In this document: in pieces, positions 1 to 64,000 of the stretch
How the letters are laid out: each line of letters opens with the position of its first letter
How positions within the stretch are numbered: the stretch's first letter is position 1
DNA from: Candidatus Magasanikbacteria bacterium GW2011_GWC2_37_14
GTDB lineage: Bacteria; Patescibacteriota; Patescibacteriia; Magasanikbacterales; UBA922
NCBI GenBank assembly: GCA_000990355.1
Contig: LBSX01000001.1
Coordinates: forward strand, 3,392-67,391
DNA: 64,000 bases
Direction of reading: 5' to 3'
Program-made: the position numbers and the translations under genes
The notes under the pieces: generated by a model
What the model was told of the DNA's origin: nothing
Databases searched by the model: none
What the model saw: the letters and a program-made list of their open reading frames with translations, nothing else

Positions 1-298
1 CATTTACTGCGTGACGAATTACTTTTGCTGGATCGCTTTCAAAAACCTTCTTCATTGGTGTGCGTTTTATACCACCAGCATGCATGGTATGATGATAATA
101 ATCTTTTTGTACCAATTTGCGACCAGTAAATTTTAATTTACTAGCATTTATTACCGTTACCGAAGCTCCAGCATCTATGTGAGGCACAAAACCTGGTTTG
201 ATTTTGCCACGCAAAGCCATAGCAATGGCAGTAGCCACTCGGCCACAAGCTTTGTCTGTAGCGTCAATTTCAATTTTTTGTCTTTTAATTTGATTCAT
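1..298 (-). CDS. rplM: 50S ribosomal protein L13, partial (3' end runs off the window)
   Basis: Manual minus-strand translation from the ATG at 296-298 gives MNQIKRQKIEIDATDKACGRVATAIAMALRGKIKPGFVPHIDAGASVTVINASKLKFTGRKLVQKDYYHHTMHAGGIKRT. The YYHHTxxxGG segment is the L13 signature. It is absent from the ORF track because it is truncated. Confidence 0.8.
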   Translation of the reverse strand, partial: MNQIKRQKIEIDATDKACGRVATAIAMALRGKIKPGFVPHIDAGASVTVINASKLKFTGRKLVQKDYYHHTMHAGGIKRTPMKKVFESDPAKVIRHAVN

Positions 299-300
299 AT

Positions 301-651
301 TTATACAAATTCAATCCGGGCTACCTCGGCCGCATCATTTGGTCTGCGAGCCATTTTAATAATTCTGGTATAACCACCCCGGCGGTCTTTATAATTAGGT
401 GCAACTTCGTTGAATAAACGGTTTACAGCTTTTTCAGTATATAAAAATTTTAAAACGTTTCTGCGAGCTGCTAAATCATTTTTGATAGCTTTGGTAACCA
501 AAGGTTCTACCACAGTGCGCAAAGCCTTGGCTTTGGCCAAAGTAGTTTTGATTGATCCATGCAAAATAAGACTCTCTGCTAATGAACGCATTAAAGCCTT
601 ACGTACTTGACTAACTCTTCCTAAGGTAATTTTTTTCTTTTTATGCCGCAT
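301..651 (-). CDS. rplQ: 50S ribosomal protein L17
   Basis: 116 aa, MRHKKKKITLGRVSQVRKALMRSLAESLILHGSIKTTLAKAKALR. Typical L17 N-terminus and position after rpoA. Confidence 0.9.
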   Translation of the reverse strand: MRHKKKKITLGRVSQVRKALMRSLAESLILHGSIKTTLAKAKALRTVVEPLVTKAIKNDLAARRNVLKFLYTEKAVNRLFNEVAPNYKDRRGGYTRIIKMARRPNDAAEVARIEFV

Positions 652-669
652 ATTTAATATTTATTTCTC

Positions 670-1524
670 TTACTTAGTGGCTTTTTTACTAACAGCTTTT
701 TTTTCTTTAACTTTCTTTTCTGCTTTTTTTTCTTTAACTTTCTTTTCAACTTTTTTTTCTTCATTGTCTACTTCTGTTTCTGTTTTTTCTTCGGTAACTT
801 CTACTAATTCTTCTTTTTTATTTTCTATACCAGTTTCAGCTACATCTAAGAGTAAAGCAAAATGATCCATTAAAATTCTAGTAGCTTGAGAAACAGCTTC
901 GTGAGGAGTAATTGTACCATTGGTTTCAATATTTAATGTTAATTTTTCGTAATCAGTCACATCTCCCACGCGAGTTAATTCTACGTTGTAACCAATATCG
1001 CGAATAGGGCTATACAAAGAATCAATTAATACTGTGCCCAAATCTAAACTTTTGGAACTTTTTTCTTCTACTGGTTTGTAACCACGGCCACTACCAACAA
1101 TAATTTCCAGGTCAATTTTTGCACTATCGGCAGTAACAGTAAACAATTTTAAATCTGGATTAACAATTTCTACATCGGAATTTTTGCCAAAATCTGCGGC
1201 AGTAACCACACCTTTGCCTTTTTTGTGCAAAGATAAAGTAACTGGTTCGGTAGAAAAAGAACGTACTGCCAATTGCTTTAAATTAAGAATCAAAGCGATC
1301 ATGTCTTCTTGAACACCCTCAATAGCAGAAAATTCATGGACTACGCCACTTACTTTTACAGCTTCCACAGCTGCCCCTGGCAAAGAAGACAACAAAACCC
1401 GACGCAAAGCATTGCCTAAGGTTGTGCCATATCCTTGATGACAAGGGGTAATAACAACTTTTCCAACGTTGACGTTGTCCCCTTCCACAAATTCCACGGT
1501 TGTTGGTAAAAGTATATCCTCCAT
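670..1524 (-). CDS. rpoA: DNA-directed RNA polymerase alpha subunit with N-terminal domain only; C-terminal K/E-rich repeat tail instead of alpha-CTD
   Basis: 284 aa. The alpha-NTD (MEDILLPTTVEFVEGDNV...GNALRRVLLSSLPGAAV) is present. The C-terminus is EEKKVEKKVKEKKAEKKVKEKKAVSKKATK, encoded by direct nucleotide repeats at 690-770. No helix-hairpin-helix alpha-CTD is seen. Confidence 0.85.
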   Translation of the reverse strand: MEDILLPTTVEFVEGDNVNVGKVVITPCHQGYGTTLGNALRRVLLSSLPGAAVEAVKVSGVVHEFSAIEGVQEDMIALILNLKQLAVRSFSTEPVTLSLHKKGKGVVTAADFGKNSDVEIVNPDLKLFTVTADSAKIDLEIIVGSGRGYKPVEEKSSKSLDLGTVLIDSLYSPIRDIGYNVELTRVGDVTDYEKLTLNIETNGTITPHEAVSQATRILMDHFALLLDVAETGIENKKEELVEVTEEKTETEVDNEEKKVEKKVKEKKAEKKVKEKKAVSKKATK

Positions 1525-1572
1525 ATAGAAAAGATAAATATTTAAATTAATTGCCTAAAAAGGCAAAAAAAA

Positions 1573-2196
1573 TTAACGAGTAGAATAATATTCAGTAATT
1601 AATTTAACATCAAAAACTTTTTCAAAATCAGTTTCGGCAGGTAAATTCAAAATTTTTCCTTGTTTTTTGGCAGCATCCAAAACTAACCAACTAGCCAATT
1701 CAACCTTACTCAAACGATCTTCCACGCCCTCAAAGATTTTCTTCTTAGTTTTGGTTTCGGCCAAAGTAACTTCGTCGCCGATTTTTAATAAGTGTGAAGG
1801 AATGTTGATTTTTTTGCCATTTACTTTAAACATGCCGTGATTTACAAATTGACGTGCCTGAGAACGAGTAACAGCAAAACCCAAACGATAAATAACATTG
1901 TCTAAGCGTAATTCTAATAATCGTTGTAAATTTAAACCAGAGTCACCCTTCATGGTTCTAGACAAGTCCACATAACGACGAAATTGTCTTTCACGTAAAC
2001 CATAAATAAGTTTGGCTTTTTGTTTTTCTAATAATTGTTTGCCATAACTAGAATTGGCACCTGGTCTTTTTTTAGGTCCATGTACACCTGGCATTTGGCT
2101 TAAACGACGAGCAACTTTGGTAGAATTGGTTTTTAAACCCAAATTCACCCCAAAACGGCGAGCAATTTTATTTTTTGGTCCAATATATTTAGGCAT
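1573..2196 (-). CDS. rpsD: 30S ribosomal protein S4
   Basis: 207 aa, MPKYIGPKNKIARRFGVNL...; S4 signature and operon position. Confidence 0.9.
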   Translation of the reverse strand: MPKYIGPKNKIARRFGVNLGLKTNSTKVARRLSQMPGVHGPKKRPGANSSYGKQLLEKQKAKLIYGLRERQFRRYVDLSRTMKGDSGLNLQRLLELRLDNVIYRLGFAVTRSQARQFVNHGMFKVNGKKINIPSHLLKIGDEVTLAETKTKKKIFEGVEDRLSKVELASWLVLDAAKKQGKILNLPAETDFEKVFDVKLITEYYSTR

Positions 2197-2199
2197 AGA

Positions 2200-2589
2200 T
2201 TATACACGACGTCTTTTTGGAGGACGGCAACCATTATGAGGAATAGGGGTAACGTCCTTTACGGACAAAACTTGAATTCCATTATTATTTAAAGCGCGAA
2301 TAGCTCCTTCGCGACCACCACCAATACCTTTTACAAAAACATGAACTTCTTTTATACCAGTAGGTGCAGTAGCATCGATAACCTTTTTTACTACCTGAGA
2401 AGCAGCATAAGGAGTAGCTTTTTTTGGTCCTTTAAAACCAACCATACCAGAAGAAGCCCAACCTAGTACATCGCCATTGGAATCAGTAATACTAACAATA
2501 GTATTGTTGAAAGTAGCCTGAATATAGGCTCGACCATGGCTTACTTGTTTTACAATCTTTTTCTTTTTTGAAACGGCAGCTTTTGCCAT
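2200..2589 (-). CDS. rpsK: 30S ribosomal protein S11
   Basis: 129 aa, ...[45 protein letters not shown]... Confidence 0.9.
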
Positions 2590-2616
2590 AAATCTACCAA
2601 CTTATAAAAAAATTAA

Positions 2617-3003
2617 TTAAGTTTTTTGAGCTGATGGTTTTTTACCAGAAGTGGCAAGATTACGTTTGTTGCCACGCACAGTACGACTGTTTGTTTTACT
2701 TCTTTGGCCACGCACTGGCAAATGTTTGGTGTGGCGTGAACCACGATAACTCTTGATATCTTTTAAACGTTTGATACTACTGGCAACTTCACGACGCAAG
2801 TCACCTTCGGTTTTGTATTGTTTTTCGACAATAGTTCGAATTTTGTCTTGTTCGGCATCGGTAAGATCTTTTACTCGAACAGTGTCTTTAATCTGGGCAG
2901 CAGACAAAATTTTCTTGGCAGAATTATCACCAATGCCATAAATATAAGTAAGAGCGATTAAAACTCTTTTTTCTTTTGGAATAGATACACCGGCTAAACG
3001 CAT
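2617..3003 (-). CDS. rpsM: 30S ribosomal protein S13
   Basis: 128 aa, [25 protein letters not shown]... Confidence 0.9.
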
Positions 3004-3014
3004 AAATATTATTA

Positions 3015-3152
3015 TTAAGCTGATTTTTTTCTCATTTTAGAACCCTGACGTTGTTTGTGACGAGGATTTTCGCAAATAACATAAATAGTGCCACTTCTAC
3101 GCACGGTTTTACACTTTGCACATCTTGGTTTTACAGAACCACTAACTTTCAT
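3015..3152 (-). CDS. rpmJ: 50S ribosomal protein L36
   Basis: The internal Met of the 82-aa track ORF gives [37 protein letters not shown] plus a short tail, which matches L36. The ATG maps to 3150-3152. Confidence 0.8.
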
Positions 3153-3289
3153 ATTTCGTATTATTTTAATTATAGAACTAAAAAATACCAACCACTGCCG
3201 CAATTTAAGCGCTCGCCTCAATGACATAACAGCCTTTTCAAGAGGACTTGAGCTACACTGCACTGGTTGATACTCCTTTATTTATAATT

Positions 3290-3505
3290 TTAGAAACGAT
3301 AATTGATTCGACCCTTGGTAAGGTCATAAGGTGTTAATTCCACCCGGACCTCATCTCCTACTCCCAAGCGAATGTGATTCATTCGCATTTTTCCCGAGAG
3401 ATGAGCAATTAGCTCATGGCCGTTTTCCAATTTAACGCGGAAAGTGCCGGCAGGTAATAATTCTTCAATTCTACCCCGCATTTCCACTACATCAATTTTT
3501 GACAT
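3290..3505 (-). CDS. infA: translation initiation factor IF-1
   Basis: 71 aa, [68 protein letters not shown]1-like IF-1. Confidence 0.9.
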
Positions 3506-3570
3506 GAAATTTTTATATCTGGCACTATTTTACACTAATAAATTAGGCTTGTCAAGAAGCCAATAGCACC

Positions 3571-5475
3571 TTAACTGTGAATAAGTATTGCTTTAATTCT
3601 ACGCACCCCAGCGCTGCATGCTTCTTCTTTGGTAATTTTAAAATGCCCCATCACACCAGTATTTTGTACATGGGGCCCACCACAAAATTCAATACTAAAA
3701 TCAGCAATTTTGTAAACTTTAACTACTTCACCATACTTACTTAAATCAAACGAACGCACAGTAACCAAATCTTTGGCTTGATCTTTTGGCAGTTCTTGCA
3801 TTTGCACGGTAATATTTTCCGCAATTTTTTGATTAACCAAATCTTCTACTACTTTAATTTGTTCAGCAGTTAATTTATCTGGCCAATTAAAATCAAAACG
3901 TAAACGCTCAGCAGTAATATTACTGCCCTTTTGTACAATATCAGCCCCCAACACTTGTCGTAAAGAAGCAAGCAAAAGATGTGTAGCGGTATGATATTTA
4001 GTAGATTGTTCCGAAGTGTCAGCTAGTCCCCCTTTGAATTTTTGTTCAGCACCAGCGCGTGAAAGTTGTTGGTGCTTAGTCATTTCTTCATTAAAAGAAT
4101 TTATATCAACCGTTAATTTATTTTCTGTTGCCAATTCAATGGTCATTTCCAAAGGGAAACCATATGATTGAAATAAATCAAAAGCTTCTTTACCAGAAAT
4201 AGTTTTACCAGCTTCACTACCTAACAAAATATATTGACTAAACATTTTAATCCCCTTTTCCAAAGTCTCTCTAAATTTTGTTTCTTCTTTTTCTAATTCA
4301 TTTAAAATAAAATCTTTTTTCTGTAACAATTCTGGATAAGCCTGGCTGTATTCATCAATATAAATTTTGGCAACCTCTACACAAAAATTATTATTAATTC
4401 CCAAATCTCGAGCATAACGCACCGAACGACGAATCAACCGCCGAGTAAAATAACCCTGGTCTCTGTTTGAGGGTACGGCTTGGTCACTAATCAAAAATGT
4501 TGCCGCCCGTAAATGATCCAAAATTACCCGAAAAGCATAAATAATTTTTTCGTTTTCATTATAACTATGTCCGGATAATTTTTCTAATAATTTAATTACA
4601 CTTGCAAACAAATCAATTTTAAACATGTCGGGATTATTATTCAAAGCTGCGGCCATTCTTTCTAATCCTCCACCAAAGTCAATATTTTTTTGTTTTAATT
4701 CTTCAAAACCCATGCGAGTTTTTTTGTATTGCATAAAAACATTGTTGCCAATTTCCATAAAACGGCCACAATCGCAATTTACATGACAAGGTTCACTACT
4801 CCATTTGGAATTTTCATGTAATTTTAATTCTGACCCAAAATCCCAAAACATTTCACTATCTGGTCCACCCGGTTCTCCGAGTGGCATATTTTCTGGCACC
4901 CCAGCCCTGCTCCACCAATTTTTCTTAGCATCATAATAAAAAATTCTACCATCCTGCATACCATCTCGTTCGGAATTTTCTACAATCTTGGCCTCAAGGC
5001 CAACAGTTTTAAATTTTGCTTTCCACAATTCTGCTGCTTTTTCGTCTCGTGAAATAGCAAAACTGTCTGCCCCACTAAAACAAGTAACATATAATTTATT
5101 TGGGTCTAGACCAATTTCTTTAATTAAAAATTCAAACATCCACTCAATCTGTTCTTTTTTAAAATAATCTCCCAAAGACCAATTACCAAGCATTTCAAAA
5201 AAAGTTGTATGACGATTATCACCCACATCATCAATGTCCTGACTACGAAATGATTTTTGTGAATCACAAATTCTTGTTCCCAAAGGATGACGCTCACCAA
5301 GTAAATATGGCACCATTGGTTGCATACCCGAACCAGTAAACAAGGTTGTAGGATCATTTTCGGGAATTAATGATGCCGAAGGAATAATTGTATGACCTTT
5401 GCCACCAAAAAAAGATCCACCTTTTGCGGAAAAAAATTCCAAATATTTTGTACGTAGTTCATGTGAAGTGATCAT
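3571..5475 (-). CDS. alaS: alanine--tRNA ligase, short form (634 aa)
   Basis: N-terminal class II core FFGGKGHTIIPSASLIPENDPTTLFTGSGM...TTFFEMLGNWSLGDYFK. Editing-domain H/C motifs are near the C-terminus. It lacks the long C-terminal extension of the canonical ~870-aa enzyme. Confidence 0.85.
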   Translation of the reverse strand: MITSHELRTKYLEFFSAKGGSFFGGKGHTIIPSASLIPENDPTTLFTGSGMQPMVPYLLGERHPLGTRICDSQKSFRSQDIDDVGDNRHTTFFEMLGNWSLGDYFKKEQIEWMFEFLIKEIGLDPNKLYVTCFSGADSFAISRDEKAAELWKAKFKTVGLEAKIVENSERDGMQDGRIFYYDAKKNWWSRAGVPENMPLGEPGGPDSEMFWDFGSELKLHENSKWSSEPCHVNCDCGRFMEIGNNVFMQYKKTRMGFEELKQKNIDFGGGLERMAAALNNNPDMFKIDLFASVIKLLEKLSGHSYNENEKIIYAFRVILDHLRAATFLISDQAVPSNRDQGYFTRRLIRRSVRYARDLGINNNFCVEVAKIYIDEYSQAYPELLQKKDFILNELEKEETKFRETLEKGIKMFSQYILLGSEAGKTISGKEAFDLFQSYGFPLEMTIELATENKLTVDINSFNEEMTKHQQLSRAGAEQKFKGGLADTSEQSTKYHTATHLLLASLRQVLGADIVQKGSNITAERLRFDFNWPDKLTAEQIKVVEDLVNQKIAENITVQMQELPKDQAKDLVTVRSFDLSKYGEVVKVYKIADFSIEFCGGPHVQNTGVMGHFKITKEEACSAGVRRIKAILIHS

Positions 5476-7016
5476 AGACCAATACTATTTATACTATTTA
5501 AAGCACGTTGTGCGCCTAAATTAAAATGAGACAAAGAAATCATTTGTGAATATAGACGATTGCGCTTGTGATTTAATTCAGCACTATACCAAGGGGCTAG
5601 AGTATGGATATTACTTTTGTCAATTATCCCAGGGTCAACTACCTCTTTCCGATTAACTTCTAACGGTTCTACTTTTTTTAAACCAATATATTGATTAAGT
5701 CTTACTATTTCAGGAATAGAATCGGCTGATAAACTAAACATTAGATAGCGCAAATCCATTTTTTTATTTTCTGTTAAAAAACGATCAATATTTTTCTTGG
5801 CAATTATTGCATCAACATTTAACGAAGCCACCAATGTAAAGACTACTAGACTGAGAATTAAACCACCATAAAAAAACTTTCTAAATGAATAATTAGTAAT
5901 AATCGCTAGTCCTAAAGTAAAATATACTACTCCAGCAAAATAAATAAACCATTCCACGTATAATCTTAAAGTGGTATAGCCATATTCCGCTTGATACAAA
6001 TTCATGCGTTTTAAGGCCGAAAGGGCAATGACAAAAATTTGTAAAATTAACAATAGTTTTAAGGCACTAACAAAATTGTTTTTTCCGTGATGAGCTGAGG
6101 AATGATAAAAAACCAAGAGCAAAATGGCCGAAAAAATCATTACCCAAACCAATTGAAAAAATCCACTGCGAGCATATTCGGCAAAAGTTAGACCATTACT
6201 GATTACAAAATCATGTGCGCCAAACAAATATTTAATTTGAATAAATACAAATATTGCAAACAAGATATTTACTGATAACAAAACTACCGAGGCAATCGTA
6301 AAAGAAATTTTTTGTCTAATTTTTATACCATCTTTGAGTGCATTTTCGTGACTGATCAAAGTATAGAAAAAAGCACTAGCTAAAAAAGTTAAAATTATGG
6401 TTCTAATTATTTGCGCTACAAGGTGAAAATCCAGATCAATATTTATCCGAAAGATTCTTTCTAAACCACTGCTAAATACTTTGTCCGCACCAGCAAACAA
6501 CAAAGTGAACAGTAAAAGTACTGGGGCCGCTACAATTAAACCCACAGCCACTTGTTTATAAATTTCACTATGTTTATCTTCTTTTTTCCAACTAAATAAA
6601 TCACCAAACACTAATCCCAAATTTTTTATTCCCACAAAAACATTTTTTACAACTGGAATATTTTTAAAATAAAAAACAAATTTACTTTCGTTGCGCACGG
6701 TTAAAACAATTGCAAAAAATATTACCAAAACAAAAATAACCAAGGGTAAAAAATATACTACCAAAGCATTATTATAAAGCATTAAATCAAATGCCAAAAT
6801 ATAAATAGGTACCAAAAGCCATAAAGCCCAACGATTATTTAAATGATTAGTATATTTGGTTAAAGACGCAAAACCTAAACCTAAAAAAACAATCATTAAA
6901 AACACTCCCATTCCCCAACTTTCTGACTGCACGACTAATTGTTCGAATAAAATCGCCGCTAGTAATGCCAAAGCAACGTAGGCAAGACGAATAAAACGTG
7001 GGTTTTTAATAGCCAT
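5472..7016 (-). CDS. hypothetical polytopic integral membrane protein
   Basis: 514 aa dominated by hydrophobic helices. The start overlaps alaS by 4 nt. No recognisable catalytic motif. Confidence 0.5.
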   Translation of the reverse strand: MAIKNPRFIRLAYVALALLAAILFEQLVVQSESWGMGVFLMIVFLGLGFASLTKYTNHLNNRWALWLLVPIYILAFDLMLYNNALVVYFLPLVIFVLVIFFAIVLTVRNESKFVFYFKNIPVVKNVFVGIKNLGLVFGDLFSWKKEDKHSEIYKQVAVGLIVAAPVLLLFTLLFAGADKVFSSGLERIFRINIDLDFHLVAQIIRTIILTFLASAFFYTLISHENALKDGIKIRQKISFTIASVVLLSVNILFAIFVFIQIKYLFGAHDFVISNGLTFAEYARSGFFQLVWVMIFSAILLLVFYHSSAHHGKNNFVSALKLLLILQIFVIALSALKRMNLYQAEYGYTTLRLYVEWFIYFAGVVYFTLGLAIITNYSFRKFFYGGLILSLVVFTLVASLNVDAIIAKKNIDRFLTENKKMDLRYLMFSLSADSIPEIVRLNQYIGLKKVEPLEVNRKEVVDPGIIDKSNIHTLAPWYSAELNHKRNRLYSQMISLSHFNLGAQRALNSINSIGL

Positions 7017-7095
7017 AACATTAAAATAAAATATTTATTATTTAATTACTCCCCCGCCCCAGCCTTCGCTAAAGCTACGGCCGGCAAGCACACAT

Positions 7096-8424
7096 TTACT
7101 TTATCACCCCACCTCCCAAACACTCGTTGTTCTTATAAAAAACTGCGAATTGACCAGGAGTGACGGCGCGTTGGGGGTGGGTGAAATGAACCAATAACCC
7201 CCCTCGCCCCCCTTTATTAAGTGGGGAAACGACACAGTCTTGCAACTGTTGGCGATGACGGAGACGTACTTTACATTTTAATGGCCCGCCTTCGCTAATG
7301 CTTCGTCGGGTAAATTCATTAATCCAATTAACATTATAAATAATAATCTCTTTTTTGTACAATAAAGGGTCATTTTCAAAACCAACAATTAATATATTTT
7401 TCTTGATATTTTTATCAATTACAAAATATGGCTGGGTGTCTGTCCTTCTCTTTCCAAGAGAAGGTGGTCGAAGGCCGGAAGAGTTTGCCGGAGTCTTGGC
7501 GGGCCTCGGCAACTCCCCCTGAACCCCCTCCCTGCCTGCCGGCAAGGCAGGTTGGTAAGAGAGGGACACCCCGATGCGTTCACCAATAGTATAAAAAGGT
7601 AAGCCAGTATGTTCACCAACTGCTCCCACTCCCCCTACCCCCTCTCGGGCAGAGGGGGACAATAAAATTTTCCCTTGTTTAGCTTTTACTTTATTTTTTA
7701 AAAAATCACGCATTGGTACTTCGCCAATAAAACAAATTCCCATACTTTCTTCTTTTTCGGCCGTTGGCAATTTAAATTTCTTGGCTAATTTTCTTACTTC
7801 GGGTTTGGTATATCCACCTATTGGAAATAAAACTTGGCATAATTGTTCTTGATTAAGTTGATGAAGAAAATATGTTTGATCTTTGTTGTCGTCTTTGGCT
7901 TGTAATAAAGAAATATTAGCCTGCCCTGGCGCAGCAAAGCGAAGCCGGGCATAATGACCAGTCGCGATTTTCTCAAATCCCATTTTCTTAGCTTTCTCCA
8001 ACCAAAAACCAAACTTTACAAATTTATTACATAAAATATCGGGGTTCGGAGTGCGACCAGTAGAATATTCTTTATACATGTAATCCAAAACAAATTTTTT
8101 GTACTCTTTAACAAAATCCCAGCGTATCAAAGGAATCCCCAAATGTGCGGCTACTCGCAAGGCGTCTTGATAATCTGGCACCCAACAGGGCTCCGCTACG
8201 CTGCGCCCTGTAAACTCTCCACTGCGCCCTGTAAACTCAGAACTCGAACCTGCCAGGCGCAATTCGGAAAATGGAGCCTGGTAATTTACCGCAAACATAC
8301 CAGTAACATCATAACCTTGTTCAACCAAAAGAGCAGCAGCAACTGATGAATCAACACCGCCACTCATTGCTACAAGTATCCTTCGACTTTGCTCAGGATG
8401 AATTTTTTCTTTTTTTACAGTCAT
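7096..8424 (-). CDS. mnmA: tRNA-specific 2-thiouridylase MnmA carrying two in-frame insertions
   Basis: PP-loop SGGVDSSVAA at the N-terminus. The C-terminus (...RLRHRQ...) is typical of MnmA. There is a ~75-aa GC-rich insertion at 7440-7660 and a tandem SEFTGRS-GEFTGRS insert at 8196-8240. Confidence 0.85.
   Translation of the reverse strand: MTVKKEKIHPEQSRRILVAMSGGVDSSVAAALLVEQGYDVTGMFAVNYQAPFSELRLAGSSSEFTGRSGEFTGRSVAEPCWVPDYQDALRVAAHLGIPLIRWDFVKEYKKFVLDYMYKEYSTGRTPNPDILCNKFVKFGFWLEKAKKMGFEKIATGHYARLRFAAPGQANISLLQAKDDNKDQTYFLHQLNQEQLCQVLFPIGGYTKPEVRKLAKKFKLPTAEKEESMGICFIGEVPMRDFLKNKVKAKQGKILLSPSAREGVGGVGAVGEHTGLPFYTIGERIGVSLSYQPALPAGREGVQGELPRPAKTPANSSGLRPPSLGKRRTDTQPYFVIDKNIKKNILIVGFENDPLLYKKEIIIYNVNWINEFTRRSISEGGPLKCKVRLRHRQQLQDCVVSPLNKGGRGGLLVHFTHPQRAVTPGQFAVFYKNNECLGGGVIK
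7440..7660. repeat. GC-rich palindrome-containing insertion inside mnmA (in-frame)
   Basis: Contains the hairpin cctgcctgccggcaaggcagg (compare cctgcctgccggtaggcagg at 49300-49320) and ccctctcgggcagagggg. Local GC is far above the surrounding gene. Confidence 0.6.
8196..8240. repeat. Tandem duplication of a ~21-bp unit (ctgcgccctgtaaactc) inside mnmA, in-frame
   Basis: The unit is seen twice, at 8201-8217 and 8222-8238, encoding SEFTGRS/GEFTGRS. Confidence 0.7.
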
Positions 8425-8426
8425 AA

Positions 8427-9698
8427 TTAATCCACGCGTTCAATATTGGCACCTAATAATTTTAAACGACTAACTAAATCTTCGTATCCACGTTCAATAA
8501 AATGAATATTGTTAATCTCAGTAGTATTGTCGGCAATCAAAGCGGCTAACACTAAAGATACACCCGCTCGAATATCGGTCGCTGTTACTTTGGCGCCACT
8601 AAATTTTATTTCACCTTTAATATTAGCTACTCGCTCGTCAACCACAATTTCGGCCCCCATACGATCTAATTCTGGTACTAACATAAAACGATTAGAAAAA
8701 ATTGTTTCATTTACTTCACTTGCTCCGGCAATTAAACTAAGAAGCACCATCATTTGCGGTTGCAAATCTGTGGGAAAACCAGGATGAACAGCTGTCTCTA
8801 TTTTTGTATTTTTTAATTCATTAATATTGCCTCTAACAGACAACAAATTTTCTTCTTGTGTAAATTTTACACCCATCTCTTCCAATTTAGCAATAAATCC
8901 AGGTAAATCTGACAAATTAACATTTTTTATTTTTACCTTCCCGCCAGTAATAAGAGACATAATAATATAAGTGCCAGCTTCTATTCTATCGGGCATAATT
9001 TCATATTCACAAGCCTGTAATTCTTTTACACCAATAATAATTATTTTATCACTACCTAAACCTTCAATTTTGGCCCCCATTTTAATTAAAAAATTTCCCA
9101 AGTCAACTATTTCTGGTTCTTTGGCTGCATTATTTATAATCGTCTGTCCACTAGCAAGGACTGCTGCCATCATAACATTTTCGGTAGCACCTACACTTGG
9201 AATTTTTAACTTAGTAACTTCTACATCTACTTCCGCACCAGTTAAGTTGTTACCATCCAAATTTACAAAACCATGCTCAGTGTTAACTTGCACGCCCATT
9301 TTTTCAAACGCTCGCAAATGTTGGTCTACAGCTCTAGCACCAAGCGCACAACCACCAGGCATAGCGACTTTGGCTCTTTTCTCTTTACCAATAAGAGGTC
9401 CGGTAATAGTAAAAGAAGCGCGCATTTCACTCACTAATTCATATGGCGCTTCTACCGAAGTAAGGCCATTATTAATTATTTTATAAGTATCATTATTTAA
9501 TTTTTCAACTTTTAAACCTAAATATTCCAAAAGTTTTACCATTGTAGAAACATCACTCAAATTTGGGACATTGTTTAAAATAAATTCACCCTTGGCTAAA
9601 ATTGTGGCACACATAATCGGCAATACCGCGTTTTTCGCTCCTTTTACACTAATTTCTCCAGCTAATTCTGCCCCGCCTTTAATTATAAATTTTGCCAT
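8427..9698 (-). CDS. murA: UDP-N-acetylglucosamine 1-carboxyvinyltransferase
   Basis: 423 aa, MAKFIIKGGAELAGEISVKGAKNAVLPIMCATILA...; MurA fold motifs. Confidence 0.9.
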   Translation of the reverse strand: MAKFIIKGGAELAGEISVKGAKNAVLPIMCATILAKGEFILNNVPNLSDVSTMVKLLEYLGLKVEKLNNDTYKIINNGLTSVEAPYELVSEMRASFTITGPLIGKEKRAKVAMPGGCALGARAVDQHLRAFEKMGVQVNTEHGFVNLDGNNLTGAEVDVEVTKLKIPSVGATENVMMAAVLASGQTIINNAAKEPEIVDLGNFLIKMGAKIEGLGSDKIIIIGVKELQACEYEIMPDRIEAGTYIIMSLITGGKVKIKNVNLSDLPGFIAKLEEMGVKFTQEENLLSVRGNINELKNTKIETAVHPGFPTDLQPQMMVLLSLIAGASEVNETIFSNRFMLVPELDRMGAEIVVDERVANIKGEIKFSGAKVTATDIRAGVSLVLAALIADNTTEINNIHFIERGYEDLVSRLKLLGANIERVD

Positions 9699-9763
9699 AA
9701 AAACTTGCTTTTATTAATAAAATACGCTATTATTCTATCGTAAAACTAGAGAAATAGCAAATT

Positions 9764-11083
9764 ATGACCTATTTACACACTTGGCTTACTAGACAAGTAC
9801 GAATTAGCATTATGCTTAGCTTATTTGCTATTTTTTTTATTGTTTCCCCTACTGTTTTAATGTATACCGCAGGCTACCGTTTTGACTGGGCCACCAAACA
9901 ATTAAAACAAACTGGGGTGATTAGTATAGATATTTTACCAAAAGACGCTCAGATTTATTTAAATAATGTATTACTTGAAGAAAGTTTACCGATTCGTTTA
10001 CCAAATTTGGCTCCTGGCACTTATACGGTAAGATTTTCCGCCAGTGGTTATCAAGACTGGCAAAAAGAAATCACTGTAGAAAGTAAAAAAACCAGTTACT
10101 TAAAAGATATTACTTTATTTAAACAAACTACTCCTACAAAAATTAGCGAAAATGATTTTTCTAATATTTATTTTTCTCATAATGCCGAATATGCTGTTAC
10201 CACACTTAATCCCAAAAATAAAAATGAATATAATTATCAACTTAATTTACTTAATTTAAAAAATAACAATAATCAAGAATTATTAAATATAGAAAGCAAT
10301 ACCCAACCAACAATTTCTTGGTCTACGGAATCCAATTTGGTTTTAATTTATACTTTTTTGAAAAATAAATATAATTTAAAAATTGTTAACCCCGACTATG
10401 CCAACGAAACTCAAAACTATGAATTTAATGAGCCTATAGAAAACTGGCAATGGTCTAATAATTCTGCGCTTTATATATACAGCAATGATGGCATTATAAT
10501 TTTGAACAACAATACTAGCCAAGAAATATACAATAACACCTCTAGTTTATGGTTTATAGATAGCGAAGAAAAACTTTGGACGATTAATAATAATGTTTTA
10601 AGAAAAAATAATTTGGCAGAAATAAATTTGGGTAATAATTTAGAAATTAAAAAAATCATCAACATTAATAAAGACCAAGTATTACTGCAATTGAATAATG
10701 AATTTTTAGCGATTGAATTAAATAATAAAGAATTGAAACACAATGTGCCCGCACAAAATATATATTTTAACACTGGGACCAATGAATGGTTGGTCTATTC
10801 ACCATGGGAATTGTGGTCTGTATATCAAAATGGAACAACAGCACTTTTAACCCGCACTAGCGAAAGCATGGGAGAGATTTTACCCTTAGATAATTTTGGT
10901 TTACTTCTTATTCATTCCAACAACAAATTACTGGGCTTTAATCCCGGCTATTATCTTACTCACGAATTATTAAAAGATGCTGAAATAAAAGAACTAGGAG
11001 TAAATTTAAATTTGGATTTAAGAAAAATTTTCTTCTCTGGCAAATTTGCCGATCAATCTGGCCTTTTTTCTTTGGAATACTAA
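9764..11083 (+). CDS. membrane-anchored PEGA-domain protein, Asn-rich
   Basis: N-terminal TM helix, then a PEGA-like beta domain (DILPKDAQIYLNNVLL...GTYTVRFSASGYQDWQKEITV), then long N-rich low-complexity beta-rich repeats. Confidence 0.5.
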   Translation: MTYLHTWLTRQVRISIMLSLFAIFFIVSPTVLMYTAGYRFDWATKQLKQTGVISIDILPKDAQIYLNNVLLEESLPIRLPNLAPGTYTVRFSASGYQDWQKEITVESKKTSYLKDITLFKQTTPTKISENDFSNIYFSHNAEYAVTTLNPKNKNEYNYQLNLLNLKNNNNQELLNIESNTQPTISWSTESNLVLIYTFLKNKYNLKIVNPDYANETQNYEFNEPIENWQWSNNSALYIYSNDGIIILNNNTSQEIYNNTSSLWFIDSEEKLWTINNNVLRKNNLAEINLGNNLEIKKIININKDQVLLQLNNEFLAIELNNKELKHNVPAQNIYFNTGTNEWLVYSPWELWSVYQNGTTALLTRTSESMGEILPLDNFGLLLIHSNNKLLGFNPGYYLTHELLKDAEIKELGVNLNLDLRKIFFSGKFADQSGLFSLEY

Positions 11084-11415
11084 GTTTTATTTTTTCTGGC
11101 GAAAATAGCAAATGCTAAAAAATAATTTTCTAGCCAGCTACTAGAAGCTAAATAATGACCACTTTGAAGAAAATTATCACAAATAACTTCACGTAAACGT
11201 AGAAGTTCATTTCTTTTATTATTTTGCCAACGCGAATCAGTAATACTTAAATCCAACAATTCCAAAGTTCTCTCCAAGGCCAACAAAGCTTCGGAGTTTT
11301 TATTCTTTGTTTGCCAAGCAGTCACTCTACCAAACTCACTACCCACATTTCCTAATTGCTCGGCCAAACTTAAATTTTGCCAACGTTCGGCAGTGTTTTG
11401 ATGCCACATAATCAA
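11080..11415 (-). CDS. hypothetical small protein (possible all-alpha NTP-pyrophosphohydrolase-like; uncertain)
   Basis: 111 aa. The 4-nt overlap with the upstream 115-aa gene suggests a two-gene operon. Confidence 0.4.
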   Translation of the reverse strand: MIMWHQNTAERWQNLSLAEQLGNVGSEFGRVTAWQTKNKNSEALLALERTLELLDLSITDSRWQNNKRNELLRLREVICDNFLQSGHYLASSSWLENYFLAFAIFARKNKT

Positions 11416-11759
11416 ACGATTAAACTTTGGATGATTTCTTTAATACTATTTTGTATTTCTTTGCTTTCTATATTCATAGAGCGATTATTTTGTGCCGGAC
11501 GAATATTTATTAAAGAATGAAATTCAATAAAATTTTCTGGACTTTGCTCTGGATAAATATTAAAACCCCACAAATTTGCTTGTACCGAACCATTGGCCAA
11601 AAGAATTTCTTCGGCATCGGCGTGCATTTCTCCACCCAAGGCAATTATTTTCCGCTCAATATCTGCCACACCTTTAACCATATCTCCAAAAGTTTCGCTG
11701 GCTAATTTTTTTATTTCGGCTAAATTTATTTTTTTATTTACAATAATAATATTTTGCAT
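11412..11759 (-). CDS. hypothetical small protein
   Basis: 115 aa, translationally coupled to the downstream 111-aa ORF. Confidence 0.4.
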   Translation of the reverse strand: MQNIIIVNKKINLAEIKKLASETFGDMVKGVADIERKIIALGGEMHADAEEILLANGSVQANLWGFNIYPEQSPENFIEFHSLINIRPAQNNRSMNIESKEIQNSIKEIIQSLIV

Positions 11760-11783
11760 ATATTACAATAATACACTATCCAC

Positions 11784-11812
11784 TTGACAAAAGCAAGAAA
11801 ATGTGCTATAAT
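11784..11812 (+). promoter_or_regulatory. Consensus sigma70 promoter: TTGACA-17 bp-TGcTATAAT
   Basis: TTGACA at 11784-11789, exactly 17 bp spacer, extended -10 TGCTATAAT ending at 11812. It points into GC-rich island 1. Confidence 0.6.
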
Positions 11813-11918
11813 ATTACGTTATTGCTAGAGTGGCGAATTTGGCTTAGTTAAGCTATTTTCATCCCAAGCAATATAGAGTGAACCTTACAATTTAGTTGAG
11901 TTTACAGTGTCATCAAGC

Positions 11919-11981
11919 GTCATTCCCGCGAAGGCGGGAATCTATATTTCATTGTAAGATCTCCGCCTGCGCGGAGATGAC
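11919..11981. repeat. Bipartite palindromic element (GTCATTCCCGCGAAGGCGGGAATC ... GATCTCCGCCTGCGCGGAGATGAC)
   Basis: Same architecture and near-identical arms to the copy at 58217-58278. It lies in the 5' leader of the GC-rich gene. Confidence 0.7.
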
Positions 11982-12123
11982 GCCAAACAAACGCACCAAA
12001 GGGTGTCTAAATTCTTATCTTTGTACAGGTAAGAACCTAGATGCCCTTTGGTCGAGGGGGCTTCATTCGCTCGGAAATCCCGAGCACGAAAATTTCGACC
12101 ACGAACCACCATGGGAGAGACAG

Positions 12124-12867
12124 ATGACGAAGGGATACCAGTACCCCTACCGCACGAAATTGTGGGACCCGATGAGCGTGCGCCTGATCGAAGTGCCAAC
12201 CGACGCGGTCGGCTGCGTCATTCGCGGCCGCCACGCCGAGCCGGTGCGCGTGGGCCCGGACCACGCGCGCTCCCTGACGCCCGATGGCATCGCCATGGCC
12301 ATGACGGTTCAGATCCAGTACAGGGCGCTCATCGGCTTCCTGGGGAAGCACTTCGCCGAGCCGGCCTACTGGGCGTCGAACGCGGTGCGCTCAATCGTGA
12401 GCACGGCCCTGGCCACCGGGGCCGAGGTGGTGGAGCAGGACTCCCTGCTCAACTTGACGATCTCTATCGCCAAGGCGCCTGACCCCGAGGGCTGCCACGC
12501 CAACTTCCACGAGCACTGCGTGGCCAAGGGCATCAAGCTGGGCGAGATGTTCCGCTGGGTCACGGAAGATCCGGCGCGCTTCGGCGACCAGCCCGTGGAA
12601 GAGGCGCTCGCCAAGTGCAACGCCTTCAACACCAAGCTGATCGCGACCAGCGGCAACGAGGGACGATTCAAGGTCACTTTCGACCACGAACCGGCCAACT
12701 CGCTGTGGGCGAGGAGGAACGGCGTCTCGTTGGACGATCTAGGCCTGGACGTGCTCCAGGCCTACATCATCTTCCTGGGTGGACCGCACGGACACGTCCT
12801 CAGTGTCCAGAAGTTCTACCCGGACACCACCGCGACCCTGCCGGTCGTCTCCGCCACCTCGCGCTGA
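12124..12867 (+). CDS. hypothetical protein encoded by a ~64% GC island (possible horizontally acquired cargo)
   Basis: 247 aa from the ATG at 12124, with GGGAGAG RBS-like sequence 5 nt upstream; MTKGYQYPYRTKLWDPMSVRLIEVPTD.... An upstream 28-codon ORF (12041-12127) ends in a TGA that overlaps this ATG. The track ORF begins further upstream at a TTG, and an ATG at 11977 is an alternative start. Confidence 0.5.
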   Translation: MTKGYQYPYRTKLWDPMSVRLIEVPTDAVGCVIRGRHAEPVRVGPDHARSLTPDGIAMAMTVQIQYRALIGFLGKHFAEPAYWASNAVRSIVSTALATGAEVVEQDSLLNLTISIAKAPDPEGCHANFHEHCVAKGIKLGEMFRWVTEDPARFGDQPVEEALAKCNAFNTKLIATSGNEGRFKVTFDHEPANSLWARRNGVSLDDLGLDVLQAYIIFLGGPHGHVLSVQKFYPDTTATLPVVSATSR

Positions 12868-13030
12868 TTCCCACCGCCACCTCTCACCTCTCTCGCCCCC
12901 TGCCACGTCGTCGTCAGACTTTACGTGGTCTCACGGGCACAACTCAACATCAAGGTTCGCTCTCAACCCCCGTGGTTCACACCCGGGGGAAGAGACTAAT
13001 TCAATCATTTATAAATGATTGAATTACTTC

Positions 13031-13069
13031 ACACAAAATCCACCAAAAAGGTGGATTTTGTGTTTTTGT
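13031..13069 (+). terminator. Rho-independent terminator (14-bp perfect stem plus T-tract)
   Basis: acacaaaatccacc-aaaaa-ggtggattttgtgt followed by tttt. Confidence 0.7.
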
Positions 13070-13074
13070 CTGAC

Positions 13075-13560
13075 CCCTCCTTACGAAGGAGGGGTGACTT
13101 CGACCTTCGCAGGTCGGAGACGGGGTGGTTAGAGTTTGTTAAGATATTTACAGGTGTTATAAATATCCTCAATAGTTTCATGTAGATATCTAAATACCTG
13201 TTCTGAAGTATATCTGTTTATGGTGAGTCCAAGTGATTTTAAATAATTTTCTTTTTTAATATCTTTTTCTTGCACTAGTTCATCTTCATGAGTACTACCA
13301 TCCACTTCTATAGCTAGTTTTAGTTGTTGACAATAGAAATCTACGACTACATTGCCAACCCCACATTGACGACGAAATTTATAACCTAATTGTCTATTTG
13401 ATAAGTGTTTCCACAAAACTGTTTCACTCTTGGTTGGCTGATTCCTTAAAATCTTTCTTAGTTTGGTTTTTGTTTTTTGATTGAAAATTTTTGTCATACT
13501 TAACCACCTCCCCCCGACTGCGACGTCGGGGTACTCCTCCTTCGTAAGGAGGAGTCAATG
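13075..13560. mobile_element. Candidate miniature mobile element: ~60-bp imperfect terminal inverted repeats flanking a DUF559 endonuclease gene
   Basis: Left arm, 13075-13135: cccctccttacgaaggaggggtgacttcgaccttcgcaggtcggagacggggtggtta. The reverse complement of the right arm, 13500-13560, is tgactcctccttacgaaggaggagtaccccgacgtcgcagtcggggggaggtggtta. Confidence 0.45.
13129..13497 (-). CDS. DUF559-family endonuclease-domain protein (Vsr/restriction-endonuclease-like fold)
   Basis: 122 aa with ETVLWKHLSNRQLGYKFRRQCGVGNVVVDFYCQQLKLAIEVDGSTHE, the characteristic DUF559 motif set. Confidence 0.7.
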   Translation of the reverse strand: MTKIFNQKTKTKLRKILRNQPTKSETVLWKHLSNRQLGYKFRRQCGVGNVVVDFYCQQLKLAIEVDGSTHEDELVQEKDIKKENYLKSLGLTINRYTSEQVFRYLHETIEDIYNTCKYLNKL

Positions 13561-13575
13561 AACAAATACGTAATT

Positions 13576-14165
13576 TTATTTAAATAAAATTTCTCTTTTC
13601 AACTCCCCCAACTCCTTGTACAACACTGTTTTCACACCCAACTTTTTTGCCTCGGCCATATTTATTAATTGATCATCAACCATCATTACTTCATTTGCTT
13701 TTACTTTATAACGATTAAAAAGATAAAGCATGGTAACCTTGCTCGCTTTAGGTAATTTTAATTCCCAAGTATTAATAATATTTTTGCCAAAAATTTTTTT
13801 TAATTCCGGAAAAATATTATTAATGTCTTTAAATTGTGGTCGGGTATTTTTGGATAATAGCAAAGTCTTAATCCCCCGCCTGCCATGCCGGCTTAAGGCA
13901 AAATTTGTTTATTCAAACCAAAAGTTGAATAATGAATTTGTTTTAATTCTTTGCCAGTAATTGATATGTTTAAAGCTTTGACCGCTTTTTCCCAAGCAGA
14001 CTTTTGACTTATCTTTCTTTCAGCAGCTTCATTAAAAAATCCATATATAATTTTATAAGCATGTTTCTCATTAATTTTAAATCTCTTGGCTACTTTTTTT
14101 GCAGTAAACGGATAACCACCAGTAATTACTACTCCGTAAGCATCAAAAATAATTAATTTGATCAT
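13576..14165 (-). pseudogene. HAD-superfamily hydrolase split into two ORFs (13893-14165 N-half, 13576-13863 C-half)
   Basis: The N-half has motif I (IIFDAYGV). The C-half has motif III/IV (MMVDDQLINMAEAKKLG). The halves are separated by a stop plus frameshift within a 29-nt GC-rich segment (cccccgcctgccatgccggc). The C-half starts at a TTG in the track. Confidence 0.4.
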
Positions 14166-14170
14166 AATTT

Positions 14171-14283
14171 GTCATCCTGAATTTACCTGCCTATCGGCAG
14201 ACAGGTTTCAGGATCTTTCATAAAATAATATTTATTTAGTAAGTTAGATTAAGGGATAGATGCTGAAACAAGTTCAGCATGAC
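14171..14283. repeat. Bipartite palindromic element, GTCATCCTGAA..TTCAGGATC / GATGCTGAA..TTCAGCATGAC type
   Basis: Near-identical copy at 17367-17479, diverged copies at 23457-23548 and 25056-25147. The 3' hairpin overlaps the stop and last codons (..KLSC*) of the adjacent paralog. Confidence 0.8.
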
Positions 14284-15842
14284 AGCTTTCTCACTATCCC
14301 ATGGCTTGCATCTACTTCTACCAAATCACCATCTTTTAAGACTTGAGTGGCCATTTTGGTGCCGACCACGCAAGGAATATAAAGCTCACGAGAAACAATA
14401 GCCGCATGGCAAATAATACCGCCTAAATCAGTAACAATGGCCACAGCTTTTTTTATAGCTGGCATAATATCTGGACTAGTGGCATAAGAAACCAAAACAT
14501 TCCCCTTCTCCATTTTGTTAATTTCTTTTGGTGAATTAATAATTTTTACAATACCACGCACTTTGCCCACGCTAGCACAATCACCCACAAGTTGATTTAC
14601 TTTTTCGGTCTTTTGCTTAATAAATTTTATTTGTTTAACAAAATCTTTGGCTTTTTTGCCTTCGTAAGTCACCCTAGTTTTAGTAGTGCTAAATTGAACT
14701 GCAAAAATTCTTTCATTTAAAATATGCTCATTTGGGCCTTTATTTTTTAACAAATTTTTTAATTCCCAAGAATATAATCTATTTATTTGGCTCATAGACA
14801 ACTGTTGTCGTCTAGCCACTTCTCGTAATAATTTTTGCAACACATAACAACTGTAATATTGAACATCTTTGCGATAAGATTTTGAATAAACAAAACGCTG
14901 GGCCAATTTAAACAATTCTTGAAATTCACTGCGAATTTCCAGATCTTTAATATAATTCTTTTGCGCTCGAATAATTTCTTGTTTTTTATTGGCAATTTTC
15001 TTTAATTCTTCTTCGGGATTTGTTTTTTGTTGCAATAAGCGAATAAGGGAATCTACAAAATAATCAATCCCCCACTCTGGCCCCATATACATAAAAGGCA
15101 ACCAACAATATTTTTCATAATGATTTTTTAAAGCTAACCAAGATTTTTTATCTACCAATTGCCAAGTACTTATTACTTTTTGTAAATCATTGCGAAGCAA
15201 AAAATTTACCAATTTTTTATTTTGTTTGATCTTTTGTAAAAGTTTTAACAAATCAATAGTTTCTTTTTGCGCAAAAGTTTCGGTTGTAGGAGTAGTGAGA
15301 ATACTAAAAACATCACCCACTGAGATTTTTAATTTATTTGCTTGAATTTTTTGCTTAAGATAATTATTTAAATGATTGGAAAATAAGTTTTTTTCAAAAT
15401 CTACTAATACTATTGGCCAACCAGCACACCAAGTATTGTGCAATCCCTTAAACCATTCTGCCCCGAGTTTGGCCAAATCCTTATCAGAAGTATTTTTTAA
15501 ATTTATTTTTTCCAATTTTTGTGAAAAAACAAAAAACTTGTGAGCATTGTTTAATGTTAATTCATCCGTCTTTATTCCCCATTCAGGATTACTAATAATT
15601 TTATTAAAAATCTCATTTGTACAAACACGTAAATCTTCCAAACGATAATAATACAAAAAATCGTCATTTTCAAAAATATCCAGAGTGTCACCCGGATTAG
15701 TTTTTAAATGATGAATACTCTTAAAATATTTATTCACCAAAATAGAATCAGCCAAACAAAAATGAAAAAATGGCGCCCGTGGTATGCGCTCTAAAAGAAA
15801 AAAACTAGGTGATTTTTTTGACATAAAATTAATTAGCTTCAC
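14274..15842 (-). CDS. PEP-utilising-enzyme mobile (phosphohistidine) domain protein, array paralog 1
   Basis: 522 aa. C-terminus GDCASVGKVRGIVKII...GNVLVSYATSPDIMPAIKKAVAIVTDLGGIICHAAIVSRELYIPCVVGT is the PEP-utiliser swivel His domain. N-terminal shared motifs: FSILTTP, KYCWLPFMYMGPEW, SKSYRKD. Confidence 0.75.
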   Translation of the reverse strand: MKLINFMSKKSPSFFLLERIPRAPFFHFCLADSILVNKYFKSIHHLKTNPGDTLDIFENDDFLYYYRLEDLRVCTNEIFNKIISNPEWGIKTDELTLNNAHKFFVFSQKLEKINLKNTSDKDLAKLGAEWFKGLHNTWCAGWPIVLVDFEKNLFSNHLNNYLKQKIQANKLKISVGDVFSILTTPTTETFAQKETIDLLKLLQKIKQNKKLVNFLLRNDLQKVISTWQLVDKKSWLALKNHYEKYCWLPFMYMGPEWGIDYFVDSLIRLLQQKTNPEEELKKIANKKQEIIRAQKNYIKDLEIRSEFQELFKLAQRFVYSKSYRKDVQYYSCYVLQKLLREVARRQQLSMSQINRLYSWELKNLLKNKGPNEHILNERIFAVQFSTTKTRVTYEGKKAKDFVKQIKFIKQKTEKVNQLVGDCASVGKVRGIVKIINSPKEINKMEKGNVLVSYATSPDIMPAIKKAVAIVTDLGGIICHAAIVSRELYIPCVVGTKMATQVLKDGDLVEVDASHGIVRKLSC

Positions 15843-17358
15843 TAATAATATTAACTAGACCCTTGTTTGCATCTACTTCTACTTCGTCTCCATCCTTTAA
15901 TATTTGCGTACCTATTTTGGTACCTATAACGCACGGGATATTTAACTCACGCGAAACAATAGCAGCGTGGCAAGTAATACCACCAACATCTGTAATAATT
16001 GCTTTGGAAATTTTCATTAGTGGCATCATGTTAGGATTGGTGGCATAGCTTACCAAAATATCATGAGCATAAAATTTTCCATAATCCTTTTGGTCTAACA
16101 CAACTTTTACCACACCTCTAACCTTGCCAGGACAAGCACATTCACCAATTAGTACTTTTAAATTTTTATCTATAACCAACTTTTCTAAATTATCCCTATA
16201 CTTTTGTGCTTCATCACCAGCAAATAATTTTACTTTTAAATTTTCACAAGCATAAACGGATAACTTTATTCTCTTATTAACCAAATTATAATCAACTTCT
16301 TTTTTGTTTAATAAGATTTCACTTAATTCTTCTATTGATAAGTAATGAGCTTGGTGAGCACTAAGATAATTTCTTTTACCTATTTCTGTAAGTAACAAAT
16401 GATAAGAATAGTTTCCGCAATATTCAACATCTTTTCTGATCGCTTTTGAAAATCCCAATTCCCTTATTAACCAAACAAGATGCATCTCATATTTATTTAA
16501 AAGCAATTCCTTTTCCCAAAATTTCTGAATTTTGCTAAAATCTTTTTGATTTTTTCTAATATCTACTTCTAAATCAAAAGGATCCTTACGAACTAGTTCT
16601 ATTGTTGATTGTATTATATCTTCTAAAGATAATAATGGCCCTTCAAAACCAAAACTTAACCATTTATATTTATCCCAATGCTTAAACAAGATTTCTTTTA
16701 ATCCAATGTAATTGTCTAAATCACGACTAATTTGGGAAAAATCATTTTTAAAAAATTCATCCCATTTTTTGTTCTTAACAATTTTTTTAGCAATTAATAA
16801 TAATTCATCACGTTCTTTTACTAAATAAGTTTTTTTATTATTAGTGGATAAAATTTGAAACAACTCCTCTGTACCTATTCCTAATTTTAGCTCATTTACT
16901 TTAGATTTTAACAACAGTTTTACTTTTTTGGATAAAAGTTGATGTTCATATTCAACAAACGAAATTAATACGCCCCAAGAAGCTAATTTTAAAAATAAAT
17001 CTCTAAAATCAATAATTAAATTATTTAAATTACCATCTGTTTGTTTATTTAAATCCAAATTAATTACTTTTTTAGAAAAATCATAAAATCTATCAAGAAA
17101 AATAGTTGTATTTTGTAAAACTTTCTGTGAATATACTTTATCTTCCAAATGACTCAAAATATACTTACCCGCTTTATGGTAATCTTGCCAATGTATACCT
17201 TGTGTCAATTCACCATTATTCCTTAGCTCTACGAAATGATCAACTGCCGCTGTGCGACCGCAGGTTTTAGCAAAAAATGCGCCTGTAGCTTGAATATGGT
17301 AGGCATATGGAAACAAATTGGCGTTATATTGTTGATTAAGTATTTTCCATTTACGCAT
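15829..17358 (-). CDS. PEP-utilising-enzyme His-domain protein, array paralog 2
   Basis: 509 aa; ...GECACPGKVRGVVKVV...GGITCHAAIVSRELNIPCVIGT. Overlaps paralog 1 by 14 nt. Confidence 0.75.
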   Translation of the reverse strand: MRKWKILNQQYNANLFPYAYHIQATGAFFAKTCGRTAAVDHFVELRNNGELTQGIHWQDYHKAGKYILSHLEDKVYSQKVLQNTTIFLDRFYDFSKKVINLDLNKQTDGNLNNLIIDFRDLFLKLASWGVLISFVEYEHQLLSKKVKLLLKSKVNELKLGIGTEELFQILSTNNKKTYLVKERDELLLIAKKIVKNKKWDEFFKNDFSQISRDLDNYIGLKEILFKHWDKYKWLSFGFEGPLLSLEDIIQSTIELVRKDPFDLEVDIRKNQKDFSKIQKFWEKELLLNKYEMHLVWLIRELGFSKAIRKDVEYCGNYSYHLLLTEIGKRNYLSAHQAHYLSIEELSEILLNKKEVDYNLVNKRIKLSVYACENLKVKLFAGDEAQKYRDNLEKLVIDKNLKVLIGECACPGKVRGVVKVVLDQKDYGKFYAHDILVSYATNPNMMPLMKISKAIITDVGGITCHAAIVSRELNIPCVIGTKIGTQILKDGDEVEVDANKGLVNIISEAN

Positions 17359-17366
17359 ATTATTTT

Positions 17367-17479
17367 GTCATCCTGAATTTACCTGCCTATCGGCAGACAG
17401 GTTTCAGGATCTTTCTTAAAATAATATTTATTTAGTAAGTTAGATTAAGGGATAGATGCTGAAACAAGTTCAGCATGAC
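17367..17479. repeat. Bipartite palindromic element (copy of 14171-14283)
   Basis: ~120 bp near-identical to 14165-14290, including the AT-rich spacer. Confidence 0.8.
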
Positions 17480-18960
17480 AGCTTTATTACATCTCCATTA
17501 TTACCATCAACTTTTACTAAATCATTATCTTTAAAAATCTTAGTCGCAACTTTTGAACCGACCACACAGGGTTTTTTCATCTCGCGTGCCACAATCGCTG
17601 CATGACAAGTAATGCCACCAATATCAGTGACAAAAGCACTGGCTTTTTTCATGGCTGGTAAAAAATCAGGTGAAGTTTGAACAGCTATTAAAATATCTCC
17701 CTCTGCTACTTTATCAATATCCTTGGCTGTTAAAACCACCTTGGCCTTGCCAGTTGCTTCACCAATATAGGCAACCATACCATGAACCGAAGTAGTATTA
17801 ATATTAAATTCCTCTTGGGCTACGTTTTCTGCCAAATATTTTTCAGCGGCTTTTCCCGTTAAATAAAAAAACTTTTTACCTGGTTCCTCTATACAAACAC
17901 AATGTTGTTTTCTTCCGGCAACTGGTAAATCCTGTATATCCAACTTACCAGCCAAAATATCCAAAAGTTCATACAAACTACAGCGATGTAAATTTACTTT
18001 GGAAATTTCTAATAGTTCTGCCGCCCTATCTAGTAATAAATCTAGGGCAAAAAACATCTTAAACTCGGTTTCAGTGCGGTATTGTTTGTTATACATCATA
18101 TCTCGCGCACCTTTAAACAAATTTTGCTCTACCTCACTCAACTGCAATTTTTCAACTAATTCCTCTTGTTTGACAGCAAATAACTCAAGTTCTTTTTCCG
18201 CCTCTGCCAAACGACTTTCAATATTGCCCATAGTCAAAATCTCTTTTACCTCTTCTACATAAAATTTTTCATCATGTGAGGGGCCAACATAGCCAAAATC
18301 AAACCAAATATATTTTTCTTTTAATTTTTTTATCCGAGGATCATTTACTGCCAAATCACTCTTACCTTGACGTGAGACAATTAAAGCCAATTCAAATAAA
18401 TCTAATTTTAAATCTCGGGCAAAAATATTTTTTATGGGAGTAATTAAAATACTAAAAGCCTCGTTGATATTTATATTTAACTTTAAATCCTCTACTTTTT
18501 TCTTAATAATATCTTTTAGTAAAGTGGAAAGTTTGTAATGACGCAAATCCGAAACTACGGCCACAAAACCCACTCCACACAAATCTTTGCCAGCCTGATA
18601 AAGTTTGCCAATATATTTGGCTAATTTAGCTTTGTTAAATTTTGTCAGATCTTCTTTCATTATTTTATCCGACAATTTAATCACTTTTTTACCTAAGCTT
18701 ATTTCCTCTTTTAAAACTTGAGTACTGTAATTTTTGTCATTTTTTAATTTTTCAATAATAATTTCTCCCATGGCCGTAAAATTTTCCAAATCTCCATACC
18801 AATTAGTACTAGTGTCTTCATGGTGTTCCAAAAAAGAATAGTCAAATTTTAAGGGGGCAGTATGAGGGAAACTGTATTTTTCATGAAAACCCCATTGATT
18901 AAGGCTTAGGGTCAATGGCGTAACTCCTTGTTCTTGATGTAAAATTTTAGATTTTTTCAT
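17470..18960 (-). CDS. PEP-utilising-enzyme His-domain protein, array paralog 3
   Basis: 496 aa; ...GEATGKAKVVLTAKDIDKVAEGDILIAVQTSPDFLPAMKKASAFVTDIGGITCHAAIVAREMKKPCVVGS. Confidence 0.75.
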   Translation of the reverse strand: MKKSKILHQEQGVTPLTLSLNQWGFHEKYSFPHTAPLKFDYSFLEHHEDTSTNWYGDLENFTAMGEIIIEKLKNDKNYSTQVLKEEISLGKKVIKLSDKIMKEDLTKFNKAKLAKYIGKLYQAGKDLCGVGFVAVVSDLRHYKLSTLLKDIIKKKVEDLKLNININEAFSILITPIKNIFARDLKLDLFELALIVSRQGKSDLAVNDPRIKKLKEKYIWFDFGYVGPSHDEKFYVEEVKEILTMGNIESRLAEAEKELELFAVKQEELVEKLQLSEVEQNLFKGARDMMYNKQYRTETEFKMFFALDLLLDRAAELLEISKVNLHRCSLYELLDILAGKLDIQDLPVAGRKQHCVCIEEPGKKFFYLTGKAAEKYLAENVAQEEFNINTTSVHGMVAYIGEATGKAKVVLTAKDIDKVAEGDILIAVQTSPDFLPAMKKASAFVTDIGGITCHAAIVAREMKKPCVVGSKVATKIFKDNDLVKVDGNNGDVIKLSC

Positions 18961-20432
18961 ATTTTTCTCACCACTCCCTTGTCGGCATCCACCTCTACCT
19001 CATCACCATCATGCAAAACATCGGTAGCAACTTTGGTGCCAATTATACAAGGAACTTTTAGTTCACGAGCCACTATTGCCGCATGACAAGTAATGCCACC
19101 CAAATCAGTAATAATCGCCGCAGCCTTTTTCATGGCTGGCACAATACTCGGGTTAGTCATATGCGAAACCAAAATATTACCTTCATGCATTTTTGCCATT
19201 TCCTGAATTTTATTAATAATTTTTACTCTGCCAGTTACTTTACCTTTAAAAGCAGGCTGACCGGTAAGTTCTTGACTATTTTTTTGAATATTTTTTTCTT
19301 CAAAAAATTTCATTTTTGCTCGTATTTTTTTGGCTTCTTCTCCAGAATAATAAACCGTTTGTCCACGATCGGCAATATGCAAACTATATTTCATTCGCTG
19401 GCTGGCCAATTGTGACAAATCTTCACCCTTGATTAACACTCTTTCAAAATCTGTATGTGCCAAAAATCTAACCTGCTCCATGGTTAAATAAGTACGTTTG
19501 GCAACTTCTTTAAATATTTTATCCATTGAATAATATCCAAAAAACTGGGCGTCTTTACTTAAAAGACGGGTATAAAAAGAATCTTGGACAATTTTAAAAA
19601 TCTTTTGGTGTGTGGGATGAATATTATAAGTAGCAAAAATTTCTTTTTGCTGTCTTAAGGTTTCTTGCATCTCTTTTTTTAGATTTTCCAAAAACTTTTT
19701 AGCGCCTTTGTCTTTCAACTTATTCAACTCTTCATTAAAATATGCTTTATCCAAAAATTTTCCTTGTAAACCATATTCCAACCATTCGTATTTTTTTGTA
19801 TGCTTACTCAAAGCAGTTTCTTGTTTACTATTTTCAAGCAAAACAATTTTGGCTAATTCTTCTTTTTCTTTGGTCCAGATACTTTTTTCTTTTGGCACAC
19901 AAAGAATTTGAAAAGCATCATTGGGTTCAAGCTTCACTTCATTTTTAACATCTTGATATTTTTCTTGTAAATAATCTTGTAAATATTTGCTAAGCAAATT
20001 ATAGGGTGTTTCCAAAAACCACATTGGTCCGCGCGGGTCATGCACCAAAATTTGCTTTTGTTCAAACTTATTTATCCAGGTTAACAAATCTTTATTAGTA
20101 GCTTTTTTAAGATTAAGTGTTTGTAGATGCTTACCAAAAACAAACATTTCTTTGGCATACTTTTCGGTTACTTTATGTAGCCCATCCCAACGTTTGGGAT
20201 TGGTAAACATCCAAGAAAAAACCTCTTTATTGGTAGCATCAAAATGTTCTTTGGTAACAAAAAGATTACAACTAGAATTAATATATTCTGCGCCTAAATA
20301 ACGGCCGGGAATAAAACCCCAACGTTTTGGTAAATTGGTGGTAAAACCTTCCCAAGTAGCAGTTACAAAAAGATAATTTGCATAATCTTCTTTTTCTATT
20401 AATTGCCATTCTTTGTTGTATGGTATTTGCAT
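18957..20432 (-). CDS. PEP-utilising-enzyme His-domain protein, array paralog 4
   Basis: 491 aa; ...GQPAFKGKVTGRVKII...GGITCHAAIVARELKVPCIIGT. Confidence 0.75.
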   Translation of the reverse strand: MQIPYNKEWQLIEKEDYANYLFVTATWEGFTTNLPKRWGFIPGRYLGAEYINSSCNLFVTKEHFDATNKEVFSWMFTNPKRWDGLHKVTEKYAKEMFVFGKHLQTLNLKKATNKDLLTWINKFEQKQILVHDPRGPMWFLETPYNLLSKYLQDYLQEKYQDVKNEVKLEPNDAFQILCVPKEKSIWTKEKEELAKIVLLENSKQETALSKHTKKYEWLEYGLQGKFLDKAYFNEELNKLKDKGAKKFLENLKKEMQETLRQQKEIFATYNIHPTHQKIFKIVQDSFYTRLLSKDAQFFGYYSMDKIFKEVAKRTYLTMEQVRFLAHTDFERVLIKGEDLSQLASQRMKYSLHIADRGQTVYYSGEEAKKIRAKMKFFEEKNIQKNSQELTGQPAFKGKVTGRVKIINKIQEMAKMHEGNILVSHMTNPSIVPAMKKAAAIITDLGGITCHAAIVARELKVPCIIGTKVATDVLHDGDEVEVDADKGVVRKI

Positions 20433-20437
20433 AATAA

Positions 20438-20558
20438 TCTCGAGCCACAGCGAGAGATCCCTTTTCTATGAGATTAACTCGCTATATTAAATTAGTTGTT
20501 TAGTTAAATCGAAAGGGATTCCTCACCCCGCATTTGCGGGGTTCGGAATTATGGTGAC
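20438..20558. repeat. ~115-bp palindromic element; an inverted copy is at 58596-58703
   Basis: The reverse complement of 58596-58703 aligns almost base for base (atctcgagccacagcgagagatccc...gggattcctcacc...ttcggaat). Its end supplies the last codons (PNPANAG*) of paralog 5. Confidence 0.8.
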
Positions 20559-22013
20559 AACCCCCTTACTCGCATCCACCTCTACTATATCACCATCCTT
20601 CAACACTTTAGTAGCAATTTTAGTGCCGATCACACAAGGAATGTTTAGTTCTCTTGCTATTATCGCAGCATGACAAGTGAGCCCACCTTCATCTGTAATT
20701 ACAGCTTTGGCTTTTTTCATAGCTGGCAAAAATTCTGGTTGTGTCATACAAGCCACTAAAATGTCTCCTTCCTGCATTTTTACCAATTCACTTTCTCCTC
20801 TACATACTTTCACAGTACCAGTGACTTTACCCACAGAAGCACAATTACCTTTAATTTCAGTAACATCTTCAATTTCTTTATTTTTATTTAATTTAGACCA
20901 GAATAATTCTGCGTCCTTGCCTACAAACACCTTTGGCTCTTCCTGCGGAAGAAAAACATATAGACTACTCTTTCGACGTTTTTCCAACTCTGGCACAATC
21001 TCAGGTAACTGTTCCAATTCTGCTGGAAGAATATAGTGTAAGTAACTTAAAGGAATTTTAAATTTACTAGCTATTTCTTTTAAAATTAATTCTAAATAAA
21101 TGATTGACTGGGTCATGTATTCCTTACGGCGATCGTGAATAATAAATAAGGTGTCCGCGATCTCCAGAAGGTCTAATAATTCCTGATTTTCAATTTTTTT
21201 CATCAATTTTTTCTTCTCTGCCAATTTTTTTGGTAAACTCTCAAAATCATTGATAAATTTTTCAAAATCTACACCTTTATTGAACGTCTCCTTTAGCTCG
21301 GATACAAAATCTTTACTATCCAAAAATTTAGATGAAGTATAACTATTTAATTTCCAATAATACTTTTTTTGATGATGAAGAATCTTTTTAGCAATTTTTC
21401 TATTCGACAAAATTCCATCCATATCCACATCTTGCAAACCTTTCTTTTTTATCTCACGTGCAATCAAACATAAATTGTAATGTTCCCTCGATACGAACGA
21501 ATGAATAACGGGGGTAGTTAATAATAGTAGATCATTTTGACCACTAAACAATTCCTTAACCAACGTTCTTATTTTTTCCTCTGTAGTTAAAGTAAAACCC
21601 TCCACAATATGTGAAACACTAAGAAGATATGCATATAATTCATTTGCTTTTCCCCAAGCAGTATAAAGTTCTTCTAGTGACGCTGTGGACCATTCCTTTT
21701 TACCTAAAATCTTAAACTGCTTTAATGTTTTTTTACAAATTTTTTCATCAGATTTTAGTAAATAAAATAAAAAATTCTTACTACTTTTAAAACGTTCTTG
21801 TAACTCATTATTAATCCTATGTAAATCATCCCAACCATACAAAAAATAACACACATCATTTGAAAAATACTCTATACAAACAGAATAGCCAAAATTTAAA
21901 AATTTTGGCATATCTCTAACCATTGACCAAGCCGGGCCATGAAGTAGAGCAGGCACACCATTGAATCCCTGAAAATACCAACTTTTTTCAGTTAAATAAT
22001 TAATTTCTTTCAT
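20523..22013 (-). CDS. PEP-utilising-enzyme His-domain protein, array paralog 5
   Basis: 496 aa; ...GNCASVGKVTGTVKV...GGLTCHAAIIARELNIPCVIGT. The C-terminal tail is encoded by the repeat element. Confidence 0.75.
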   Translation of the reverse strand: MKEINYLTEKSWYFQGFNGVPALLHGPAWSMVRDMPKFLNFGYSVCIEYFSNDVCYFLYGWDDLHRINNELQERFKSSKNFLFYLLKSDEKICKKTLKQFKILGKKEWSTASLEELYTAWGKANELYAYLLSVSHIVEGFTLTTEEKIRTLVKELFSGQNDLLLLTTPVIHSFVSREHYNLCLIAREIKKKGLQDVDMDGILSNRKIAKKILHHQKKYYWKLNSYTSSKFLDSKDFVSELKETFNKGVDFEKFINDFESLPKKLAEKKKLMKKIENQELLDLLEIADTLFIIHDRRKEYMTQSIIYLELILKEIASKFKIPLSYLHYILPAELEQLPEIVPELEKRRKSSLYVFLPQEEPKVFVGKDAELFWSKLNKNKEIEDVTEIKGNCASVGKVTGTVKVCRGESELVKMQEGDILVACMTQPEFLPAMKKAKAVITDEGGLTCHAAIIARELNIPCVIGTKIATKVLKDGDIVEVDASKGVVTIIPNPANAG

Positions 22014-22024
22014 AAATAAATTTG

Positions 22025-23461
22025 TTAAATAACCCTTTTTATTATACCATTAAATGCATCCACCTCAACCACATCGCCATCATGTAAAAACTTAGTAGCA
22101 AATTCTGTACCAACCACACAAGGTATTTGTAACTCTCGCGCTACAATGGCTGCATGGCATAACATTCCCCCTTGATTAGTTACGATTGCTTTAGCTTTGC
22201 GAATCGCTGGTAAATAATCTGGATCAGTCATAGGACAAACTAAAATTTCTCCTTCTTCCATTTTATCAACTTCATCCATAGAATGTAAAATATTTACCAC
22301 TCCAGTTTCTTTTCCCTGCCAAATTGGTGTGCCTTGTAAAAATTCTATGGCCGGGACTTCCTTCTCAACAACTTGTAACAAGCTCTCGGCTTCCGAGCCA
22401 GAACAATGTAATACCTCTCGTTTGGAGCCCAAGACACAATAACTTTTGATTCTTCGATTCAATTCATCTACATCGGGTGATTGTCCATTCATTAACAACT
22501 TTTTTAACTCGCCAATGGTTAACATAAAGAGCTGATTATAAGACAAACCGTGTTCAGCGGCAATTTTTTTAAAAAAATTACGCTGGTGGGCACCGGCTAT
22601 AGAAATTACATCCCAATTTTCCTCTTTCAAGTCAGCTAAATCGCGCACAATATCCAAAAATTTCCAAGCTTCGGGGTATTTAATTTTTAAATCTTCTAAG
22701 ATTGTTTCTGCTTCTTGATGCTGTAACTCTTTTTTCTGAATTAATAATTTCAATTTTTCTTCTGGCTTTTCTTTACTCAACTTTTCTATTTCCTGGCGGT
22801 AATATTCTGCATTAAATGGCTCCGTCCACCAACATAGAGAATTAGTCCAGCCATAATCCGTCGCATGTTTTTTAAAATCTTCTGCAACATCCCCACCAGC
22901 TTTTAATTTTATGGCAATGTTTAATAAATTAATTTCTCCTAAAATTATTGGGAAGTCTTTTTTAGGCAAGGCCGCCTTGGCTACTAGCTCCGCTTGGCTT
23001 ATTTCTCTTCCAGCTAAATTAAATTTTTGTGGCAAATCCAAAAAAATTTCTTGCAAAGCTCCATCAGCTAACATAATACCAAGCCAATAACGGGTATGAT
23101 TAAAACTGGTAAGTAAATAATCTTCAATCTTCTCCCAAACCAAACTCGTTAATTGTATTCCTAAAAGTTTATCTCTGGAAGCATAAATTAATTTTTGATA
23201 ATCTTTTCTAAACTGCACAGAATCATTTTTTAAAATTTCTTTTACCTCCTGCACTCCCTCTCGATAATCTTCTTCCAAAATAAATTGACCATGACCTAAA
23301 ACTAAATAATATTTTGGTACATATGGCACAGTAATTTTAAAATCTCCATCAACAGCGTTGCGCGACATTCCATCTTCAAACATGCCAGTATGTTTCCATC
23401 GGCCAAACAAATGCCATTTATTATTTTTGATTATTTCTGTTTGATTCATATTATCTGTCAT
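22025..23461 (-). CDS. PEP-utilising-enzyme His-domain protein, array paralog 6
   Basis: 478 aa; ...GTPIWQGKETGVVNIL...GGMLCHAAIVARELQIPCVVGT. Confidence 0.75.
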   Translation of the reverse strand: MTDNMNQTEIIKNNKWHLFGRWKHTGMFEDGMSRNAVDGDFKITVPYVPKYYLVLGHGQFILEEDYREGVQEVKEILKNDSVQFRKDYQKLIYASRDKLLGIQLTSLVWEKIEDYLLTSFNHTRYWLGIMLADGALQEIFLDLPQKFNLAGREISQAELVAKAALPKKDFPIILGEINLLNIAIKLKAGGDVAEDFKKHATDYGWTNSLCWWTEPFNAEYYRQEIEKLSKEKPEEKLKLLIQKKELQHQEAETILEDLKIKYPEAWKFLDIVRDLADLKEENWDVISIAGAHQRNFFKKIAAEHGLSYNQLFMLTIGELKKLLMNGQSPDVDELNRRIKSYCVLGSKREVLHCSGSEAESLLQVVEKEVPAIEFLQGTPIWQGKETGVVNILHSMDEVDKMEEGEILVCPMTDPDYLPAIRKAKAIVTNQGGMLCHAAIVARELQIPCVVGTEFATKFLHDGDVVEVDAFNGIIKRVI

Positions 23462-23548
23462 CCTGAATTTATTTCAGGATCTTTTTTAAGTATTTTTTAT
23501 TTAATAAATCTAGATAACGAAAAGATGCTGAAACGAGTTCAGCATGAC
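23457..23548. repeat. Bipartite palindromic element (GTCATCCTGAA..TTCAGGATC / GATGCTGAAACGAGTTCAGCATGAC)
   Basis: Same two-hairpin architecture as 14171-14283. Confidence 0.7.
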
Positions 23549-25047
23549 AGCTTTCTGACAATCCCCGCCTCTAGATCCACCTCCACCCGATCACCATCCT
23601 TAAAAACTTGTAATAAATGTTTAACACCAATTAAACAAGGTTTATTGAGTTCACGAGAAACAATAGCTGCGTGACAAGTAAGCCCACCAGTTTGCGTAAC
23701 AATTGCCGCCGAACGACGCATGGCTGGCACATGGTCCGGTGTAGTATTACTAGAAAGTAGTATATCACCAGCCTCTACTTTGTTTATATCTTGATTAGAC
23801 ATGACGATTTTAACAATTCCTTGCACTTGTTTCACTCCTCCACCACAAGCAACTGTACCAGCAAATTCAGTTAGTTCCAAATCTACTTCTTCTACTTCTA
23901 CATTATCCTTCATCCATTGTTTGGCTTCTTCTCCTACCAAAATTTTATCACTGTCTTTTTCGGAAATAAGTAAAGCATAATTTAAACGCTGATTTAAAAT
24001 ATCGGCCTTGGGCAAAGGCAATTCATTTTTTAAATAAGCTTGTAATTCCGAAACTGCACACATTCCAAATTGACGAATAGAATAACTTTCTTTTTTGGCA
24101 AAAACAGCCAATAACTTATTTATAGTAAAACAAGCTAGTGCCATAAGATTCGCTCGATAAGCTTTGGTATAACCAAAATCCTGAGCAATAGTGACAAAAT
24201 ATTTTTCATCTTCGCTAAAACCCAATTGCTCCATTATTTTTGTTTGTTTTTGTAATAATTCTTGAAAATTATTTTTAATAATTTTTAACTGTTCACTAGG
24301 TTTAAGATTTTGTGACAAAATATGACTTATTTCTTCTTTAGCATTATTAATGTTATATTCTGGCCCTTTGTAGCCATAAAACACCCAACCATATTTTTCT
24401 ATTGCTTGTAAAATTATTTTTTTGCCATCGTCTGATAAATTATCTAACTTTTCTCCTTGTTCAAATAGCCAATCAGCTATTAAATATAATTCAACTTTTA
24501 AATCTTCGGTCCAAGTTGTGTTTCTCGGAGTAGTAAGAATAGACAAACATTCATTTGCCGACATTTCTACAACAGACAAATTTTTGTTTCTAATTATTTC
24601 GGCAATTTTATTACTCATTCCCCCACCACCTAATTCCACAAACGGCCCTACCATGCCACTGGTACAAATAGTACTAAATAATTCTAAAATTTTTAAAATA
24701 CTCTCTTTAATTTTTTCCTCGGTCATTTGTCCACTTTTAAATTCACCAAGTGTTTCATTACAAAGCAAATACAAACTTTGGCCATTTTTTAACAAATGAT
24801 CTTTTACTTGCTCGGCAAACTGGTGATCATTATTAATTTTTTGCCATAAATAATCACCAAAATCAAACCAACTTTCTTTTTCGGCAATGGCATTCATTAC
24901 TTCACCTTCTACTTGATAAACGAAAGTTTTTAAAATACGACCAGTTAACCTTTCTAAATCCTTATGAAAAAAACCACGAATAATTGGGTGTAAACCTAAA
25001 ATATTACAATTTGGTTCGGTGTTTACTATACAATATTGTTTGATCAT
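23539..25047 (-). CDS. PEP-utilising-enzyme His-domain protein, array paralog 7
   Basis: 502 aa; ...GTVACGGGVKQVQGIVKIV...GGLTCHAAIVSRELNKPCLIGV. Confidence 0.75.
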   Translation of the reverse strand: MIKQYCIVNTEPNCNILGLHPIIRGFFHKDLERLTGRILKTFVYQVEGEVMNAIAEKESWFDFGDYLWQKINNDHQFAEQVKDHLLKNGQSLYLLCNETLGEFKSGQMTEEKIKESILKILELFSTICTSGMVGPFVELGGGGMSNKIAEIIRNKNLSVVEMSANECLSILTTPRNTTWTEDLKVELYLIADWLFEQGEKLDNLSDDGKKIILQAIEKYGWVFYGYKGPEYNINNAKEEISHILSQNLKPSEQLKIIKNNFQELLQKQTKIMEQLGFSEDEKYFVTIAQDFGYTKAYRANLMALACFTINKLLAVFAKKESYSIRQFGMCAVSELQAYLKNELPLPKADILNQRLNYALLISEKDSDKILVGEEAKQWMKDNVEVEEVDLELTEFAGTVACGGGVKQVQGIVKIVMSNQDINKVEAGDILLSSNTTPDHVPAMRRSAAIVTQTGGLTCHAAIVSRELNKPCLIGVKHLLQVFKDGDRVEVDLEAGIVRKLSC

Positions 25048-25055
25048 AAACGTTT

Positions 25056-25147
25056 GTCATCCTGAACTTGTTTCAGGATCTTTAATAAAATAATATTTAT
25101 CTAGAAAATAATCTAACGAAAAGATGCTGAAATAAATTCAGCATGAC
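25056..25147. repeat. Bipartite palindromic element (GTCATCCTGAACTTGTTTCAGGATC / GATGCTGAAATAAATTCAGCATGAC)
   Basis: Same family as 14171-14283. Confidence 0.7.
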
Positions 25148-26586
25148 AGCTTAATCACTGTCCCACTCGTCGCATCCACTTCCACTGTATCTCCATCTTT
25201 TAAAACATAAGTAGCACTCTTGGTGCCAATTATGCAAGGAATGTGCAATTCCCGCGCCACAATGGCCGCATGACAAGTAAGACCACCTTGGTTGGTAACA
25301 AAGGCACTGGCTTTTTTCATAATTGGTAAAAGAGATGGATCAGTAACAATCGATACTAAAATGTCACCTTCACTAAATTTATTCATTTCTTCGGCTCGAT
25401 TTACAATTGATACTTTTCCAATTACCTTGCCTGGATAACCACACTCCCCTTTTAATTCATTAACTTGTTCAAGTTTTGGTAAAACTTTTTTTGCTGGCTC
25501 CACACACTTAACAGCCGCTTCGCCAGTTAACAAATAAATTTTTTCACCATCAAAATATCTTACTGAGTAATTTCCTAGTTCATTGATAAAATCATGTTCA
25601 AAACATCCTTTTTCCAACATTTCAATTAATAATGGCATTGTTATATTGTATATTTGTGCCAAAGAAAAATAATTATCTTTGGCTATTCTTTTTAAAATTG
25701 GTTGTATAGCTTCGTAACTAGAAAAAAGTGCATCCATGCGATAGGTTTTCATGAATAATAATTCTTCCATTTGTCTAAACAAAATAATTTCTGGTTCAGA
25801 AAAATTTAATTTATTAATCCAAAATTCTTTATCAACTAATAATTGCTGATCTTTTTCTAAAACTTCGGCTAATTTTTCCGCTCTACCTTCTTTTAACAAA
25901 CCTTTAGCCACCTCGGTAAAATATTCCAAACTTAAATTTGGACCAGTCCAACCAAAAGTAATCCAGCTAAACTTTTGCCAATGTTTGGTAATTTCTGTTT
26001 GATTATTATTTTCACTTACAATTTTTAGCATTTCTCGCTCTTCTTTTTGGGCTGCCGATAATTCCCGTGGTGTAGACAAAACTTGAAAGACTTTAATTAA
26101 TTCTTCACCTATTAAACCTTTTTCTTTTAAGATGTTTTTTAAATAATCCGATAATAAAGAATTTTCTAATTCCAAAACATTAGTAATTTGTCCCAAGGTC
26201 CAAACTGTAAAATGTTTTTCTTGGTATTTTTTAAACCAACCAACAATTTCTTCTTCACTTAGTGTCCCTACTTCTAACTTTTTTAATTCACTAGACAATA
26301 GATTTAATTCATCTGCAGCTTTTCTTAAATCTGCAGAAACACTAGCCAATTTATTTGGTTCTTGTATAACTTCGGCTAACCAACGTTTACCAATTTCTGT
26401 CCATTCAGAACGAGAAAACATTATTCTTTGAACATTTTTTTCCTGTTCCACAATCATTTGGCTTATCCCATAACCCAGTCTTTCTTTAATAGTAAAAGCC
26501 AAACCATCTACATATGCAGAATGAAACCAAAAAATATCATACCACTCACCAAACAAAAACCAATCTTTTACAGTTATTTTTTTCAT
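25138..26586 (-). CDS. PEP-utilising-enzyme His-domain protein, array paralog 8
   Basis: 482 aa; ...GECGYPGKVIGKVSIV...GGLTCHAAIVARELHIPCIIGT. Confidence 0.75.
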   Translation of the reverse strand: MKKITVKDWFLFGEWYDIFWFHSAYVDGLAFTIKERLGYGISQMIVEQEKNVQRIMFSRSEWTEIGKRWLAEVIQEPNKLASVSADLRKAADELNLLSSELKKLEVGTLSEEEIVGWFKKYQEKHFTVWTLGQITNVLELENSLLSDYLKNILKEKGLIGEELIKVFQVLSTPRELSAAQKEEREMLKIVSENNNQTEITKHWQKFSWITFGWTGPNLSLEYFTEVAKGLLKEGRAEKLAEVLEKDQQLLVDKEFWINKLNFSEPEIILFRQMEELLFMKTYRMDALFSSYEAIQPILKRIAKDNYFSLAQIYNITMPLLIEMLEKGCFEHDFINELGNYSVRYFDGEKIYLLTGEAAVKCVEPAKKVLPKLEQVNELKGECGYPGKVIGKVSIVNRAEEMNKFSEGDILVSIVTDPSLLPIMKKASAFVTNQGGLTCHAAIVARELHIPCIIGTKSATYVLKDGDTVEVDATSGTVIKLSC

Positions 26587-28028
26587 AATTTCTTAATTAT
26601 ACCATTAGTTGCGTCTACCTCAATTTGATCACCGTCTTTTAAAATCTTATCTGCTTGGGGTACGCCGACCACACAAGGAATTTTTAACTCACGGGCAACA
26701 ATGGCCGTGTGACAAGTAAGGCCGCCTGACTCAGAAACCATAGCAGCCGCCTTTTTCATTGCCGGCACCAAATTAGGGTTGGTATTGTGCGCCACTAAAA
26801 TATCACCTTCATTCATTTTAGACACCTGTTCTGGCAAGTTGATTATCTTAACTGTACCACGAACTTTTCCCGGACAAGCACAAGTGCCAAAAAGTTCGTT
26901 GCTTTCTTTTACTTTAATTTTTTCAAATTTAATTTTGCTCATGAATTCTTTATAAGCTTGACCTGTATACATTACATATTTTTTACCATCACAATACGCT
27001 GCACACTCTTTTAAGCGTTGGTTTAATTCATTTTCATCATATTGATGTTTTAATAATGCTGGGGCAATTTCCCAATGATTCATTGCCCTCACTTGATCGA
27101 GCGACAAACCTAACCTCTTGCCGATTTCTTTAAAAATAAAACTATAACAATACATACCATGATACAACGCCATTTTACGATATTCTTTAATATGTACCAT
27201 TTGCTGTGCAAGCTTAATAAGATCTAGTTGATACTGGTTAAATTTTAATAATTTTAAAAGGTTATTTTGCTCCTGCAACATCTGACGACGATCGGTGATA
27301 ATTTTTTTAAGTAATACTTCTCGTTTTTCACCCAACTCCTCTAACGATTGCCAACGCTCCAAATAGTCTTTTTTAGTATATGCTGGACCTTTAAATTGAT
27401 AAGGTAACCAACAATATTTTTTACAATGTTTATCAAGTTCTTCGATATTTTTTAAACGTAAAAAAGCCATTTCTTCTTTGGTTACAATACTCTGCTGCCG
27501 CGGCGTGGAAAGTGTGCTAAACACAATTGCTGGTATCAAATTTAACTTTTTTTGCTTAATTTGTTCACTAATCATTTTTAAAATTCCTTTACTTACCCGC
27601 TCTTTTTCACAATCTGCATGCCAAGAAACAGATGGACCAATACCATGAGAATAATAATGAAATTTATATGACAAAAGAAAAACTTTAATTAAATCTTTGG
27701 CTGATAATTTTTTTAAATTATATTTTAATTGTCTGTCTGAAGCTTTAAAAAATTCAGTAGACCATTTTTCTACTTTAAGAATAATTTTTAATGCCCAATC
27801 AGGGTTGGCCAACATTTTTTTAGCCAAAAAATCTGCTTCAGCATCAAATTCTTTCCGCAGATAGCACATTCTAGAAAAATCACCCTGGTACCAAGTAAAA
27901 TAATGTTTAACTTTGCCGCCCAAACCAAATTTGGGCCACAGCTTAAAGGAGCCTGTCATTGTTACACCCATTACAAATGGGGTATTCTGGGTAATTTCAG
28001 CAATTACACACCAAGAATTTTTTTTCAT
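26583..28028 (-). CDS. PEP-utilising-enzyme His-domain protein, array paralog 9
   Basis: 481 aa; ...GTCACPGKVRGTVKII...GGLTCHTAIVARELKIPCVVGV. Confidence 0.75.
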   Translation of the reverse strand: MKKNSWCVIAEITQNTPFVMGVTMTGSFKLWPKFGLGGKVKHYFTWYQGDFSRMCYLRKEFDAEADFLAKKMLANPDWALKIILKVEKWSTEFFKASDRQLKYNLKKLSAKDLIKVFLLSYKFHYYSHGIGPSVSWHADCEKERVSKGILKMISEQIKQKKLNLIPAIVFSTLSTPRQQSIVTKEEMAFLRLKNIEELDKHCKKYCWLPYQFKGPAYTKKDYLERWQSLEELGEKREVLLKKIITDRRQMLQEQNNLLKLLKFNQYQLDLIKLAQQMVHIKEYRKMALYHGMYCYSFIFKEIGKRLGLSLDQVRAMNHWEIAPALLKHQYDENELNQRLKECAAYCDGKKYVMYTGQAYKEFMSKIKFEKIKVKESNELFGTCACPGKVRGTVKIINLPEQVSKMNEGDILVAHNTNPNLVPAMKKAAAMVSESGGLTCHTAIVARELKIPCVVGVPQADKILKDGDQIEVDATNGIIKKL

Positions 28029-29107
28029 ATTTTTTTTATTATACCATTAATGGCATCCACTTCTACCATATCGCCATCTTTTAAAACTTTAGTGGAAATT
28101 TTGGTTCCAGTGATACAAGGGATATTTAATTCACGCGCCACAATTGCTGCATGACAAGTAATACCACCTTCGTCAGTAATAATTGCCTTAGCTTTTTTCA
28201 TAATCGGGATAAAAAAAGGATTTGTCATAACCGTCACAAGGACATTTCCTTCCTTAAAATTAATAATTTCATCATTTTTTAAAATAATATTGACAATTCC
28301 TTTTATTGAGGTTGATCCGGTACAAGAAACCACCCCTCTAATTTCTTGATTGATAAATTGATTAACAGGTGCGGAAAAATAAAAATCTTGTTTTTCAAAA
28401 AAAACTTCTTTTGAAATATTAGTATATACTTTATCACCTAAAAAAATATAACCTGTAGAACGATTCTCTAATTCCTCTTTATTGGGTACATAATTATTAT
28501 CATCAAGCATTTTTTGAATTTCTGTAAAAGTTACAAAAGAAGCATATTTATTTTCCAGTTTTCTTTGCGATAATAAAATTCTAGCCACTGCTCGCCAATA
28601 CTGTACCAATTCTTGAATGGCACCTTCTGATTTTACTCTAGCATTTATCAGGCGTTCTAAAATATCATTTGCTTCTTTAGGATATTTTTCTTTAAGCTGT
28701 GGGGCCCACTGTGCCTGTGGCAATAAATAACTTACTGTATACCAAGGGTACATTTCTCTAGAGAGTTGTTTTATTTTTTCAAATACTGCTCTGTTTGCAA
28801 AATCTTTATTTTTATTAATCTTCCCCATTAATTCACGTATTTGTTTGACCAGTAGAATATAATGATTAATTTTATTTTCACTGAAAAAACCATTTTTAGG
28901 ATCGGTATTTACTACCGCTTTAAAAAAGGCTTTGGCTTCATCAACTACTCTATAAGTTTCCAACAATCGTCCATTAAAATAATATAACTGACTAGGAATG
29001 CCTATTCCAAAAACCTCCATGAGCCTTGGATTCATTTGTCCTGACCACCACTCTGCCCAAGCCAATGTATAATCGCGAGTCCAAGCTAAAAAAATTTCTT
29101 TTTTCAT
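28025..29107 (-). CDS. PEP-utilising-enzyme His-domain protein, array paralog 10 (short N-domain, 360 aa)
   Basis: ...GSTSIKGIVNIIL...GGITCHAAIVARELNIPCITGT. The N-terminal region is ~120 aa shorter than its siblings. Confidence 0.7.
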   Translation of the reverse strand: MKKEIFLAWTRDYTLAWAEWWSGQMNPRLMEVFGIGIPSQLYYFNGRLLETYRVVDEAKAFFKAVVNTDPKNGFFSENKINHYILLVKQIRELMGKINKNKDFANRAVFEKIKQLSREMYPWYTVSYLLPQAQWAPQLKEKYPKEANDILERLINARVKSEGAIQELVQYWRAVARILLSQRKLENKYASFVTFTEIQKMLDDNNYVPNKEELENRSTGYIFLGDKVYTNISKEVFFEKQDFYFSAPVNQFINQEIRGVVSCTGSTSIKGIVNIILKNDEIINFKEGNVLVTVMTNPFFIPIMKKAKAIITDEGGITCHAAIVARELNIPCITGTKISTKVLKDGDMVEVDAINGIIKKI

Positions 29108-30561
29108 AATTTTCTAATTATACCATTAATTATATCTACTTCCACTATGTCACCGTCTTTAAATACTTTGGTGCCAATTTTTGTACCTACCAAACAAGGA
29201 ATGCCAAGCTCACGAGAAACAATGGCTGCATGAGACAATAATCCCCCTTCGTCCGTAACAATGGCTCCTGCGCGCTCCATAGCGGGCACTAACGTGGGAT
29301 TGGTAGCTGGTGCAATCAAAATATCGCCTTTGTTTACTTTTTTAGCGTCGGCATCGCAAAGCACCAACTTTACTATTCCTGTGATCACTCCAGGCGAAGC
29401 ACCTTGACCACTTAACTCGATAATATTTTCATACTTTTCTATTTTCAATTCTTGTTTTTTATATTCTTCAAGTTTTTTACCAGAAAGCACAATAACTTTA
29501 TTACCTTCTAAAATAATTGCACTTTCAATTACTCGTTCATTTAATTTTTCTAAAGATAAAATTAATTCTCCACGATTTAAACTGTCTAAAATTTCTACAC
29601 CCCGCATTTCAATCAATTGTTTGTATGACATTCCTAAACGTCTGGCAATTTCATTAAACAATGGTTTTAAATTTACAACTGTAAAAGTAAAAACCTCGTC
29701 TACCAAACTATAAGCTGAAGCTTGAGCGCGAGCCGATTCAATATACTTAAGAATATTTTCTGGTAAATCTAATTCATTAATAAGCAATTCTCGCTTACTT
29801 AAATCATTTTCTAATTGTTTTATTTTTTGTAGTTCATTTTCAACACCATTATTCAATACTTCTTTAATTCTTTCTAAAATAATATCTTTATTATACAATT
29901 CACCGCGAAAATAATACTGCCCTAAATAAGCAAATTTACATAAATGTGTACTCACTAAATTTTCTAATTCTTGATTATAACCATTATCTTCTACAAACTT
30001 CGCTAAATTTAATAAAAAAAATTTTTCTTGCCTTGTTTCTGAAGAATCTTCTAATTGTAGTAAGATATTAAAATCTTCGTTTTGTTTATTAATATTTGGT
30101 TCTTTTTTAGCAATCTCGGCAAAAATTAAATCCGGTAAAAATTTATTAGTAATAATGGCGTTGTAAGCAAAAGCCCACATTTTACGAGTACAAGCTAAAT
30201 ATTCGGAAAAATTTATAAACAACACTTCTGTTTCTTGTTCAGACCAATTAAGATCTTTTATTTGTAAAACAAAATCTTTTAATTGCTTAATGCGTCTTTT
30301 ATATTCATTGGCGTATTCTAGCAAAGCACCAGGATTAGCAAGTTCTTTTTTACGAAAAAAATCACAAAAATCTGCTAAATTCTCTGAACCAAACCAACGA
30401 GCCCCAGCTAATTGCCGAAAGTTTTGAGGCTTAAATTCGGGCTTATTAAAGTCTAAACCTAAAAATGCCATAAATCCCTCCATAGCAGTGTCAATCAAAA
30501 GCAAGGCATGATTTTCGCCTCTACGAGTAATTTCCTCCCAAATTAGCTTACTTTCGGCCAT
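29104..30561 (-). CDS. PEP-utilising-enzyme His-domain protein, array paralog 11 (variant GGLLSHAAIVSREL)
   Basis: 485 aa; ...GQGASPGVITGIVKLV...GGLLSHAAIVSRELGIPCLVGT. Confidence 0.7.
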   Translation of the reverse strand: MAESKLIWEEITRRGENHALLLIDTAMEGFMAFLGLDFNKPEFKPQNFRQLAGARWFGSENLADFCDFFRKKELANPGALLEYANEYKRRIKQLKDFVLQIKDLNWSEQETEVLFINFSEYLACTRKMWAFAYNAIITNKFLPDLIFAEIAKKEPNINKQNEDFNILLQLEDSSETRQEKFFLLNLAKFVEDNGYNQELENLVSTHLCKFAYLGQYYFRGELYNKDIILERIKEVLNNGVENELQKIKQLENDLSKRELLINELDLPENILKYIESARAQASAYSLVDEVFTFTVVNLKPLFNEIARRLGMSYKQLIEMRGVEILDSLNRGELILSLEKLNERVIESAIILEGNKVIVLSGKKLEEYKKQELKIEKYENIIELSGQGASPGVITGIVKLVLCDADAKKVNKGDILIAPATNPTLVPAMERAGAIVTDEGGLLSHAAIVSRELGIPCLVGTKIGTKVFKDGDIVEVDIINGIIRKL

Positions 30562-30637
30562 ATATAGCTATTTTAGCCAAATAATCTATAAAAATCAAGA
30601 GAAAAACAAAAACAGTCTATTTCTTCAACAGACTGTT

Positions 30638-32356
30638 TTATTTCTCCAAATCACTCCACATACTCTCATCATCTTCTTTTGGTTTGTCGCTAGCAAAAAA
30701 TGGTTGATTCGTATTCGGCACAGAAACTGCTCCACCAGAAGCTTTCTTTTTATGACGCTTACGTTTTTTCTTTTTAAAAGGTTCACTAGTTAAATTAGTC
30801 TGAGTATTTGTTACAACAACATTATTTATGATTGGCTTATTAAAAACTGGAGATTCTGCTATTTTTATTGGTTCTTCCTTGGGTAATAACTTTGATAAAG
30901 ACAATGTTTCTTCTGGTTCACTAACAGGCACTGCTAATTTTTTAATTAATTCACTAGGAGAAATTTTTGATTCATCTACCACTACCACTGGCTCTTTATG
31001 CTCCAATTCTAATTCTTCACCATCTTCATTTTCCTCTACTTCCATACCACTCCAACGTAAAATCTTTTCTTCAATAACTTCGCGCGGTTTACCATAACGT
31101 TCACGAGAAACTCTAACTATTTTTTCGGCACTATCAGTTGGCTGGCCGATTGGTGGCATGGTAATGGCAGAAAAGGGTTGCGAAGCCACACCATCAATCA
31201 TTAATTTCATAATGATGTGAAATTTAGGCAAATTTAAAATTTCTTCTGGCAAATAGGTTGGCATGTATTCTTTTTCAAAATATTCTGCATCTGGTCCACC
31301 AATTCTAAAAGTAATCATGGTACCGACGTTACCAAAAACAGCATCCGACACCAGTTCGTCTAATTGGGCTACATATTGATGTGCCATAATTAAACTTAAA
31401 CGATATTTACGAGCTTCGGACAAAATATTGGCAAAACTTGGTGTAGCAAAATTTTGAAATTCGTCTACATACAAAAAGAAATCCTGACGTTCTGCTTCTG
31501 GAGTGTCTACTCGTTCCATAGCCGAAAGCTGGATTTTGGTAATAAGCATTCCACCCAAAAGACGTGAATTATCTTCGCCAATTCTACCTTTTGAAAGATT
31601 GATAATAAAAATTTTCTTTTCATCCATTATTTTACGAACATCTATGGTAGATTTGACCTGAGCTACCATATTGCGAATAACACTGGCCGATAAAAACTGG
31701 CCGATTTTATTTTGTACAGCGGCCACAGCTTCGGTAGCATATTTTTCACTATAACTGGCAAATTCCTGTTCCCAAAAAGATTTAATTACTGGGTCTTTAA
31801 CTGATTTAACTACTCTTGCTCGATACTTTTTATCGGACAACATGCGATTGATACCCAGCAATGTAGAACCCGGATGTTCTAAAAGCGCCAAAATAGTATT
31901 GTTTAAAATGTACTCCATGCGAGGACTCCAAACATCGGGCCAAATCTTTTTAAAAGCTGCCATAAGACCAGCAGCTACCAAGTGCTTTTGTTCTTCAAAT
32001 TGGACTTCTAGAATATTGAAACCAATTGGATAGTTAGTATCAGCAGGATTAAAATAAATTACATCATTAATCCGATTGGCAGGAATATAATTAATAATTT
32101 TTTCGGCAAAATCTCCGTGAGGATCCACTACGCCCACACCATGACCAGCATAAATATCATGAAGCACCATATTTTCCATCATCGTAGTTTTGCCCATGCC
32201 TGTTTTACCAATTACATACATGTGACGCCGGCGGTCATCTAGTTTAATACCAAAACGACGCAATTGGTTGCGATAGGCAGTTTGAGCAAAAAAACAAATA
32301 TCTTCTTTTTCCTTTGGGACAACTACACCCTTGGTTGTAAGATGTTGAAGAGGCAC
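30638..32356 (-). CDS. VirD4/TraG/TrwB-like (FtsK-HerA superfamily) P-loop ATPase with K-rich disordered C-terminal tail
   Basis: Walker A at VIGKTGMGKTTMM, Walker-B-like FFLYVDEFQNF. C-terminal ~120 aa are acidic then lysine-rich (KKKKRKRHKKK). The track start is a GTG. It sits 76 bp upstream, in transcription order, of the 11-gene array. Confidence 0.5.
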   Translation of the reverse strand: MPLQHLTTKGVVVPKEKEDICFFAQTAYRNQLRRFGIKLDDRRRHMYVIGKTGMGKTTMMENMVLHDIYAGHGVGVVDPHGDFAEKIINYIPANRINDVIYFNPADTNYPIGFNILEVQFEEQKHLVAAGLMAAFKKIWPDVWSPRMEYILNNTILALLEHPGSTLLGINRMLSDKKYRARVVKSVKDPVIKSFWEQEFASYSEKYATEAVAAVQNKIGQFLSASVIRNMVAQVKSTIDVRKIMDEKKIFIINLSKGRIGEDNSRLLGGMLITKIQLSAMERVDTPEAERQDFFLYVDEFQNFATPSFANILSEARKYRLSLIMAHQYVAQLDELVSDAVFGNVGTMITFRIGGPDAEYFEKEYMPTYLPEEILNLPKFHIIMKLMIDGVASQPFSAITMPPIGQPTDSAEKIVRVSRERYGKPREVIEEKILRWSGMEVEENEDGEELELEHKEPVVVVDESKISPSELIKKLAVPVSEPEETLSLSKLLPKEEPIKIAESPVFNKPIINNVVVTNTQTNLTSEPFKKKKRKRHKKKASGGAVSVPNTNQPFFASDKPKEDDESMWSDLEK

Positions 32357-32362
32357 AGTGAA

Positions 32363-32404
32363 GTTAAAAGTTTATAAAGTTAAAAGTTTATAAAGTTAAA
32401 AAGA
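32363..32404. repeat. Tandem direct repeat (gttaaaagtttataaa x2 plus partial) in the upstream region of the ATPase/array locus
   Basis: aagttaaaagtttataaagttaaaagtttataaagttaaaaag, immediately 5' (minus-strand sense) of the ATPase start. Confidence 0.5.
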
Positions 32405-32471
32405 TCTTTGAAACTTTAAGAACTTCGGACTAGTTTAATTATAACACAAAAATATACAAATCACTAGATTT

Positions 32472-33656
32472 TTAGCCAAACATTAGCCAACTGGGTTTAA
32501 AGATAAGTAACAAACCCAAAAGCAACATTAATATTCCCCCAATTAAAGCTGAGTACTTGCCATATTTACCACCAACAACTTTGGACTTTAGGGTTACCAT
32601 GGCAATCACAAAAACAATCATGTCATCTAGCATATAAAAAACAATGTAGCCAACCATATAAAGATACTTTTGCCACATTGGTAAACCACTTAAAGCCAAT
32701 ACTTGGGTATAAACTGCAGGGAAACCAGCAGAACAAGCTAATTCTACAAGATTTACCGAAAAACCAAGAAGTAAAATACCAACAATTGACCATAACAAAC
32801 TTTTACGATAAACAATCGCCTTAATTTTTTCAAAAGTTTTTTTGGTATCTTTTAAATCCGAGACTTTACAAGCCAAAGCTTCGGCTTTTCTGTTTAACCA
32901 CCATTCACGCAAATTAATTCCACCAGCACCAATTGCCACCAAACCAATGACAATTCTAATGGTAGCAATCATGCCTAAAAACAACAAAAGCTGAAGCCAA
33001 GCGGCCATAAAAACAAAATAAACTGCACCAGAAGCCACAATAAATAGCGATCCCAAAAGCCACATTCTTTTTCTATTTTCCATGCCCAAGAGTAATGTTA
33101 TTAAAAATAACAATGCCCACATAGCGCAAGGATTAAAGCCATCTAACAAACCAATAATCACTGTTAAAAGTGGCAAAGAAAAAGTTTTAGGATTGATTTC
33201 TCCTAAAATAGGGATATTGATTTTATTAGTATTAATTGTTTCTGTAGTTTTAGTCTGTATTAACCCTTTAGTTTGTAATTTTTGTTCAATAATCTGGATT
33301 ATTTCTTTCCCAGTAGTTTTGTCTGTACCATATCCAGAAACTGGTGTGCCATCGATAAAAGCAACGGGAACCGAACCTACAGCGGTAAAATATTTATTAC
33401 CATACTCTTCAAATAATTTAGCATTCTTTTCACCACTTACTTCATATAAATGAAAATCTAAATATTGTCCATAAAGCGGAAAAACCTTTTCATTCAAAAA
33501 TTTTATTTCTGCTTGACAATGAGTACAAGTTTCCAAATGAAATAAAGTATATTCAACTTTATTGACAGAATTTGTGGTTTGGGCCAATACAAAATTTGGT
33601 AAAACCATTAAGCCCAACAAAAATGTTATTATAAAAATATAAAATAGTTTTCTCAT
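32472..33656 (-). CDS. Thioredoxin-like (CxxC) periplasmic domain fused to a CcdA/DsbD-family transmembrane thiol-disulfide transporter
   Basis: Signal/TM segment, then CTHC in a Trx-like segment, then a polytopic domain with conserved Cys pairs in TM (NPCAMWAL, VELACSAGFP), typical of CcdA/DsbD. Confidence 0.5.
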   Translation of the reverse strand: MRKLFYIFIITFLLGLMVLPNFVLAQTTNSVNKVEYTLFHLETCTHCQAEIKFLNEKVFPLYGQYLDFHLYEVSGEKNAKLFEEYGNKYFTAVGSVPVAFIDGTPVSGYGTDKTTGKEIIQIIEQKLQTKGLIQTKTTETINTNKINIPILGEINPKTFSLPLLTVIIGLLDGFNPCAMWALLFLITLLLGMENRKRMWLLGSLFIVASGAVYFVFMAAWLQLLLFLGMIATIRIVIGLVAIGAGGINLREWWLNRKAEALACKVSDLKDTKKTFEKIKAIVYRKSLLWSIVGILLLGFSVNLVELACSAGFPAVYTQVLALSGLPMWQKYLYMVGYIVFYMLDDMIVFVIAMVTLKSKVVGGKYGKYSALIGGILMLLLGLLLIFKPSWLMFG

Positions 33657-33744
33657 ACTAATATAGTATATATTAATTATTTATGCATGTCAAACAATAA
33701 TATGTTATAATAGTATAGTTAAATTTTAAACATTTGTCCACTAT

Positions 33745-34326
33745 ATGAAATTTGAACTACCTAAACTTTCCTACGCTTTTGAAGCGCTGGAACCACACTT
33801 AGACGCCCAAACTGTAGAAATTCACTACACCAAGCATCATCAAACATATTTAAACAATTTTCAAGCTATAGTAGATAAATATACAGAATTGGCAGAAATG
33901 ACTGCCGAAGAAATTTTGACTAATTTAGAAAAATTAAAAGTTGACGACGCTGATTGGACCAAATTGAAAAATATGGGTGGTGGCTTTGTAAACCATAATC
34001 TTTACTGGTCCAACTTGGGACCAAGAAAAGAAGTAGACGAAAACCTAGTCAATAAAATTACGACTGAATTTGGTTCAATAGAAAAATTTAAAGAAGATTT
34101 TACTAATTTGGCTACTTCTCTCTTTGGTTCCGGCTGGGTATGGTTGGTAGAAGAACCAAATGGAAAACTGAATATTTATCAGCTTCCTAATCAAGACTCC
34201 CCTCTTACTCTTGGCCACAAACCAATTTTGGCCTTAGATATTTGGGAACACGCCTATTACCTTAAATACCAAAACAAACGCGCTGATTATATAAATGCTT
34301 GGTGGCAAGCAGTGAAGATCATATAG
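33745..34326 (+). CDS. sodA: Fe/Mn superoxide dismutase
   Basis: 193 aa, MKFELPKLSYAFEALEPHLDAQTVEIHYTKHHQTYLNN...DIWEHAYYLKYQN; canonical SOD metal ligands. Confidence 0.9.
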   Translation: MKFELPKLSYAFEALEPHLDAQTVEIHYTKHHQTYLNNFQAIVDKYTELAEMTAEEILTNLEKLKVDDADWTKLKNMGGGFVNHNLYWSNLGPRKEVDENLVNKITTEFGSIEKFKEDFTNLATSLFGSGWVWLVEEPNGKLNIYQLPNQDSPLTLGHKPILALDIWEHAYYLKYQNKRADYINAWWQAVKII

Positions 34327-34353
34327 CAAATAACAAATAGCATATATCATATT

Positions 34354-34384
34354 AAAAAGTTCGACCATTGGCCGAACTTTTTTG
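34354..34384. terminator. Bidirectional hairpin terminator between sodA and rpoD
   Basis: aaaaagttcgacc-attg-gccgaactttttt. Confidence 0.6.
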
Positions 34385-34416
34385 TTTCATGTTATCTGAG
34401 TTAATGCTTCATGAAA

Positions 34417-35745
34417 CTAGTAATCTCTTAATTTTCCAGCAATTCCAAAAGTTTGAATTTTTTCTAGAGCTTTGGCCTCTATTTGGCGAATACGTTCACG
34501 AGTAACATCAAATTCTTTGCCCACTTCTTCCAAAGTATGAGTAACACCATCGGTAAGACCAAAACGCATTTCTAGAATTTTTTGTTCACGAGGCGACAAA
34601 TCTTTTAAAGCTTCACGAATATAATCTTTTAATAACTCCCGACCAGCCGCTTGCGAAGGACTTACTGATTTAATGTCTTCTATAAAATCAGATAAGGAAG
34701 AATCATCGTCATCATCGTCATCGCCTACTGAAGTTTCGAGTGATACAGTATCCTGGGAAATTTTGATAATGTGCTTAATTTTTTCTACTTCTTCACCCAT
34801 TTCGGCAGCTAACTCTTCTGGAGTTGGATCACGACCTAAATCTTGAAGTAAACGACGTTCTACTTGTTGAAAACGGTTGATAGTTTCTACCATGTGCACT
34901 GGAATGCGAATAGTACGCGATTGATCTGCCAAAGCTCGAGTAATGGCCTGACGAATCCACCAAGTAGCATAGGTAGAAAATTTATAACCTTTACGATGAT
35001 CAAACTTTTTTACAGCGCGAAATAAACCAATATTACCTTCTTGGATTAAATCTAACAAAGATAATTGTTTGCCAACAAATTTTTTGGCAATAGATACAAC
35101 CAAGCGCAAGTTCGCTTCAATTAATTTTTTATCGGCTTCTTTGTCGCCTCTTTCTTTACGTTTGGCCAAAGACACTTCTTCTTCGGCAGTAAGTAAAGGA
35201 ATTTTACCAATTTCACGCAAATACATTTGTATAGAATCCTGAGAAATTGCACCAAAATCAAATTCTGCGCCTTCTTTTACATCAGGTTGTTCGCCCTGAA
35301 ATTCTTGTAATATTTCTCGGCGTTCGTGACGCTGTCCCAAAAGACCCTCTTTCATTTCTACTATTCCTACACCATTTTTATCCAAAATAATTTGGAAAGA
35401 TTCATAAATATCTAAATAATGCTCTAATCGCGGAAAAAGAGACAAAACTTCTATTTCTGTAACAAAACCACGACTTCGTCCTTTATCTAGCAAATGCCAA
35501 ATTTCTTCTTCATTTGGTGGCAAAACAATTTCTTGTACAACAGAAATAATTACCTTTTTTTTGATAGGTAACTTTCTTTTTTTATTAATTAATTTTTTGA
35601 CCAACTTCTTTTTACCAACCCTTTTTAATGACTTAAGGGCAACTTTTTTATGGGCTTTCGCCTTTTTAGCAATCTTGCGGACTGCTTTAATTTTTTTGAC
35701 AGATTTTTTGACTGTCTTTTGAATTTTTTTAACTTTCTTTTTCAT
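34417..35745 (-). CDS. rpoD: RNA polymerase sigma-70 factor with lysine-rich N-terminal extension
   Basis: Regions 2-4 are conserved (...[34 protein letters not shown]...). The N-terminal ~70 aa are almost pure K/V/A ([24 protein letters not shown]...) instead of an acidic region 1.1. Confidence 0.9.
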
Positions 35746-35777
35746 GACTGAAAGTTAATAAATAATTATTTAACAAA

Positions 35778-37595
35778 TTAATTGCCCAGTTCAACAAACT
35801 CTGCTGAAAGGGTTTTCATTTTCTCTTGCTCATTATTTTTTTGGGCTAATTCAATTTCTTTTTGCAATTCCCGACGACGTTTTTTAATCCATTCTTCGTG
35901 CACCATTTCACTAATATTTTCTAATTCTTTTTTAGCAGTATTTTCTGTAACTTCGGCAAACTCCCATTCTCCTTGTAATAACAAAATATCCAACAAATTA
36001 TCCTTTGAATCTGTTGTAACAACTTCATTTACATTATAACTGTTTTTTACGATTTCGTAAAGAGCACTATAGGCTGTAGCTAATAAAATTTTCTGAATCC
36101 CAGAATTAACTTCATTTTTTAAAATTGGAAAACGTAATAACAAACTAAGTAAACGCTCTACTAATAATTCAAATTTACCCTTATTTTGAGGAGCTAAAAC
36201 CTGTGGAATAGAGGCTAGGGATTGTCCGCTAGTAACACCTGGTTTTTTATTAGTATTAGTTTTAATTTGTGCCAAATCCTCTCTTAAAACCGAAACATCA
36301 ACTCCCAATTTATCACCAAGGATTTTTAACCAATGATCACGTTCTACTGCATAAGGAATTAAAGCAATCTCTCCTAAATATTCGTTAACCACTAATTGTT
36401 TTTGGCGAGGTTCAAAAATATCACGACCACGTAAAACTTTTTCCAAATACCAATCCATTACATTTTGTGCCTGTTCTACAGCTTTAAACCAAACTTCTGG
36501 ACTCTTTTTTAAACATTCATCTGGATCTTTTCCAGCACCATCGGGAATACGGATAACCTTTACACTAAGTCCTTCGGCCAAAGCAATACTAATTCCTCTT
36601 TTGGCAGCATTTTGCCCAGCTTCATCTGCATCAAAAGCCATATTTATTACACTAGCATAGCGTTTTAATAATTTAACTTGTTCTTCGGTTAAAGCTGTGC
36701 CCGATGAGGCCACAACATTTTTCATACCTGCTTGATGACAAGCAATCACATCCATTTGCCCTTCAACCATGACAATTAAATTTTTTGCTTTTATTGTCTG
36801 TTTGGCTTTGTTTAAGCCAAAGATTACTCGTGATTTGTCATAAACACCGGTTTGTGGAGTATTTACATATTTACCTGGCGTAAAATTTTCCTTGCCCGGC
36901 GTAGCCTTAGCGGAGTCGGGTTTTTCTACCAAAATTCTACCAGTAAAACCCACGACTTCATCATGTACATTCCAAATTGGAAACATTATTCGTCCTCGAA
37001 AACGATCATAAAATCCCCTGCCTGTTTGTTCATCAGCACCTTCACGTTTAATGGTAATACCAGCAGCAACCAAATCATCAATCGCAAAACCCTTTTTTAA
37101 TAAATATTGGGTAAGCAAATCCCATTGTTCGGGAATAAACCCAATTTGCCATTCTTCTATGGTTTCTATTTTTAAACCTCTATTTAATAAATAATCCATA
37201 GCCAATTTGGCTGTGGGCATTTTGAGCAAAAAATTATGAAAAAATCTAGCAGTTTCACTGTTAATATTTTTTATACGATTTTTTTGACTAGAATCTGCTT
37301 CATTTTTATAAGAAGAAGTAAGTGTCACACCAGCTTTATCGGCCAAATATTTTAAAGATTCTTTAAATTCCATGCCCTCTATTTCTTGAATAAAACTAAA
37401 AATATCTCCACCCTTGGCACAACCAAAACAATGCCAACTACCACGTTCGGAACTGACCATAAAAGAAGGGCTTTTTTCATGATGAAAAGGACAAAGCCCT
37501 TTTTTGTTGGTTCCTGCTGGTTTTAGCTGTACATATTCCCCCACTAGCTCTGCAACATCAATCTTATTTTTGATTAATTGTACCTCGTCCGACAT
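35778..37595 (-). CDS. dnaG: DNA primase
   Basis: Zinc-ribbon CPFHHEKSPSFMVSSERGSWHCFGCAKGGD; TOPRIM region (MVEGQMDVIACHQAG). Confidence 0.9.
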   Translation of the reverse strand: MSDEVQLIKNKIDVAELVGEYVQLKPAGTNKKGLCPFHHEKSPSFMVSSERGSWHCFGCAKGGDIFSFIQEIEGMEFKESLKYLADKAGVTLTSSYKNEADSSQKNRIKNINSETARFFHNFLLKMPTAKLAMDYLLNRGLKIETIEEWQIGFIPEQWDLLTQYLLKKGFAIDDLVAAGITIKREGADEQTGRGFYDRFRGRIMFPIWNVHDEVVGFTGRILVEKPDSAKATPGKENFTPGKYVNTPQTGVYDKSRVIFGLNKAKQTIKAKNLIVMVEGQMDVIACHQAGMKNVVASSGTALTEEQVKLLKRYASVINMAFDADEAGQNAAKRGISIALAEGLSVKVIRIPDGAGKDPDECLKKSPEVWFKAVEQAQNVMDWYLEKVLRGRDIFEPRQKQLVVNEYLGEIALIPYAVERDHWLKILGDKLGVDVSVLREDLAQIKTNTNKKPGVTSGQSLASIPQVLAPQNKGKFELLVERLLSLLLRFPILKNEVNSGIQKILLATAYSALYEIVKNSYNVNEVVTTDSKDNLLDILLLQGEWEFAEVTENTAKKELENISEMVHEEWIKKRRRELQKEIELAQKNNEQEKMKTLSAEFVELGN

Positions 37596-37753
37596 AATAT
37601 CAATTTTACTTGCCCGGTCGTAGCTTTAGCGAAGACGGGTCTTTTATTTGTTGTACTTCATCCGACATATCTCTTATAGACTATACTATTTGCCATAATT
37701 TGGCAAGCATTGTAAAATACTCACATCTCTATTTATAGTGAGTTTACCGAACT

Positions 37754-38464
37754 ATGAAAATTTCCTTTATTATACCCGCTTACAACGAAGAAAAATATAT
37801 TGGTAAATGTTTGGAAAGTATTATAAAACATGGTCCACCTGACGCAGAAATTATTGTTATTAATAATAATTCCACTGATCAGACAACTGGAATTGTAAAT
37901 TCTTTTCCCAGAGTAAAATTATTATTTGAACCAACTAGGGGTACTACTCATACTCGCCAAAAAGGCCTAGAAAATGCTAGTGGAGAATTAGTTGCCTTTA
38001 TTGATGCTGACTGTCGTCTTACACCAGAATGGATGAACATTGTGGCAAAAAAATTTACAGAAAATAAAAAATTAGTTTGTCTTAGTGGACCTTATTTTTT
38101 TTATGATAATACTAAAATAAAAAATTTTCTAATTGCTCGTCCTTATAATTATTTAGCCAGTTTATCAAACAAACTTACAAATTCAGTTATTTATGGTGGT
38201 AATACGATTATTAAAAAAGAAATAATTAATAAAATTGGTGGCTGGGATAAAAGCATTAACTTTTATGGTGATGATGTAATACTCGCAAAAAAAATATCTA
38301 CCTTGGGAAAAATAGATTTTGATTTAAAATTTTTTGTGCATTCTTCTTCTCGCCGATTTAATCACGAAGGTATTCCCACTATGATTCTTAAATACTTTAT
38401 AAATTTTATTTGGGTAAGACTTTTTAATAAACCTTATCATCAGACTTATTTGAATCATCGTTAA
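37754..38464 (+). CDS. glycosyltransferase family 2
   Basis: ISFIIPAYNEEKYIGKCLESI... and DAD motif (FIDADC). Confidence 0.7.
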   Translation: MKISFIIPAYNEEKYIGKCLESIIKHGPPDAEIIVINNNSTDQTTGIVNSFPRVKLLFEPTRGTTHTRQKGLENASGELVAFIDADCRLTPEWMNIVAKKFTENKKLVCLSGPYFFYDNTKIKNFLIARPYNYLASLSNKLTNSVIYGGNTIIKKEIINKIGGWDKSINFYGDDVILAKKISTLGKIDFDLKFFVHSSSRRFNHEGIPTMILKYFINFIWVRLFNKPYHQTYLNHR

Positions 38465-38496
38465 AAAATAACTTCATAAAATATGAGGTTATTTTT

Positions 38497-39939
38497 TTAA
38501 GCAAAAGGTAAATTGTCGTCGTAATTTATATGTCCAGCATCGGTGGTATAACCAATTTTTGGAGATTTTCCTTCTTCGATTTTTTTTGTTCTATTTTCTC
38601 CACTAGCCCAAACTGGATTTAAAAGCGATTCGACTGGTAAGCCTGTTGGAGGTTCTGATTGTTTGGCAGCCGCTTTTTGCAATAACGGAGTTTTTACATG
38701 CGACATTGGAAAATGCCAAAGTGTGGCTAATTCCATTATATTTAAAACATAAGGATTGGAACCAGCTTTGATTTTTCTTTTTTTGTAAGCTTTCATTAAT
38801 AAATTTTTACGATAATTAATAATACTTTTGGCAAAAAATGAGGTAGCGGCTGTTTTGTAAACTGCAGCCAAAGAATTAGCGTTGGGAATGTTGAATTGGG
38901 AAACCGCACCCATAAGAGCATGAACCCCACGTTCTTTTCTAAATACTTCTTTACGAGCTACATAGAGCCCACGCATTTTGGTTTTAAAACCAGTTTTTTG
39001 AATTTTATTTTCCATGCCCTCAATTAATTTGCCCTGCCCTGGGGATAATTCCTTTTTCTCTTCTTTTTCGTGTTCTTCTGCTTCTCCACCTTCGCGACCA
39101 AAAACTTGATCGCCAATAAATTCCAATGTTTTTAAAGTTGCGTCTGGTAATTTATCCAAAGCGCCAGACAAACCTCCGCCATGAGCATGCCCAACACCAG
39201 CAATTTCTTCAATTTTTTCTATAACTTCTTCTTTCCAATGATTGGAAATGGGCTCGACAATTATTTGAAACCACATTTGTTCACCAGAATTTAAACGAGC
39301 AAAACTTTCCAAAAAAGTACCCATGGGATCTTTTAAAACAGTATCCTTGGAAATTTTATGTTCAAATTCCTCGTAAGTACGTATAGGATATGCCCAATTT
39401 TCTGTGGGTCCAAAATCCGCAGCCCACATTTCGTATTCTTCGTTGGGAAATACATCCGGCAAATTTTTTACATAATCCTCTACTTCAACAATTTCGGCAT
39501 CAGGGTATTGGGCGTAAACTGCAGTTTCTACCAAATCACGGAATGTTTTTTCGGTACGTACCAAAAATTGAATATAACCTTCAATACTAATAACCTCAAA
39601 ACTAAACCACTGTTGTTTAAAACCATGCCAATACTTTTCGGTAATATCCACATGATTAAAAGCTCCGGAAATTTGACTGAACATTTGCTCTACTGCCATT
39701 GGCGTTTGGATATTTAAGGCTGGGATATCTATGGCCAAGACTTGCCATTCCCAATTATGGGTAAATTTTTCTTGACGATAATTTACCCATAGAAGTATTC
39801 CCGCATTGATAACGAAATAACCAAGAATAACCCAGCCACCAATTATAAATAAATCAAAAATTACTTTTGCTGGTGCTTGAGCAAAAAAGATAGACAAAAA
39901 ATTAAAATCCCAATTAACTGAATAAAAACCAAGATCCAT
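38497..39939 (-). CDS. hypothetical membrane-anchored protein
   Basis: 480 aa with N-terminal TM segments; no recognisable motif. Confidence 0.4.
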   Translation of the reverse strand: MDLGFYSVNWDFNFLSIFFAQAPAKVIFDLFIIGGWVILGYFVINAGILLWVNYRQEKFTHNWEWQVLAIDIPALNIQTPMAVEQMFSQISGAFNHVDITEKYWHGFKQQWFSFEVISIEGYIQFLVRTEKTFRDLVETAVYAQYPDAEIVEVEDYVKNLPDVFPNEEYEMWAADFGPTENWAYPIRTYEEFEHKISKDTVLKDPMGTFLESFARLNSGEQMWFQIIVEPISNHWKEEVIEKIEEIAGVGHAHGGGLSGALDKLPDATLKTLEFIGDQVFGREGGEAEEHEKEEKKELSPGQGKLIEGMENKIQKTGFKTKMRGLYVARKEVFRKERGVHALMGAVSQFNIPNANSLAAVYKTAATSFFAKSIINYRKNLLMKAYKKRKIKAGSNPYVLNIMELATLWHFPMSHVKTPLLQKAAAKQSEPPTGLPVESLLNPVWASGENRTKKIEEGKSPKIGYTTDAGHINYDDNLPFA

Positions 39940-39966
39940 AGTTTAGTAAGTTCACTACAAGTTAAT

Positions 39967-40140
39967 TTAATGATGCCCGCCAGCATCTACAAACTTAAAC
40001 ATGGCTACATAAATAATTATCAAGCCAAGAGCTGTCCACCACCAACCAACTTTTCCAGAAAAATACCCAGAAATATATGCCAAAAATGTAACCAAAGTAG
40101 CAGCCGAAGCTATTAAATGTCTTAAAATAGAATCTGTCAT
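39967..40140 (-). CDS. small hypothetical membrane protein (57 aa), below the ORF-track cutoff
   Basis: Manual translation: MTDSILRHLIASAATLVTFLAYISGYFSGKVGWWWTALGLIIIYVAMFKFVDAGGHH. Two predicted TM helices. Confidence 0.3.
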   Translation of the reverse strand: MTDSILRHLIASAATLVTFLAYISGYFSGKVGWWWTALGLIIIYVAMFKFVDAGGHH

Positions 40141-40148
40141 AATGTTTT

Positions 40149-40235
40149 GTCATTCCTGCACCCGTCTACACGAGTGTAAACTCCAGCAGAAAATTAGTTA
40201 TTTATTATATGGATCCCCGCCTTCGCGAGGATGAC
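40149..40235. repeat. Bipartite palindromic element (GTCATTCCTGCACCC... / GGATCCCCGCCTTCGCGAGGATGAC)
   Basis: GTCAT...ATGAC termini. The right arm closely matches the arms at 58217-58278 and 11919-11981. Confidence 0.65.
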
Positions 40236-40295
40236 AATGAGTAGTATACCACAAAAAATAAGCCCTGGAAACCAGGGCTTATTAATTTTTATTTT

Positions 40296-41219
40296 TTAGC
40301 GACTGCGACGATCAAATCTAAACCATTCTACCAAGAGTGGCGAAGCCACAAAAATTGAAGAATAAGCACCTAAGAAAATACCTACAAGCAAAGCTAGAGT
40401 AAAGTTTTTAATAGTTTCACCACCAATAAAATATAATACTGCCAATGTAAGTAAAGTGGTTAAAGTAGTATTAATTGAACGAGCAAAAGTTTGATTTATA
40501 GCTACATTTACAGTATCAGGAAAATTTTCCGCACTATGACGAATTAAATTTTCACGAATACGGTCAAAAACTACAATCGTATCATTTACTGAATAACCCA
40601 AAATTGTTAACAAGGCCACTACAAATGGTATGTCCACTTCTATACCGGCAAAATGACCCAAAAAAGCAAAAACACCAGCGGTAATTGTAACGTCATGAAA
40701 TAAAGCTACAACAGCTACTAATCCATACTTCCATGAAGCTACTGGACGAGAAACTTTTCTAAATGAATAAGCAATATACAAAATAATACCCACAACTACT
40801 ACAAACAATGCATAAAGTGAACGAGACTTTAATTCTTTACTTACTGCAGGACCAATAGTTTCAAAACGTACTTCTAAGACTTTGTTATTATCTTTTTCAA
40901 AATCAGTGCGTATTTTATTTAATACTTTGGTATGATCAGCATCACTTAAAAATGGCATTTTTACAATTAACCCTTTTTCATTGGTTTCTTGTACAGAAAT
41001 ACTACCCAAAGACAAACTTTCAATACTAGCTTTAACTTCGGTAACTACTGGTACATTTTCTGTAAAACGTGTTTCTAACAATGAGCCACCTTTGAAATCA
41101 TTACCAGTTTTTAAGCCAAAAACCAAAAGAGCAACCACACTTACCACAAACAAGGCTCCGGACAAAGCCAAATTAATATAACGATGTTTAATAATATTTA
41201 CCATATAATTATTGATCAA
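40296..41219 (-). CDS. secF: protein translocase subunit SecF
   Basis: 307 aa; 6-TM SecF topology and motifs. Overlaps secD by 11 nt. Confidence 0.85.
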   Translation of the reverse strand: MINNYMVNIIKHRYINLALSGALFVVSVVALLVFGLKTGNDFKGGSLLETRFTENVPVVTEVKASIESLSLGSISVQETNEKGLIVKMPFLSDADHTKVLNKIRTDFEKDNNKVLEVRFETIGPAVSKELKSRSLYALFVVVVGIILYIAYSFRKVSRPVASWKYGLVAVVALFHDVTITAGVFAFLGHFAGIEVDIPFVVALLTILGYSVNDTIVVFDRIRENLIRHSAENFPDTVNVAINQTFARSINTTLTTLLTLAVLYFIGGETIKNFTLALLVGIFLGAYSSIFVASPLLVEWFRFDRRSR

Positions 41220-43254
41220 TTTTCTTAGAGCCTAAAAATAAACGATTACCAAATTCACCAAACCAAGGAATAATAAAACGCACCAAAGTTCGAGAAACAG
41301 TAATAGCTGTAAACATGCTTGTTAACACGCCAATAGTCAAGGTAACCGCGAAACCTTGGACAAAACTAGATCCAAACCAAATTAAAATTACACAGGTAAT
41401 AAGTGTAGAAATGTTACTATCACGTATAGAAGGCCAGGCGCGTAAAAATCCTTCTTCGGCTGCTGCTTTTAGACTCTTACCGCTACGCAATTCTTCTTTC
41501 ATGCGTTCAAAAATTAAAACATTTGCATCTACCGCCATACCAATAGACATAATAAAACCAGCAATACCAGACAATGTAAGTGTGGCCCCAATTAATTTGG
41601 TTACTGCCAAAACAAGCATGGCATATAATGATAAAGCAAAAACTGACAAAAGCCCTGGCAAACGATAATAAATAATCATGAAAATTGCTACCAAAATTAT
41701 ACCAACTAAACCAGCTTTTAAACTTTTGTCTAAGGATTCACTGCCTAAACTAGCACCAATAGTTTGTTGGGAAATTAATTCTACTGGTACAGGCAAAGCC
41801 CCAGCATTAAGTCGTTGGGATAACAATTTAGCTTCTTGTAAATCAAAAGCACCAGTAATCACTGCTTGACCATCGCGAATTGGAGTGTTTACAGTAGGCA
41901 CAGAAATTGCCACACCATCCAAAAATATTGCTACTGGTTTACCAACATTACGTTCGGTAACATCTTTAAACAATTCTTTGCCTTCGTCATTAAATTGTAA
42001 GGACACTTGAACCTCTCCAGTATTTTGATCAGTAACAACTTCGGAACGTTTTAATTGTTTACCCGAAAGACCGGTGCTTTTCCATTGATCTTGTGGAGGA
42101 ATAATATCGACCTCGGTCTTAGTTTTAATTAACACACGATAAAGTTCATATTCCTTACTTTGACGTTCATTAACTTTGTAAATTACATGATAACCAAATT
42201 CTGTTTCTACTGGTCCAATAATTTCACCTACTTTGGCTTTAAAAACAGCTTCACCAAATGCCGGAACCATTACCTCTTTGGTAAAATAACCCAAATCACC
42301 ACCAATAACTTTGGAACCAGGATCACTAGAATTTTGTTTAGCTAAATCAGCAAAATTTTGAGCATTAGCTTGGTTATACAATTCTTGTGCTTTTTTAAAA
42401 GCCTCTTCTTTACTATATATTGGATTTTCACAATTTTTGGCTCCTAAATAACAAATTAAAATATGGCTAGCTTGTACTTCGGTTACCCCATTTTGTTCTT
42501 TACCTCTTTTTAAAACATTATAGCCAACCAAAGATTCAATTGGCTCTTTGCTAATGGTATTTTCTAAATTTTTACTAGCCCATTCATATAAAGCACTATC
42601 AGGATTATTTTTTGCTACAAAACCCAAATAGCCACCATTATTTTTACTAGTTGTATCTTCGGAATAATCAGTAACCACTTTTGCAAAATCTGTGCCAGCT
42701 TTAATCTTGTTCAAAGCTTCGGTAGCTTTAACTTTAGCATTTTTGTTATAAGTTTCTAACTCCTTTTTTTCTTCGGCAGTTAAAGTACGAGCTGGTTCAT
42801 TATTTTGTTCTTTAAACTCCAAAATTGGTGTACCACCAATCATTTGAATAGCTTTTTTAACATCATTAATACCTGGTAATTCCACCATTACTCGATAATT
42901 TTCACCCACTTTGGTAGTTTGCACAACTGGTTCTGATACTCCCAAGCCATTTACCCGACGTTCAATTACATCACGTACACCTTCTACAGCTGTAGATCTT
43001 TCGGCCTGAGCAATATTTGCCACATCGGCTTGGTACAACAAATGAGCACCACCTTGTAAATCCAAGCCTAAATTAAAACCTTTTTCCGGAACTTTTGGCA
43101 AACCCAGGGCAGTTTTGGTATTTACCCAATTTACACCTTTATTAAAATAGGCGGGAAAGTCAAAAACACCACTTATAAAAAAGAGAGCAATAATTCCCAC
43201 TATACCCCAACGAATTTTAGCTCGTAGGTTTGTTTTGTTTTGTTTAATAACCAT
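41209..43254 (-). CDS. secD: protein translocase subunit SecD with an embedded parvulin (PpiC-type) PPIase domain
   Basis: 681 aa. SecD N-terminal TM plus periplasmic domain and a C-terminal 6-TM bundle. Inside the periplasmic region (aa ~253-358, nt ~42180-42500) is GVTEVQASHILICYLGAKN...GGDLGYFTKEVMVPAFGEAVF...GPVETEFGYHVIYKV, the PpiC/parvulin rotamase signature. Confidence 0.8.
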   Translation of the reverse strand: MVIKQNKTNLRAKIRWGIVGIIALFFISGVFDFPAYFNKGVNWVNTKTALGLPKVPEKGFNLGLDLQGGAHLLYQADVANIAQAERSTAVEGVRDVIERRVNGLGVSEPVVQTTKVGENYRVMVELPGINDVKKAIQMIGGTPILEFKEQNNEPARTLTAEEKKELETYNKNAKVKATEALNKIKAGTDFAKVVTDYSEDTTSKNNGGYLGFVAKNNPDSALYEWASKNLENTISKEPIESLVGYNVLKRGKEQNGVTEVQASHILICYLGAKNCENPIYSKEEAFKKAQELYNQANAQNFADLAKQNSSDPGSKVIGGDLGYFTKEVMVPAFGEAVFKAKVGEIIGPVETEFGYHVIYKVNERQSKEYELYRVLIKTKTEVDIIPPQDQWKSTGLSGKQLKRSEVVTDQNTGEVQVSLQFNDEGKELFKDVTERNVGKPVAIFLDGVAISVPTVNTPIRDGQAVITGAFDLQEAKLLSQRLNAGALPVPVELISQQTIGASLGSESLDKSLKAGLVGIILVAIFMIIYYRLPGLLSVFALSLYAMLVLAVTKLIGATLTLSGIAGFIMSIGMAVDANVLIFERMKEELRSGKSLKAAAEEGFLRAWPSIRDSNISTLITCVILIWFGSSFVQGFAVTLTIGVLTSMFTAITVSRTLVRFIIPWFGEFGNRLFLGSKKIDQ

Positions 43255-43364
43255 AAATAAAAATAGCTAATAAGTAATGGGCCTATTTTATATTAACTTG
43301 GCTTTTCCGTCAAGTGATTTAGTCACAAGAAAAAACCGGCATTTAGCCGGTCTTTTCATTTATT

Positions 43365-44324
43365 CTATCTAACGGGGATTGCTTTGAGATCATTTGTTAC
43401 TGGCTTATACAATTCCGGATCAATGGTGCGACTAAAACAAACTCGGCCAGATACGTGAATCCAGTTTTGTGAATAAGCACTATCGTAAGGCTGGGTATAA
43501 AAATTAGGCGCCGCGGCAATACCATAATCTTTATCGGCTGTGGCAAAGTTAGCACAAAGTTCAAAAGCTAAAGCACTAATAATATTGTATTCATAATCAA
43601 CTTTTGTGTTTGGATCAGTAGGAATAAGCAACCCAGAAATACTATCATTTAAATCAACTAGTTTGACTGGTAATTTTTGTTTTTTGGTCCAATAATCTAC
43701 AATTTGATTTTGTAAAATTTGTAAATCATTGATTCTTTTTTCATCAAAACGACGATTACGTTGTGCACCTGGAGTACCCACAATAAAAAAACCAATAATA
43801 ATACTAGCTAAAACAACTACCGAAACAACTACAGTTAAAATTAAAGGAATTTTTGATAGTGATTCTTTGCGTTTTAAATCCCAGAGGTAATAGGCAAAAA
43901 CCGCAACGGCTACCAAGAGTACAACCAAAACTTTTAGGAAAAAACGCAGGCTTAATTCACCATTCAAAAAATTATAAACAAAAATCATTAAGTCAACAAT
44001 AATAGTAATTGCTGAAATAAACAAAGTAAAATACGTAAGCCACTTGCGTAATTTTAAATCTCGTTTTTCGGGAGTAATTTTTAAATCCTTTTCTAAAAAC
44101 CAGGTAGTTAACAAATAAGCAGGCACAGCTACAAAAAGAATTGAACTGGACCAGCGCACGCCATCGGAAATACCGCTAAAATAATAATTTAGGGCATCTG
44201 GGAACTTGGCATTGATGTAATTTACGTAAAGGGTAATAAAACCAATGACACTTAAATAAAACGTAACAATATTAAACAAATGCAAAAACACATCTTTGGG
44301 TGTGCTTTTTAAATGATTTTCCAT
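43365..44324 (-). CDS. hypothetical integral membrane protein
   Basis: 319 aa, 5-6 N-terminal TM helices then a soluble C-domain. Confidence 0.4.
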   Translation of the reverse strand: MENHLKSTPKDVFLHLFNIVTFYLSVIGFITLYVNYINAKFPDALNYYFSGISDGVRWSSSILFVAVPAYLLTTWFLEKDLKITPEKRDLKLRKWLTYFTLFISAITIIVDLMIFVYNFLNGELSLRFFLKVLVVLLVAVAVFAYYLWDLKRKESLSKIPLILTVVVSVVVLASIIIGFFIVGTPGAQRNRRFDEKRINDLQILQNQIVDYWTKKQKLPVKLVDLNDSISGLLIPTDPNTKVDYEYNIISALAFELCANFATADKDYGIAAAPNFYTQPYDSAYSQNWIHVSGRVCFSRTIDPELYKPVTNDLKAIPVR

Positions 44325-44385
44325 ATTCCTTAAGTTTAATAATTAAGATATTTATTATAGCATCTAACTGTGTAGATTACAAAAA

Positions 44386-44560
44386 ACAAAAAACCGCCTT
44401 TTCTCCTTGCTCAAATTATTATTTTTAATAAGCTGAATAGGGTGGCGGTTTTTGTCACCCATTTTTGCTTGGGTGCGCCCGGAAGTGGGCGAAGGTGCGA
44501 GAGGTGGGCGCTGCTAAACAGCGAAAGGCGACGACGAATCCAGGAAGGTGCGGAAGGTAG
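44386..44560. repeat. GC-rich ~170-bp repeat, copy A (inverted relative to copy B at 49095-49268)
   Basis: The reverse complement of 49150-49266 matches 44386-44500 almost exactly (ggtggcggtttttgtcacccatttttgcttgggtgcgcccggaagtgggcg, plus the hairpin aaaaaccgcc...ggcggttttt). Similarity then decays over the next ~70 bp. Confidence 0.75.
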
Positions 44561-44878
44561 CACAATGAACTTCTCGTTCACGTCTGGTGATCCGAGAACG
44601 CTTCAGAAAATCGGCCAGCTCCACAGCAACCTGTGTAAGTGGCACTTCCGCCGCAAAGGCCCGAACGTTGACACGAAGGGGGAAAGCATCGATCAGGACA
44701 CCAGGGGCACTCTTGCCATCTGGTTCGGCGTGCTTGAAGTTCACTCGGTACTTCATCACTCACTCCATGTCCTAGTTGTTGAGCACAAGTCCCACAACAT
44801 AATGCCAGAAAAAAACAAAAAAGTCAAGGATAAAAAAATGACCCTACCATATAATAGGGCCATTTTAAATTATTAAAA

Positions 44879-45331
44879 TTATTTTTTGAGTAAATCAGCC
44901 GGTAAAACCCATTTACTAATTGTCATAGCATTACAGGCCTGAGCTTGGTAACCTGCTTCTTCGGCAGAAATTGGCTGTCCGCCATAATTATATGACCAGG
45001 CAATACTTTCAGAAACAGTACCTGGAGTAGCTTGGCAACCACCCAAGTCTGAGTAAGGACAGCCATCTAGAGAAAATTTTCCTTCTTCGCAAGACAATCT
45101 CATACGATCTTCTGTAAATATTTCACCAATAAAATCAAAACAAGTACTTTTACTTTCAATCATATTACAACTACCACGTACTTTACTTTCGGTTTTGGTT
45201 TCTAATAGTGGCAAAACATCATTTTCATAATTAATTTCTTGGTCTTTTGGCACTTCGCTACAACCTCCACCAACCAACAATACTGCCATGACACTTGTTA
45301 ATAGAATTTTATAATTATTCAAAATTTTCAT
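44879..45331 (-). CDS. Cys-rich putative lipoprotein
   Basis: Signal peptide plus lipobox-like LVGGGC; 8 further Cys. Confidence 0.5.
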   Translation of the reverse strand: MKILNNYKILLTSVMAVLLVGGGCSEVPKDQEINYENDVLPLLETKTESKVRGSCNMIESKSTCFDFIGEIFTEDRMRLSCEEGKFSLDGCPYSDLGGCQATPGTVSESIAWSYNYGGQPISAEEAGYQAQACNAMTISKWVLPADLLKK

Positions 45332-45354
45332 AATATTATAATAATATTTAATTA

Positions 45355-45888
45355 TTACTCCTCAATAATTTCTACTTCGTTTATTATTACCGGTTCTACA
45401 GGTGTAGAAGCTTCACCCATTAAACTATAAGTAACCGGAGAAGTAGCAATTACATCAACTATTTCTAGGCCATTTACGACTTTGCCAAAGATTGTATAAT
45501 TTGGTGGCAAAGGTACATCGGCATGCATAATAAAAAATTGACTGCCATTGGTATGAGCGCCGGCATTGGCCATTGCCAAAACTCCTCGTTCGTAGGTGCC
45601 AGAAAATTTTTCATCTTTAAATTTGTAACCCGGGCCACCAGCACCAGTGCCACTAGGATCACCACCTTGAATCATAAAACCATCAATTACACGGTGAAAA
45701 ATTACTTGATTATAGAAATCAGTACTAGCTAAATATACAAAATTATTTACCGTAACAGGCACAGCTTCGTGATTTAGTTCTGCTAAAATTTCGCCTTTGC
45801 TAGTTTTTATTTTGGCTTTATATTTTTTACCACTACTTAAAACCGAATGTTTTTCTGGATGAAAATCTGCTATTTTTTCTTTTTTCAT
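45355..45888 (-). CDS. ppiB: peptidyl-prolyl cis-trans isomerase, cyclophilin type
   Basis: 177 aa; FHRVIDGFMIQGGDPSGTGAGGPGYKFKDE and HTNGSQFFI motifs. Confidence 0.85.
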   Translation of the reverse strand: MKKEKIADFHPEKHSVLSSGKKYKAKIKTSKGEILAELNHEAVPVTVNNFVYLASTDFYNQVIFHRVIDGFMIQGGDPSGTGAGGPGYKFKDEKFSGTYERGVLAMANAGAHTNGSQFFIMHADVPLPPNYTIFGKVVNGLEIVDVIATSPVTYSLMGEASTPVEPVIINEVEIIEE

Positions 45889-45900
45889 AAAAATTAATTA

Positions 45901-48804
45901 TTAAGCGCCATGACACTTTTTGTATTTTTTTCCACTCCCACAAGGACAAGGATCATTTCTGCCAATTTTTTCTCCGGTTTCTTCGTTCCGAGGTTTACTC
46001 TCTGTTTGTCCACTAGCCAATTCTACCGAATCACTACCTTTTAAAACCATTTTTTCCGAAGCCATAATTGACGGTGCCAACTGAATACCCAAACCAATTT
46101 TGAAAAATGAATATACTACTTCTTTTTGAATTCCACTAAGCAATTCATTAAACATTTGATAGGTTTCTTTTTTGTATTCTACCAGTGGATCACGTTGGCC
46201 ATAACCACGGAGTCCTATACCAGTACGCAAATAATCAATCGCTACCAAGTGATCTACCCAAAAACTATCTATGGAACGAAGCAAAATATTTTTTTCTAAT
46301 TCATGCATCGCACGCTCTCCTTCTTCTGACGTTCCAAAATTAGACATTACCTTTTCTTTAAAAACCTCATATTCTTTTTCGGCCTTATTCATTAAAAACT
46401 TTACAATTTCATCACGCACCACCACGTCTTCTAATTTGGAATTGCCATTTTTGGTTAAGTGTAACAAGGTCTCACGTTCTTCGTTGGTAAAAGAAAAAAT
46501 AGTATGCATGGTTTCGTAAATTTCTTTGAGATCCCATTCATTTTTGTCGGGTAAATTGGTATGAAAAGAAACGACAAAATTTATTTCTTCGGCAATTAAA
46601 TCCATGATTGTTTCTTGTAAACTAAGATATTTCTTATCAAAGTCATGAGAATTTTCGTCTTTAATAACTTCTTCTTGATTTACTTTAAAATTTGCAGCTA
46701 AATTTAAAATCTGACGTCGTTTTTTGTAAATTACATCGCGATGTTTGTTTAAGACATCATCATATTCCAACAAATGTTTACGAGAATCAAAATGAAAACC
46801 TTCAACTTTCTTTTGTGCGCCTTCCAACATGCGAGTAATCATGCGTTGTTCAATTGGCATGTCTTCGGGCACTTTTAATGTGGTCATGACACTCTTAATT
46901 CGGTCGCCAGCAAAAATTCGCATTAAGTCATCTTCGGTAGACACAAAAAATTGGGTTTCACCAGGATCACCTTGACGAGCACTACGACCACGAAGTTGAT
47001 TATCAATACGACGTGCTTCGTGGCGTTCGGTACCAAGCACAAACAAACCACCAGCTTGGCAAACAATCTCTGCCTCTTCTTTATTTATTGGGTTGCCACC
47101 AAGCTTAATGTCTACACCACGACCAGCCATATTAGTGGCCAAGGTAATTGCGCCTGGTCTACCTGCTTGGGCAATAATTTCCGCTTCACGTTCGTGATTT
47201 TTGGCATTTAAAATTTCATGTTTAATGCCTTCTACTGTTAAGTAAGCACTTAATTCTTCATTTTTTTCTACCGAAATAGTACCAATCAACATTGGCTGAT
47301 TTTTGGCTCGACATTCTTTGATTTTTTCAATGATTGCTTTGTTTTTGGCGCGTTCATGACGATAAATACGATCGGGATGATCAACTCGTTGATCACCCTT
47401 GTTGGTAGGAATAGTAATAACATCCAAATTATATATTTTACCAAATTCTTCTTTTTCGGTTTCGGCCGTACCAGTCATACCCGATAACTTGCGGTACATG
47501 CGAAATAAATTTTGGAAAGTAATTGTGGCCAAAGTTTGACTTTCGCGTTGGATTTTAACATTTTCTTTGGCTTCAATAGCTTGATGAAGTCCTTCGGAAT
47601 AACGACGGCCTGGCATTTTGCGTCCCGTAAATTCGTCGATAATAATAATTTCACCGTTATCGACAATATAATCACGATCACGTTTGAATAATACTTCGGC
47701 TTTTAAAGCTTGTTCGATATGATGGACTAATTTTATACCACCTTCTTCGTAAATATTGGCCACATTTAACCATTTTTCAAATTTGGCAATGCCTTGTTCG
47801 GTAAGAGTGGCCGAACGCATTTTTTCGTCCAAATTATAATCTCCCAAATCGTCGGGATTAACTGGAGTATTGTCGTTTTTACTAAGCATGCCAAAACCAG
47901 TGGTATCTTTTACAGTTTTATCTTCTTTTAATTGACGAACTAATTTGGCAAATTGATAATACTGATCTGTGGCTTCTTCGGCTGGGGCAGAAATAATTAG
48001 CGGAGTACGAGCTTCATCAATTAGAATAGAATCTACTTCGTCGACAATTGCATAATGCATTTCATCACCAGGGCGCATTACCATTTCTTCCAAACTCTGT
48101 ACCATGTTGTCGCGCAAATAATCAAAACCAAATTCATTGTTGGTACCATAAGTAATATCACAACGATAAGTTTCTTGGCGTGAACAAGGAACAAGAAATT
48201 CATCTTCAATTTTAAAACTTTCTATTTCACTTTCTTTTTCTAATTCTTCAACTTTGCGGATTTCCTCCCCTTGGAAAGGGGAGGTTGGGAGGGGTTGATT
48301 TTTATTAGCATTATATTTATACGACACGCGCATGTTTTGAATAATACCCACACTCATGCCCAAAAAATCATAAATTTTACTCATCCATACAGCATCGCGT
48401 TTGGCCAAATAATCATTGACAGTTACTACATGCACACCTTTGCCTTCCAAAGCATTTAAATAAACCGGCAAAGTGGCTACCAAAGTTTTACCTTCACCAG
48501 TACGCATTTCGGCAATACTACCTTTGTGCAACATGGTGCCACCAATAAGTTGTACATCGTAGTGACGCATACCTAAAACACGGTGTGCAGTTTCGCGCAC
48601 CGTAGCAAAAGCTTCTGGTAAAATATCATCCAATGTTTCGCCTTTAACCAGACGTTCTTTAAATTCAATAGTTTTGTGTTTTAGTTCATCATCAGTTAAT
48701 TTTTGCCAAGCAGGTTCTAAACTATTAACTTTTTCAACAATCGGCTGAACTGCACGAACAAATTTTTTACTAGGATCGCCAAATATTTTTTCAAGAAATT
48801 GCAT
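45901..48804 (-). CDS. secA: preprotein translocase ATPase SecA (with an in-frame hairpin insert near the N-terminus)
   Basis: 967 aa; DEAD-like motor motifs. C-terminal zinc finger CPCGSGKKYKKCHG. The insert at 48258-48300 (cccctcccaacctcccctttccaaggggagg) encodes ..SPFQGEEIRK.. Confidence 0.9.
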   Translation of the reverse strand: MQFLEKIFGDPSKKFVRAVQPIVEKVNSLEPAWQKLTDDELKHKTIEFKERLVKGETLDDILPEAFATVRETAHRVLGMRHYDVQLIGGTMLHKGSIAEMRTGEGKTLVATLPVYLNALEGKGVHVVTVNDYLAKRDAVWMSKIYDFLGMSVGIIQNMRVSYKYNANKNQPLPTSPFQGEEIRKVEELEKESEIESFKIEDEFLVPCSRQETYRCDITYGTNNEFGFDYLRDNMVQSLEEMVMRPGDEMHYAIVDEVDSILIDEARTPLIISAPAEEATDQYYQFAKLVRQLKEDKTVKDTTGFGMLSKNDNTPVNPDDLGDYNLDEKMRSATLTEQGIAKFEKWLNVANIYEEGGIKLVHHIEQALKAEVLFKRDRDYIVDNGEIIIIDEFTGRKMPGRRYSEGLHQAIEAKENVKIQRESQTLATITFQNLFRMYRKLSGMTGTAETEKEEFGKIYNLDVITIPTNKGDQRVDHPDRIYRHERAKNKAIIEKIKECRAKNQPMLIGTISVEKNEELSAYLTVEGIKHEILNAKNHEREAEIIAQAGRPGAITLATNMAGRGVDIKLGGNPINKEEAEIVCQAGGLFVLGTERHEARRIDNQLRGRSARQGDPGETQFFVSTEDDLMRIFAGDRIKSVMTTLKVPEDMPIEQRMITRMLEGAQKKVEGFHFDSRKHLLEYDDVLNKHRDVIYKKRRQILNLAANFKVNQEEVIKDENSHDFDKKYLSLQETIMDLIAEEINFVVSFHTNLPDKNEWDLKEIYETMHTIFSFTNEERETLLHLTKNGNSKLEDVVVRDEIVKFLMNKAEKEYEVFKEKVMSNFGTSEEGERAMHELEKNILLRSIDSFWVDHLVAIDYLRTGIGLRGYGQRDPLVEYKKETYQMFNELLSGIQKEVVYSFFKIGLGIQLAPSIMASEKMVLKGSDSVELASGQTESKPRNEETGEKIGRNDPCPCGSGKKYKKCHGA

Positions 48805-48817
48805 AAAATAATAATAT

Positions 48818-48845
48818 TCCCCTCCCCCTTGTAGGGGGAGGAAAA
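48818..48845. repeat. GC hairpin ttcccctccccc-ttgta-gggggaggaaa in the secA 5' UTR
   Basis: Perfect 10-bp G/C stem 14 nt upstream of the secA ATG. It sequesters a GGAGG that could serve as the SD. Related hairpins are at 48258-48300, 49264-49300 and 49350-49380. Confidence 0.6.
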
Positions 48846-48939
48846 TTTAAAAGTCCATCAAATTATATCAAAGAGCAGGACTTTTGTCTACCCCTTGACC
48901 CTTCAAATCAGGGTCAAGCCTGAGTACACAGCCGAAGGC

Positions 48940-48968
48940 TTGACAAAAGGGCTAAAATATGCTATAAT
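48940..48968 (+). promoter_or_regulatory. Consensus sigma70 promoter TTGACA-17-TGcTATAAT, near-identical to the one at 11784
   Basis: cTTGACAaaagggctaaaatatgcTATAATtg versus cTTGACAaaagcaagaaaatgtgcTATAATat; 25 of 31 positions identical. It points into GC-rich repeat copy B. Confidence 0.55.
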
Positions 48969-48998
48969 TGTGGCATAAAACTGCCCTAGAGGCATTTG

Positions 48999-49136
48999 AT
49001 GATCTATTGCGCCGTGTTCCTAACCGAAAACAACGAACTAACCCTCAACCCTACTGGAACCAACTGGGAGGCGGTAGGCATCGCCACCATAGGATACGAG
49101 GGCCTCACGCGCTTCATCGCCTTCGGCCAGGGCTAA
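48999..49136 (+). CDS. candidate small ORF (45 aa) in the GC-rich transcript downstream of the 48940 promoter
   Basis: AGAGG 6 nt upstream of the ATG; MIYCAVFLTENNELTLNPTGTNWEAVGIATIGYEGLTRFIAFGQG. Speculative; it could equally be non-coding. Confidence 0.25.
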   Translation: MIYCAVFLTENNELTLNPTGTNWEAVGIATIGYEGLTRFIAFGQG

Positions 49137-49268
49137 TCAGCCCAGCCTCGCTCCTTCCCCCGCCCACTTCCGGGCACACCCAAGCAAAAATGGGTGACAA
49201 AAAACCGCCACCCTGCTCAGTTTATTAAATCTAATAATTTGAACAAGGAGAAGAGGCGGTTTTTTGTT
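49095..49268. repeat. GC-rich ~170-bp repeat, copy B; ends in the hairpin aaaaaaccgcc..(45 nt)..ggcggtttttt
   Basis: See copy A. The terminal inverted repeat plus T-tract looks like a terminator for the 48940-promoted transcript. Confidence 0.75.
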
Positions 49269-49380
49269 TGTTTCCCTCCCCTACAAGGGGAGGGTTAGCC
49301 TGCCTGCCGGTAGGCAGGGGTGGGGTCTGGCAAACAGCGAAACCTCCTCCTCGCCTCCCCCTTATAGGGGGAGGAAAATT
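49264..49380. repeat. Cluster of three GC hairpins (ccctcccctacaaggggaggg; cctgcctgccggtaggcagg; cctcccccttatagggggagg) downstream of hpf
   Basis: Perfect palindromes directly readable. Likely terminator(s) for hpf on the minus strand. Confidence 0.65.
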
Positions 49381-49381
49381 G

Positions 49382-49726
49382 TTATCCCTGATATTCTTTT
49401 TCACCACGCAAAACTTTTTTATCTTTGGCGCGCATTTTTTCTTTCATTTTTTCTAGTTCTACTTTTAAATGATCTTTTACTTTGTCAATCGCTTTGTACA
49501 AATCTGGTTCTTCTTTTACCACACGCAATAATTTTCCAGGTACTGCCAAATTTACTTCGGCATAAAAAATATCGCCTTTTTGATGATGATGCGAAGTCAT
49601 GCCCACATCAATATCCGCACTTTGAATATTGTCAAAAAATTTTTCTAAAGTACTAATTTTTTCTTCGGCATAATTTTTTATAGCTTCAGTTAATTCAATG
49701 TTTGTACCTTTAATATTTATATTCAT
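49382..49726 (-). CDS. hpf: ribosome hibernation promoting factor (RaiA/YfiA family)
   Basis: 114 aa; MNINIKGTNIELTEAIKNYAEEKISTLEKFF...IFYAEVNLAVPG. Confidence 0.8.
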   Translation of the reverse strand: MNINIKGTNIELTEAIKNYAEEKISTLEKFFDNIQSADIDVGMTSHHHQKGDIFYAEVNLAVPGKLLRVVKEEPDLYKAIDKVKDHLKVELEKMKEKMRAKDKKVLRGEKEYQG

Positions 49727-49736
49727 AAATTTTATT

Positions 49737-50675
49737 TTAATTAATTATTTCCACTTCGGGAATTAATTCAACCCCAAATTTATTATATACTTTTTCCTTT
49801 AGAGTTTCAATTAAAGTCAAGATGTCTGTTTGGGTGGCATTCTTATAATTAATAATAAAATTACCATGCTCATCGGAGATCTTGGCGCCACCTACAGCAA
49901 AGCCTTTCATGTCTAATTGTTCTACTAGCCAACCAATTGGTACTTTTTTACGCTCCACAAATATTTCGGGCAATGCTTTTAAATCTCCTGGCCACTTGGC
50001 AATGTCTATATTTTGAAAAAAACTTCCGGCCGATGGATATGCTGGGTAGCGCCCACTGCGCTGTTTTAAATATCCAGTCATGGCAGTCATAATAGTTTGT
50101 TTTTCTGCCGGTACCAATTTAAAATAAGCTTTTAAAATTACTCCCCCTTTATTTTTTATACAACTGTCGCGATAAGAAAATTTCAATTCTTCTTTGGTCA
50201 TTTCAATTACTTCTCCATCTTGCCACATTTCTATCTTTTCCAAACAATTGGCAGCTTCTCGGCCCATAGCACCAGCATTACCGCGCACGGCTCCACCAAC
50301 TGTTCCCGGAATCCCTACGCCCCATTCCAAACCCGATAAACTATTTTTTGAGGCTTCAACAACAATTTTTGATAATAAAACCCCAGCCTCGGCCATAATA
50401 ATATTATTTTCCGTAATTAATTTTCTAGTTCTTACTTTAATTACCACTCCTTTAAAACCCTGATCATTAAAAAGCATGTTACTACCACCACCCAAAATAA
50501 AATAATCAATTCCAGCGCCATTTACAAAATTCAAAAGCTCAATTAATTTTTGATTATCGATAATTTCTATAAAAAAATCCGCCGGCCCGCCAATTTTAAA
50601 AGTGGTGTGCTTGGCCAGCGACTCATTTATTTTTACATGACCAAATTCCTTTAATTGTTTGTATAATTCCTGCAT
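49737..50675 (-). CDS. murB: UDP-N-acetylenolpyruvoylglucosamine reductase
   Basis: 312 aa; FAD-binding KHTTFKIGGPADFFIEI..ILGGGSNMLF and the C-terminal MurB domain. Confidence 0.85.
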   Translation of the reverse strand: MQELYKQLKEFGHVKINESLAKHTTFKIGGPADFFIEIIDNQKLIELLNFVNGAGIDYFILGGGSNMLFNDQGFKGVVIKVRTRKLITENNIIMAEAGVLLSKIVVEASKNSLSGLEWGVGIPGTVGGAVRGNAGAMGREAANCLEKIEMWQDGEVIEMTKEELKFSYRDSCIKNKGGVILKAYFKLVPAEKQTIMTAMTGYLKQRSGRYPAYPSAGSFFQNIDIAKWPGDLKALPEIFVERKKVPIGWLVEQLDMKGFAVGGAKISDEHGNFIINYKNATQTDILTLIETLKEKVYNKFGVELIPEVEIIN

Positions 50676-50716
50676 AATTGATTTTTTTCTGGATTTTTAA
50701 TATAATTACCCTCGTT

Positions 50717-52663
50717 ATGTTGAACTTAACAGACAACCCAACTATCTACGTAACCCGCGATATTGAACGCGCACTCGGAATTCCGGTTAACACCAAGGGT
50801 TATTTTATTATCTCAAATTATTCCGACTTTGCCAAGAGTTATAAAAAAAATAGAAATATACTTTTGATTAAAGCAAAGCCCCGTACCGACCGAGGGTCTG
50901 GTACTGGGGAAAAAGAACAATTAGATACATGGGAGTTGTTGCAAAATAAAAAAGTAAAAAAGTTTATTGGCACACTGTCATCCCGAGCACACCCCGCAAA
51001 TGCGGGGGAAGCCGAGGGATCCCTTAAACAAAGTAAAAGGGATTCCTCCACGGGAGCCTGCCCCGAGCGGACTAGCCGAGGGGGTCGGAATGACACACAC
51101 GCCAAAATCCTAGTTTTTAAAAACACTCTACAAATAGAAAAAACCTGTGCCGAAAACGGTTGGGAATTATTAAATCCACCAGCAAAAATTTCCAATGCAG
51201 TAGAAGAAAAAATTTCGCAAATTACTTGGCTTGGACCATTAAAAAAATATTTACCCAAATACCAAGTTTTAAAATGCAAAGATATTGATCTAGAAAAAGA
51301 ATCGCAGAGGAATTATTTTTCCGAAGTGAGGACCAAGCAGAGCGAACCCGCAACGAGGGAAAATAATTCCTCGAAATTCTTTAAACCATTTATCTTACAA
51401 TTTAATCGTTCACATACTGGTAACGGAACATTTTTAATTACTAATGAACAACAATTAGTGGAATTGCAACAAAAATTTCCTGAACGAGAAGTACGAATTG
51501 CCGAATATATTCCCGGTCCGCTTTTTACCAACAATAATGTGGTAACCAAAAATGCTATTTTGCTTGGCAACCTAAATTATCAAATCACTGGTCTTAAACC
51601 TTTTACAGATTTATCTCTTTCTACCATTGGTAATGATTGGGCTCTGCCACACAAAATTTTGAACAAAAAACAAATTGCCGAGTACAATAAAATTGCCAAT
51701 GAGGTTGGTTTACGCTTGCAAAAAGCAGGATGGTGCGGACTTTTTGGGATTGATGTAGTACAAAACGAACATACTAAAAAATTATACTTACTAGAAATTA
51801 ATTGTCGACAGCCCGCAAGTACGACTTATGAATCACAGTTGCAACTCTCTGTCATCCCGAGCGAAGTAAAACGAAGTCGAGGGATCCCTTACACAACAAC
51901 CAAGGGATTCCTCCACTCGTCGCGAGACTCGGTCGGAATGACAGATGAGGTTACTACTTTTGAAGCACATTTACTTTCGTTAACAAATTTTGATTTAAAA
52001 AACAAAAAATTAATAAAAATAAATAATGGTGCACAAATAATTCAACGCGTTACGCAACACACGCCGGTAATTAATATTCCGAAAATTACCAAAAAACAAT
52101 TCTTTAATTACTTTGTTTACAACAACAGCAAAGACAATGCCGACTTGCTTCGTTTACAAACCACTGTTGGCATAATGAAAGAACACAACATATTAAATGA
52201 TTATGGAAGAATTCTGCAATACTTTGTAATTGGCGCGAAAGATGGCAAACCCTGGTGTGCTGACCGAGCGGCGGGAATAATTATTAAGGACAATAAAATC
52301 TTAGTAATAAAAAGGAATAAATATGGTGAAGAATTTTATATTTTTCCCGGAGGAACTGTGGAAAAAGGAGAAAAACTAAAAGAAACAGCAATTAGAGAAA
52401 TAAAAGAAGAAACCAATTTAACCTGTACTCTACAAAAAACAAAGCCACTATTTTACGAAGATAAAATTGATGGCAAAAAAATCTATCACTATTTTATCGA
52501 TAAATGTACTGGAACTGCTAAAATCAAAAGCAATTCCGAAGAATTTATCCGTAACAAAGAAGGCAATACTTATGAATTGGTCTGGATTGATTTGTTAGAA
52601 TTAAAAAATATTGAATTACACCCAATTGAAATTAAAAAAGAATTATTAAAAAAATATGTCTAG
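50717..52663 (+). CDS. ATP-grasp-domain protein fused to a C-terminal NUDIX hydrolase domain; carries two in-frame palindromic-element insertions
   Basis: Central ATP-grasp motifs (..EVRIAEYIPG.., GWCGLFGIDVVQNEHTKKLYLLEINCRQ). C-terminal Nudix box GGTVEKGEKLKETAIREIKEETNL. The start is chosen at the internal Met (MLNLTDNP); the track start at 50678 abuts murB. Confidence 0.6.
   Translation: MLNLTDNPTIYVTRDIERALGIPVNTKGYFIISNYSDFAKSYKKNRNILLIKAKPRTDRGSGTGEKEQLDTWELLQNKKVKKFIGTLSSRAHPANAGEAEGSLKQSKRDSSTGACPERTSRGGRNDTHAKILVFKNTLQIEKTCAENGWELLNPPAKISNAVEEKISQITWLGPLKKYLPKYQVLKCKDIDLEKESQRNYFSEVRTKQSEPATRENNSSKFFKPFILQFNRSHTGNGTFLITNEQQLVELQQKFPEREVRIAEYIPGPLFTNNNVVTKNAILLGNLNYQITGLKPFTDLSLSTIGNDWALPHKILNKKQIAEYNKIANEVGLRLQKAGWCGLFGIDVVQNEHTKKLYLLEINCRQPASTTYESQLQLSVIPSEVKRSRGIPYTTTKGFLHSSRDSVGMTDEVTTFEAHLLSLTNFDLKNKKLIKINNGAQIIQRVTQHTPVINIPKITKKQFFNYFVYNNSKDNADLLRLQTTVGIMKEHNILNDYGRILQYFVIGAKDGKPWCADRAAGIIIKDNKILVIKRNKYGEEFYIFPGGTVEKGEKLKETAIREIKEETNLTCTLQKTKPLFYEDKIDGKKIYHYFIDKCTGTAKIKSNSEEFIRNKEGNTYELVWIDLLELKNIELHPIEIKKELLKKYV
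50987..51094. repeat. Bipartite palindromic element (GTCATCCCGAGC..GAGGGATCCC / GGGATTCCTCC..GGTCGGAATGAC) in-frame in the ATP-grasp/NUDIX gene
   Basis: Encodes ..SSRAHPANAGEAEGSLKQSKRDSSTGACPERTSRGGRNDTH.. . The core ccccgcaaatgcgggg recurs at 20527-20541. Confidence 0.8.
51851..51942. repeat. Bipartite palindromic element, second in-frame copy in the same gene
   Basis: GTCATCCCGAGCGAAG..CGAGGGATCCC / GGGATTCCTCCACTCGTCGCGAGACTCGGTCGGAATGAC, encoding ..SVIPSEVKRSRGIPYTTTKGFLHSSRDSVGMTDE.. Confidence 0.8.
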
Positions 52664-53390
52664 TTTGTCTACTCAAGCTCTGGAAGTTATTCAAAATTAT
52701 CTTCACCTCCCCTTTCCTGGGCATAATATTTCTTGCCCTTATTTTAACAACCGCCGGGCCCGACTTCGTGGAGGTTTGCGGGCATTAATTGGCAAAGGTA
52801 GTCCCGCAGATATTGTGGAAGAAGCAACCATAATTTCCTTGCGTGAAAAAATTAATTTAAACAAAATAACTGACGAAGAATTAAAAAAGTTTTTAATTGA
52901 TAAAAAAATTGGCATTGATTGTTCGGGCTTGGTTTACCACATTCTTGATGCCGAAATGAAAGCACAAGGCAAAGGATCTTTACAAAAAATTCTTAAACGT
53001 CCGTGGTTTAAAAATCCCATTAGAAAATTATTAGTAAAATTACGACCAATTGAAAATACTGGTGTGGGAACTTTTAATCATGAAATAAACAGCATGGAAA
53101 TAAATTTAAAAGACCTTGCTCCAGGTGATTTGATTATTATTATGGGTGCTGGGGTAAAACAGGATTATAACCACATATTACTCATAAATCAGATAGCAGA
53201 TAACAAAATTCAATATACTCACTCGTTTCAGTATCCAAATGATGGCCTTTATAATCATGGTGTACGACAAGAAACAATCACTATTACCGATCCTAACAAA
53301 TCTTTGTTAGACCAAACCTGGTCCGAACCGCAAATGCAGGATTACGCGAAAAAAGCCAAGGAATGTAAAATTGCAAGACTTAGGACATAA
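52656..53390 (+). CDS. hypothetical protein with NlpC/P60-like Cys motif (IGIDCSGLVYHIL)
   Basis: 244 aa. A DCSGLV active-site-like motif and later His residues; weak call. Confidence 0.35.
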   Translation: MSSLSTQALEVIQNYLHLPFPGHNISCPYFNNRRARLRGGLRALIGKGSPADIVEEATIISLREKINLNKITDEELKKFLIDKKIGIDCSGLVYHILDAEMKAQGKGSLQKILKRPWFKNPIRKLLVKLRPIENTGVGTFNHEINSMEINLKDLAPGDLIIIMGAGVKQDYNHILLINQIADNKIQYTHSFQYPNDGLYNHGVRQETITITDPNKSLLDQTWSEPQMQDYAKKAKECKIARLRT

Positions 53391-53402
53391 GATTTATGAC
53401 AT

Positions 53403-53433
53403 AAAACCCTGTACCGTTCTGGTACAGGGTTTT
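53403..53433 (+). terminator. Rho-independent terminator
   Basis: aaaaccctgtacc-gttct-ggtacagggtttt: perfect 13-bp stem plus T-run. Confidence 0.7.
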
Positions 53434-53563
53434 AATATTTTCAAGACCCAATCTTAATTAACAAATAATTACTAATTAAGATTGCTGGGGCCTTGAACGA
53501 CCACCAGCCAGAGGCGGGTTGGTCGAGGGATAAGAAAGAACGGAGGGAAGGAACAGACGCTAT

Positions 53564-54157
53564 CTAGCCGCTGGTGGGCCAGAGGCGCTTGTTGGTGGCG
53601 ATGGCCATGTCGTAATTGGCGGTGATCTGGAAGACCTTGTGGGCCATGAGCTTCTGGAAATGCAATCTCATGGTGGCATGACCACCCACTTCCAAGAACA
53701 GGGTGTAGTCGGTCGGGTCGCAGAGGACAGTGACCGACTTGTGGTTCTTGGCCCCAGCGCGCAACATGGCGGGGCCACCGATGTCGATGTTCTCGACCAG
53801 TTCGTCGCGCGTGACGTCGGGGTTGGCCGCCACCAGCTCGAAAGGGTAGAGGTTCACGACAACCAGATCGATACCCTGGATGCCGTGCTTCTCCAGGAAG
53901 TTCAGGTGTACCCGGTTGTCGCGCTTGTAGAGGATGCCCGCATGGATCTGCGGGCAGAGGGTTTTTACCCTACCATCCAGACCCTCGGGGAAGCCCGTGA
54001 CCTCGGCCACGTCGGTGACCGCGATGTCCTGCTCACGCAGGAACTTGGCGGTACCGCCCGTACTGAGGATCTCCCAGCCGAAGTCCACCAAGGCCTTGGC
54101 CAGTTCCACTACACCGGTCTTGTCGAACACACTGATCAACGCTCGGGGCATGGGCAC
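53564..54157 (-). CDS. Stand-alone PurH N-terminal (MGS-like / IMP cyclohydrolase) domain protein, encoded on a ~62% GC island
   Basis: 197 aa; ALISVFDKTGVVELAKALVDFGWEILSTGGTAKFL...GRVKTLCPQIHAGIL...VVNLYPF...DIGGPAMLRAGAKNHKSVTV. This aligns motif by motif with the IMPCH domain of PurH, but the ~390-aa AICAR transformylase domain is absent. There is a perfect AGGAGGTG SD 5 nt upstream. Confidence 0.7.
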   Translation of the reverse strand: MPMPRALISVFDKTGVVELAKALVDFGWEILSTGGTAKFLREQDIAVTDVAEVTGFPEGLDGRVKTLCPQIHAGILYKRDNRVHLNFLEKHGIQGIDLVVVNLYPFELVAANPDVTRDELVENIDIGGPAMLRAGAKNHKSVTVLCDPTDYTLFLEVGGHATMRLHFQKLMAHKVFQITANYDMAIATNKRLWPTSG

Positions 54158-54288
54158 CTCCTGATTACTGGCTAAACCGGAAAGACGTTAATTTCAATTT
54201 AACACAAATAATGCAAATTAGCAAGAGTGTGATGTTTCGATACAAAAACTTGATTTTTTATTGATTTTTTGCTAAGCTATACGGGCTT

Positions 54289-55410
54289 ATGAATGTACCG
54301 CTAGAGACAATCAACGAGCTTAAAACTGCCATTAGCTTTGGTATTTTTTCGTGTATTATTGCTTTTCTTTGGGCACCTGCCTTAACCAAAATTTTATACA
54401 AATTTAAACTTACTCGCCAAGCCGAATACGACGCTACCATGGGCGTGACTAGTAAGGCTGGCACCCCAATTATGGGCGGGCTCTTGGTAATTATTACCGT
54501 AGCTTTAATTACCATTTTATTTAACTGGGAAAGAAAATTTACTTGGGTGCCAATTGGCGTAATGTTGCTTTCTGCGCTCTTGGGTGGCATTGATGATGTA
54601 ATGCACATTTACGGCCACGAAAGACGCAACCGCAAGTTAAAACAAATTTTTACGCTTATTCGTGTTCATTCTGATCGGAAATACCGTGTTTGGCTAGTTA
54701 TTACTTTACCTTGGTCAATTTTTAAACGCTTGGCTTTGATTTTGGGTTCTCATCCTGGCAAAGGCGTACATGTTCACGAAAAATTATTATTACAATTTGC
54801 CGCCGGCGGGATTACTGCTTGGTGGGTTTATTTCAAATTAGGCGAACACTGGCAATTAATTAGTGTGCCTTTTGATGGACTTGTAAATATTGGTTTTTGG
54901 ATAATTCCTTTAATTATTTTTTTTGTAATGTTTACTGCCAATGCCGTAAATGTAGCCGATGGTATGGATGGCTTGGCCGGCGGATCACTTATTCTTACTT
55001 TTTCCACGCTTACAATTTTAAGCTGGCTTACCGGGTATCAAGAAATTACTCTTTTAAATGCTACTGCGTCGGGCGCTTTAATTACTTATACTTATTTCAA
55101 TGTTAAACCCGCACGCTTTCAAATGGGCGATGTTGGTTCACTAGGTTTGGGTGCGCTCTTGGCAATTAATACGATTGTCATGAACAAAATGCTCTTACTC
55201 CCCTTTTTGGCTTTTATTTTTTACGTAGAATTATTTAGCGTAATTATTCAAATTATTGGTCGCTATACTTTGGGCCGAAGAATTTTTAAAATGGCGCCAC
55301 TACACCATCATTTTGAATTAAAAGGTTGGAGTGAAGAAAAAACTGTAATGCGTTTTTGGATTGCTCATGGCGCCATGGTGCTTTTGGGATTGTGGATTGC
55401 TTTGTACTAA
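54289..55410 (+). CDS. mraY: phospho-N-acetylmuramoyl-pentapeptide transferase, with a ~60-aa insertion
   Basis: NAVNVADGMDGLAGG, PLHHHFELKGW. An extra segment (HERRNRKLKQIFTLIRVHSDRKYRVW...GKGVHVHEKLLLQ) lies between conserved blocks. Confidence 0.85.
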   Translation: MNVPLETINELKTAISFGIFSCIIAFLWAPALTKILYKFKLTRQAEYDATMGVTSKAGTPIMGGLLVIITVALITILFNWERKFTWVPIGVMLLSALLGGIDDVMHIYGHERRNRKLKQIFTLIRVHSDRKYRVWLVITLPWSIFKRLALILGSHPGKGVHVHEKLLLQFAAGGITAWWVYFKLGEHWQLISVPFDGLVNIGFWIIPLIIFFVMFTANAVNVADGMDGLAGGSLILTFSTLTILSWLTGYQEITLLNATASGALITYTYFNVKPARFQMGDVGSLGLGALLAINTIVMNKMLLLPFLAFIFYVELFSVIIQIIGRYTLGRRIFKMAPLHHHFELKGWSEEKTVMRFWIAHGAMVLLGLWIALY

Positions 55411-55529
55411 TGATCAATAATCAATTTTCAATTTACAATAAATAACCAATTTCCAATTACCAAACACACTTGAAAATTGGTTTATTGAAAATTTACTGAA
55501 AATTGTAAATTGATAATTGAAAATTATTT
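55411..55529. promoter_or_regulatory. AT-rich intergenic region with long inverted repeats (caattttcaatttacaat / attgtaaattgataattgaaaatt; ccaatttccaatt / gaaaattggt)
   Basis: Two nested inverted repeat pairs are directly readable. Candidate operator/attenuator between mraY and the next gene. Confidence 0.4.
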
Positions 55530-56321
55530 ATGTATCTAAACTGGAACGCACTTACAATTGATGTATTTTCAGATAATAAAATCAACTCTCTTTACAACGA
55601 GGGTTATCTTTTTACCCGCACAGGCAAAGGTGATATGTACCAGACGCGAAGTATTCGCATTGATTTAAGTAAGTTTGAATTGAGTAGTGAAAATAAACGA
55701 GTGTTGAAAAAGACTGAGGACATAGGATTTAAAGTATATGATATTCCATACGAAAAATATGATTGGTCAATTGGCAAAATGGCCAAGGATTTTTATGAAA
55801 CAAGGTTTGGTAGAGGAACGCCTGCACTGAACCGAGCCAAAGGCTCTGGTTTAGTGTTTTCGGCAAATAAAATAAAAGAATTATTAACAACTAAACATAA
55901 TTTTAATAAGTTATTTGTTTACAGTCTGTCATTGCGAGAAGCCCCCGAGGGCGACGAAGCAATCCCCAGTAAGAATGGGATTGCCACGCCCTCCACTTCG
56001 TTACGGGCTCGCAATGACAGTGTCGGCTACGTAATCTGTCACGAAACAAACGAACTACTTCACTACTCTTACCCATTTTATAACTTAGATCTTAAATCCT
56101 ATGTCTTAAGTCCTAACACGGGCATGGGTATGATGCTCCAAGCAATTATCTACGCTCAAAAACAAGGCAAAAAATATGTTTATCTAGGTTCTGCCAAAGA
56201 CGCCAAAGCGAAATACAAATTACAATTTGCAGGACTAGAATGGTTTGATGGAAAAACTTGGCAAACAGATTTGGAAGAATTGAAACAGCAAATTATGCAA
56301 AATAAGCAACAAGCAGATTAA
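55530..56321 (+). CDS. aminoacyl-tRNA-dependent transferase-like protein (ATE/Bpt C-terminal motif; FemXAB-like peptidoglycan branch transferase also possible)
   Basis: C-terminal YVYLGSAKDAKAKYKLQFAGLEWFDG resembles the ATE_C/Bpt YLGY..KM.YK..F.P.E motif. It lies between mraY and murC. Contains an in-frame palindromic element. Confidence 0.35.
   Translation: MYLNWNALTIDVFSDNKINSLYNEGYLFTRTGKGDMYQTRSIRIDLSKFELSSENKRVLKKTEDIGFKVYDIPYEKYDWSIGKMAKDFYETRFGRGTPALNRAKGSGLVFSANKIKELLTTKHNFNKLFVYSLSLREAPEGDEAIPSKNGIATPSTSLRARNDSVGYVICHETNELLHYSYPFYNLDLKSYVLSPNTGMGMMLQAIIYAQKQGKKYVYLGSAKDAKAKYKLQFAGLEWFDGKTWQTDLEELKQQIMQNKQQAD
55928..56018. repeat. Bipartite palindromic element (GTCATTGCGAG..GCAATCCCC / GGGATTGCC..CTCGCAATGAC), in-frame
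   Basis: Encodes ..SLREAPEGDEAIPSKNGIATPSTSLRARNDS.. Confidence 0.8.
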
Positions 56322-56328
56322 GTATTTT

Positions 56329-56706
56329 ATGACAGTAATAAAAACTTTTAAAGAATTACTAGTCTGGCAAAAATCACATCAGCTAACTTTAATAATTTAT
56401 AAAATAACCAATGATTATCCAAAATACGAAATATTTGCTTTAACAAGTCAAACAAGACGAGCTTCCTCCTCAATACCTGCAAACATAGTTGAAGGTTTTA
56501 GAAGACAAAGTCTAAAAGATAGCATAAACTTTTACAATACTGCTGATGCTTCTCTAGAAGAATTAAAATATCATTTACTACTAGCAAAAGACTTAAATTA
56601 TATTAGTATTGAACGATATAACTACGTTCTTGAAAAAGCAGAAGAAGTTGGCAAATTACTTACTGGATGGTTACAAAGTCAAAGAAAATTTTTAAATACT
56701 AAATAA
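56329..56706 (+). CDS. four-helix-bundle protein (23S rRNA intervening-sequence protein family)
   Basis: 125 aa; ELLVWQKSHQLTLIIYKIT..FPKYEIFALTSQTRRASSSIPANIVEGFRRQS matches the family signature. Confidence 0.7.
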   Translation: MTVIKTFKELLVWQKSHQLTLIIYKITNDYPKYEIFALTSQTRRASSSIPANIVEGFRRQSLKDSINFYNTADASLEELKYHLLLAKDLNYISIERYNYVLEKAEEVGKLLTGWLQSQRKFLNTK

Positions 56707-56712
56707 TCTGAT

Positions 56713-57075
56713 ATGGAGTCATTTGAAGAATTTTTAAAAAGAAAAGGAAACAAATTAATAAAAATGAAAGATATTAGCCGAAAAGGATATTATTATTTTC
56801 AAAGAGAAGCTTTAACATACATGCAACAGTTTAATCTCAAAGAAAAATATTATATTCTTGAGAGATTAAAAATTGTTAAAATGGAAGGTGAAATTACTAA
56901 CAAAAATAATAAAATTGGTAATGTCGAATATCGTATAGGTTATTATATTATAGGAAAAATAAGAAAAGCAAAAGACCGCTGGATTTGGGGACAATTTTGT
57001 CCAATGATTCCATCTAGTGATTTCACAAAATTAATTAAAAAAGCAAAAAAAGAAAAGACTATAATCAATACTTAA
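56713..57075 (+). CDS. hypothetical protein
   Basis: 120 aa, K-rich, no motif recognised. Confidence 0.35.
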   Translation: MESFEEFLKRKGNKLIKMKDISRKGYYYFQREALTYMQQFNLKEKYYILERLKIVKMEGEITNKNNKIGNVEYRIGYYIIGKIRKAKDRWIWGQFCPMIPSSDFTKLIKKAKKEKTIINT

Positions 57076-57108
57076 TCTGCTTATTCTGCTTACAAACTTA
57101 TTCTACTT

Positions 57109-58617
57109 ATGAGAATCCATTTCATCGGTATCTGTGGTGTGGCTATGTCGGCCTTGGCAATAGCTTTTAAAAAAGCTGGACACGAAAAACTGCCTGATGG
57201 CAGTCTCGTGCCATGCTTTGAGGTATCGGGGAGTGATGTGGGATTTTTTCCACCGGTTTCTACAAATTTGGAAAAACATAATATAAAATTTTATCCTGGC
57301 TGGCATCCAGAAAAAATGGGAACGCCTGATTTAGTGGTAGTTGGCAATGTCGCTAGTTCCACCAATCCCGAATGGCAATACGTGCAAGAAAAAAAATTAA
57401 ATTACAAATCTTACCCAGAAGCAATTGAAGAATTTTTTATTAAAGAAAATTCCATTGTTTGTGCTGGTACTTATGGTAAAACCACTACTTCGGCGTTGTT
57501 GGCTTTTGTTTTAAGTGAATGCGGATACAACCCAAGTTATATGTTTGGCGGGATTGCTGTGGATGAGGGGTTTGACAGTGCCAGCTTAGGAAATGAGCCA
57601 CGTAAAGTTCAGACTTCGTCTGAACCACGTGGCGGTTACTCCGTAACCGAAGGGGATGAGTACAAGAGCGCACGCTGGGACAATGGAGCAAAATTTTTTC
57701 ATTATCACCCCACTCACCTACTCTTAACTGCCATACAGTGGGATCATGCTGATGTTTATCCAACAGAAGAAAGTTATTTTGAGGCATTTGAAAAATTAGT
57801 TAAGTCTGTTCCAGAAAATGGATTGCTTGTAATGAGTGAACAGATATCAGATAGCAAATATCAGATAGCAAATAGCATACGATATGGTCAATCCGAAAAA
57901 AATGATTACGTATATTTTGACATCCACCAAACAAAAGACGGAATTAAATTTCAAATTAAACATAATGCTATTTGTTATTTGTTATCTGCCAATATGTTCG
58001 GTTCTTACAACGCCGAAAACATAACTGGAGTATTCGCATTGGCAAATGAGATCGGTTTAGAACCAGAAAAAATTATTTCTGCAATAAATAAATTTAAAGG
58101 CTTAAAAAGAAGATTGGAAAAACGTTATGAAAATAAAATAACAATTTTTGATGATATTGCTCATTCACCTGCCAAAGCAAATAGTGTTTTACAAACTTTA
58201 GCCAAAATATATAAGCGTCATCCCCGCGAAGGCGGGGATCTTACGGAGATTCAAGATTCCCGCCTTCGCGGGAATGACGAACCAAAACTATTTTGTGTTT
58301 TTGAACCAAACACTGGAAACCGTCAAGCACAATCTGCGCCAAGCTATAGCAATGCTTTCAAAGATGCCGATGAAGTTATTATTCCCAAACTTACTAAATT
58401 AAAAACTTCCGAAGAATTAAAACATTGGGAAGGAAAAGAATTAGCCGAGATTATCTCCCAAATCCATAACAACGTAAAATATCTTGAAAATGATAATGAA
58501 TTAATAAATTATTTAATTAATAATACAAGCGAAGGCGATGTGATTGTTTTTTGTGGCAGTCACGGCTTTCGTGGCATGATTGATGAATTAATTTTGTCAT
58601 TCCGAACCCACAGGTGA
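57109..58617 (+). CDS. murC: Mur ligase family protein (UDP-N-acetylmuramate--L-alanine ligase MurC / Mpl-like) with in-frame palindromic inserts
   Basis: IHFIGICGVAMSALA..GSD Rossmann start and P-loop CAGTYGKTTTSALLAFVL. In-frame inserts at 57590-57640 (palindrome gccacgtaaagttcagac/gtctgaaccacgtggc) and 58217-58278. The C-terminus (..ILSFRTHR*) is supplied by the element at 58596. Confidence 0.75.
   Translation: MRIHFIGICGVAMSALAIAFKKAGHEKLPDGSLVPCFEVSGSDVGFFPPVSTNLEKHNIKFYPGWHPEKMGTPDLVVVGNVASSTNPEWQYVQEKKLNYKSYPEAIEEFFIKENSIVCAGTYGKTTTSALLAFVLSECGYNPSYMFGGIAVDEGFDSASLGNEPRKVQTSSEPRGGYSVTEGDEYKSARWDNGAKFFHYHPTHLLLTAIQWDHADVYPTEESYFEAFEKLVKSVPENGLLVMSEQISDSKYQIANSIRYGQSEKNDYVYFDIHQTKDGIKFQIKHNAICYLLSANMFGSYNAENITGVFALANEIGLEPEKIISAINKFKGLKRRLEKRYENKITIFDDIAHSPAKANSVLQTLAKIYKRHPREGGDLTEIQDSRLRGNDEPKLFCVFEPNTGNRQAQSAPSYSNAFKDADEVIIPKLTKLKTSEELKHWEGKELAEIISQIHNNVKYLENDNELINYLINNTSEGDVIVFCGSHGFRGMIDELILSFRTHR
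58217..58278. repeat. Bipartite palindromic element (CATCCCCGCGAAGGCGGGGATC / GATTCCCGCCTTCGCGGGAATGAC) in-frame in murC-like
   Basis: Encodes ..HPREGGDLTEIQDSRLRGNDE..; sibling of 11919-11981. Confidence 0.8.
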
Positions 58618-58703
58618 GGAATCCCTTTCAATTTAACTAAACAACTAATTTAATATAGCGAGTTTATTCCACAGAAAAGGGATCTCTCGCTGTGGCTCGA
58701 GAT
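58596..58703. repeat. ~110-bp palindromic element, inverted copy of 20438-20558
   Basis: Reverse-complement alignment to 20438-20558 is near-perfect. Its first 24 nt provide the stop and last codons of murC-like. Confidence 0.8.
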
Positions 58704-58707
58704 TTTT

Positions 58708-59259
58708 ATGAAAATACCTAAACAAGCAAAAAAAGTTTTTGATGGTGTTGTTTTTGATGTTTATCAATGGCCTCAAGAATTATTTGATAAATCAATCGCC
58801 ACTTATGAAATGCTTAAGCGAAAAAACACAGTGGAAATTATTCCTATAATGGATGATAAAATTTGTCTTATTTATGAAGAACAACCAACTTTACCAGTTG
58901 CTTATAGTGTAGTTGGTGGACAGCAAGATTTTGATGAAACACCATTAGATTGTGCTAAACGAGAATTATTAGAAGAAACTGGTTTAGCTTCTAATGATTG
59001 GGAATTAATTAAGGAATTTGACCCTTACAATAAAATTGAATGGACAATTTCACGCTTTATTGCTCGAAATTGCCAAAAAGTTGCTGAACAAAATTTGGAT
59101 CCAGGCGAAAAAATAGAGTTAAGACCAGTTGCTTTTGATGAATTTATGAAAATCATGGTTAGTGATAGATTTCGTTCCCAAGATGTAACTGCTGATATTT
59201 TGAAAATGATTCATTTTGGAAAATTTGAAGAATTTAAAAATAAATTATTTAAAAAGTAG
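58708..59259 (+). CDS. NUDIX hydrolase (ADP-ribose pyrophosphatase-like)
   Basis: Nudix box GGQQDFDETPLDCAKRELLEETGL. Confidence 0.7.
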   Translation: MKIPKQAKKVFDGVVFDVYQWPQELFDKSIATYEMLKRKNTVEIIPIMDDKICLIYEEQPTLPVAYSVVGGQQDFDETPLDCAKRELLEETGLASNDWELIKEFDPYNKIEWTISRFIARNCQKVAEQNLDPGEKIELRPVAFDEFMKIMVSDRFRSQDVTADILKMIHFGKFEEFKNKLFKK

Positions 59260-59283
59260 AGACGCAAAATTTTGCGTCTCTAC
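59256..59283. terminator. Bidirectional hairpin terminator gtagagacgcaaa-at-tttgcgtctctac
   Basis: Perfect 13-bp stem overlapping the NUDIX stop codon. Confidence 0.7.
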
Positions 59284-59328
59284 TCTACAACTTTATTAAC
59301 TTTAAAAACTTTATAACTTTACAAACTA

Positions 59329-59493
59329 TCACTTCCCTTCATCCACCACCTCGGCTACAACATTTTCACCCTCAATTGCCGAAATCAACAAAGAAATTCC
59401 ACAAACATTACATTCAATTACCTGACCAACTGCCAAATCAGTATAAGAAGACAAATCTACTTCATTTTTACATTCTGGACAAATTAACTTCAT
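59329..59493 (-). CDS. small zinc-ribbon protein, LysW/amino-group-carrier-like (tentative)
   Basis: From the internal Met: MKLICPECKNEVDLSSYTDLAVGQVIECNVCGISLLISAIEGENVVAEVVDEGK, i.e. CPEC..CNVCG ribbon plus an acidic C-tail. The track ORF starts further upstream. Confidence 0.4.
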   Translation of the reverse strand: MKLICPECKNEVDLSSYTDLAVGQVIECNVCGISLLISAIEGENVVAEVVDEGK

Positions 59494-59539
59494 ATTGCTA
59501 AGATTAATAATATTAAACTTCAATAATTGTAACACAGTT

Positions 59540-60523
59540 ATGAAAACTATTCAACAGTCCTACCCCGAACTAGCACAAGCACTTGACACAACTGAGGTAT
59601 ATTTAAAACGCGAAGACCAACACAAATATGGCTCACACAAAGGACGTTCAATTCCCTTAATGATCAAAAAATATTCTAAAGAAGGACCACACACTGCCAC
59701 GATTGGTGGGCCATTTTCTGATTTTGTAATTTCTTCTTCGGGAAATGCCGCTTTGGCAGCCATTCATGCTATTCAAGCTCATAATCGCAATAACGATAAT
59801 AAACTCACTTTAAAAATTTTTATCGGAGAAAATATTAATGCGGAAAAATTAAAATTATTAATTAATTTAATTGAAGATCCTAACATCACTTTAACTCAGG
59901 TAGAAAATCCCAAACAAACTGCTTTTTTGGTAGATAAGGAAGGACAAGCAAAAAATCTTCGCCAATCAACCGATGAATTGGCTTTGGAAGGTTACACAGA
60001 ACTTGCTGAAGAATTAAATAAAATTCCCAATTTACAAGCAGTATTTATTCCTACTTCAAGTGGCACTACAGCCGAAGGTTTGGGTTTGGCTTTTGCTAAA
60101 CTTAATTACCAAGCACAAATCCACATTGTACAAACCACTGCTTGTCATCCGATAGTGGATGTCATTGCGAGGACTCCGCACACTACGGAGGACGAAGCAA
60201 TCCCAGTGGATATTGATGAAACAAAGGGATTGCCACGCCCCGCTCGAGCGGGGCTCGCAATGACAGCCACTTCACTCGCCGATGCAATTGTCGACCAAGT
60301 TGGTCACAGAAAAGAAAAAGTTACAGATATAATTAAAAATTCCAAAGGCGCTGGCTGGATTGGCACGGACGATGAAATTTTGAATGCAATTGAACTACTA
60401 AAAAATACTTGTAAAATAAAAATTTCTCCAAATTCAGCATTAGCAATTGTCGGATTAAAAAAAGCCATTGCTAATGGCTTTAAATTCTCTGGACCAGTGG
60501 TTTGTTTAATTACGGGGCAATAA
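59540..60523 (+). CDS. PLP-dependent enzyme of the tryptophan-synthase-beta fold (TrpB-like LKREDQHKYGSHK motif) with an in-frame palindromic insert
   Basis: VYLKREDQHKYGSHKGRS resembles the TrpB PLP-lysine motif LKREDLNHTGSHK. Glycine-rich loop later. Start taken at MKTIQQSYPELAQ. Confidence 0.55.
   Translation: MKTIQQSYPELAQALDTTEVYLKREDQHKYGSHKGRSIPLMIKKYSKEGPHTATIGGPFSDFVISSSGNAALAAIHAIQAHNRNNDNKLTLKIFIGENINAEKLKLLINLIEDPNITLTQVENPKQTAFLVDKEGQAKNLRQSTDELALEGYTELAEELNKIPNLQAVFIPTSSGTTAEGLGLAFAKLNYQAQIHIVQTTACHPIVDVIARTPHTTEDEAIPVDIDETKGLPRPARAGLAMTATSLADAIVDQVGHRKEKVTDIIKNSKGAGWIGTDDEILNAIELLKNTCKIKISPNSALAIVGLKKAIANGFKFSGPVVCLITGQ
60161..60264. repeat. Bipartite palindromic element (GTCATTGCGAGGACTCCGC..GCAATCCC / GGGATTGCCACGCCCCGCTCGAGCGGGGCTCGCAATGAC), in-frame
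   Basis: Encodes ..VIARTPHTTEDEAIPVDIDETKGLPRPARAGLAMTAT.. . A partial GTCATCC half-site lies just upstream at 60144. Confidence 0.8.
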
Positions 60524-61202
60524 TAATACTAACAATATTTCCTGGATCGTCCTTGGTTCCATTACCACCTTTGGTTGTATAATACTGGTCTACTAATTGT
60601 AAGCCAGTTTTTTTAAATAAATTTGCCAATTCTTCCAAACTAAATCCATGATAATACCTTTCACCTAAAATTTCTCTTTGTGAATTTCTCCAAGTAACCA
60701 AATAGTCGCCAGCTGAAATCTCTTTAAACTTTCCTTTTTCAATTAATTTCTGAGCACTTTTAGAATACATATTCCAATTTGTCATTAAAATATAACTACC
60801 TGACTTTACCACTCGCCTCATTTCTTGCAATGATTTTATTCTTGATTTCTCATCTGGCAAATGATGAAAAGTAGCAATACAATAAACAACATCAAACTCA
60901 TTATCTTTAAAAGGTAAAGTTGTCATTTCGCCAATTCTGAAATCTATATTAGGAAATTTTTCTTTGGCAATTTTTATTTGTTCTTCGCTCTGATCCAGCC
61001 CAATATACTCTAAGCCTTGAAAATCTTGAAAAAGATGATATAATCTGCCTGATCCACAACCAAGGTCAAGAACTTTAAAACCATCTTTAGTATACTTTTT
61101 TAAAGGTTTTAAATCATCCCAAATAAACTTACGTGTTTCGGCAAATAGCCGGGCAATTTTATTATAAGTGTCTTTGTTTAATTGAACCAAATCTTTGGAC
61201 AT
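60510..61202 (-). CDS. class I SAM-dependent methyltransferase
   Basis: Motif I VLDLGCGSGRL and a post-I acidic residue; 230 aa. Confidence 0.75.
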   Translation of the reverse strand: MSKDLVQLNKDTYNKIARLFAETRKFIWDDLKPLKKYTKDGFKVLDLGCGSGRLYHLFQDFQGLEYIGLDQSEEQIKIAKEKFPNIDFRIGEMTTLPFKDNEFDVVYCIATFHHLPDEKSRIKSLQEMRRVVKSGSYILMTNWNMYSKSAQKLIEKGKFKEISAGDYLVTWRNSQREILGERYYHGFSLEELANLFKKTGLQLVDQYYTTKGGNGTKDDPGNIVSIIIAP

Positions 61203-61214
61203 AAATACTTTTTT

Positions 61215-62987
61215 ATGGAAGGACTAGAAGAAATTTTACTAAAAATTATCCTGCAAAACCCCGCAAATGGCGAGGTGTTTTATAATTTACTCCGTAAAGA
61301 AACCAATAAATTAAAAACTTCTATTCCTCCCAAACGCGAGTTGATTATAGCTTATCAAAAATTAATAAAAAATAAAAGGGCTGTACCCAACAAGCATTTT
61401 GAATTTTTGCTACGCAAAGCGCAAATTCGCACTCTTTCGGGGGTAGCAGTTATTACTTCCCTAGTTAAACCCTATAATTGCCCGGGAAACTGCGTATATT
61501 GCCCTAGCGAGGCCAGAATGCCCAAAAGTTATCTTGCAAGCGAACCAGCCGCTGCCCGCGCTCTAGGGCTTAAATTTAACCCCTATGAGCAAATGCGCCA
61601 GAGGATCTTGATGCTGGAACAAAATGGCCATCCAACCGACAAAATTGAGTATATTATCAAAGGTGGTTCTTGGAATGCCTATCCATTAAAATATCAGTAT
61701 TGGTTTATTTTGGAATCGTTTAGAGCGTGTAACGAATTGTCATCGCGAACCCTACGAAGTAAAGGGTGTGGCGATCCCAAGGATTCACAAAAAAAGACTG
61801 GGATTGCTTCATCTCGCTCGAGCGAGACTCGCAATGACAGCTTGGAACAATTACGCCAGCAATTAAAAATCGAACAACGAAAAAACGAAACTTCCAAACA
61901 CCGAATTATTGGCTTAACTTTGGAAACACGACCTGACTGTGTAACACCAACCACCATTGTCCACATGCGAGAACAAGGTTGCACCAGAATTGAGCTTGGA
62001 CTACAAGCACCAGATGATAAAATTTTAAAATTAGTTGATCGCGGACACACAGTACAACAATTTAAAGATGCAATGCTGCTGCTCCGTCAAGCTGGTTTTA
62101 AAGTTGATCTACATTTTATGCCCGACTTACCCGGCACCACTGCCAAGCATGATGTAGAAATGTATAAATTATTATTTTCTGACCCGGGCCTTAAACCAGA
62201 CATGGTAAAAATTTATCCCTGTACAGTAATTAAATCTGCTCCACTTTATAAATGGTACAAAGCTGGTAAATACAAACCCTATTCTGAGCATAAACTTTTT
62301 GAAGCTTTAATTGCCATGAAATTAGCTACTCCACGCTATTGTCGTATTTCACGACTAATTCGTGATATTCCAGAAAATGAAATAAGTGGTGGAAATATTA
62401 TTACCAATTTGCGACAACATTTGGCAACAGAAATGAAAAATCGAGGATTAAAATGCCAGTGTCTTCGTTGTCGAGAAATAGGACATCAACAAGACTTAAG
62501 ACTTAAGACTGAAGACTTAAGACTATTTACAGACAAATATGAAACCACTGGTGGTACAGAATATTTCCTTTCTTATGAAGATAAAAATAGACAAGTGGTG
62601 TTTGCTTTTTTACGTCTTAGACTTCCCACTGTCATTGCGAGCCCTGCCCGAGCAGGGCGTGGCAATCCCAATGTTTTAAATACTTCCATGGGGATTGCTT
62701 CGTCGCCCTCGGGGGCTTCTCGCAATGACACCGCCTTTATCCGCGAACTCCATACTTATGGACAACTAATGACATTAAAACATGAACACATCAAAGCATT
62801 AAAACAAAAAAATGATGTACAACATACAGGTTTTGGGAAAAAGTTAGTATTAGAAGCCGAAAAAATTGCCAAGAAAAATCATTATCAAAAACTCTCAATT
62901 ATTTCTGGAGTTGGAGTACGGGGATATTACCGCAAACTTGGTTATAAATTAGAAAAAACTTATATGACTAAAAAAATCTCCACATAG
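61215..62987 (+). CDS. elp3: Elp3-family radical-SAM/GNAT tRNA uridine(34) acetyltransferase homolog, with two in-frame palindromic inserts and a short tandem repeat
   Basis: Radical-SAM cysteine cluster ..YNCPGNCVYCP... The central ELP3 block ETRPD..GCTRIELG.Q is present. C-terminal GNAT (..QHTGFGKKLVLEAEKIAKK..). Start taken at MEGLEEIL. Confidence 0.7.
   Translation: MEGLEEILLKIILQNPANGEVFYNLLRKETNKLKTSIPPKRELIIAYQKLIKNKRAVPNKHFEFLLRKAQIRTLSGVAVITSLVKPYNCPGNCVYCPSEARMPKSYLASEPAAARALGLKFNPYEQMRQRILMLEQNGHPTDKIEYIIKGGSWNAYPLKYQYWFILESFRACNELSSRTLRSKGCGDPKDSQKKTGIASSRSSETRNDSLEQLRQQLKIEQRKNETSKHRIIGLTLETRPDCVTPTTIVHMREQGCTRIELGLQAPDDKILKLVDRGHTVQQFKDAMLLLRQAGFKVDLHFMPDLPGTTAKHDVEMYKLLFSDPGLKPDMVKIYPCTVIKSAPLYKWYKAGKYKPYSEHKLFEALIAMKLATPRYCRISRLIRDIPENEISGGNIITNLRQHLATEMKNRGLKCQCLRCREIGHQQDLRLKTEDLRLFTDKYETTGGTEYFLSYEDKNRQVVFAFLRLRLPTVIASPARAGRGNPNVLNTSMGIASSPSGASRNDTAFIRELHTYGQLMTLKHEHIKALKQKNDVQHTGFGKKLVLEAEKIAKKNHYQKLSIISGVGVRGYYRKLGYKLEKTYMTKKIST
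61800..61838. repeat. Half-copy of palindromic element (GGGATTGCTTCATCTCGCTCGAGCGAGACTCGCAATGAC), in-frame in elp3
   Basis: Encodes ..TGIASSRSSETRNDS.. Confidence 0.75.
62631..62739. repeat. Bipartite palindromic element (GTCATTGCGAGCCCTGCCCGAGCAGGGCGTGGCAATCCC / GGGATTGCTTCGTCGCCCTCGGGGGCTTCTCGCAATGAC), in-frame in elp3
   Basis: Encodes ..TVIASPARAGRGNPNVLNTSMGIASSPSGASRNDTAF.. . The tandem repeat gacttaagacttaagactgaagacttaagact at 62494-62526 is also in-frame (DLRLKTEDLRL). Confidence 0.8.
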
Positions 62988-63001
62988 TGTGGAGATTTTT
63001 T
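62971..63001 (+). terminator. Rho-independent terminator overlapping the elp3 stop
   Basis: aaaaaatctccaca-tag-tgtggagatttttt. Confidence 0.7.
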
Positions 63002-63037
63002 ATCTGTGTGATCTTTTGTAAATCTGTGTAATCAATG

Positions 63038-63388
63038 CTAAGTCTTTTTAAACTTTACCGAGAATATTGGTTCGTAAACATTATCATATTCATCTTTTAC
63101 TTCTACAGTCTCCCCTTTCATCAATTTAGTCATGGCAATGTCGGAAAGAATTTCCATATCTGATTCCAAATCAATTTTCAAATCATCCAGCTTGGTAAAA
63201 TCACTGGCAAAATCCCCTTTTACGGTCGCCTCAATTTGTTTTTTGCGGGCCCTCATGGTGTTTAATTTTTCTCCTAACTCCAAATATTCTTGTGAAGCTC
63301 GTAGGGCATCCTTGTAAGCACCTCGCAAATCTTTTTGTTGTTTTTTAATTACTTGAATTCGTCCCCAAATTTCTTGAATGTCTTGCAT
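63038..63388 (-). CDS. hypothetical coiled-coil protein
   Basis: 116 aa, charged heptad-like sequence. Confidence 0.4.
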   Translation of the reverse strand: MQDIQEIWGRIQVIKKQQKDLRGAYKDALRASQEYLELGEKLNTMRARKKQIEATVKGDFASDFTKLDDLKIDLESDMEILSDIAMTKLMKGETVEVKDEYDNVYEPIFSVKFKKT

Positions 63389-63421
63389 AATTATTTTCTT
63401 TAAAATTTAAGTGGCAGTATT

Positions 63422-64000
63422 TTACCATTTTACATTTAAAACCACAATACCCACTACCATTAAAATCAAGGCCATTAATTTTAAAAGCAAATTTTTCTTA
63501 TCCCATTCTTCTTTAATATATTTTGGTGCCAAGAGAGTAAGTAAAATTGCTAGTACAAAAACCATAATTGACTGTGCACCTTCTAATACATTAATAAGAG
63601 AAATATGCCCCTGGCTAATTGCCTTAATATTCAAAAATACTCCAGTGCGACTAAGCAAAGCAATAATTACTAAAAGCAACAATACTTGCCAAGTATAACT
63701 TTTCTTTTCCAGAGCAAATTGCCTGCGAAACTTTTTGAAAAAGAAAAATAGTCCGGCTAGAACTGGCAAAATAAATAATTGATAACCAGCCATTTGCAAG
63801 GCAACTACACCATGCTTTGTTACATAACGTGTTACTACATCACAACCAACAAAAAAGAGCGTACTAATTAACATCAACCAAAAACCACTGGTTAATTTAA
63901 TTTTTTCTTTCTGTATATTTAAATGTAACCCAGCCAAAATACTACCAACTAACAAAATAAACAAAGCCACTAACTGTTTTGGCTCCAAAACTTCACCCAA
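63422..64000 (-). CDS. EamA/DMT-like membrane transporter, partial (N-terminus beyond window end)
   Basis: Open frame to the window edge with multiple TM helices. Confidence 0.4.
   Translation of the reverse strand: MGEVLEPKQLVALFILLVGSILAGLHLNIQKEKIKLTSGFWLMLISTLFFVGCDVVTRYVTKHGVVALQMAGYQLFILPVLAGLFFFFKKFRRQFALEKKSYTWQVLLLLVIIALLSRTGVFLNIKAISQGHISLINVLEGAQSIMVFVLAILLTLLAPKYIKEEWDKKNLLLKLMALILMVVGIVVLNVKW

Follow-up and report, generated by a model that had tools for sequence, protein, structure and literature searches.

An inverted repeat around secA in a Candidatus Magasanikbacteria genome probably represents the common 3′ tails of two opposed small-protein genes

Minimal mobile elements of Neisseria are alternative genes located at a syntenic site and exchanged via conserved flanks (PMC1797815, PMC3787668). 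Phage morons are independent promoter–gene–terminator units of atypical GC content (PMC3594210). Integron cassettes have variable ORF content and consist of a short ORF followed by an imperfect palindrome, the attC site. The attC core sites R′′ and R′ have the form RYYYAAC ... GTTRRRY. At the 3′ ends of genes, bidirectional intrinsic terminators and the repeated palindromic REP/BIME and Correia-type elements form GC-clamped hairpins between an A-tract and a T-tract; they can be used on both strands, recur in the genome and give inverted repeats when they come from opposite genes.

We describe here a locus with likenesses to each of these systems. The analysed stretch of 64,000 nt (the window) comes from the genome of Candidatus Magasanikbacteria (CPR) found in Rifle groundwater. 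Two GC-rich units, cassette A at locus A and cassette B at locus B, lie in this window in opposite orientations on the two sides of secA and end in a common palindromic tail, the 3′ module. With a probability of about 0.62, and judging from sequence comparisons, we take them to be two oppositely oriented small-protein genes with fast turnover, conserved expression frames and a shared 3′ terminator tail.

The inverted repeat and the segment it encloses

A sequence-only reading of the window had reported inverted repeats of ∼170 bp flanking the ppiB–secA segment. The repeat does exist, in a shorter form. The reverse complement of 44381–44505 aligned globally with 49148–49272 is identical at 108 of 124 positions, with a score of 88 (shuffles, −23.5 ± 6.1), in agreement with the near-identity across ∼115 bp reported earlier. 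A repeat search delineates the arms 44381–44453/49200–49272 (73 nt, 89%) and 44449–44491/49161–49203 (43 nt, 98%), and a 38-nt core has matches at the two copies only, with none expected in shuffles. The similarity of the outer ∼55 nt (44506–44560 and 49095–49147) is not significant, as 169 of 1000 shuffles scored as high; thus, the repeat is ∼115–125 bp long rather than ∼170 bp. The copies are 4.6 kb apart and their longest common exact run is ∼22 bp. The GC-richness noted before holds as well, the islands having 53–58% GC inside the 35% GC window. The window agrees at 100% identity with independent assemblies (ENA, JGI and Logan), or at 99.989% (two mismatches) in the case of contig L013; a chimera is thereby excluded. 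The contigs originate from at least two Rifle groundwater sequencing runs or samples, L009 and L010 coming from one JGI sample.

The enclosed segment (44879–48804, minus strand) is made of a lipoprotein-like gene, p150 (44879–45331), ppiB (45355–45888) and secA (45901–48804), all on the minus strand; the wider neighbourhood includes murB, HPF, secA, ppiB, DUF5671 and secDF. The enclosed genes are housekeeping genes, not element cargo. This content already argues against a reading that we consider extremely improbable, in which p150–ppiB–secA would be carried by a degenerate mobile element or an invertible segment bounded by the repeats. Such a reading is suggested by the very geometry (∼125-bp inverted repeats 4.6 kb apart) and by breaks of short-read contigs at 44548, beside copy A and ∼45 bp into the ORF of cassette A, as well as at 49297, ∼25 bp past copy B. 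Against it, the exact common run is just ∼22 bp, and neither a transposase or recombinase nor an invertase or a target-site duplication accompanies the repeats; dispersed copies, as expected of a MITE, an IS or a composite transposon, were not found in the 215 kb searched. The segment has a single orientation in the three window-genome contigs that span it (L009, L012 and L013) and in a sister genome, L015, which keeps both repeats in spite of two extra genes (NUDIX and DUF1059) between them and an ABC-transporter gene outside. The earlier suggestions of degenerate element ends and of inversion of the secA–ppiB segment were not borne out. As the two cassettes would be transcribed in opposite directions around p150–ppiB–secA, their common ∼125-nt tail takes on the appearance of an inverted repeat.

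Two predicted small transcription units and their coding potential

Cassette A runs from 44827 to 44381 on the minus strand in the order promoter, Shine–Dalgarno (SD) sequence with ATG, ORF and module. The promoter, TTGACT-17-CATTAT with TG before the −10 box (44799–44827, minus strand), matches the consensus at nine of 12 positions in the promoter scan and is situated directly downstream of the p150 terminator hairpin (44835–44866). The end of the leader, the SD and the ORF take up 44514–44769 (minus strand), with the SD GGAG at 44763–44766, ATG at 44756 and the stop codon at 44514–44516; the predicted product has 80 aa (81 aa from GTG). The ORF is 55% GC, and GC1 exceeds GC3 in its sense frame (0.65 vs 0.56), an unusual order in a GC-rich gene. 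The 144-aa ORF that gene callers place here is on the wrong strand. The module follows at 44381–44505 (minus strand) with a C-rich lead CGCACCTTC, hairpin 1 (44476–44491), hairpin 2 (44456–44475), the long hairpin with its A- and T-tracts (44388–44453) and a second T-run (44381–44386). Immediately after it comes a promoter-like site of the downstream DUF5671 gene (44354–44382, minus strand; TTGTAA-17-TATAAT with TG, 10 of 12), so that module A separates the two units; in L015 an equivalent promoter also lies downstream of the locus-A module.

Cassette B runs from 48940 to 49272 on the plus strand with the same order of parts. Its promoter TTGACAAAAGGGCTAAAATATGCTATAAT (48940–48968, plus strand) is a perfect 12/12 match with an extended −10 TG. 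Both promoters had been proposed earlier and were recovered by the scan; the two ORFs proposed with them also exist, at 44514–44759 (minus strand) and 48996/48999–49136 (plus strand). The SD and the ORF of cassette B occupy 48989–49136 (plus strand; GAGG at 48989–48992, ATG at 48999, stop codon at 49134–49136). The ORF has 45 codons and GC3 of 0.74; its coding status is less certain than that of cassette A, and it could be a remnant. No homologue of it was found, the 114-aa ORF at the same place in L015 being unrelated. Module B (49148–49272, plus strand) again consists of a C-rich lead and three hairpins (49162–49175, 49177–49196 and the long A6...T6 hairpin at 49199–49265) and faces the convergent murB–HPF operon. 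A secA promoter-like site (48862–48890, minus strand; TAGACA-17-TATAAT with TG, 11 of 12) diverges from the cassette B promoter at a distance of ∼50 bp.

The 29-nt promoter type of cassette B has, besides the orthologous locus of L015, one further occurrence in the window (11784–11812, plus strand), upstream of another GC-rich unit. The ORF of that unit (12124–12867) encodes 247 aa with GC3 of 0.90; apart from the module copies themselves, it is the terminator of this unit (12991–13073) that matches the module model best.

The four units, two in the window and two in L015, all have a promoter, an SD with ATG, an ORF filling the variable part and the module. The spacing from SD to ATG is 6 nt in each of them, and the ORFs stop 3–14 nt before the module. 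GC content by codon position is coding-like in the sense frame, with GC3 of 0.56–0.90 vs 0.21–0.27 in host genes. The locus-A proteins of the window and L015 are homologous over their full length in the sense frame only: the Smith–Waterman score is 65 (shuffles, 23.5 ± 4.3; none of 2000 as high), and the predicted frame has a z-score of 9.9, while the other 17 of 18 frame pairs do not exceed 2.8. Identity is 49% at codon position 1, 50% at position 2 and 36% at position 3; the excess at positions 1 and 2 indicates constraint at the protein level. Cassette A thus shows the frame-specific conservation and the start signal of a small protein-coding gene.

The same data weigh on the alternative that the two GC-rich transcripts are structured ncRNAs or sRNAs with a common 3′ domain and incidental ORFs, which we regard as quite unlikely. 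Speaking for it are the strong promoter and the terminator of these GC-rich islands in an otherwise AT-rich genome, a module that folds far better than shuffles and the lack of protein homologues in the searches. No Rfam family matches, though, even at E-values up to 10; the variable regions fold about as dinucleotide shuffles do (z −2.4 to +0.7), and between orthologues these regions do not allow an alignment at the RNA level. Nor would ncRNA genes call for an SD, an ATG and a space-filling ORF in four units of four, or for locus-A similarity that is confined to one protein frame and is higher at positions 1 and 2 than at position 3. Pairing between the SD and the 3′ lead over a long range appears in the fold of cassette A only and is absent from the other three. 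A processed 3′-UTR sRNA may arise from the module alone. The sequence-only reading had offered ncRNA genes of this kind next to paralogous small-protein genes sharing a 3′ module. Rfam gave no match at gathering thresholds in the whole window, and over 44200–49600 the hits at E-values up to 10 were noise (the best at 23.9 bits vs a threshold of 76). The small genes and their module hold in all four units; paralogy was not demonstrable between the ORFs of cassettes A and B in the window, which have only their 3′ ends in common.

Database searches with the small proteins gave no homologues. The 81-aa ORF and the 114-aa ORF of L015 have no word-sharing homologues; Pfam, PHROGs, PADLOC, NCBIfam and PDB yielded nothing, nor did viral contigs (tblastn-confirmed scans) and phage records (BLAST). 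When the 80-aa protein was searched exhaustively with HMMER, the sole match, a 1669-aa repeat protein matching residues 1–31 six times, was rejected as repeat-inflated and probably fortuitous. A single-sequence AlphaFold model of the 80-aa protein (pLDDT 55.8) was too poor for a fold search. The literature searched for links to CPR, GC-rich genes or integrons contained nothing relevant.

The 3′ module as a predicted terminator

In the module, the C-rich lead is followed by a pair of short GC hairpins and then by a long, imperfect one, which an A-tract and a T-tract enclose. The long hairpin AAAAAACCGCC...GGCGGTTTTTT named by the sequence-only reading was found, and it folds along with the two short upstream hairpins in all four copies (z −3.87 vs shuffles; −38 to −47 kcal/mol). 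Each of the four copies has CCGCC...GGCGG followed by T6, as is characteristic for an intrinsic terminator; the terminator scan, with its loop limit of 3–8 nt, misses the long hairpin itself. Since the A-tract and the T-tract are symmetrical, the module could be used as a terminator from either side. Its most likely role would be that of a common intrinsic terminator of both genes that also acts as an insulator and probably works in both directions. A plain terminator leaves two features unaccounted for: the inner palindrome, which is AT-rich, 40 nt long and near-invariant, and the GC-richness of the ORFs in a 35% GC genome. In a covariation analysis 96.8% of cells were paired, and shuffles gave an equal value with these four near-invariant copies from two genomes; with the module restricted to two genomes, covariation is uninformative. 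A pair that looked ‘compensatory’ by eye lies outside the consensus register and was discarded.

Further copies of the module, whose existence had been left open before, were not found in the window genome (∼77 kb covered). Searches by nhmmer and cmsearch over 215 kb detected two copies in these ∼77 kb, of which ∼13 kb beyond the window added none, and two in the sister contig. The module is absent from 185,579 other representative genomes (exact-pattern scan); in the JGI metagenome set it occurs in the sister contig only, and in viral contigs not at all. Four genome-contig and four viral-contig matches had flanks without similarity and were dismissed as chance. In seven more distant relatives synteny is broken and the module is absent. 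The module therewith differs from REP/BIME and Correia-type elements in having two copies in ∼77 kb and none in the other genomes scanned, in the addition of two hairpins upstream and of an AT-rich inner palindrome (40 nt, near-invariant), and in sitting only behind GC-rich small ORFs, with a terminator role that is predicted.

Conserved frames and divergent ORFs in the sister genome

The genome of L015 has ∼85% nucleotide identity to the window genome and carries both units at orthologous sites, in the same orientation; the promoter specific to each locus is conserved, as is the module. The flanks have diverged about as much as the genomes did: the cassette A promoter region is 82% identical (10824–10890 of L015 vs 44847–44781) and the module 85–91%, the genome average being 82–87%. 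The locus-A ORFs, on the other hand, share 29% of amino acids and 36% of third positions, while neighbouring genes share 80–94% and 63–75%, respectively. To judge from this difference at position 3, the ORF alleles arose long before the genomes split. The locus-B ORFs of the two genomes are unrelated. The divergence at locus A sets in at the start codon, not at a site within the palindrome.

These observations are consistent with the following scheme of two small genes. The repeat copies would be the 3′ ends that two small-protein genes, each independent and monocistronic, have in common; in each, the promoter with the leader and the tail would make up a conserved ‘expression frame’, orthologous in L015 and diverged about as the genome, between whose parts the GC-rich ORF turns over. 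The L015 ORF would be a homologue at saturated divergence at locus A and an unrelated gene at locus B. The most likely cause of the replacement is homologous recombination through the conserved flanks, with alleles presumably drawn from an old and diverse pool in the manner of the Neisseria minimal mobile elements. As in Neisseria, one slot holds different or divergent genes, the flanks have genome-average divergence and a dedicated recombinase is missing. In contrast to Neisseria, the conserved flanks are the unit's own promoter/leader and module, not neighbouring genes, and the comparison covers two genomes and assumes natural transformation in the lineage. No pool of donor alleles was found in the genomes, metagenomes or viral contigs scanned. 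As to a DGR, the variable regions have no second copy in the 64-kb window that could be a template, and no RT is among the annotated neighbours. A bAvd-like gene is located 7 kb off (56329–56706).

The atypical composition of the ORFs (55–61% GC, GC3 up to 0.90, far from the host) could also mean that the units are recent foreign DNA, acquired by a moron-like transfer from a high-GC donor with the tail coming along. Another GC-rich island (53406–54244), absent from L015 and situated within a former terminator hairpin, fits such a transfer. We find this explanation unlikely: both units stand at orthologous sites in a genome diverged by ∼15% and so predate the split; their promoters and tails are host-like, with an AT-rich composition, and have diverged as the genome has; and no donor, phage or plasmid homologues were found, in a region that is not a prophage. 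The units do resemble phage morons as autonomous small transcription units of atypical composition between unrelated genes. Unlike morons, they lie between secA, HPF, p150 and DUF5671 rather than in a prophage, keep their positions across genomes and have host-like regulatory parts in common; they gave no PHROG hit and no match to phage records, and their neighbours are non-phage genes.

Likewise, a short ORF followed by a ∼70-nt imperfect palindrome, with ORF content that differs at orthologous sites, recalls an integron cassette. The module would then be a site-specific recombination site analogous to attC, and ORF–module cassettes would have been inserted behind resident promoters. AT-rich ∼30-nt palindromes are present just before the terminators of two other GC-rich islands of the window, and the island at 53 kb is an insertion relative to L015; both observations are compatible with this possibility. 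It is nevertheless very unlikely, for no tyrosine or serine recombinase was found among the genes with Pfam calls at 34879–59726 of the window, and the hairpin base AAAAAAC...GTTTTTT is by inspection unlike RYYYAAC/GTTRRRY. The units, unlike integron cassettes, each have their own promoter and lack an integrase, recognisable core sites and an array under one promoter, being single and dispersed (4.6 kb apart); the locus-A divergence starts at the start codon, not in the palindrome; and four copies are known in all.

For the two-gene reading, then, the inverted repeat around the essential secA gene would be a by-product of two opposed small genes with a common terminator, neither a transposon nor an inversion switch, and the annotation of cassette A is corrected, the called 144-aa ORF being on the opposite strand. 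Orphan small-protein genes that are GC-rich and hyper-divergent, set in conserved AT-rich expression frames, would be a pattern new to CPR bacteria, in which the ORF alleles predate by far the genomes that carry them. The turnover fits antagonistic or interaction roles of the orphan 80-aa and 45-aa proteins, which is speculation. If the pattern is general, such loci could mark antagonistic or host-interaction proteins of these symbionts, and they would offer a tractable case of sustained compositional contrast within one genome. An improbable further step is that a host-type promoter/leader and the three-hairpin module form dedicated ‘expression slots’, in which GC-rich ORFs would be exchanged or captured with the precision of single ORFs and with no recombinase linked to them. 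The module, or the near-invariant palindrome inside it, would serve as a recognition or homology anchor, and the persistently high GC3 would be functional (through mRNA-level selection or a foreign reservoir). If that were true, the slots would amount to a cassette system of a new kind among CPR bacteria.

Two GC-rich cassettes with a common 3′ end

The window has a GC content of 35%, and two GC-rich islands in it (53–58% GC) each hold a small cassette. Cassette A lies on the minus strand (44827→44381). Upstream of it is the terminator of the lipoprotein-like gene p150 (44866–44835), and it consists of a promoter, TTGACT-17-CATTAT with TG (44827–44799), a leader, a GGAG SD sequence (44766–44763), an 80-codon ORF (ATG at 44756, end at 44514) and, directly 3′ of the ORF, a module of ∼125 nt (44505–44381); the promoter of a DUF5671 gene follows straight after (44382–44354, minus strand). 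Cassette B, on the plus strand (48940→49272), has a perfect TTGACA-17-TATAAT promoter with TG (48940–48968), divergent from the secA promoter (48890–48862, minus strand), a GAGG SD sequence (48989–48992), a 45-codon ORF (ATG at 48999, end at 49136) and the second module copy (49148–49272), beyond which come small GC palindromes and then HPF, a convergent gene whose end is at 49382. The promoters of cassettes A and B and of secA were located by promoter scan; the promoters, hairpin and ORFs listed in the sequence-only reading are all present.

That reading had described GC-rich inverted repeats of ∼170 bp flanking ppiB-secA. A repeat search recovered reverse-complementary arms at 44381–44453/49200–49272 (89%) and 44449–44491/49161–49203 (98%), and a 38-nt core occurs only in copies A and B (0 in 100 shuffles). 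Alignment of 44381–44505 with 49148–49272 (125 bp) gives 108 identities in 124 aligned bases, a much higher value than shuffles give. The repeat is thus real at a length of ∼115–125 bp; the further ∼55 bp counted in showed no significant similarity between the copies in the shuffle test. It is inverted solely because the cassettes are oppositely oriented around p150-ppiB-secA, and in itself is ordinary, a terminator-containing 3′ end common to two units.

The module folds (z −3.87) into hairpin 1, GCCC-ACTTCC-GGGC, hairpin 2, CACCCA-AGCAAAAA-TGGGTG, and a long imperfect hairpin, A6-CCGCC...GGCGG-T6. Its sequence features are those of a predicted intrinsic terminator, and the symmetry of its A and T tracts suggests that it can act from either side; the module faces the murB-HPF operon at locus B, and at locus A the next promoter comes after it. 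A covariance model made from four copies (two from a sister genome) found those four only in 215 kb of related DNA; the copies are near-identical, so that the covariation test is uninformative. Outside these four, the highest score (22.8 bits) went to a terminator at 12991–13073, which belongs to another GC-rich unit and fits the outer stem (CCACCA-AAAA-GGTGG versus CCGCCA...GGCGG) without the 40-nt inner palindrome. By this weak link the module may be an ordinary terminator with an inner palindrome added.

The proteins encoded in the window match those of Candidatus Magasanikbacteria GW2011_GWC2 (US42_C0001) at full identity; this organism is a CPR bacterium found in Rifle groundwater. The region recurs at 100% identity in independent assemblies from ENA, JGI and Logan, and the JGI contig of the window genome (Ga0209212_1001123) matches the window at 99.989% (two mismatches), so a chimera is ruled out. 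Gene order is unchanged in these assemblies, with no sign of an inverted segment, and the proposal that the repeats act as an inversion switch is not supported. Short-read contig ends fall at 44548, ∼45 bp into the cassette A ORF near the module copy, and at 49297, ∼25 bp past module copy B. The JGI contig parts from the window at ∼57874, inside a Mur ligase gene, and runs on into an IS that carries an rve-family transposase gene; this junction, seen in one sample, is read as a population variant carrying an IS insertion.

Conserved flanks and probably replaced ORFs

The closest relative of p150 (87% protein identity) is on JGI contig Ga0172379_10006723 of the sister genome; genes on this contig are 82–87% identical to those of the window. 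A unit is present at each of the two orthologous sites and is oriented as in the window: at locus B (6026→5480, minus strand) between HPF and secA, and at locus A (10840→11305) downstream of p150. Each keeps its counterpart's locus-specific promoter, and module identity is 85–91%; variation among the four modules, partly locus-specific and partly genome-specific, fits orthology with some intragenomic conversion. The sister ORFs differ from those of the window (the locus-A product has 87 aa and the locus-B product 114 aa), and each has its own GGAG-type SD sequence and ATG. ORF stops lie 3–14 nt upstream of CGCACCTTY, the first conserved motif of the module. The repeat arrangement is kept with two genes (NUDIX and DUF1059) added inside, which argues against the suggestion that the repeats are ends of a mobile element.

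GC3 is 0.21–0.27 in host genes and 0.56, 0.74, 0.74 and 0.90 in the four ORFs. GC2 is lowest in the sense frame, and the order GC3 > GC1 > GC2, typical of GC-rich genes, holds in three of the four, cassette A having instead GC1 > GC3. The locus-A products of the two genomes align over their full length with 29% identity and 23 invariant positions (Smith-Waterman score 65 versus 23.5 ± 4.3 in shuffles, 0/2000). Among 18 frame combinations on both strands, the SD-preceded frame alone was significant (z 9.9; next 2.8). This frame-specific conservation indicates that cassette A is a genuine protein gene on the minus strand, and it favours the 80-aa ORF over the 144-aa plus-strand ORF called by ENA and JGI (44442–44876), which we regard as an antisense artefact. 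Calls at this site in the sister genome disagree (JGI, 86 aa, minus strand; ENA, 42 aa, plus strand). At locus B the two ORFs, of 45 and 114 aa, showed no relationship when compared; protein coding by the 45-codon ORF is plausible. Database and homology searches allow no claim of family membership for the unit proteins.

The units might instead be ncRNAs. The predicted folding of their variable regions is not clearly better than that of dinucleotide-shuffled sequences (z +0.7 to −2.4) and neither unit matches an Rfam family, which disfavours this reading; a 3′-derived RNA made of the module is a possible exception.

In neighbouring genes the two genomes share 80–94% of protein positions and 63–75% of third codon positions. 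In the locus-A ORF, nucleotide identity at codon positions 1, 2 and 3 is 49%, 50% and 36%; the last of these values is that of random sequence, and the first two positions are better kept. The pattern points to locus-A alleles that are constrained at the protein level and far older than the genome split. The flanking promoter (82%) and module (88%) have diverged no more than the genome. ORF replacement by recombination across the conserved flanks, drawing on an old allele pool, would be the simplest account; at locus B the incoming ORF would be unrelated to the one displaced. Mutation targeted to the locus, for instance by a DGR, is unlikely, since the variable region has no template copy in the window and no RT is annotated nearby.

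Other GC-rich islands and repeats of the window

The window has two copies, and no more, of the 29-nt type-B promoter, one at cassette B and the other in front of the GC-rich island near 12 kb. There a stand-alone unit (11784–13073, 60% GC; promoter type TTGACAAAAGCAAGAAAATGTGCTATAAT, as in cassette B) has a leader of ∼300 nt with small palindromes, a 247-aa orphan ORF (12124–12867, GC3 0.90; no Pfam, PHROG, PADLOC or PDB match) and, at its 3′ end, a perfect AT-rich palindrome and a terminator weakly like the outer stem of the module. A third island (53406–54244, 58% GC) encodes a PurH N-terminal (MGS/IMP cyclohydrolase) domain alone, of 195–197 aa, with its own promoter-like site, AGGAGG SD sequence and terminator. 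It is missing from the sister genome, which has a plain bidirectional terminator hairpin at the site; the left arm of that hairpin is still present in the window. GC-rich ORFs in host-type regulatory frames therefore recur in the genome; among the GC-rich units of the window, the module is common to A and B only.

A 661-aa NUDIX-family ORF (50678–52663) carries two in-frame GC-rich insertions of ∼120–145 bp (50969–51113 and 51832–51952), both missing from the sister genome. Their common ends, TGTCATCCCGAGC ... GTCGGAATGACA, and inner core, GGGATCCCTTA...AAGGGATTCCTCCAC, lead us to read them as palindromic elements that are MITE-like and tolerated within a coding region, as are the Rickettsia palindromic elements. 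BLAST comparison also gave dispersed repeats at 20409–20527 and ∼58613–58733 (121 bp, 91% identity), at 55927–55968 and 62689–62730 (42 bp, 100%), and at 11917–11983 and 58215–58286 (a palindromic element of ∼66 bp with the pattern ATTCCC-N8-GGGAAT).

The promoters of secA and cassette B, which are divergent, have a palindrome between them, CTTGACCCT-TCAAATC-AGGGTCAAG (48893–48919); the sister genome lacks it and the promoters abut there. Four CCTCCCC-N-GGGGAGG palindromes, all near cassette B (48261–48292, 48816–48847, 49271–49290 and 49351–49380), include one within secA coding sequence and a terminator-like one between the secA promoter and start codon; the sister genome has them only at the two HPF-to-module positions. 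A 125-aa protein (56329–56706) matches Pfam 23S_rRNA_IVP/bAvd (DGR accessory), with no reverse transcriptase annotated alongside.

Relation to known systems

In evolutionary behaviour the units resemble the minimal mobile elements of Neisseria, alternative loci at syntenic sites (PMC1797815, PMC3787668). With morons they share their own promoter and terminator and atypical GC (PMC3594210), but they lie outside any prophage; like integron cassettes they combine an ORF with a palindrome, but without integrase, arrays or recognisable core sites. The suggestion that the units are small-protein genes with a 3′ module in common is supported by the frame-specific conservation at locus A and by the common module in both genomes. 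We consider it fairly probable (about 0.6) that these are small-protein genes which turn over fast within conserved expression frames and share a terminator, probably a bidirectional one. The residual novelty lies in two features that fall outside this preferred explanation: the ORFs stay GC-rich, and the inner palindrome is nearly invariant.

Follow-up and report, generated by a model that had tools for sequence, protein, structure and literature searches.

Here we report 15 palindromic repeats, each a pair of tagged hairpins, in a 64,000-nucleotide stretch of DNA from Candidatus Magasanikbacteria (hereafter the window); seven of them lie inside five conserved genes, and six replace the stop at gene junctions (Table 1). 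We put the probability at about 80% that these are selfish repeats of the CGTC/TGTC-tagged REP type (the SRM or Neisseria NTS type), neither coding nor autonomous, which were inserted at their present sites and would be served by a nuclease of the Ssn type. That they belong to this superfamily and are insertions is very probable; their mobilisation by an Ssn-type enzyme is a tentative proposal, somewhat short of even odds. Judged by their sequences, they are not a new class of element and fit the CGTC/TGTC-tagged REP superfamily, which would be pan-bacterial rather than Rickettsia-specific.

The host is a tiny groundwater bacterium. Since 2013, no enzyme that mobilises CGTC-tagged REPs has been known (Di Nocera, De Gregorio & Rocco 2013, BMC Genomics 14:522; PMC3733652), and the cognate single-stranded DNA nuclease was found in 2025 without evidence of mobility (Chenal et al. 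2025, Nat Commun 16:2388; PMC11893778). The present lineage combines near-perfect NTS-type repeats, in a phylum without an earlier report of them, with filled and empty alleles between strains of about 97% identity and between sister species, and with hot spots that recur in enzymes already well understood (Elp3, Mur ligase, ATP-grasp/NUDIX). The question of whether such repeats move, and by what means, can be put to a natural test in this lineage, which is also the second independent example, after Rickettsia, of a reduced genome with selfish DNA in its protein-coding genes. The inserts inflate and fragment CPR protein families, and masking them is advised in alignments and structure prediction.

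Table 1. Tagged hairpin dimers in the window (positions are those of the window; aa, amino acids).
Positions	Strand	Element	Location and contribution
11918..11982	.	intergenic CGTC-tagged hairpin dimer	upstream of 63% GC block
14171..14283	.	TGTC-tagged dimer, stems ATCCTGAA / ATGCTGAA	between two array genes; gives ..KLSC and stop to gene 14274-15842 (minus strand)
17367..17479	.	TGTC-tagged dimer, near-identical to 14171	gives ..KLSC and stop to gene 17470-18960 (minus strand)
20438..20558	.	inverted copy of 58596-type, 91% identical	gives PNPANAG and stop to gene 20523-22013 (minus strand); adjoins start codon of gene 18957-20432
23457..23548	.	TGTC-tagged dimer, 8-bp stems, 5-nt loops	gives ..KLSC and stop to gene 23539-25047 (minus strand)
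25056..25147	.	TGTC-tagged dimer	gives ..KLSC and stop to gene 25138-26586 (minus strand)
40148..40236	.	intergenic dimer; right half matches the published SRM motif, left half degenerate	downstream of secF
50977..51094	.	in-frame dimer, ATCCC / ATTCC stems, nested loop hairpins	ATP-grasp/NUDIX gene; adds ~40 aa (LSSRAHP...GGRND)
51851..51942	.	second in-frame dimer of the same gene	ATP-grasp/NUDIX gene; adds ~33 aa (VIPSEVKRSRGIP...SVGMT)
55928..56018	.	GTCATTGCGAG-type dimer, in-frame	ATE_C-like gene 55530-56321; adds 31 aa
58217..58278	.	canonical CGTC dimer, in-frame	Mur-ligase gene; adds ~22 aa
58596..58702	.	element at 3' end of gene	Mur-ligase gene; gives LSFRTHR and stop; extends to next gene's start codon (58708)
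60161..60264	.	GTCATTGCGAG-type dimer, in-frame	PALP-family gene 59495-60523; adds 35 aa
61739..61838	.	in-frame dimer	elp3 (site 1); adds 34 aa
62631..62729	.	GTCATTGCGAG-type dimer, in-frame	elp3 (site 2); adds 33 aa

The motif GTCATYSYGA occurs 17 times on the two strands of the window, against 0.42 expected from 100 dinucleotide-preserving shuffles (maximum 2 per shuffle), and tagged half-sites in which C follows a perfect 6-bp stem occur 12 times against 0.46 expected. The original prediction, which was made from the letters of the window, had proposed such an enrichment and about 15 copies in 64 kb; the enrichment is borne out in the window, and all 15 listed copies exist. Its first copy in the ATP-grasp/NUDIX gene starts at 50977 and not at 50987, and the copy placed at 61800 is the one at 61739-61838; the copy placed at 11919 ends at 11982, and that at 20438 was recognised as an inverted relative of the 58596 copy.

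Each of the 15 elements consists of two inverted halves around a spacer of about 10-60 nt, and the anatomy is common to all copies. The tag (C/T)GTC stands directly 5' of the stem in 27 of 30 half-sites, and among 120 elements from many genomes GTCAT is preceded by T (69%) or C (23%). Twelve half-sites have an 8-9-bp stem that starts A-T, T-A (e.g. ATTCCCGC/GCGGGAAT and ATCCTGAA/TTCAGGAT), while in the GTCATTGCGAG, CCCGAG and TTCCGA types the stem starts with AT, is only 5 bp long and is followed by an internal loop. Loops of 4-5 nt were found in the copies at 11918, 58217 (8-bp stems, GAAG loops and a 10-nt spacer), 23457 and 25056 and in the right halves of those at 14171 and 17367; the loops of the remaining copies measure 12-45 nt and carry nested hairpins, and in the 14171 copy the spacer is AT-rich and the left loop contains a further nested hairpin. 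The inner hairpins vary in sequence and keep their pairing. Intragenic copies have a G + C content of 51-62% with two to four of six frames open; intergenic copies have 27-45% and many stop codons.

Of the 120 elements, 68% have T/A or C/G as flanking bases (-1/+1). Direct repeats of 2-5 nt at the flanks of these elements were not above chance, i.e. there is no target-site duplication, and no target consensus was detected at the insertion sites. Flank complementarity is at background beyond position 1-3, so that longer inverted repeats are absent and a 7-nt flank extension of the inverted repeat at 60161 is an isolated case.

All seven internal copies (50977, 51851, 55928, 58217, 60161, 61739, 62631) are in frame and stop-free, and they add 21-40 residues to host proteins that are functionally unrelated. 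The residues G, S, R, P and A make up 50% of the inserts against 25% of the rest of the host proteins. The original prediction was thus right about the preserved reading frame, the in-frame addition and the bias in composition, and its range of 13-40 added residues narrows to 21-40 for the internal copies. It had assigned stop codons to two copies; in fact six copies (58596, 20438 and four of the 14171 type) supply the last residues and the stop of their host protein. These stop-donating copies have AGGA-containing ends 8-12 nt before the next start codon; that at 14171 stops 8-10 nt short of it. In AlphaFold models, a pLDDT below 50 is confined to the inserts, every one of which falls in low-confidence coil of otherwise confident folds, as anticipated by the proposal that the inserts occupy surface loops. 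The internal copies would be read through as floppy surface loops, which are predicted to be disordered. The predicted insert junction peptides include QLQLSVIPSEVK, HPREGGDLTEIQDSR and LPTVIASPAR.

Alignments with orthologues identify the segments as insertions rather than native domains, in agreement with the interpretation of the original prediction, which is supported. Most orthologues do not have the inserted segments: the 50977 site holds nothing in most ATP-grasp/NUDIX orthologues, and the solved Elp3 structures in the PDB contain no counterpart of the inserted segments, those from archaea and bacteria having no residues at elp3 site 1. In a sister species of about 83% nucleotide identity, the alignments break exactly at the element borders, and the sites are empty (51851, 58217, 58596) or contain something else (an unrelated repeat at 50977, a shorter AT-rich segment at 60161). 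In a reciprocal case, one element is present in a gene of the sister species whose counterpart in the window is empty, and strains of about 97% identity are polymorphic at one loop (site E1). At the level of sequence, these comparisons, which the original prediction had named as a check, show that copies were recently gained or lost in this Magasanikbacteria lineage. The difference between filled and empty sites is never a clean element-sized indel, and the flanking codons differ too, so that allele replacement by recombination is possible. One and the same site may be occupied, in one frame, by different subfamilies in scattered lineages; at elp3 site 2 (62631), similar elements stand at the same position in P0003, P0026 and P0087. 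The same loops are also occupied by unrelated repeat families in close relatives.

Members of the CGTC-tagged REP superfamily include Neisseria dRS3 (CGTC-1), Rickettsia RPE-6 (CGTC-1) and Rickettsia RPE-4 (CGTC-4). They have a terminal CGTC tag (or TGTC or CCTC), an 8-9-bp stem opening with an A-T and a T-A pair, and loops of 4-5 nt, with unusual loops in some families; most are inverted dimers with spacers, often heterodimers, without a dedicated flanking transposase (PMC3733652). The window elements share the unpaired CGTC/TGTC tag, the A-T, T-A start of the stem, a 3-nt tail, the arrangement as inverted dimers with spacers and often unlike halves, the absence of an adjacent transposase, and in-frame intragenic copies coding for 20-30 or more amino acids; 8-bp stems with 4-5-nt loops are shared by the copies at 11918, 58217, 23457 and 25056. 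They differ in that most copies have 5-bp AT-stems broken by GAG/GAA, long loops and nested hairpins, in their CCC or CTT instead of CCA tails, and in their high density within genes (7 copies in 5 genes within 12 kb). Their host belongs to the CPR/Patescibacteria, whereas the survey of 2013 found the superfamily in five phyla, with CPR, Cyanobacteria, Chloroflexota and Bacillota not among them (PMC3733652). We detected the architecture GTCATTGCGAG...GCAATCCC...GGGATTGC at at least 119 loci in many phyla; a search for phage carriage gave only three matches in the viral collection.

Among the closest known systems are the NTS repeats, whose 28-nt consensus CGTCATTCCCGCGMAVGCGGGAATCYRG was published together with the Ssn-related motifs and the GIY-YIG single-stranded DNA nuclease SsnA, one mismatch being allowed (PMC11893778). 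Two half-sites match this consensus at 27 of 28 bases, namely 11918-11945, the left half of the first copy (CGTCATTCCCGCGAAGGCGGGAATCTAT), and 58252-58279 on the minus strand, the right half of the 58217 copy. The published SRM pattern identifies three true half-sites in the window (four raw matches, one of them chance-like) against 0.01 expected from 100 shuffles. As in the NTS/SRM repeats, the content of the loops is free to vary; the long-loop subfamilies, to which most window copies belong, fit neither the SRM pattern in its strict form nor the rule of 4-5-nt loops. In-frame genic copies, as found here, are not described for the published system (PMC11893778).

The original prediction had compared the elements to the Rickettsia palindromic elements (Ogata et al. 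2000, Science 290:347, as summarised in PMC10969869 and PMC3733652). The likeness holds as far as these summaries go: the window elements are palindromic, lie in frame in unrelated conserved genes of a reduced genome, are absent from orthologues, and occupy surface loops predicted to be compatible with the fold. They would not be the Rickettsia-specific repeats themselves. In the same summaries, RPE-1 is longer (about 150 bp) and encodes a conserved peptide, and the family is defined within Rickettsia, whereas in the window there are several subfamilies whose interiors vary, with strong polymorphism between strains and hot spots that recur. The kinship is more than analogy insofar as RPE-4 and RPE-6 were placed in the same superfamily, a statement on which the link rests (PMC3733652). 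The elements also resemble GTAG REPs, REPINs and BIMEs, which are tagged hairpins in inverted doublets, often heterodimers, without target-site duplication and with occasional intragenic copies; in contrast to these, the tag is GTCA/CGTC instead of GTAG, and an association with RAYT is neither known nor was one found. Inverted termini without target-site duplication set them apart from a classical MITE.

The Ssn system provides the candidate enzyme. The substrate of SsnA is exclusively single-stranded DNA, which it binds and cuts a few nucleotides upstream of the tag; cutting and binding depend critically on the GTC that precedes the stem and the C that follows it, and extensions of the loop are tolerated. 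Its published role is the modulation of transformation, which in Neisseria is lowered by NTS together with SsnA. Cognate Ssn genes encode small single-domain GIY-YIG proteins (cd10448) and are often flanked by repeats (repeat-ssnA-repeat; PMC11893778). The bases that are invariant in all window subfamilies (GTC, then AT..AT, then C) are those needed by SsnA for cutting and binding, and its tolerance of loops matches the nested loop hairpins of the window elements. A Nostoc locus (L018) has a 95-aa GIY-YIG gene with GTCATTGCGA-type repeats on both sides, an arrangement like the published layout, and in a gammaproteobacterial locus (L035) a GIY-YIG homologue lies about 550 nt from an element. 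The original prediction had suggested that a cognate transposase or homing nuclease be sought elsewhere in the genome. The published Ssn protein is such a candidate; a confirmed cd10448-type gene was found neither in about 77 kb of this genome (the window plus the L132 and L001 extensions) nor in the CPR loci examined, and a recurrent transposase was not detected near about 120 element-bearing loci. The same genome does encode a stand-alone 82-aa GIY-YIG protein (L132 12137-12385), 0.6 kb to the left of the window. Its best matches are UPF0213 structures, unlike those of the repeat-flanked Nostoc protein; it received no NCBIfam assignment, and its gene is not flanked by tagged hairpins.

The following scheme would account for these features. 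The basic unit is a hairpin with an unpaired (C/T)GTC tag, a stem starting A-T, T-A and a C right after the stem, and its loop can bear extra nested hairpins. Two units with their tags pointing outward around a spacer of about 10-60 nt form an imperfect palindrome of 62-120 nt, which as a single strand may fold into two hairpins or a four-way junction (the 60161 copy folds as the latter). A small GIY-YIG nuclease of the Ssn kind would recognise the hairpins in single-stranded form. An SsnA-like enzyme would bind the hairpin and nick a few nucleotides upstream of the tag, and with the tags outward each strand would be nicked just outside one end of the dimer, in keeping with the ragged borders and the lack of duplications. 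In such a gene-dense genome, the surviving copies would be the harmless ones, i.e. junction copies that donate a stop and copies in surface loops of enzymes that tolerate an insert. Loop copies have a length that is a multiple of three and no stops, and would be translated into 21-40 residues; a few loops would be struck repeatedly across lineages by different subfamilies and by unrelated repeat families. That the CGTC/SRM dimers are actively mobile in CPR bacteria by an undescribed transposition-like or homing-like route is an unlikely extension. In this route, the small GIY-YIG nuclease would nick outside the tags, and the released or copied dimer would be repeatedly installed in the same loops. 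If true, protein surface loops would be the main 'intergenic space' of compact genomes and a steady source of disordered peptide segments.

The recurrence at identical sites could instead go back to old insertions, which gene conversion made uniform before they were lost. It is rather unlikely that the elements no longer transpose at all, and that their distribution results from old insertions, gene conversion, allele swaps after DNA uptake and frequent deletion. The unclean borders with differing flanking codons and the recurrence of the same site and frame across lineages would agree with this, as would the proposal that dRS3/NTS repeats are recombination substrates and their demonstrated effect on transformation (PMC11893778). 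However, different subfamilies and unrelated repeat families occur at one site in close relatives, one gene that is empty in the window holds an element in the sister species, and the near-identical copies at 14171 and 17367 are surrounded by paralogues that are far more diverged, which requires either a new insertion or very efficient conversion. Movement of the same repeats by a Y1 (HUH) transposase of the RAYT or IS200-IS605 kind, as proposed for GTAG REPs and REPINs, is improbable. Such an enzyme would suit hairpins with a conserved 5' tetranucleotide in inverted doublets, the absence of target-site duplication, and halves that keep their own pairing through compensatory changes, which fits recognition as single-stranded DNA. 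The tag is nevertheless (C/T)GTC and not GTAG, a CGTC-flanked RAYT was not found by Di Nocera et al. (PMC3733652), no recurrent transposase emerged when 1,589 ORFs from about 120 element-bearing loci were clustered by all-against-all BLAST, and there was no Y1 gene among the window ORFs scanned, which were part of the set.

The segments might also be kept for a benefit to the host, as mRNA hairpins, as stops or ribosome-binding sites at junctions, as a guard against incoming DNA or as variable loops. The six donated stops with their AGGA-containing ends and the lowered transformation in Neisseria (PMC11893778) speak for such a role, which is quite improbable given a presence that is patchy even between 97%-identical strains, the predicted disorder of the inserts, functionally unrelated host genes and the absence of inserts from most orthologues. 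Intervening sequences are known from the rRNA genes of CPR bacteria, and the inserts might likewise be lost before synthesis or maturation of the protein (as small introns, inteins or intervening sequences), or they might be artefacts of assembly. We consider this hardly conceivable. Splicing would not require an open frame, so that seven of seven internal copies in frame and stop-free argue against removal; lengths of 62-118 nt are far below intein size, and Rfam gave no match at the gathering threshold over the whole window. Since the region is 100% identical in three independent assemblies from the same population, the elements are not assembly artefacts. Permissive Rfam scans yielded only sub-threshold matches at chance level (e.g. 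FtrB, 35 bits against a cut-off of 66), and the window contains no tRNA or tmRNA.

Several other candidates were rejected. Inteins, introns and native linkers are ruled out by size, frame conservation and the orthologue alignments. An autonomous element was considered at locus L053, where two elements 1.3 kb apart turned out just to flank a glycosyltransferase gene, and the clustering of the 1,589 ORFs returned housekeeping families only. A diversity-generating retroelement was considered because a bAvd-like gene lies near the elements (56329-56706); what varies is whether a whole repeat is present or absent, and neither a reverse transcriptase nor a template repeat was seen. A literature search with the exact motif returned unrelated primers only. 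The double-hairpin elements and GC clusters of fungal mitochondria are likewise GC-rich mobile two-hairpin elements of AT-rich compact genomes, sometimes in frame; they are organellar and unrelated in sequence to the window elements, and the likeness is one of analogy alone.

The host of these elements, a groundwater member of Candidatus Magasanikbacteria (CPR, Patescibacteria), has a genome of ~35% GC, against which they form GC-rich islands. The Elp3 and ATP-grasp/NUDIX proteins of the window share 100% identity with NCBI entries of a GW2011 bin. The features are not assembly artefacts because three independent assemblies of the region studied were 100% identical. The motif GTCATYSYGA occurs 17 times in the window (0.42 expected), and all 15 copies of the original prediction were found, with corrected coordinates for the copy given at 50987 (true start 50977) and for that placed at 61800 (61739-61838). 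Every copy consists of two tagged hairpins, inverted relative to each other with tags facing out: (C/T)GTC, an AT-starting stem, loop, stem and C, followed by a spacer of ~10-60 nt and the mirror image. Exactly the bases GTC, AT..AT and C are constant across all subfamilies in the window. Single strands were compared with shuffled sequence for ten copies, which nine of them surpassed by a wide margin in folding stability (z about -3.4 to -8) and the degenerate 40149 copy by only z = -1.8; long-loop types have a predicted four-way-junction fold (outer stem, two side hairpins, central stem-loop).

The elements match the CGTC-tagged REP superfamily of Di Nocera et al. 2013 (PMC3733652), in which a CGTC or TGTC tag precedes an AT-starting stem with short tails, inverted dimers are often heterodimers, intragenic copies are 20-30 aa long, and a dedicated transposase is lacking. 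The same authors placed dRS3 of Neisseria and both RPE-6 and RPE-4 of Rickettsia in it (Di Nocera et al. 2013; PMC3733652). The elements belong to an already described superfamily, and the original prediction of in-frame insertions resembling Rickettsia palindromic elements holds in both observation and interpretation. New here are the phylum of the host, the high frequency of intragenic copies, recurrent hot spots, strain-level polymorphism and the long-loop four-way-junction variants. Chenal et al. 2025 (PMC11893778) extended dRS3 to the 28-nt Neisseria Transformation Sequence (NTS; matches in the table) and degenerate Ssn-related motifs, of which the window contains three true matches (0.01 by chance).

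A distribution scan of one genome per species with the pattern GTCATTGCGAG-N-GCAATCCC-N-GGGATTGC recovered at least 119 loci, with hosts among the matches listed in Alpha-, Gamma- and Deltaproteobacteria, Nostoc, Melainabacteria, Chloroflexota, Bacillota, Bacteroidota, Nitrospirota, Gemmatimonadota and many Patescibacteria. The tag and stem were common to all 203 distinct half-elements, with many different inner hairpin sequences, each internally complementary. The flanks of 120 elements among the matches listed shared only one extra complementary base (T..A or C..G), and showed no target-site duplication.

Judged from orthologue alignments (30 Elp3 and 26 ATP-grasp/NUDIX relatives), the segments are insertions rather than native domains: they sit at hypervariable positions that are short in most relatives, and solved Elp3 structures align on each side of each insert with no residues between. 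Alignments with the syntenic loci of a sister species (~83% nucleotide identity; L004, L005) are interrupted precisely at the elements: that species has no insert at sites 51851, 58217 or 58596, and unrelated repeats at 50977, 60161, 61739 and 62631. Reciprocally, a GTCATTGCGAG element occupies the sister orthologue of ORF 52656-53390, with the window gene empty. Element presence is scattered over the neighbour-joining tree of the ATP-grasp/NUDIX protein, in which two near-identical relatives (P0133, P0137) are yet unlike at both insertion sites (E1, E2); their contigs are 95-98% identical, and a CGTC dimer at E1 is present in one and absent from the other. Among 86 orthologues, at least 6 to 10 carry CGTC-type elements at E2, of different subfamilies but always reading S-V-I-(P/L). 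Copies 14171 and 17367 are almost identical, whereas the surrounding paralogous genes are much more diverged. A clean element-sized indel was never seen, and a few flanking codons also differ.

The elements are non-coding, hairpin-forming repeats that were recently gained or lost, and they persist only at harmless positions, read through as predicted-disordered loops. Seven copies are intragenic (two each in the ATP-grasp/NUDIX and Elp3 genes, one each in the ATE_C-like, Mur ligase and PALP enzyme genes); all keep the frame, as originally claimed, contain no stops and add 21-40 residues, with G/S/R/P/A accounting for 50% (25% in the host proteins). Intragenic copies are GC-rich with 2-4 open frames, whereas intergenic copies have AT-rich spacers crowded with stop codons, the pattern expected if random insertions were filtered by purifying selection. 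In the AlphaFold2 model obtained for the ATP-grasp/NUDIX protein (mean pLDDT 84, pTM 0.83), the only stretches with pLDDT under 50 are residues 59-63, 93-125, 202-219 and 383-407, which correspond to the two GTCAT elements and to two more inserts derived from hairpins. The elements in the Elp3 model (residues 190-215 and 485-514) are both low-confidence, with coil at site 2 and coil plus a short predicted helix at site 1.

Elements do end host genes as predicted, though six copies besides these seven, rather than two, do so, exactly at gene junctions, where they provide the final residues and stop codon. In the tandem array of paralogues, the four genes with such an element end in KLSC*, as against ..KL* or ..KI* in element-free paralogues. 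The Mur ligase gene and gene 20523-22013 receive their ends from the remaining two copies. Array junctions without an element are 4-nt gene overlaps, and those with one consist almost wholly of it.

The elements may be mobilised by an enzyme of the kind of SsnA, a 94-aa GIY-YIG nuclease. SsnA binds its hairpin solely in single-stranded form, with cleavage a few nt upstream, and depends critically on the three bases before the stem and C after it, the loop being dispensable; ssn genes are often repeat-flanked (Chenal et al. 2025; PMC11893778). An Ssn-type nuclease would recognise the element hairpins as single-stranded DNA, and the outward tags would direct nicks to just outside both ends, which would fit the absent duplications and ragged borders. 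Less probable alternatives are mobilisation of the RAYT type, and recombination or gene conversion with no transposition involved. A Nostoc locus encodes a 95-aa GIY-YIG protein (Pfam E = 3e-15) with GTCATTGCGA-type repeats on both flanks; this family retains ~75% identity across phyla, paralleling the conservation of the repeat, and a gammaproteobacterial homologue lies near an element. Neither the window nor any of the CPR loci examined contained a homologue. Leftward extension by 3.4 kb (L132, overlap 100% identical) revealed an 82-aa stand-alone GIY-YIG gene after rpsI, 0.6 kb beyond window position 1, whose product has 38% identity to the Nostoc protein and UPF0213 as best structural match. 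It has no flanking tagged hairpins and is a candidate nuclease only. The hairpin of the rpsI terminator (ACAATCCCG..CGGGATTGT) is similar to the GCAATCCC/GGGATTGC junction at the centre of the elements.

Features of the window and of related loci
Position	Feature	Sister species
11918-11945	NTS match, 27/28 bases	
12100-13030	0.9-kb block directly after the 11918 element, 63% GC (genome 35%); 323-aa ORF without Pfam match; no Rfam match	
13129-13497 (-)	122-aa DUF559 (Vsr-like endonuclease) gene, region 13062-13557; ~60-nt inverted repeats on both flanks	
14274-30561 (-)	11 tandem paralogous genes, ~360-520 aa	
17470-18960	Array gene (sole one scanned against Pfam); C-terminal PEP-utilising-enzyme mobile domain, similar C-termini in remaining array genes	
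44381-44491, 49161-49272	~110-nt inverted repeats, 89-98% complementary, bracketing 4.7 kb including secA	L004 2753-2872, 8441-8557
50879-50909	Extra in-frame insert, ATP-grasp/NUDIX gene; CCCCGTACC..GGTACTGGGG, encoding AKPRTDRGSGTG	Missing
51309-51370	Extra in-frame insert, ATP-grasp/NUDIX gene; GGAATTATTTT..AAAATAATTCC	Present
53407-54243	837 nt, 55% GC; truncated purH-like ORF 53564-54157 (-), MGS and start of AICARFT/IMPCHase	Missing
56329-57075	Cassette: 125-aa 23S_rRNA_IVP/bAvd-like protein, 120-aa unknown	Missing; ATE-like and Mur-ligase genes adjacent
57576-57647	Lineage-specific insert, Mur-ligase gene	Different 45-nt segment (L005 68-112), 98% identical to window 7622-7666
58252-58279 (-)	NTS match, 27/28 bases	
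L132 12137-12385	82-aa GIY-YIG gene	
L001 about 14961	GTCATTGCGAG-type element between SHMT and recJ genes, same genome, 2.2 kb past right edge	
L129 1890-1980	~100-nt AT-rich palindromic element beside terminator	
L129 5948-8090	2.1-kb insertion, two unknown-function ORFs (434, 163 aa)	

Other repeats and segments were also observed. Each DUF559-flanking repeat comprises two hairpins (CCCCTCCTTACGAAGGAGGGG and CGAC..TCGCAG..TCGG); the layout, a nuclease between hairpin repeats, is like that of ssnA, but the repeats are of the CCCCTCC/GGAGGGG family, which also forms in-frame insertions in relatives (peptides such as PLNPPLIRGRG). The two extra ATP-grasp/NUDIX inserts are hairpin-derived, belong to other repeat families and are modelled as low-pLDDT coil. 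The purH-like segment looks like a recently acquired fragment, and the two-gene cassette lies between the ATE-like and Mur-ligase genes. The repeat pair around secA may delimit a segment that is invertible or mobile, or represent two copies of another repeat. The recurrence of the 45-nt sister segment within an unrelated gene of the window shows that one more family of mobile in-frame repeats is probably present. Two close Magasanikbacteria strains (L129, L131; 95-98% identical) differ in the 2.1-kb insertion, and the strain with it also carries the AT-rich palindromic element.

Follow-up and report, generated by a model that had tools for sequence, protein, structure and literature searches.

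The GC-rich locus in the window and in two related lineages

The window, by which we mean the whole 64-kb stretch of DNA analysed here, from Candidatus Magasanikbacteria bacterium GW2011_GWC2_37_14 (CPR), is AT-rich, with a GC content of 0.25-0.43 in most 500-nt intervals. Two sharp GC-rich blocks are present, at 12001-13000 (0.63) and at 53501-54000 (0.60). With 60-nt intervals, the limits of the second block are about 53480 and 54190. It contains a gene for a stand-alone IMP cyclohydrolase of the PurJ/PurH2 type, which is called purJ here (Table 1). With the ATG at 54151 as start, the reading frame codes for 195 aa. The mechanical ORF list instead starts at a GTG in the same frame, two codons upstream of the ATG (54157), which yields a product of 197 aa. 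The GC content of purJ is 61%, and the values for the first, second and third codon positions (GC1, GC2 and GC3) are 0.60, 0.37 and 0.84, respectively. The median GC3 across the window ORFs is 0.257, and it exceeds 0.4 in three ORFs only.

Table 1. Positions of the purJ gene, its signals and neighbouring elements, and of the other GC-rich gene in the window
Feature	Position	Strand	Remarks
Other GC-rich gene (island 1)	12124-12867	+	247-aa protein
Convergent 244-aa gene	52656-53390	+	
Bidirectional intrinsic terminator	53402..53434	.	terminator scan; common to purJ and the convergent 244-aa gene
Whole inserted segment, 837 bp	53407..54243	-	defined against the empty site of the related Magasanikbacterium L093
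Long 3′UTR hairpin, about 25 pairs	53440..53497	-	RNAalifold on window and L002
Perfect AT-rich palindrome, core of the hairpin	53449-53484		unique in the window
Small GC-rich hairpin in pyrimidine-rich 3′UTR	53498..53525	-	RNAalifold
purJ/purH2-type stand-alone IMP cyclohydrolase CDS	53564..54151	-	195 aa, stop TAG 53564-53566
Shine-Dalgarno sequence AGGAGG	54157..54162	-	5 nt before ATG; read directly from sequence
Candidate promoter TTGCTA-N17-TAAATT	54196..54224	-	weak, 8/12 match; spotted by eye

The locus was compared with those of two relatives. L093 (ENA ERZ27249449) is 82-87% identical to the window at the nucleotide level over secA, murB, the ATP-grasp/NUDIX gene, the 244-aa gene and mraY. 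Its sequence aligns up to window position 53406 and again from 54244, and the intervening sequence is 12 bp in L093 versus 837 bp in the window. In L093, the gap between the 244-aa gene and mraY is 72 bp and holds a simple terminator hairpin. Relative to L093, the segment in the window is an insertion that breaks a terminator hairpin of the L093 type, and it contains a promoter/5′UTR, the purJ CDS, the 3′UTR hairpins and a terminator. The island limits in the first-pass annotation of this DNA were too small, as the comparison with the empty site shows (Table 1). The second relative, L002 (ENA ERZ27250187), is represented by 1242 nt, all of which are collinear with the window at 74% nucleotide identity. 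It spans the end of the 244-aa gene, the terminator, the hairpin, a purJ of 194 aa, the promoter and the start of mraY. The L002 purJ product is 75% identical to that of the window at the amino acid level, and its gene has a GC content of 0.61 and a GC3 of 0.85 between flanks of about 40% GC. The inserted segment is an insertion/deletion polymorphism: the site is filled in two related lineages and empty in a third. The bases common to the window, L002 and L093 (a few hundred) leave the sister pair unsettled. A gain in the ancestor of the window and L002 lineages, a loss in L093, or lateral spread between Magasanikbacteria could each have produced this distribution. The locus offers a clean, well-bounded case of gene gain or loss in CPR bacteria, for which the filled, the orthologous filled and the empty sites are all available.

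In the first-pass annotation, an IMP-cyclohydrolase-type ORF of 197 aa and about 62% GC was described, together with a strong Shine-Dalgarno sequence and a plausible promoter. The ORF is real, with the small changes in length and composition given above. The Shine-Dalgarno sequence is likewise present at the expected place, and both it and the ATG are kept in the orthologue from L002. The promoter, on the other hand, is weak: a consensus scan upstream of purJ gave no sigma-70-like site matching at least 9/12, and the best candidate was the one found by eye. Its position is kept in L002, where it reads TTGTTA-N17-TAAGTT. An antisense ORF of 171 aa (53660-54175, plus strand) overlies purJ and is open in both the window and L002. 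Dual coding was considered and rejected because an open antisense ORF is expected at a GC3 of ~0.85 and because this ORF is without homologues. The gene caller used on the ENA MEGAHIT contig chose the antisense ORF instead of the IMP cyclohydrolase gene, and neither the 195-aa nor the 197-aa sense product was found in the NCBI, JGI and ENA protein sets. The gene appears to have been overlooked by existing annotation. Metabolic reconstructions that rest on antisense-ORF gene calls would miss an IMP cyclohydrolase here.

The region downstream of purJ is structured (Table 1). The block that forms the long hairpin differs at 3 positions between the window and L002, while the CDS is 74% identical. 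The terminator stem is conserved as well; in L002 its loop differs and one base pair shows a compensatory change. An Rfam search of the island gave no family at threshold, including group II intron, ZTP riboswitch and purine riboswitch; the three sub-threshold matches are hairpin-plus-terminator look-alikes. We also considered an integron attC site and rejected it by eye, because the conserved hairpin does not fit the attC polarity.

The neighbouring genes are an ATP-grasp/NUDIX gene, an NlpC/P60-like gene, mraY, an ATE-like gene, murC and murB. The neighbourhood of purJ is one of cell-wall synthesis (murB, mraY and murC). None of purV, purH1, purP, purD and purE is present in the 64-kb window. 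Searches by tblastn with AICAR transformylase, PurD and PurE gave nothing similar in the window, and a scan of about 50 of its ORFs gave no pur family. The locus lacks the purV/purJ (or purP/purJ) neighbourhood of a two-gene replacement. The ATP-grasp/NUDIX gene was considered as a PurP-like FAICAR synthetase, and was rejected: it gave a weak ATPgrasp_ST match, and it is also present in the island-free relative. PADLOC gave no match for the locus, and a role in a defence system was rejected.

The encoded domain and its relatives

The product of purJ matches two Pfam families: MGS (1.1e-22) and the first 55 positions of AICARFT_IMPCHas (PF01808), the family of the bienzyme, which align to residues 134-186. 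The NCBIfam PurH models matched strongly, over profile positions ~2-191 of 510 only; the match of 252 bits covers positions 6-191. The equivalog models TIGR00355 and NF002049 gave 236 and 252 bits, and the missing transformylase half keeps these scores below the cut-offs (528 and 402). A bifunctional PurH is recognised by a full-length match above the cut-off that includes the AICARFT domain, and the purJ product gave no such match. Among PDB entries, chains of PurH/ATIC (1p4r, 4ehi, 3zzm and 9ou7) gave matches of 1e-40 to 1e-50 that cover the ~188 residues at their N-terminus. Compared with the N-terminal domain of the bifunctional enzyme, the window protein is 46-56% identical to bacterial sequences and 42% identical to an archaeal one over ~185 residues; the active-site motifs are identical, whereas the AICAR formyltransferase domain is absent. 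The alignment to the IMP cyclohydrolase domain of PurH that was proposed in the first-pass annotation is borne out, since DKTG, STGGTA, GRVKTL, NLYPF, DIGGP and AKNH were all found. The description of the gene as stand-alone, without the transformylase half, is also correct, and the stop codon lies where the domain normally ends.

We aligned 129 sequences, namely the window protein, its L002 orthologue and 127 relatives including human ATIC. Residue numbers below are those of the human enzyme. Apart from two residues for which a reference is given, the active-site and phosphate-binding positions are those that we take from ATIC structures. All active-site columns with at least 90% conservation are retained in both the window protein and L002: S10, K14, S/T34, G35, G36, T37, R64, V65, K66, T67, Y104, D125, G127, G128, K137 and N138. 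Among these, Y104 and K66 are known active-site residues (PMC9525906). The window and L002 proteins, hereafter the CPR pair, have three changes of their own, H69C (KTLHP to KTLCP), T109V and L174M, which are common to both. The histidine of KTLHP is kept in 94% of relatives, and cysteine is found in both CPR copies. As judged from this alignment, purJ encodes a complete IMP-cyclohydrolase (MGS-like) domain with all catalytic residues, and its product would cyclise FAICAR to IMP.

When 5.8 billion proteins were searched, 103 of the 120 best homologues listed were 190-209 aa in length. The names given among these 120, where there are any, are "IMP cyclohydrolase" of Desulfobacteraceae or Deltaproteobacteria. 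The nearest relatives, with 60% identity, sit in purJ-purD-purE-sua5 clusters. Their clustering with purD and purE indicates that they are genuine purine-pathway genes. Unfused IMP cyclohydrolases have been described before. In bacteria, purJ has been reported in 50 cases, 44 of them with an unfused purV, and the hosts belong to Desulfobacterales, Desulfovibrionales, Prevotellaceae, Fervidobacteriaceae and Thermodesulfobacteria (Cruz et al., PMC6486802). The unfused PurH2 of Archaeoglobus fulgidus, AF1811, is active and complements an E. coli auxotroph (Hunter et al., PMC6797443). By its sequence, the window gene belongs to this PurJ/PurH2 class (PMC6486802, PMC6797443): like the known members, it encodes an MGS-like IMP cyclohydrolase domain of ~190-205 aa with identical catalytic residues. 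It differs from them in several respects. Known bacterial purJ genes nearly always occur with purV and often lie beside purD or purN (PMC6486802), whereas the window purJ has no pur neighbour. In contrast to known PurJ/PurH2 genes, it is found in a reduced CPR genome and its composition is foreign. Furthermore, its identity to members of the class outside the CPR pair does not exceed 60%.

An isolated gene of this kind also occurs in cyanophages. The PHROG 30501 profile matches the window protein over its full length (1.4e-50). The purH2 of the Prochlorococcus phages P-SSM7 and P-SSM5, which are T4-like, is a lone IMP cyclohydrolase gene with the rest of the pathway absent, as here; in P-SSM7 it adjoins mazG and purH1 is missing. 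By analogy, the cyanophage gene can be regarded as a precedent for an isolated IMP cyclohydrolase gene. However, the two situations differ in one point: the host supplies FAICAR to the phage, and such a supply is not obvious for a CPR cell. In the first-pass annotation, a lone IMP cyclohydrolase domain in this type of genome was regarded as unexpected. It is not without precedent: the unfused class is known and cyanophages carry a lone copy as well. The kind of gene is already known and it is the host that is unusual.

Selection and origin of purJ

Comparison of the window and L002 purJ genes gave dS = 0.60, dN = 0.19 and dN/dS = 0.31. The catalytic core (residues 1-150) is under purifying selection, with a dN/dS of 0.19 (Fisher p = 5e-11). 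In residues 151-195, dN/dS was 0.67, which is not distinguishable from neutrality. For host genes of the window compared with L093, dS ranged from 0.63 to 1.0, apart from a faster gene at 1.45; their dN/dS was about 0.07-0.16. The dN/dS of purJ is 3-4 times those of the neighbouring housekeeping genes. These values indicate that purJ is constrained, less so than housekeeping genes. The age of purJ within these lineages is comparable to the divergence of the lineages themselves. We also considered whether the island shows extra conservation at synonymous sites. This idea, suggested by a comparison with a flank of 61 codons, was rejected: the flank was an outlier, and the dS values of larger host genes are similar to the 0.60 of the island.

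The composition of purJ is foreign: its GC content and GC3 are 0.61 and 0.84, respectively, and the host median GC3 is 0.26. In about 80 other genomes, the GC content of purH equals that of the genome. Thus, the mismatch at this locus is unusual. Horizontal acquisition was proposed in the first-pass annotation, and two observations agree with it, the compositionally foreign island and the empty site in a relative. On the other hand, the search for the donor gave no protein above 60% identity outside the CPR pair among 5.8 billion proteins, and for most of the best matches no organism is named. Because no donor closer than 60% was found, the transfer may not be a "recent" one. In a neighbour-joining tree, the CPR pair is placed on a deep branch by itself, slightly nearer to the unfused than to the fused forms, and the tree is uninformative on whether the ancestor of the pair was fused or unfused. 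The nearest neighbour in this tree, P0024, lies in an ordinary context of 42% GC. The CPR clade of purJ consists of two members among the matches listed from the 5.8 billion proteins.

Signs of a mobile element were not found at the locus. No target-site duplication and no direct or terminal inverted repeats were detected at the ends of the island, and no integrase or transposase families were found among the flanking genes. Among IMG/VR viral contigs, no relative of the window protein was found. A phage vector was considered and is not supported, for this reason and because the cyanophage purH2 is only ~45% identical to the window protein; the cyanophage gene is not the donor. Most of the other matches labelled as phage are 46-56% identical and are apparently host purH genes on fragmentary, unannotated records.

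Function and persistence of purJ

In general, CPR bacteria (Patescibacteria) are not known to make purines de novo, and they probably obtain nucleotides from partner organisms. In the explanation that we prefer, and to which we assign a probability of about 60%, purJ would encode a complete, expressed and functional enzyme of the PurJ/PurH2 type, which was acquired horizontally in an already unfused form and is accessory. The enzyme, corresponding to the unfused N-terminal domain of PurH, would cyclise FAICAR to IMP. A Magasanikbacteria lineage may have received the gene in its unfused form from a GC-rich source that is unsampled, and the event would be a gain rather than a loss. The gene would have been inserted into the terminator region between the NlpC/P60-like gene and mraY, and would persist as an accessory gene, with two related lineages having it and a third lacking it. 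Its likeliest role would be the last step of a patchwork route from AICAR/FAICAR to IMP, for which another part of the genome, or a partner organism, may encode a formyltransferase of the purV, purH1 or purP type. In favour of this explanation are the identity of the domain, the pur clusters around the nearest relatives, the known activity of the unfused Archaeoglobus enzyme, the intact active site, the purifying selection on the core, the conserved Shine-Dalgarno sequence and start codon, and the foreign composition together with the empty site in L093. Against it are the lack of other pur genes in the 64 kb and the cell-wall neighbourhood, the general lack of de novo purine synthesis in CPR bacteria, the almost neutral evolution of the last 45 residues, the cysteine in place of the KTLHP histidine, and the weak promoter match. 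A maintained IMP cyclohydrolase suggests that some Magasanikbacteria may finish the closure of the purine ring themselves. This bears on cultivation strategies and on what such cells import: they may take up intermediates at the AICAR/FAICAR level instead of finished purines.

A different account of the composition is suggested by the other GC-rich gene of the window. Its 247-aa protein (the island-1 protein) gave no Pfam match. A high-confidence structural model (pLDDT 90.6) has a histidine-phosphatase fold, with matches to PGAM, SixA and PFKFB at E ~1e-6. The only close homologue, P0140, is 41% identical, comes from a distant relative within the CPR and is syntenic: a DUF5674 gene lies upstream and PEP-utilizers paralogues lie downstream in both, and the DUF5674 proteins are 48% identical. 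The GC3 values of the island-1 gene and P0140 are 0.88-0.90, and those of the host genes are 0.2-0.28 and 0.43-0.56. We counted the third positions of the 96 codons that encode the same amino acid in both genes. C/C was found in 32, G/G in 20, C/G in 24, (G or C)/(A or T) in 18 and (A or T)/(A or T) in 2. Synonymous sites are fully randomised with respect to C and G, and A and T are still avoided. These counts are those expected when the sites are saturated and GC3 is stationary at about 0.89. They indicate that the high GC content of the island-1 gene is an equilibrium property and not a relic. A metagenome scan for further island-1 orthologues gave only the organism already found. The two islands have a common layout, in which a GC-rich ORF is followed by a pyrimidine-rich 3′UTR, a perfect AT-rich palindrome and an intrinsic terminator. 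In view of the island-1 gene, it should not be assumed in this genome that a GC-rich gene is a recent one.

Extended to purJ, this idea would mean that its GC-richness is actively maintained in AT-rich CPR genomes, either by selection on GC-rich mRNA or DNA or by locally GC-biased repair or recombination, and that the gene is a long-term resident which carries out a non-canonical step of purine salvage in an organism presumed to be without the pathway. There are hints in this direction: GC3 is 0.84 and 0.85 in two lineages at a dS of 0.6, the 3′UTR hairpin is almost invariant, and, in a rough calculation, the decay of purJ from GC to AT is below the neutral expectation. The two purJ sequences fit both a decay from a GC3 of ~0.94 and stationarity at 0.84. 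We regard this long-term residence as unlikely. If it is true, these genomes would contain a small class of "protected" GC-rich genes with a common layout. Because the kind of gene is known, the present finding is incremental unless the GC content of purJ is in fact maintained.

The product might instead be a repurposed enzyme with the MGS-like/IMP cyclohydrolase fold, which acts on another nucleotide-like substrate and needs no partner from the purine pathway. ForH of formycin biosynthesis (PDB 6nko, ~216 aa) is a solved stand-alone homologue with the IMP cyclohydrolase fold and a different pathway role, and it matches the window protein at 3e-27. The lack of pur context within 64 kb, the substitutions H69C, T109V and L174M at positions that are otherwise 94% conserved, and the fast evolution of the C-terminal tail would all suit such a change of substrate. 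However, the canonical PurH is much closer to the window protein (175 bits, ~50-56% identity) than ForH is (99 bits), and the known substrate-contacting residues are all unchanged. Moreover, ForH is encoded in a biosynthetic cluster for a C-nucleoside, whereas there is nothing comparable at the window locus, where genes of natural-product or other pathways are not adjacent. We therefore consider repurposing to be improbable.

The possibility that purJ is a functionless passenger, an orphan on its way to loss of which the empty site in L093 is an example, was weighed against the selection data. The presence/absence polymorphism among close relatives, a dN/dS 3-4 times that of neighbouring housekeeping genes, the lack of a pathway partner in view, and a clade of only two among the matches listed from 5.8 billion proteins are what would be expected of such a gene. 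In contrast, both copies are intact after a dS of ~0.6, the dN/dS of the catalytic core is 0.19 (p = 5e-11) with every catalytic residue kept, and the Shine-Dalgarno sequence, the start codon and the 3′UTR block are conserved. There is, in our view, only a small chance that purJ is such a passenger, and a functional accessory enzyme remains the preferred explanation.

According to the first-pass annotation, the gene could be the truncated remnant of a transferred bifunctional purH from which the AICAR-transformylase half was deleted. This is very unlikely. The match of residues 134-186 to the bienzyme family PF01808 might be read as a trace of the lost half, but it covers positions 2-55 of that profile, which lie within the IMP cyclohydrolase domain and occur in every unfused PurJ protein. 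In one tblastn alignment, a full-length PurH query extends 23 codons beyond the stop codon of purJ. This run-on into the GC-rich 3′UTR contains ~5 identities and is missing with three other PurH queries and in L002, and we rejected it as a chance alignment. No AICARFT remnant was otherwise detected by tblastn past the purJ stop codon or anywhere in the 64-kb window. The length and end point of the product fit the class of unfused PurJ proteins of 195-205 aa, the end is a normal domain end, and the best-scoring relatives are unfused.

Finally, an assembly chimera or contamination (foreign GC-rich reads joined into an AT-rich contig), which only the abrupt change of composition would favour, can be dismissed on the evidence of the assemblies, because L002, which comes from another study, has the same GC-rich gene at 74% identity between the same neighbours, and because the junctions, whose verification had been recommended in the first-pass annotation, are reproduced at 100% identity in other assemblies. 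A Logan contig (SRR3309152) is 100% identical to the window over 2123 nt and crosses the mraY junction, and the 68-kb ENA MEGAHIT contig matches it at 100% identity for 7122 nt that include both junctions. Ten contigs contain mraY, the adjacent gene. The proteins that flank the island are KKQ28205 and KKQ28207.

Island-1 gene and the adjoining array

The GC-rich gene of island 1, the other GC-rich block in the window, encodes a 247-aa protein that has no match in Pfam. An AlphaFold model (pLDDT 90.6) predicts a histidine-phosphatase fold of the PGAM/SixA type. Across the 67 representatives of this small family, the RH and HE motifs are fully conserved or close to it (at least 90%). L094, a locus from a distant CPR relative, carries a syntenic orthologue with 41% identity. 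Because GC3 is kept high in this orthologue (0.88, versus 0.90 in the window) and C/G turnover is saturated, the high GC of the island-1 gene appears from these sequences to be maintained and not recent.

The gene adjoins a tandem array of ORFs, and in all four ORFs scanned the PEP-utilising-enzyme mobile (phosphohistidine) domain forms the C-terminal end. As in the window, the island-1 homologue in L094 is flanked by this array family. Because a phosphohistidine-domain array adjoins a histidine-phosphatase-fold gene, we suggest that the two are functionally linked. Directly adjacent to the array is a gene for a type IV secretion coupling protein of the VirD4/TraG type.

Coordinates of features in the window and in L093, a relative with an empty purJ site
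Feature	Position	Strand	Remark
Island-1 promoter	~11785-11813		
Island-1 gene	12124-12867	+	GC-rich ORF
Island-1 palindrome	12990-13019		
Tandem array	14274-30561	-	12 ORFs, 360-522 aa
VirD4/TraG-type gene	30638-32356	-	
SecD gene	41209-43254	-	
Second repeat, ~110 nt	44383-44500, 49162-49269		
Short-repeat copies	55925-55990, 60160-60265, 61791-61839, 62627-62730		
Further short-repeat copies	~50970-51112, 51833-51951		
Short-repeat copy	L093 9650-9743		
purJ 3'UTR block	53437-53505	-	~25-bp hairpin; near-identical in L002
Antisense ORF, 171 aa	53660-54175	+	public gene call, identical ENA contig
bAvd-like gene	56329-56706	+	

Gene calls and a conserved 3'UTR block at purJ

In the ENA contig identical to the window, a public gene call picks the antisense ORF that crosses the GC-rich insert and not the IMP cyclohydrolase (purJ) gene. 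The NCBI, JGI and ENA protein sets lack the sense protein, which is present only in Logan. Downstream of purJ, a 3'UTR block differs at only three positions from that of the syntenic orthologue in L002, an ENA locus; identity of the coding sequences is 74%. This block matched no Rfam family. One 279-aa "homologue" (P0003) came from L003 (ENA ERZ28654779 scaffold_75370), a contig of 1168 nt in which the same ~570-nt segment is present twice. The sequence is probably an assembly artefact and was excluded from the analysis.

Short repeats within protein-coding genes

Short repeats of one family (~50-105 nt) are located within protein-coding genes, and their presence differs among relatives. The ATP-grasp/NUDIX protein is shorter in L093 (584 aa) than in the window (661 aa). 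The L093 counterpart of the 244-aa gene next to purJ encodes 270 aa and carries an inserted short-repeat copy. A second repeat occurs twice in the window.

Two other genes were observed. One encodes a bAvd-like/23S rRNA intervening-sequence protein (match 1.2e-36); no reverse transcriptase was seen nearby, and a 120-aa ORF without family follows. The other encodes SecD, the periplasmic region of which contains two inserted PPIC-type peptidyl-prolyl isomerase domains.
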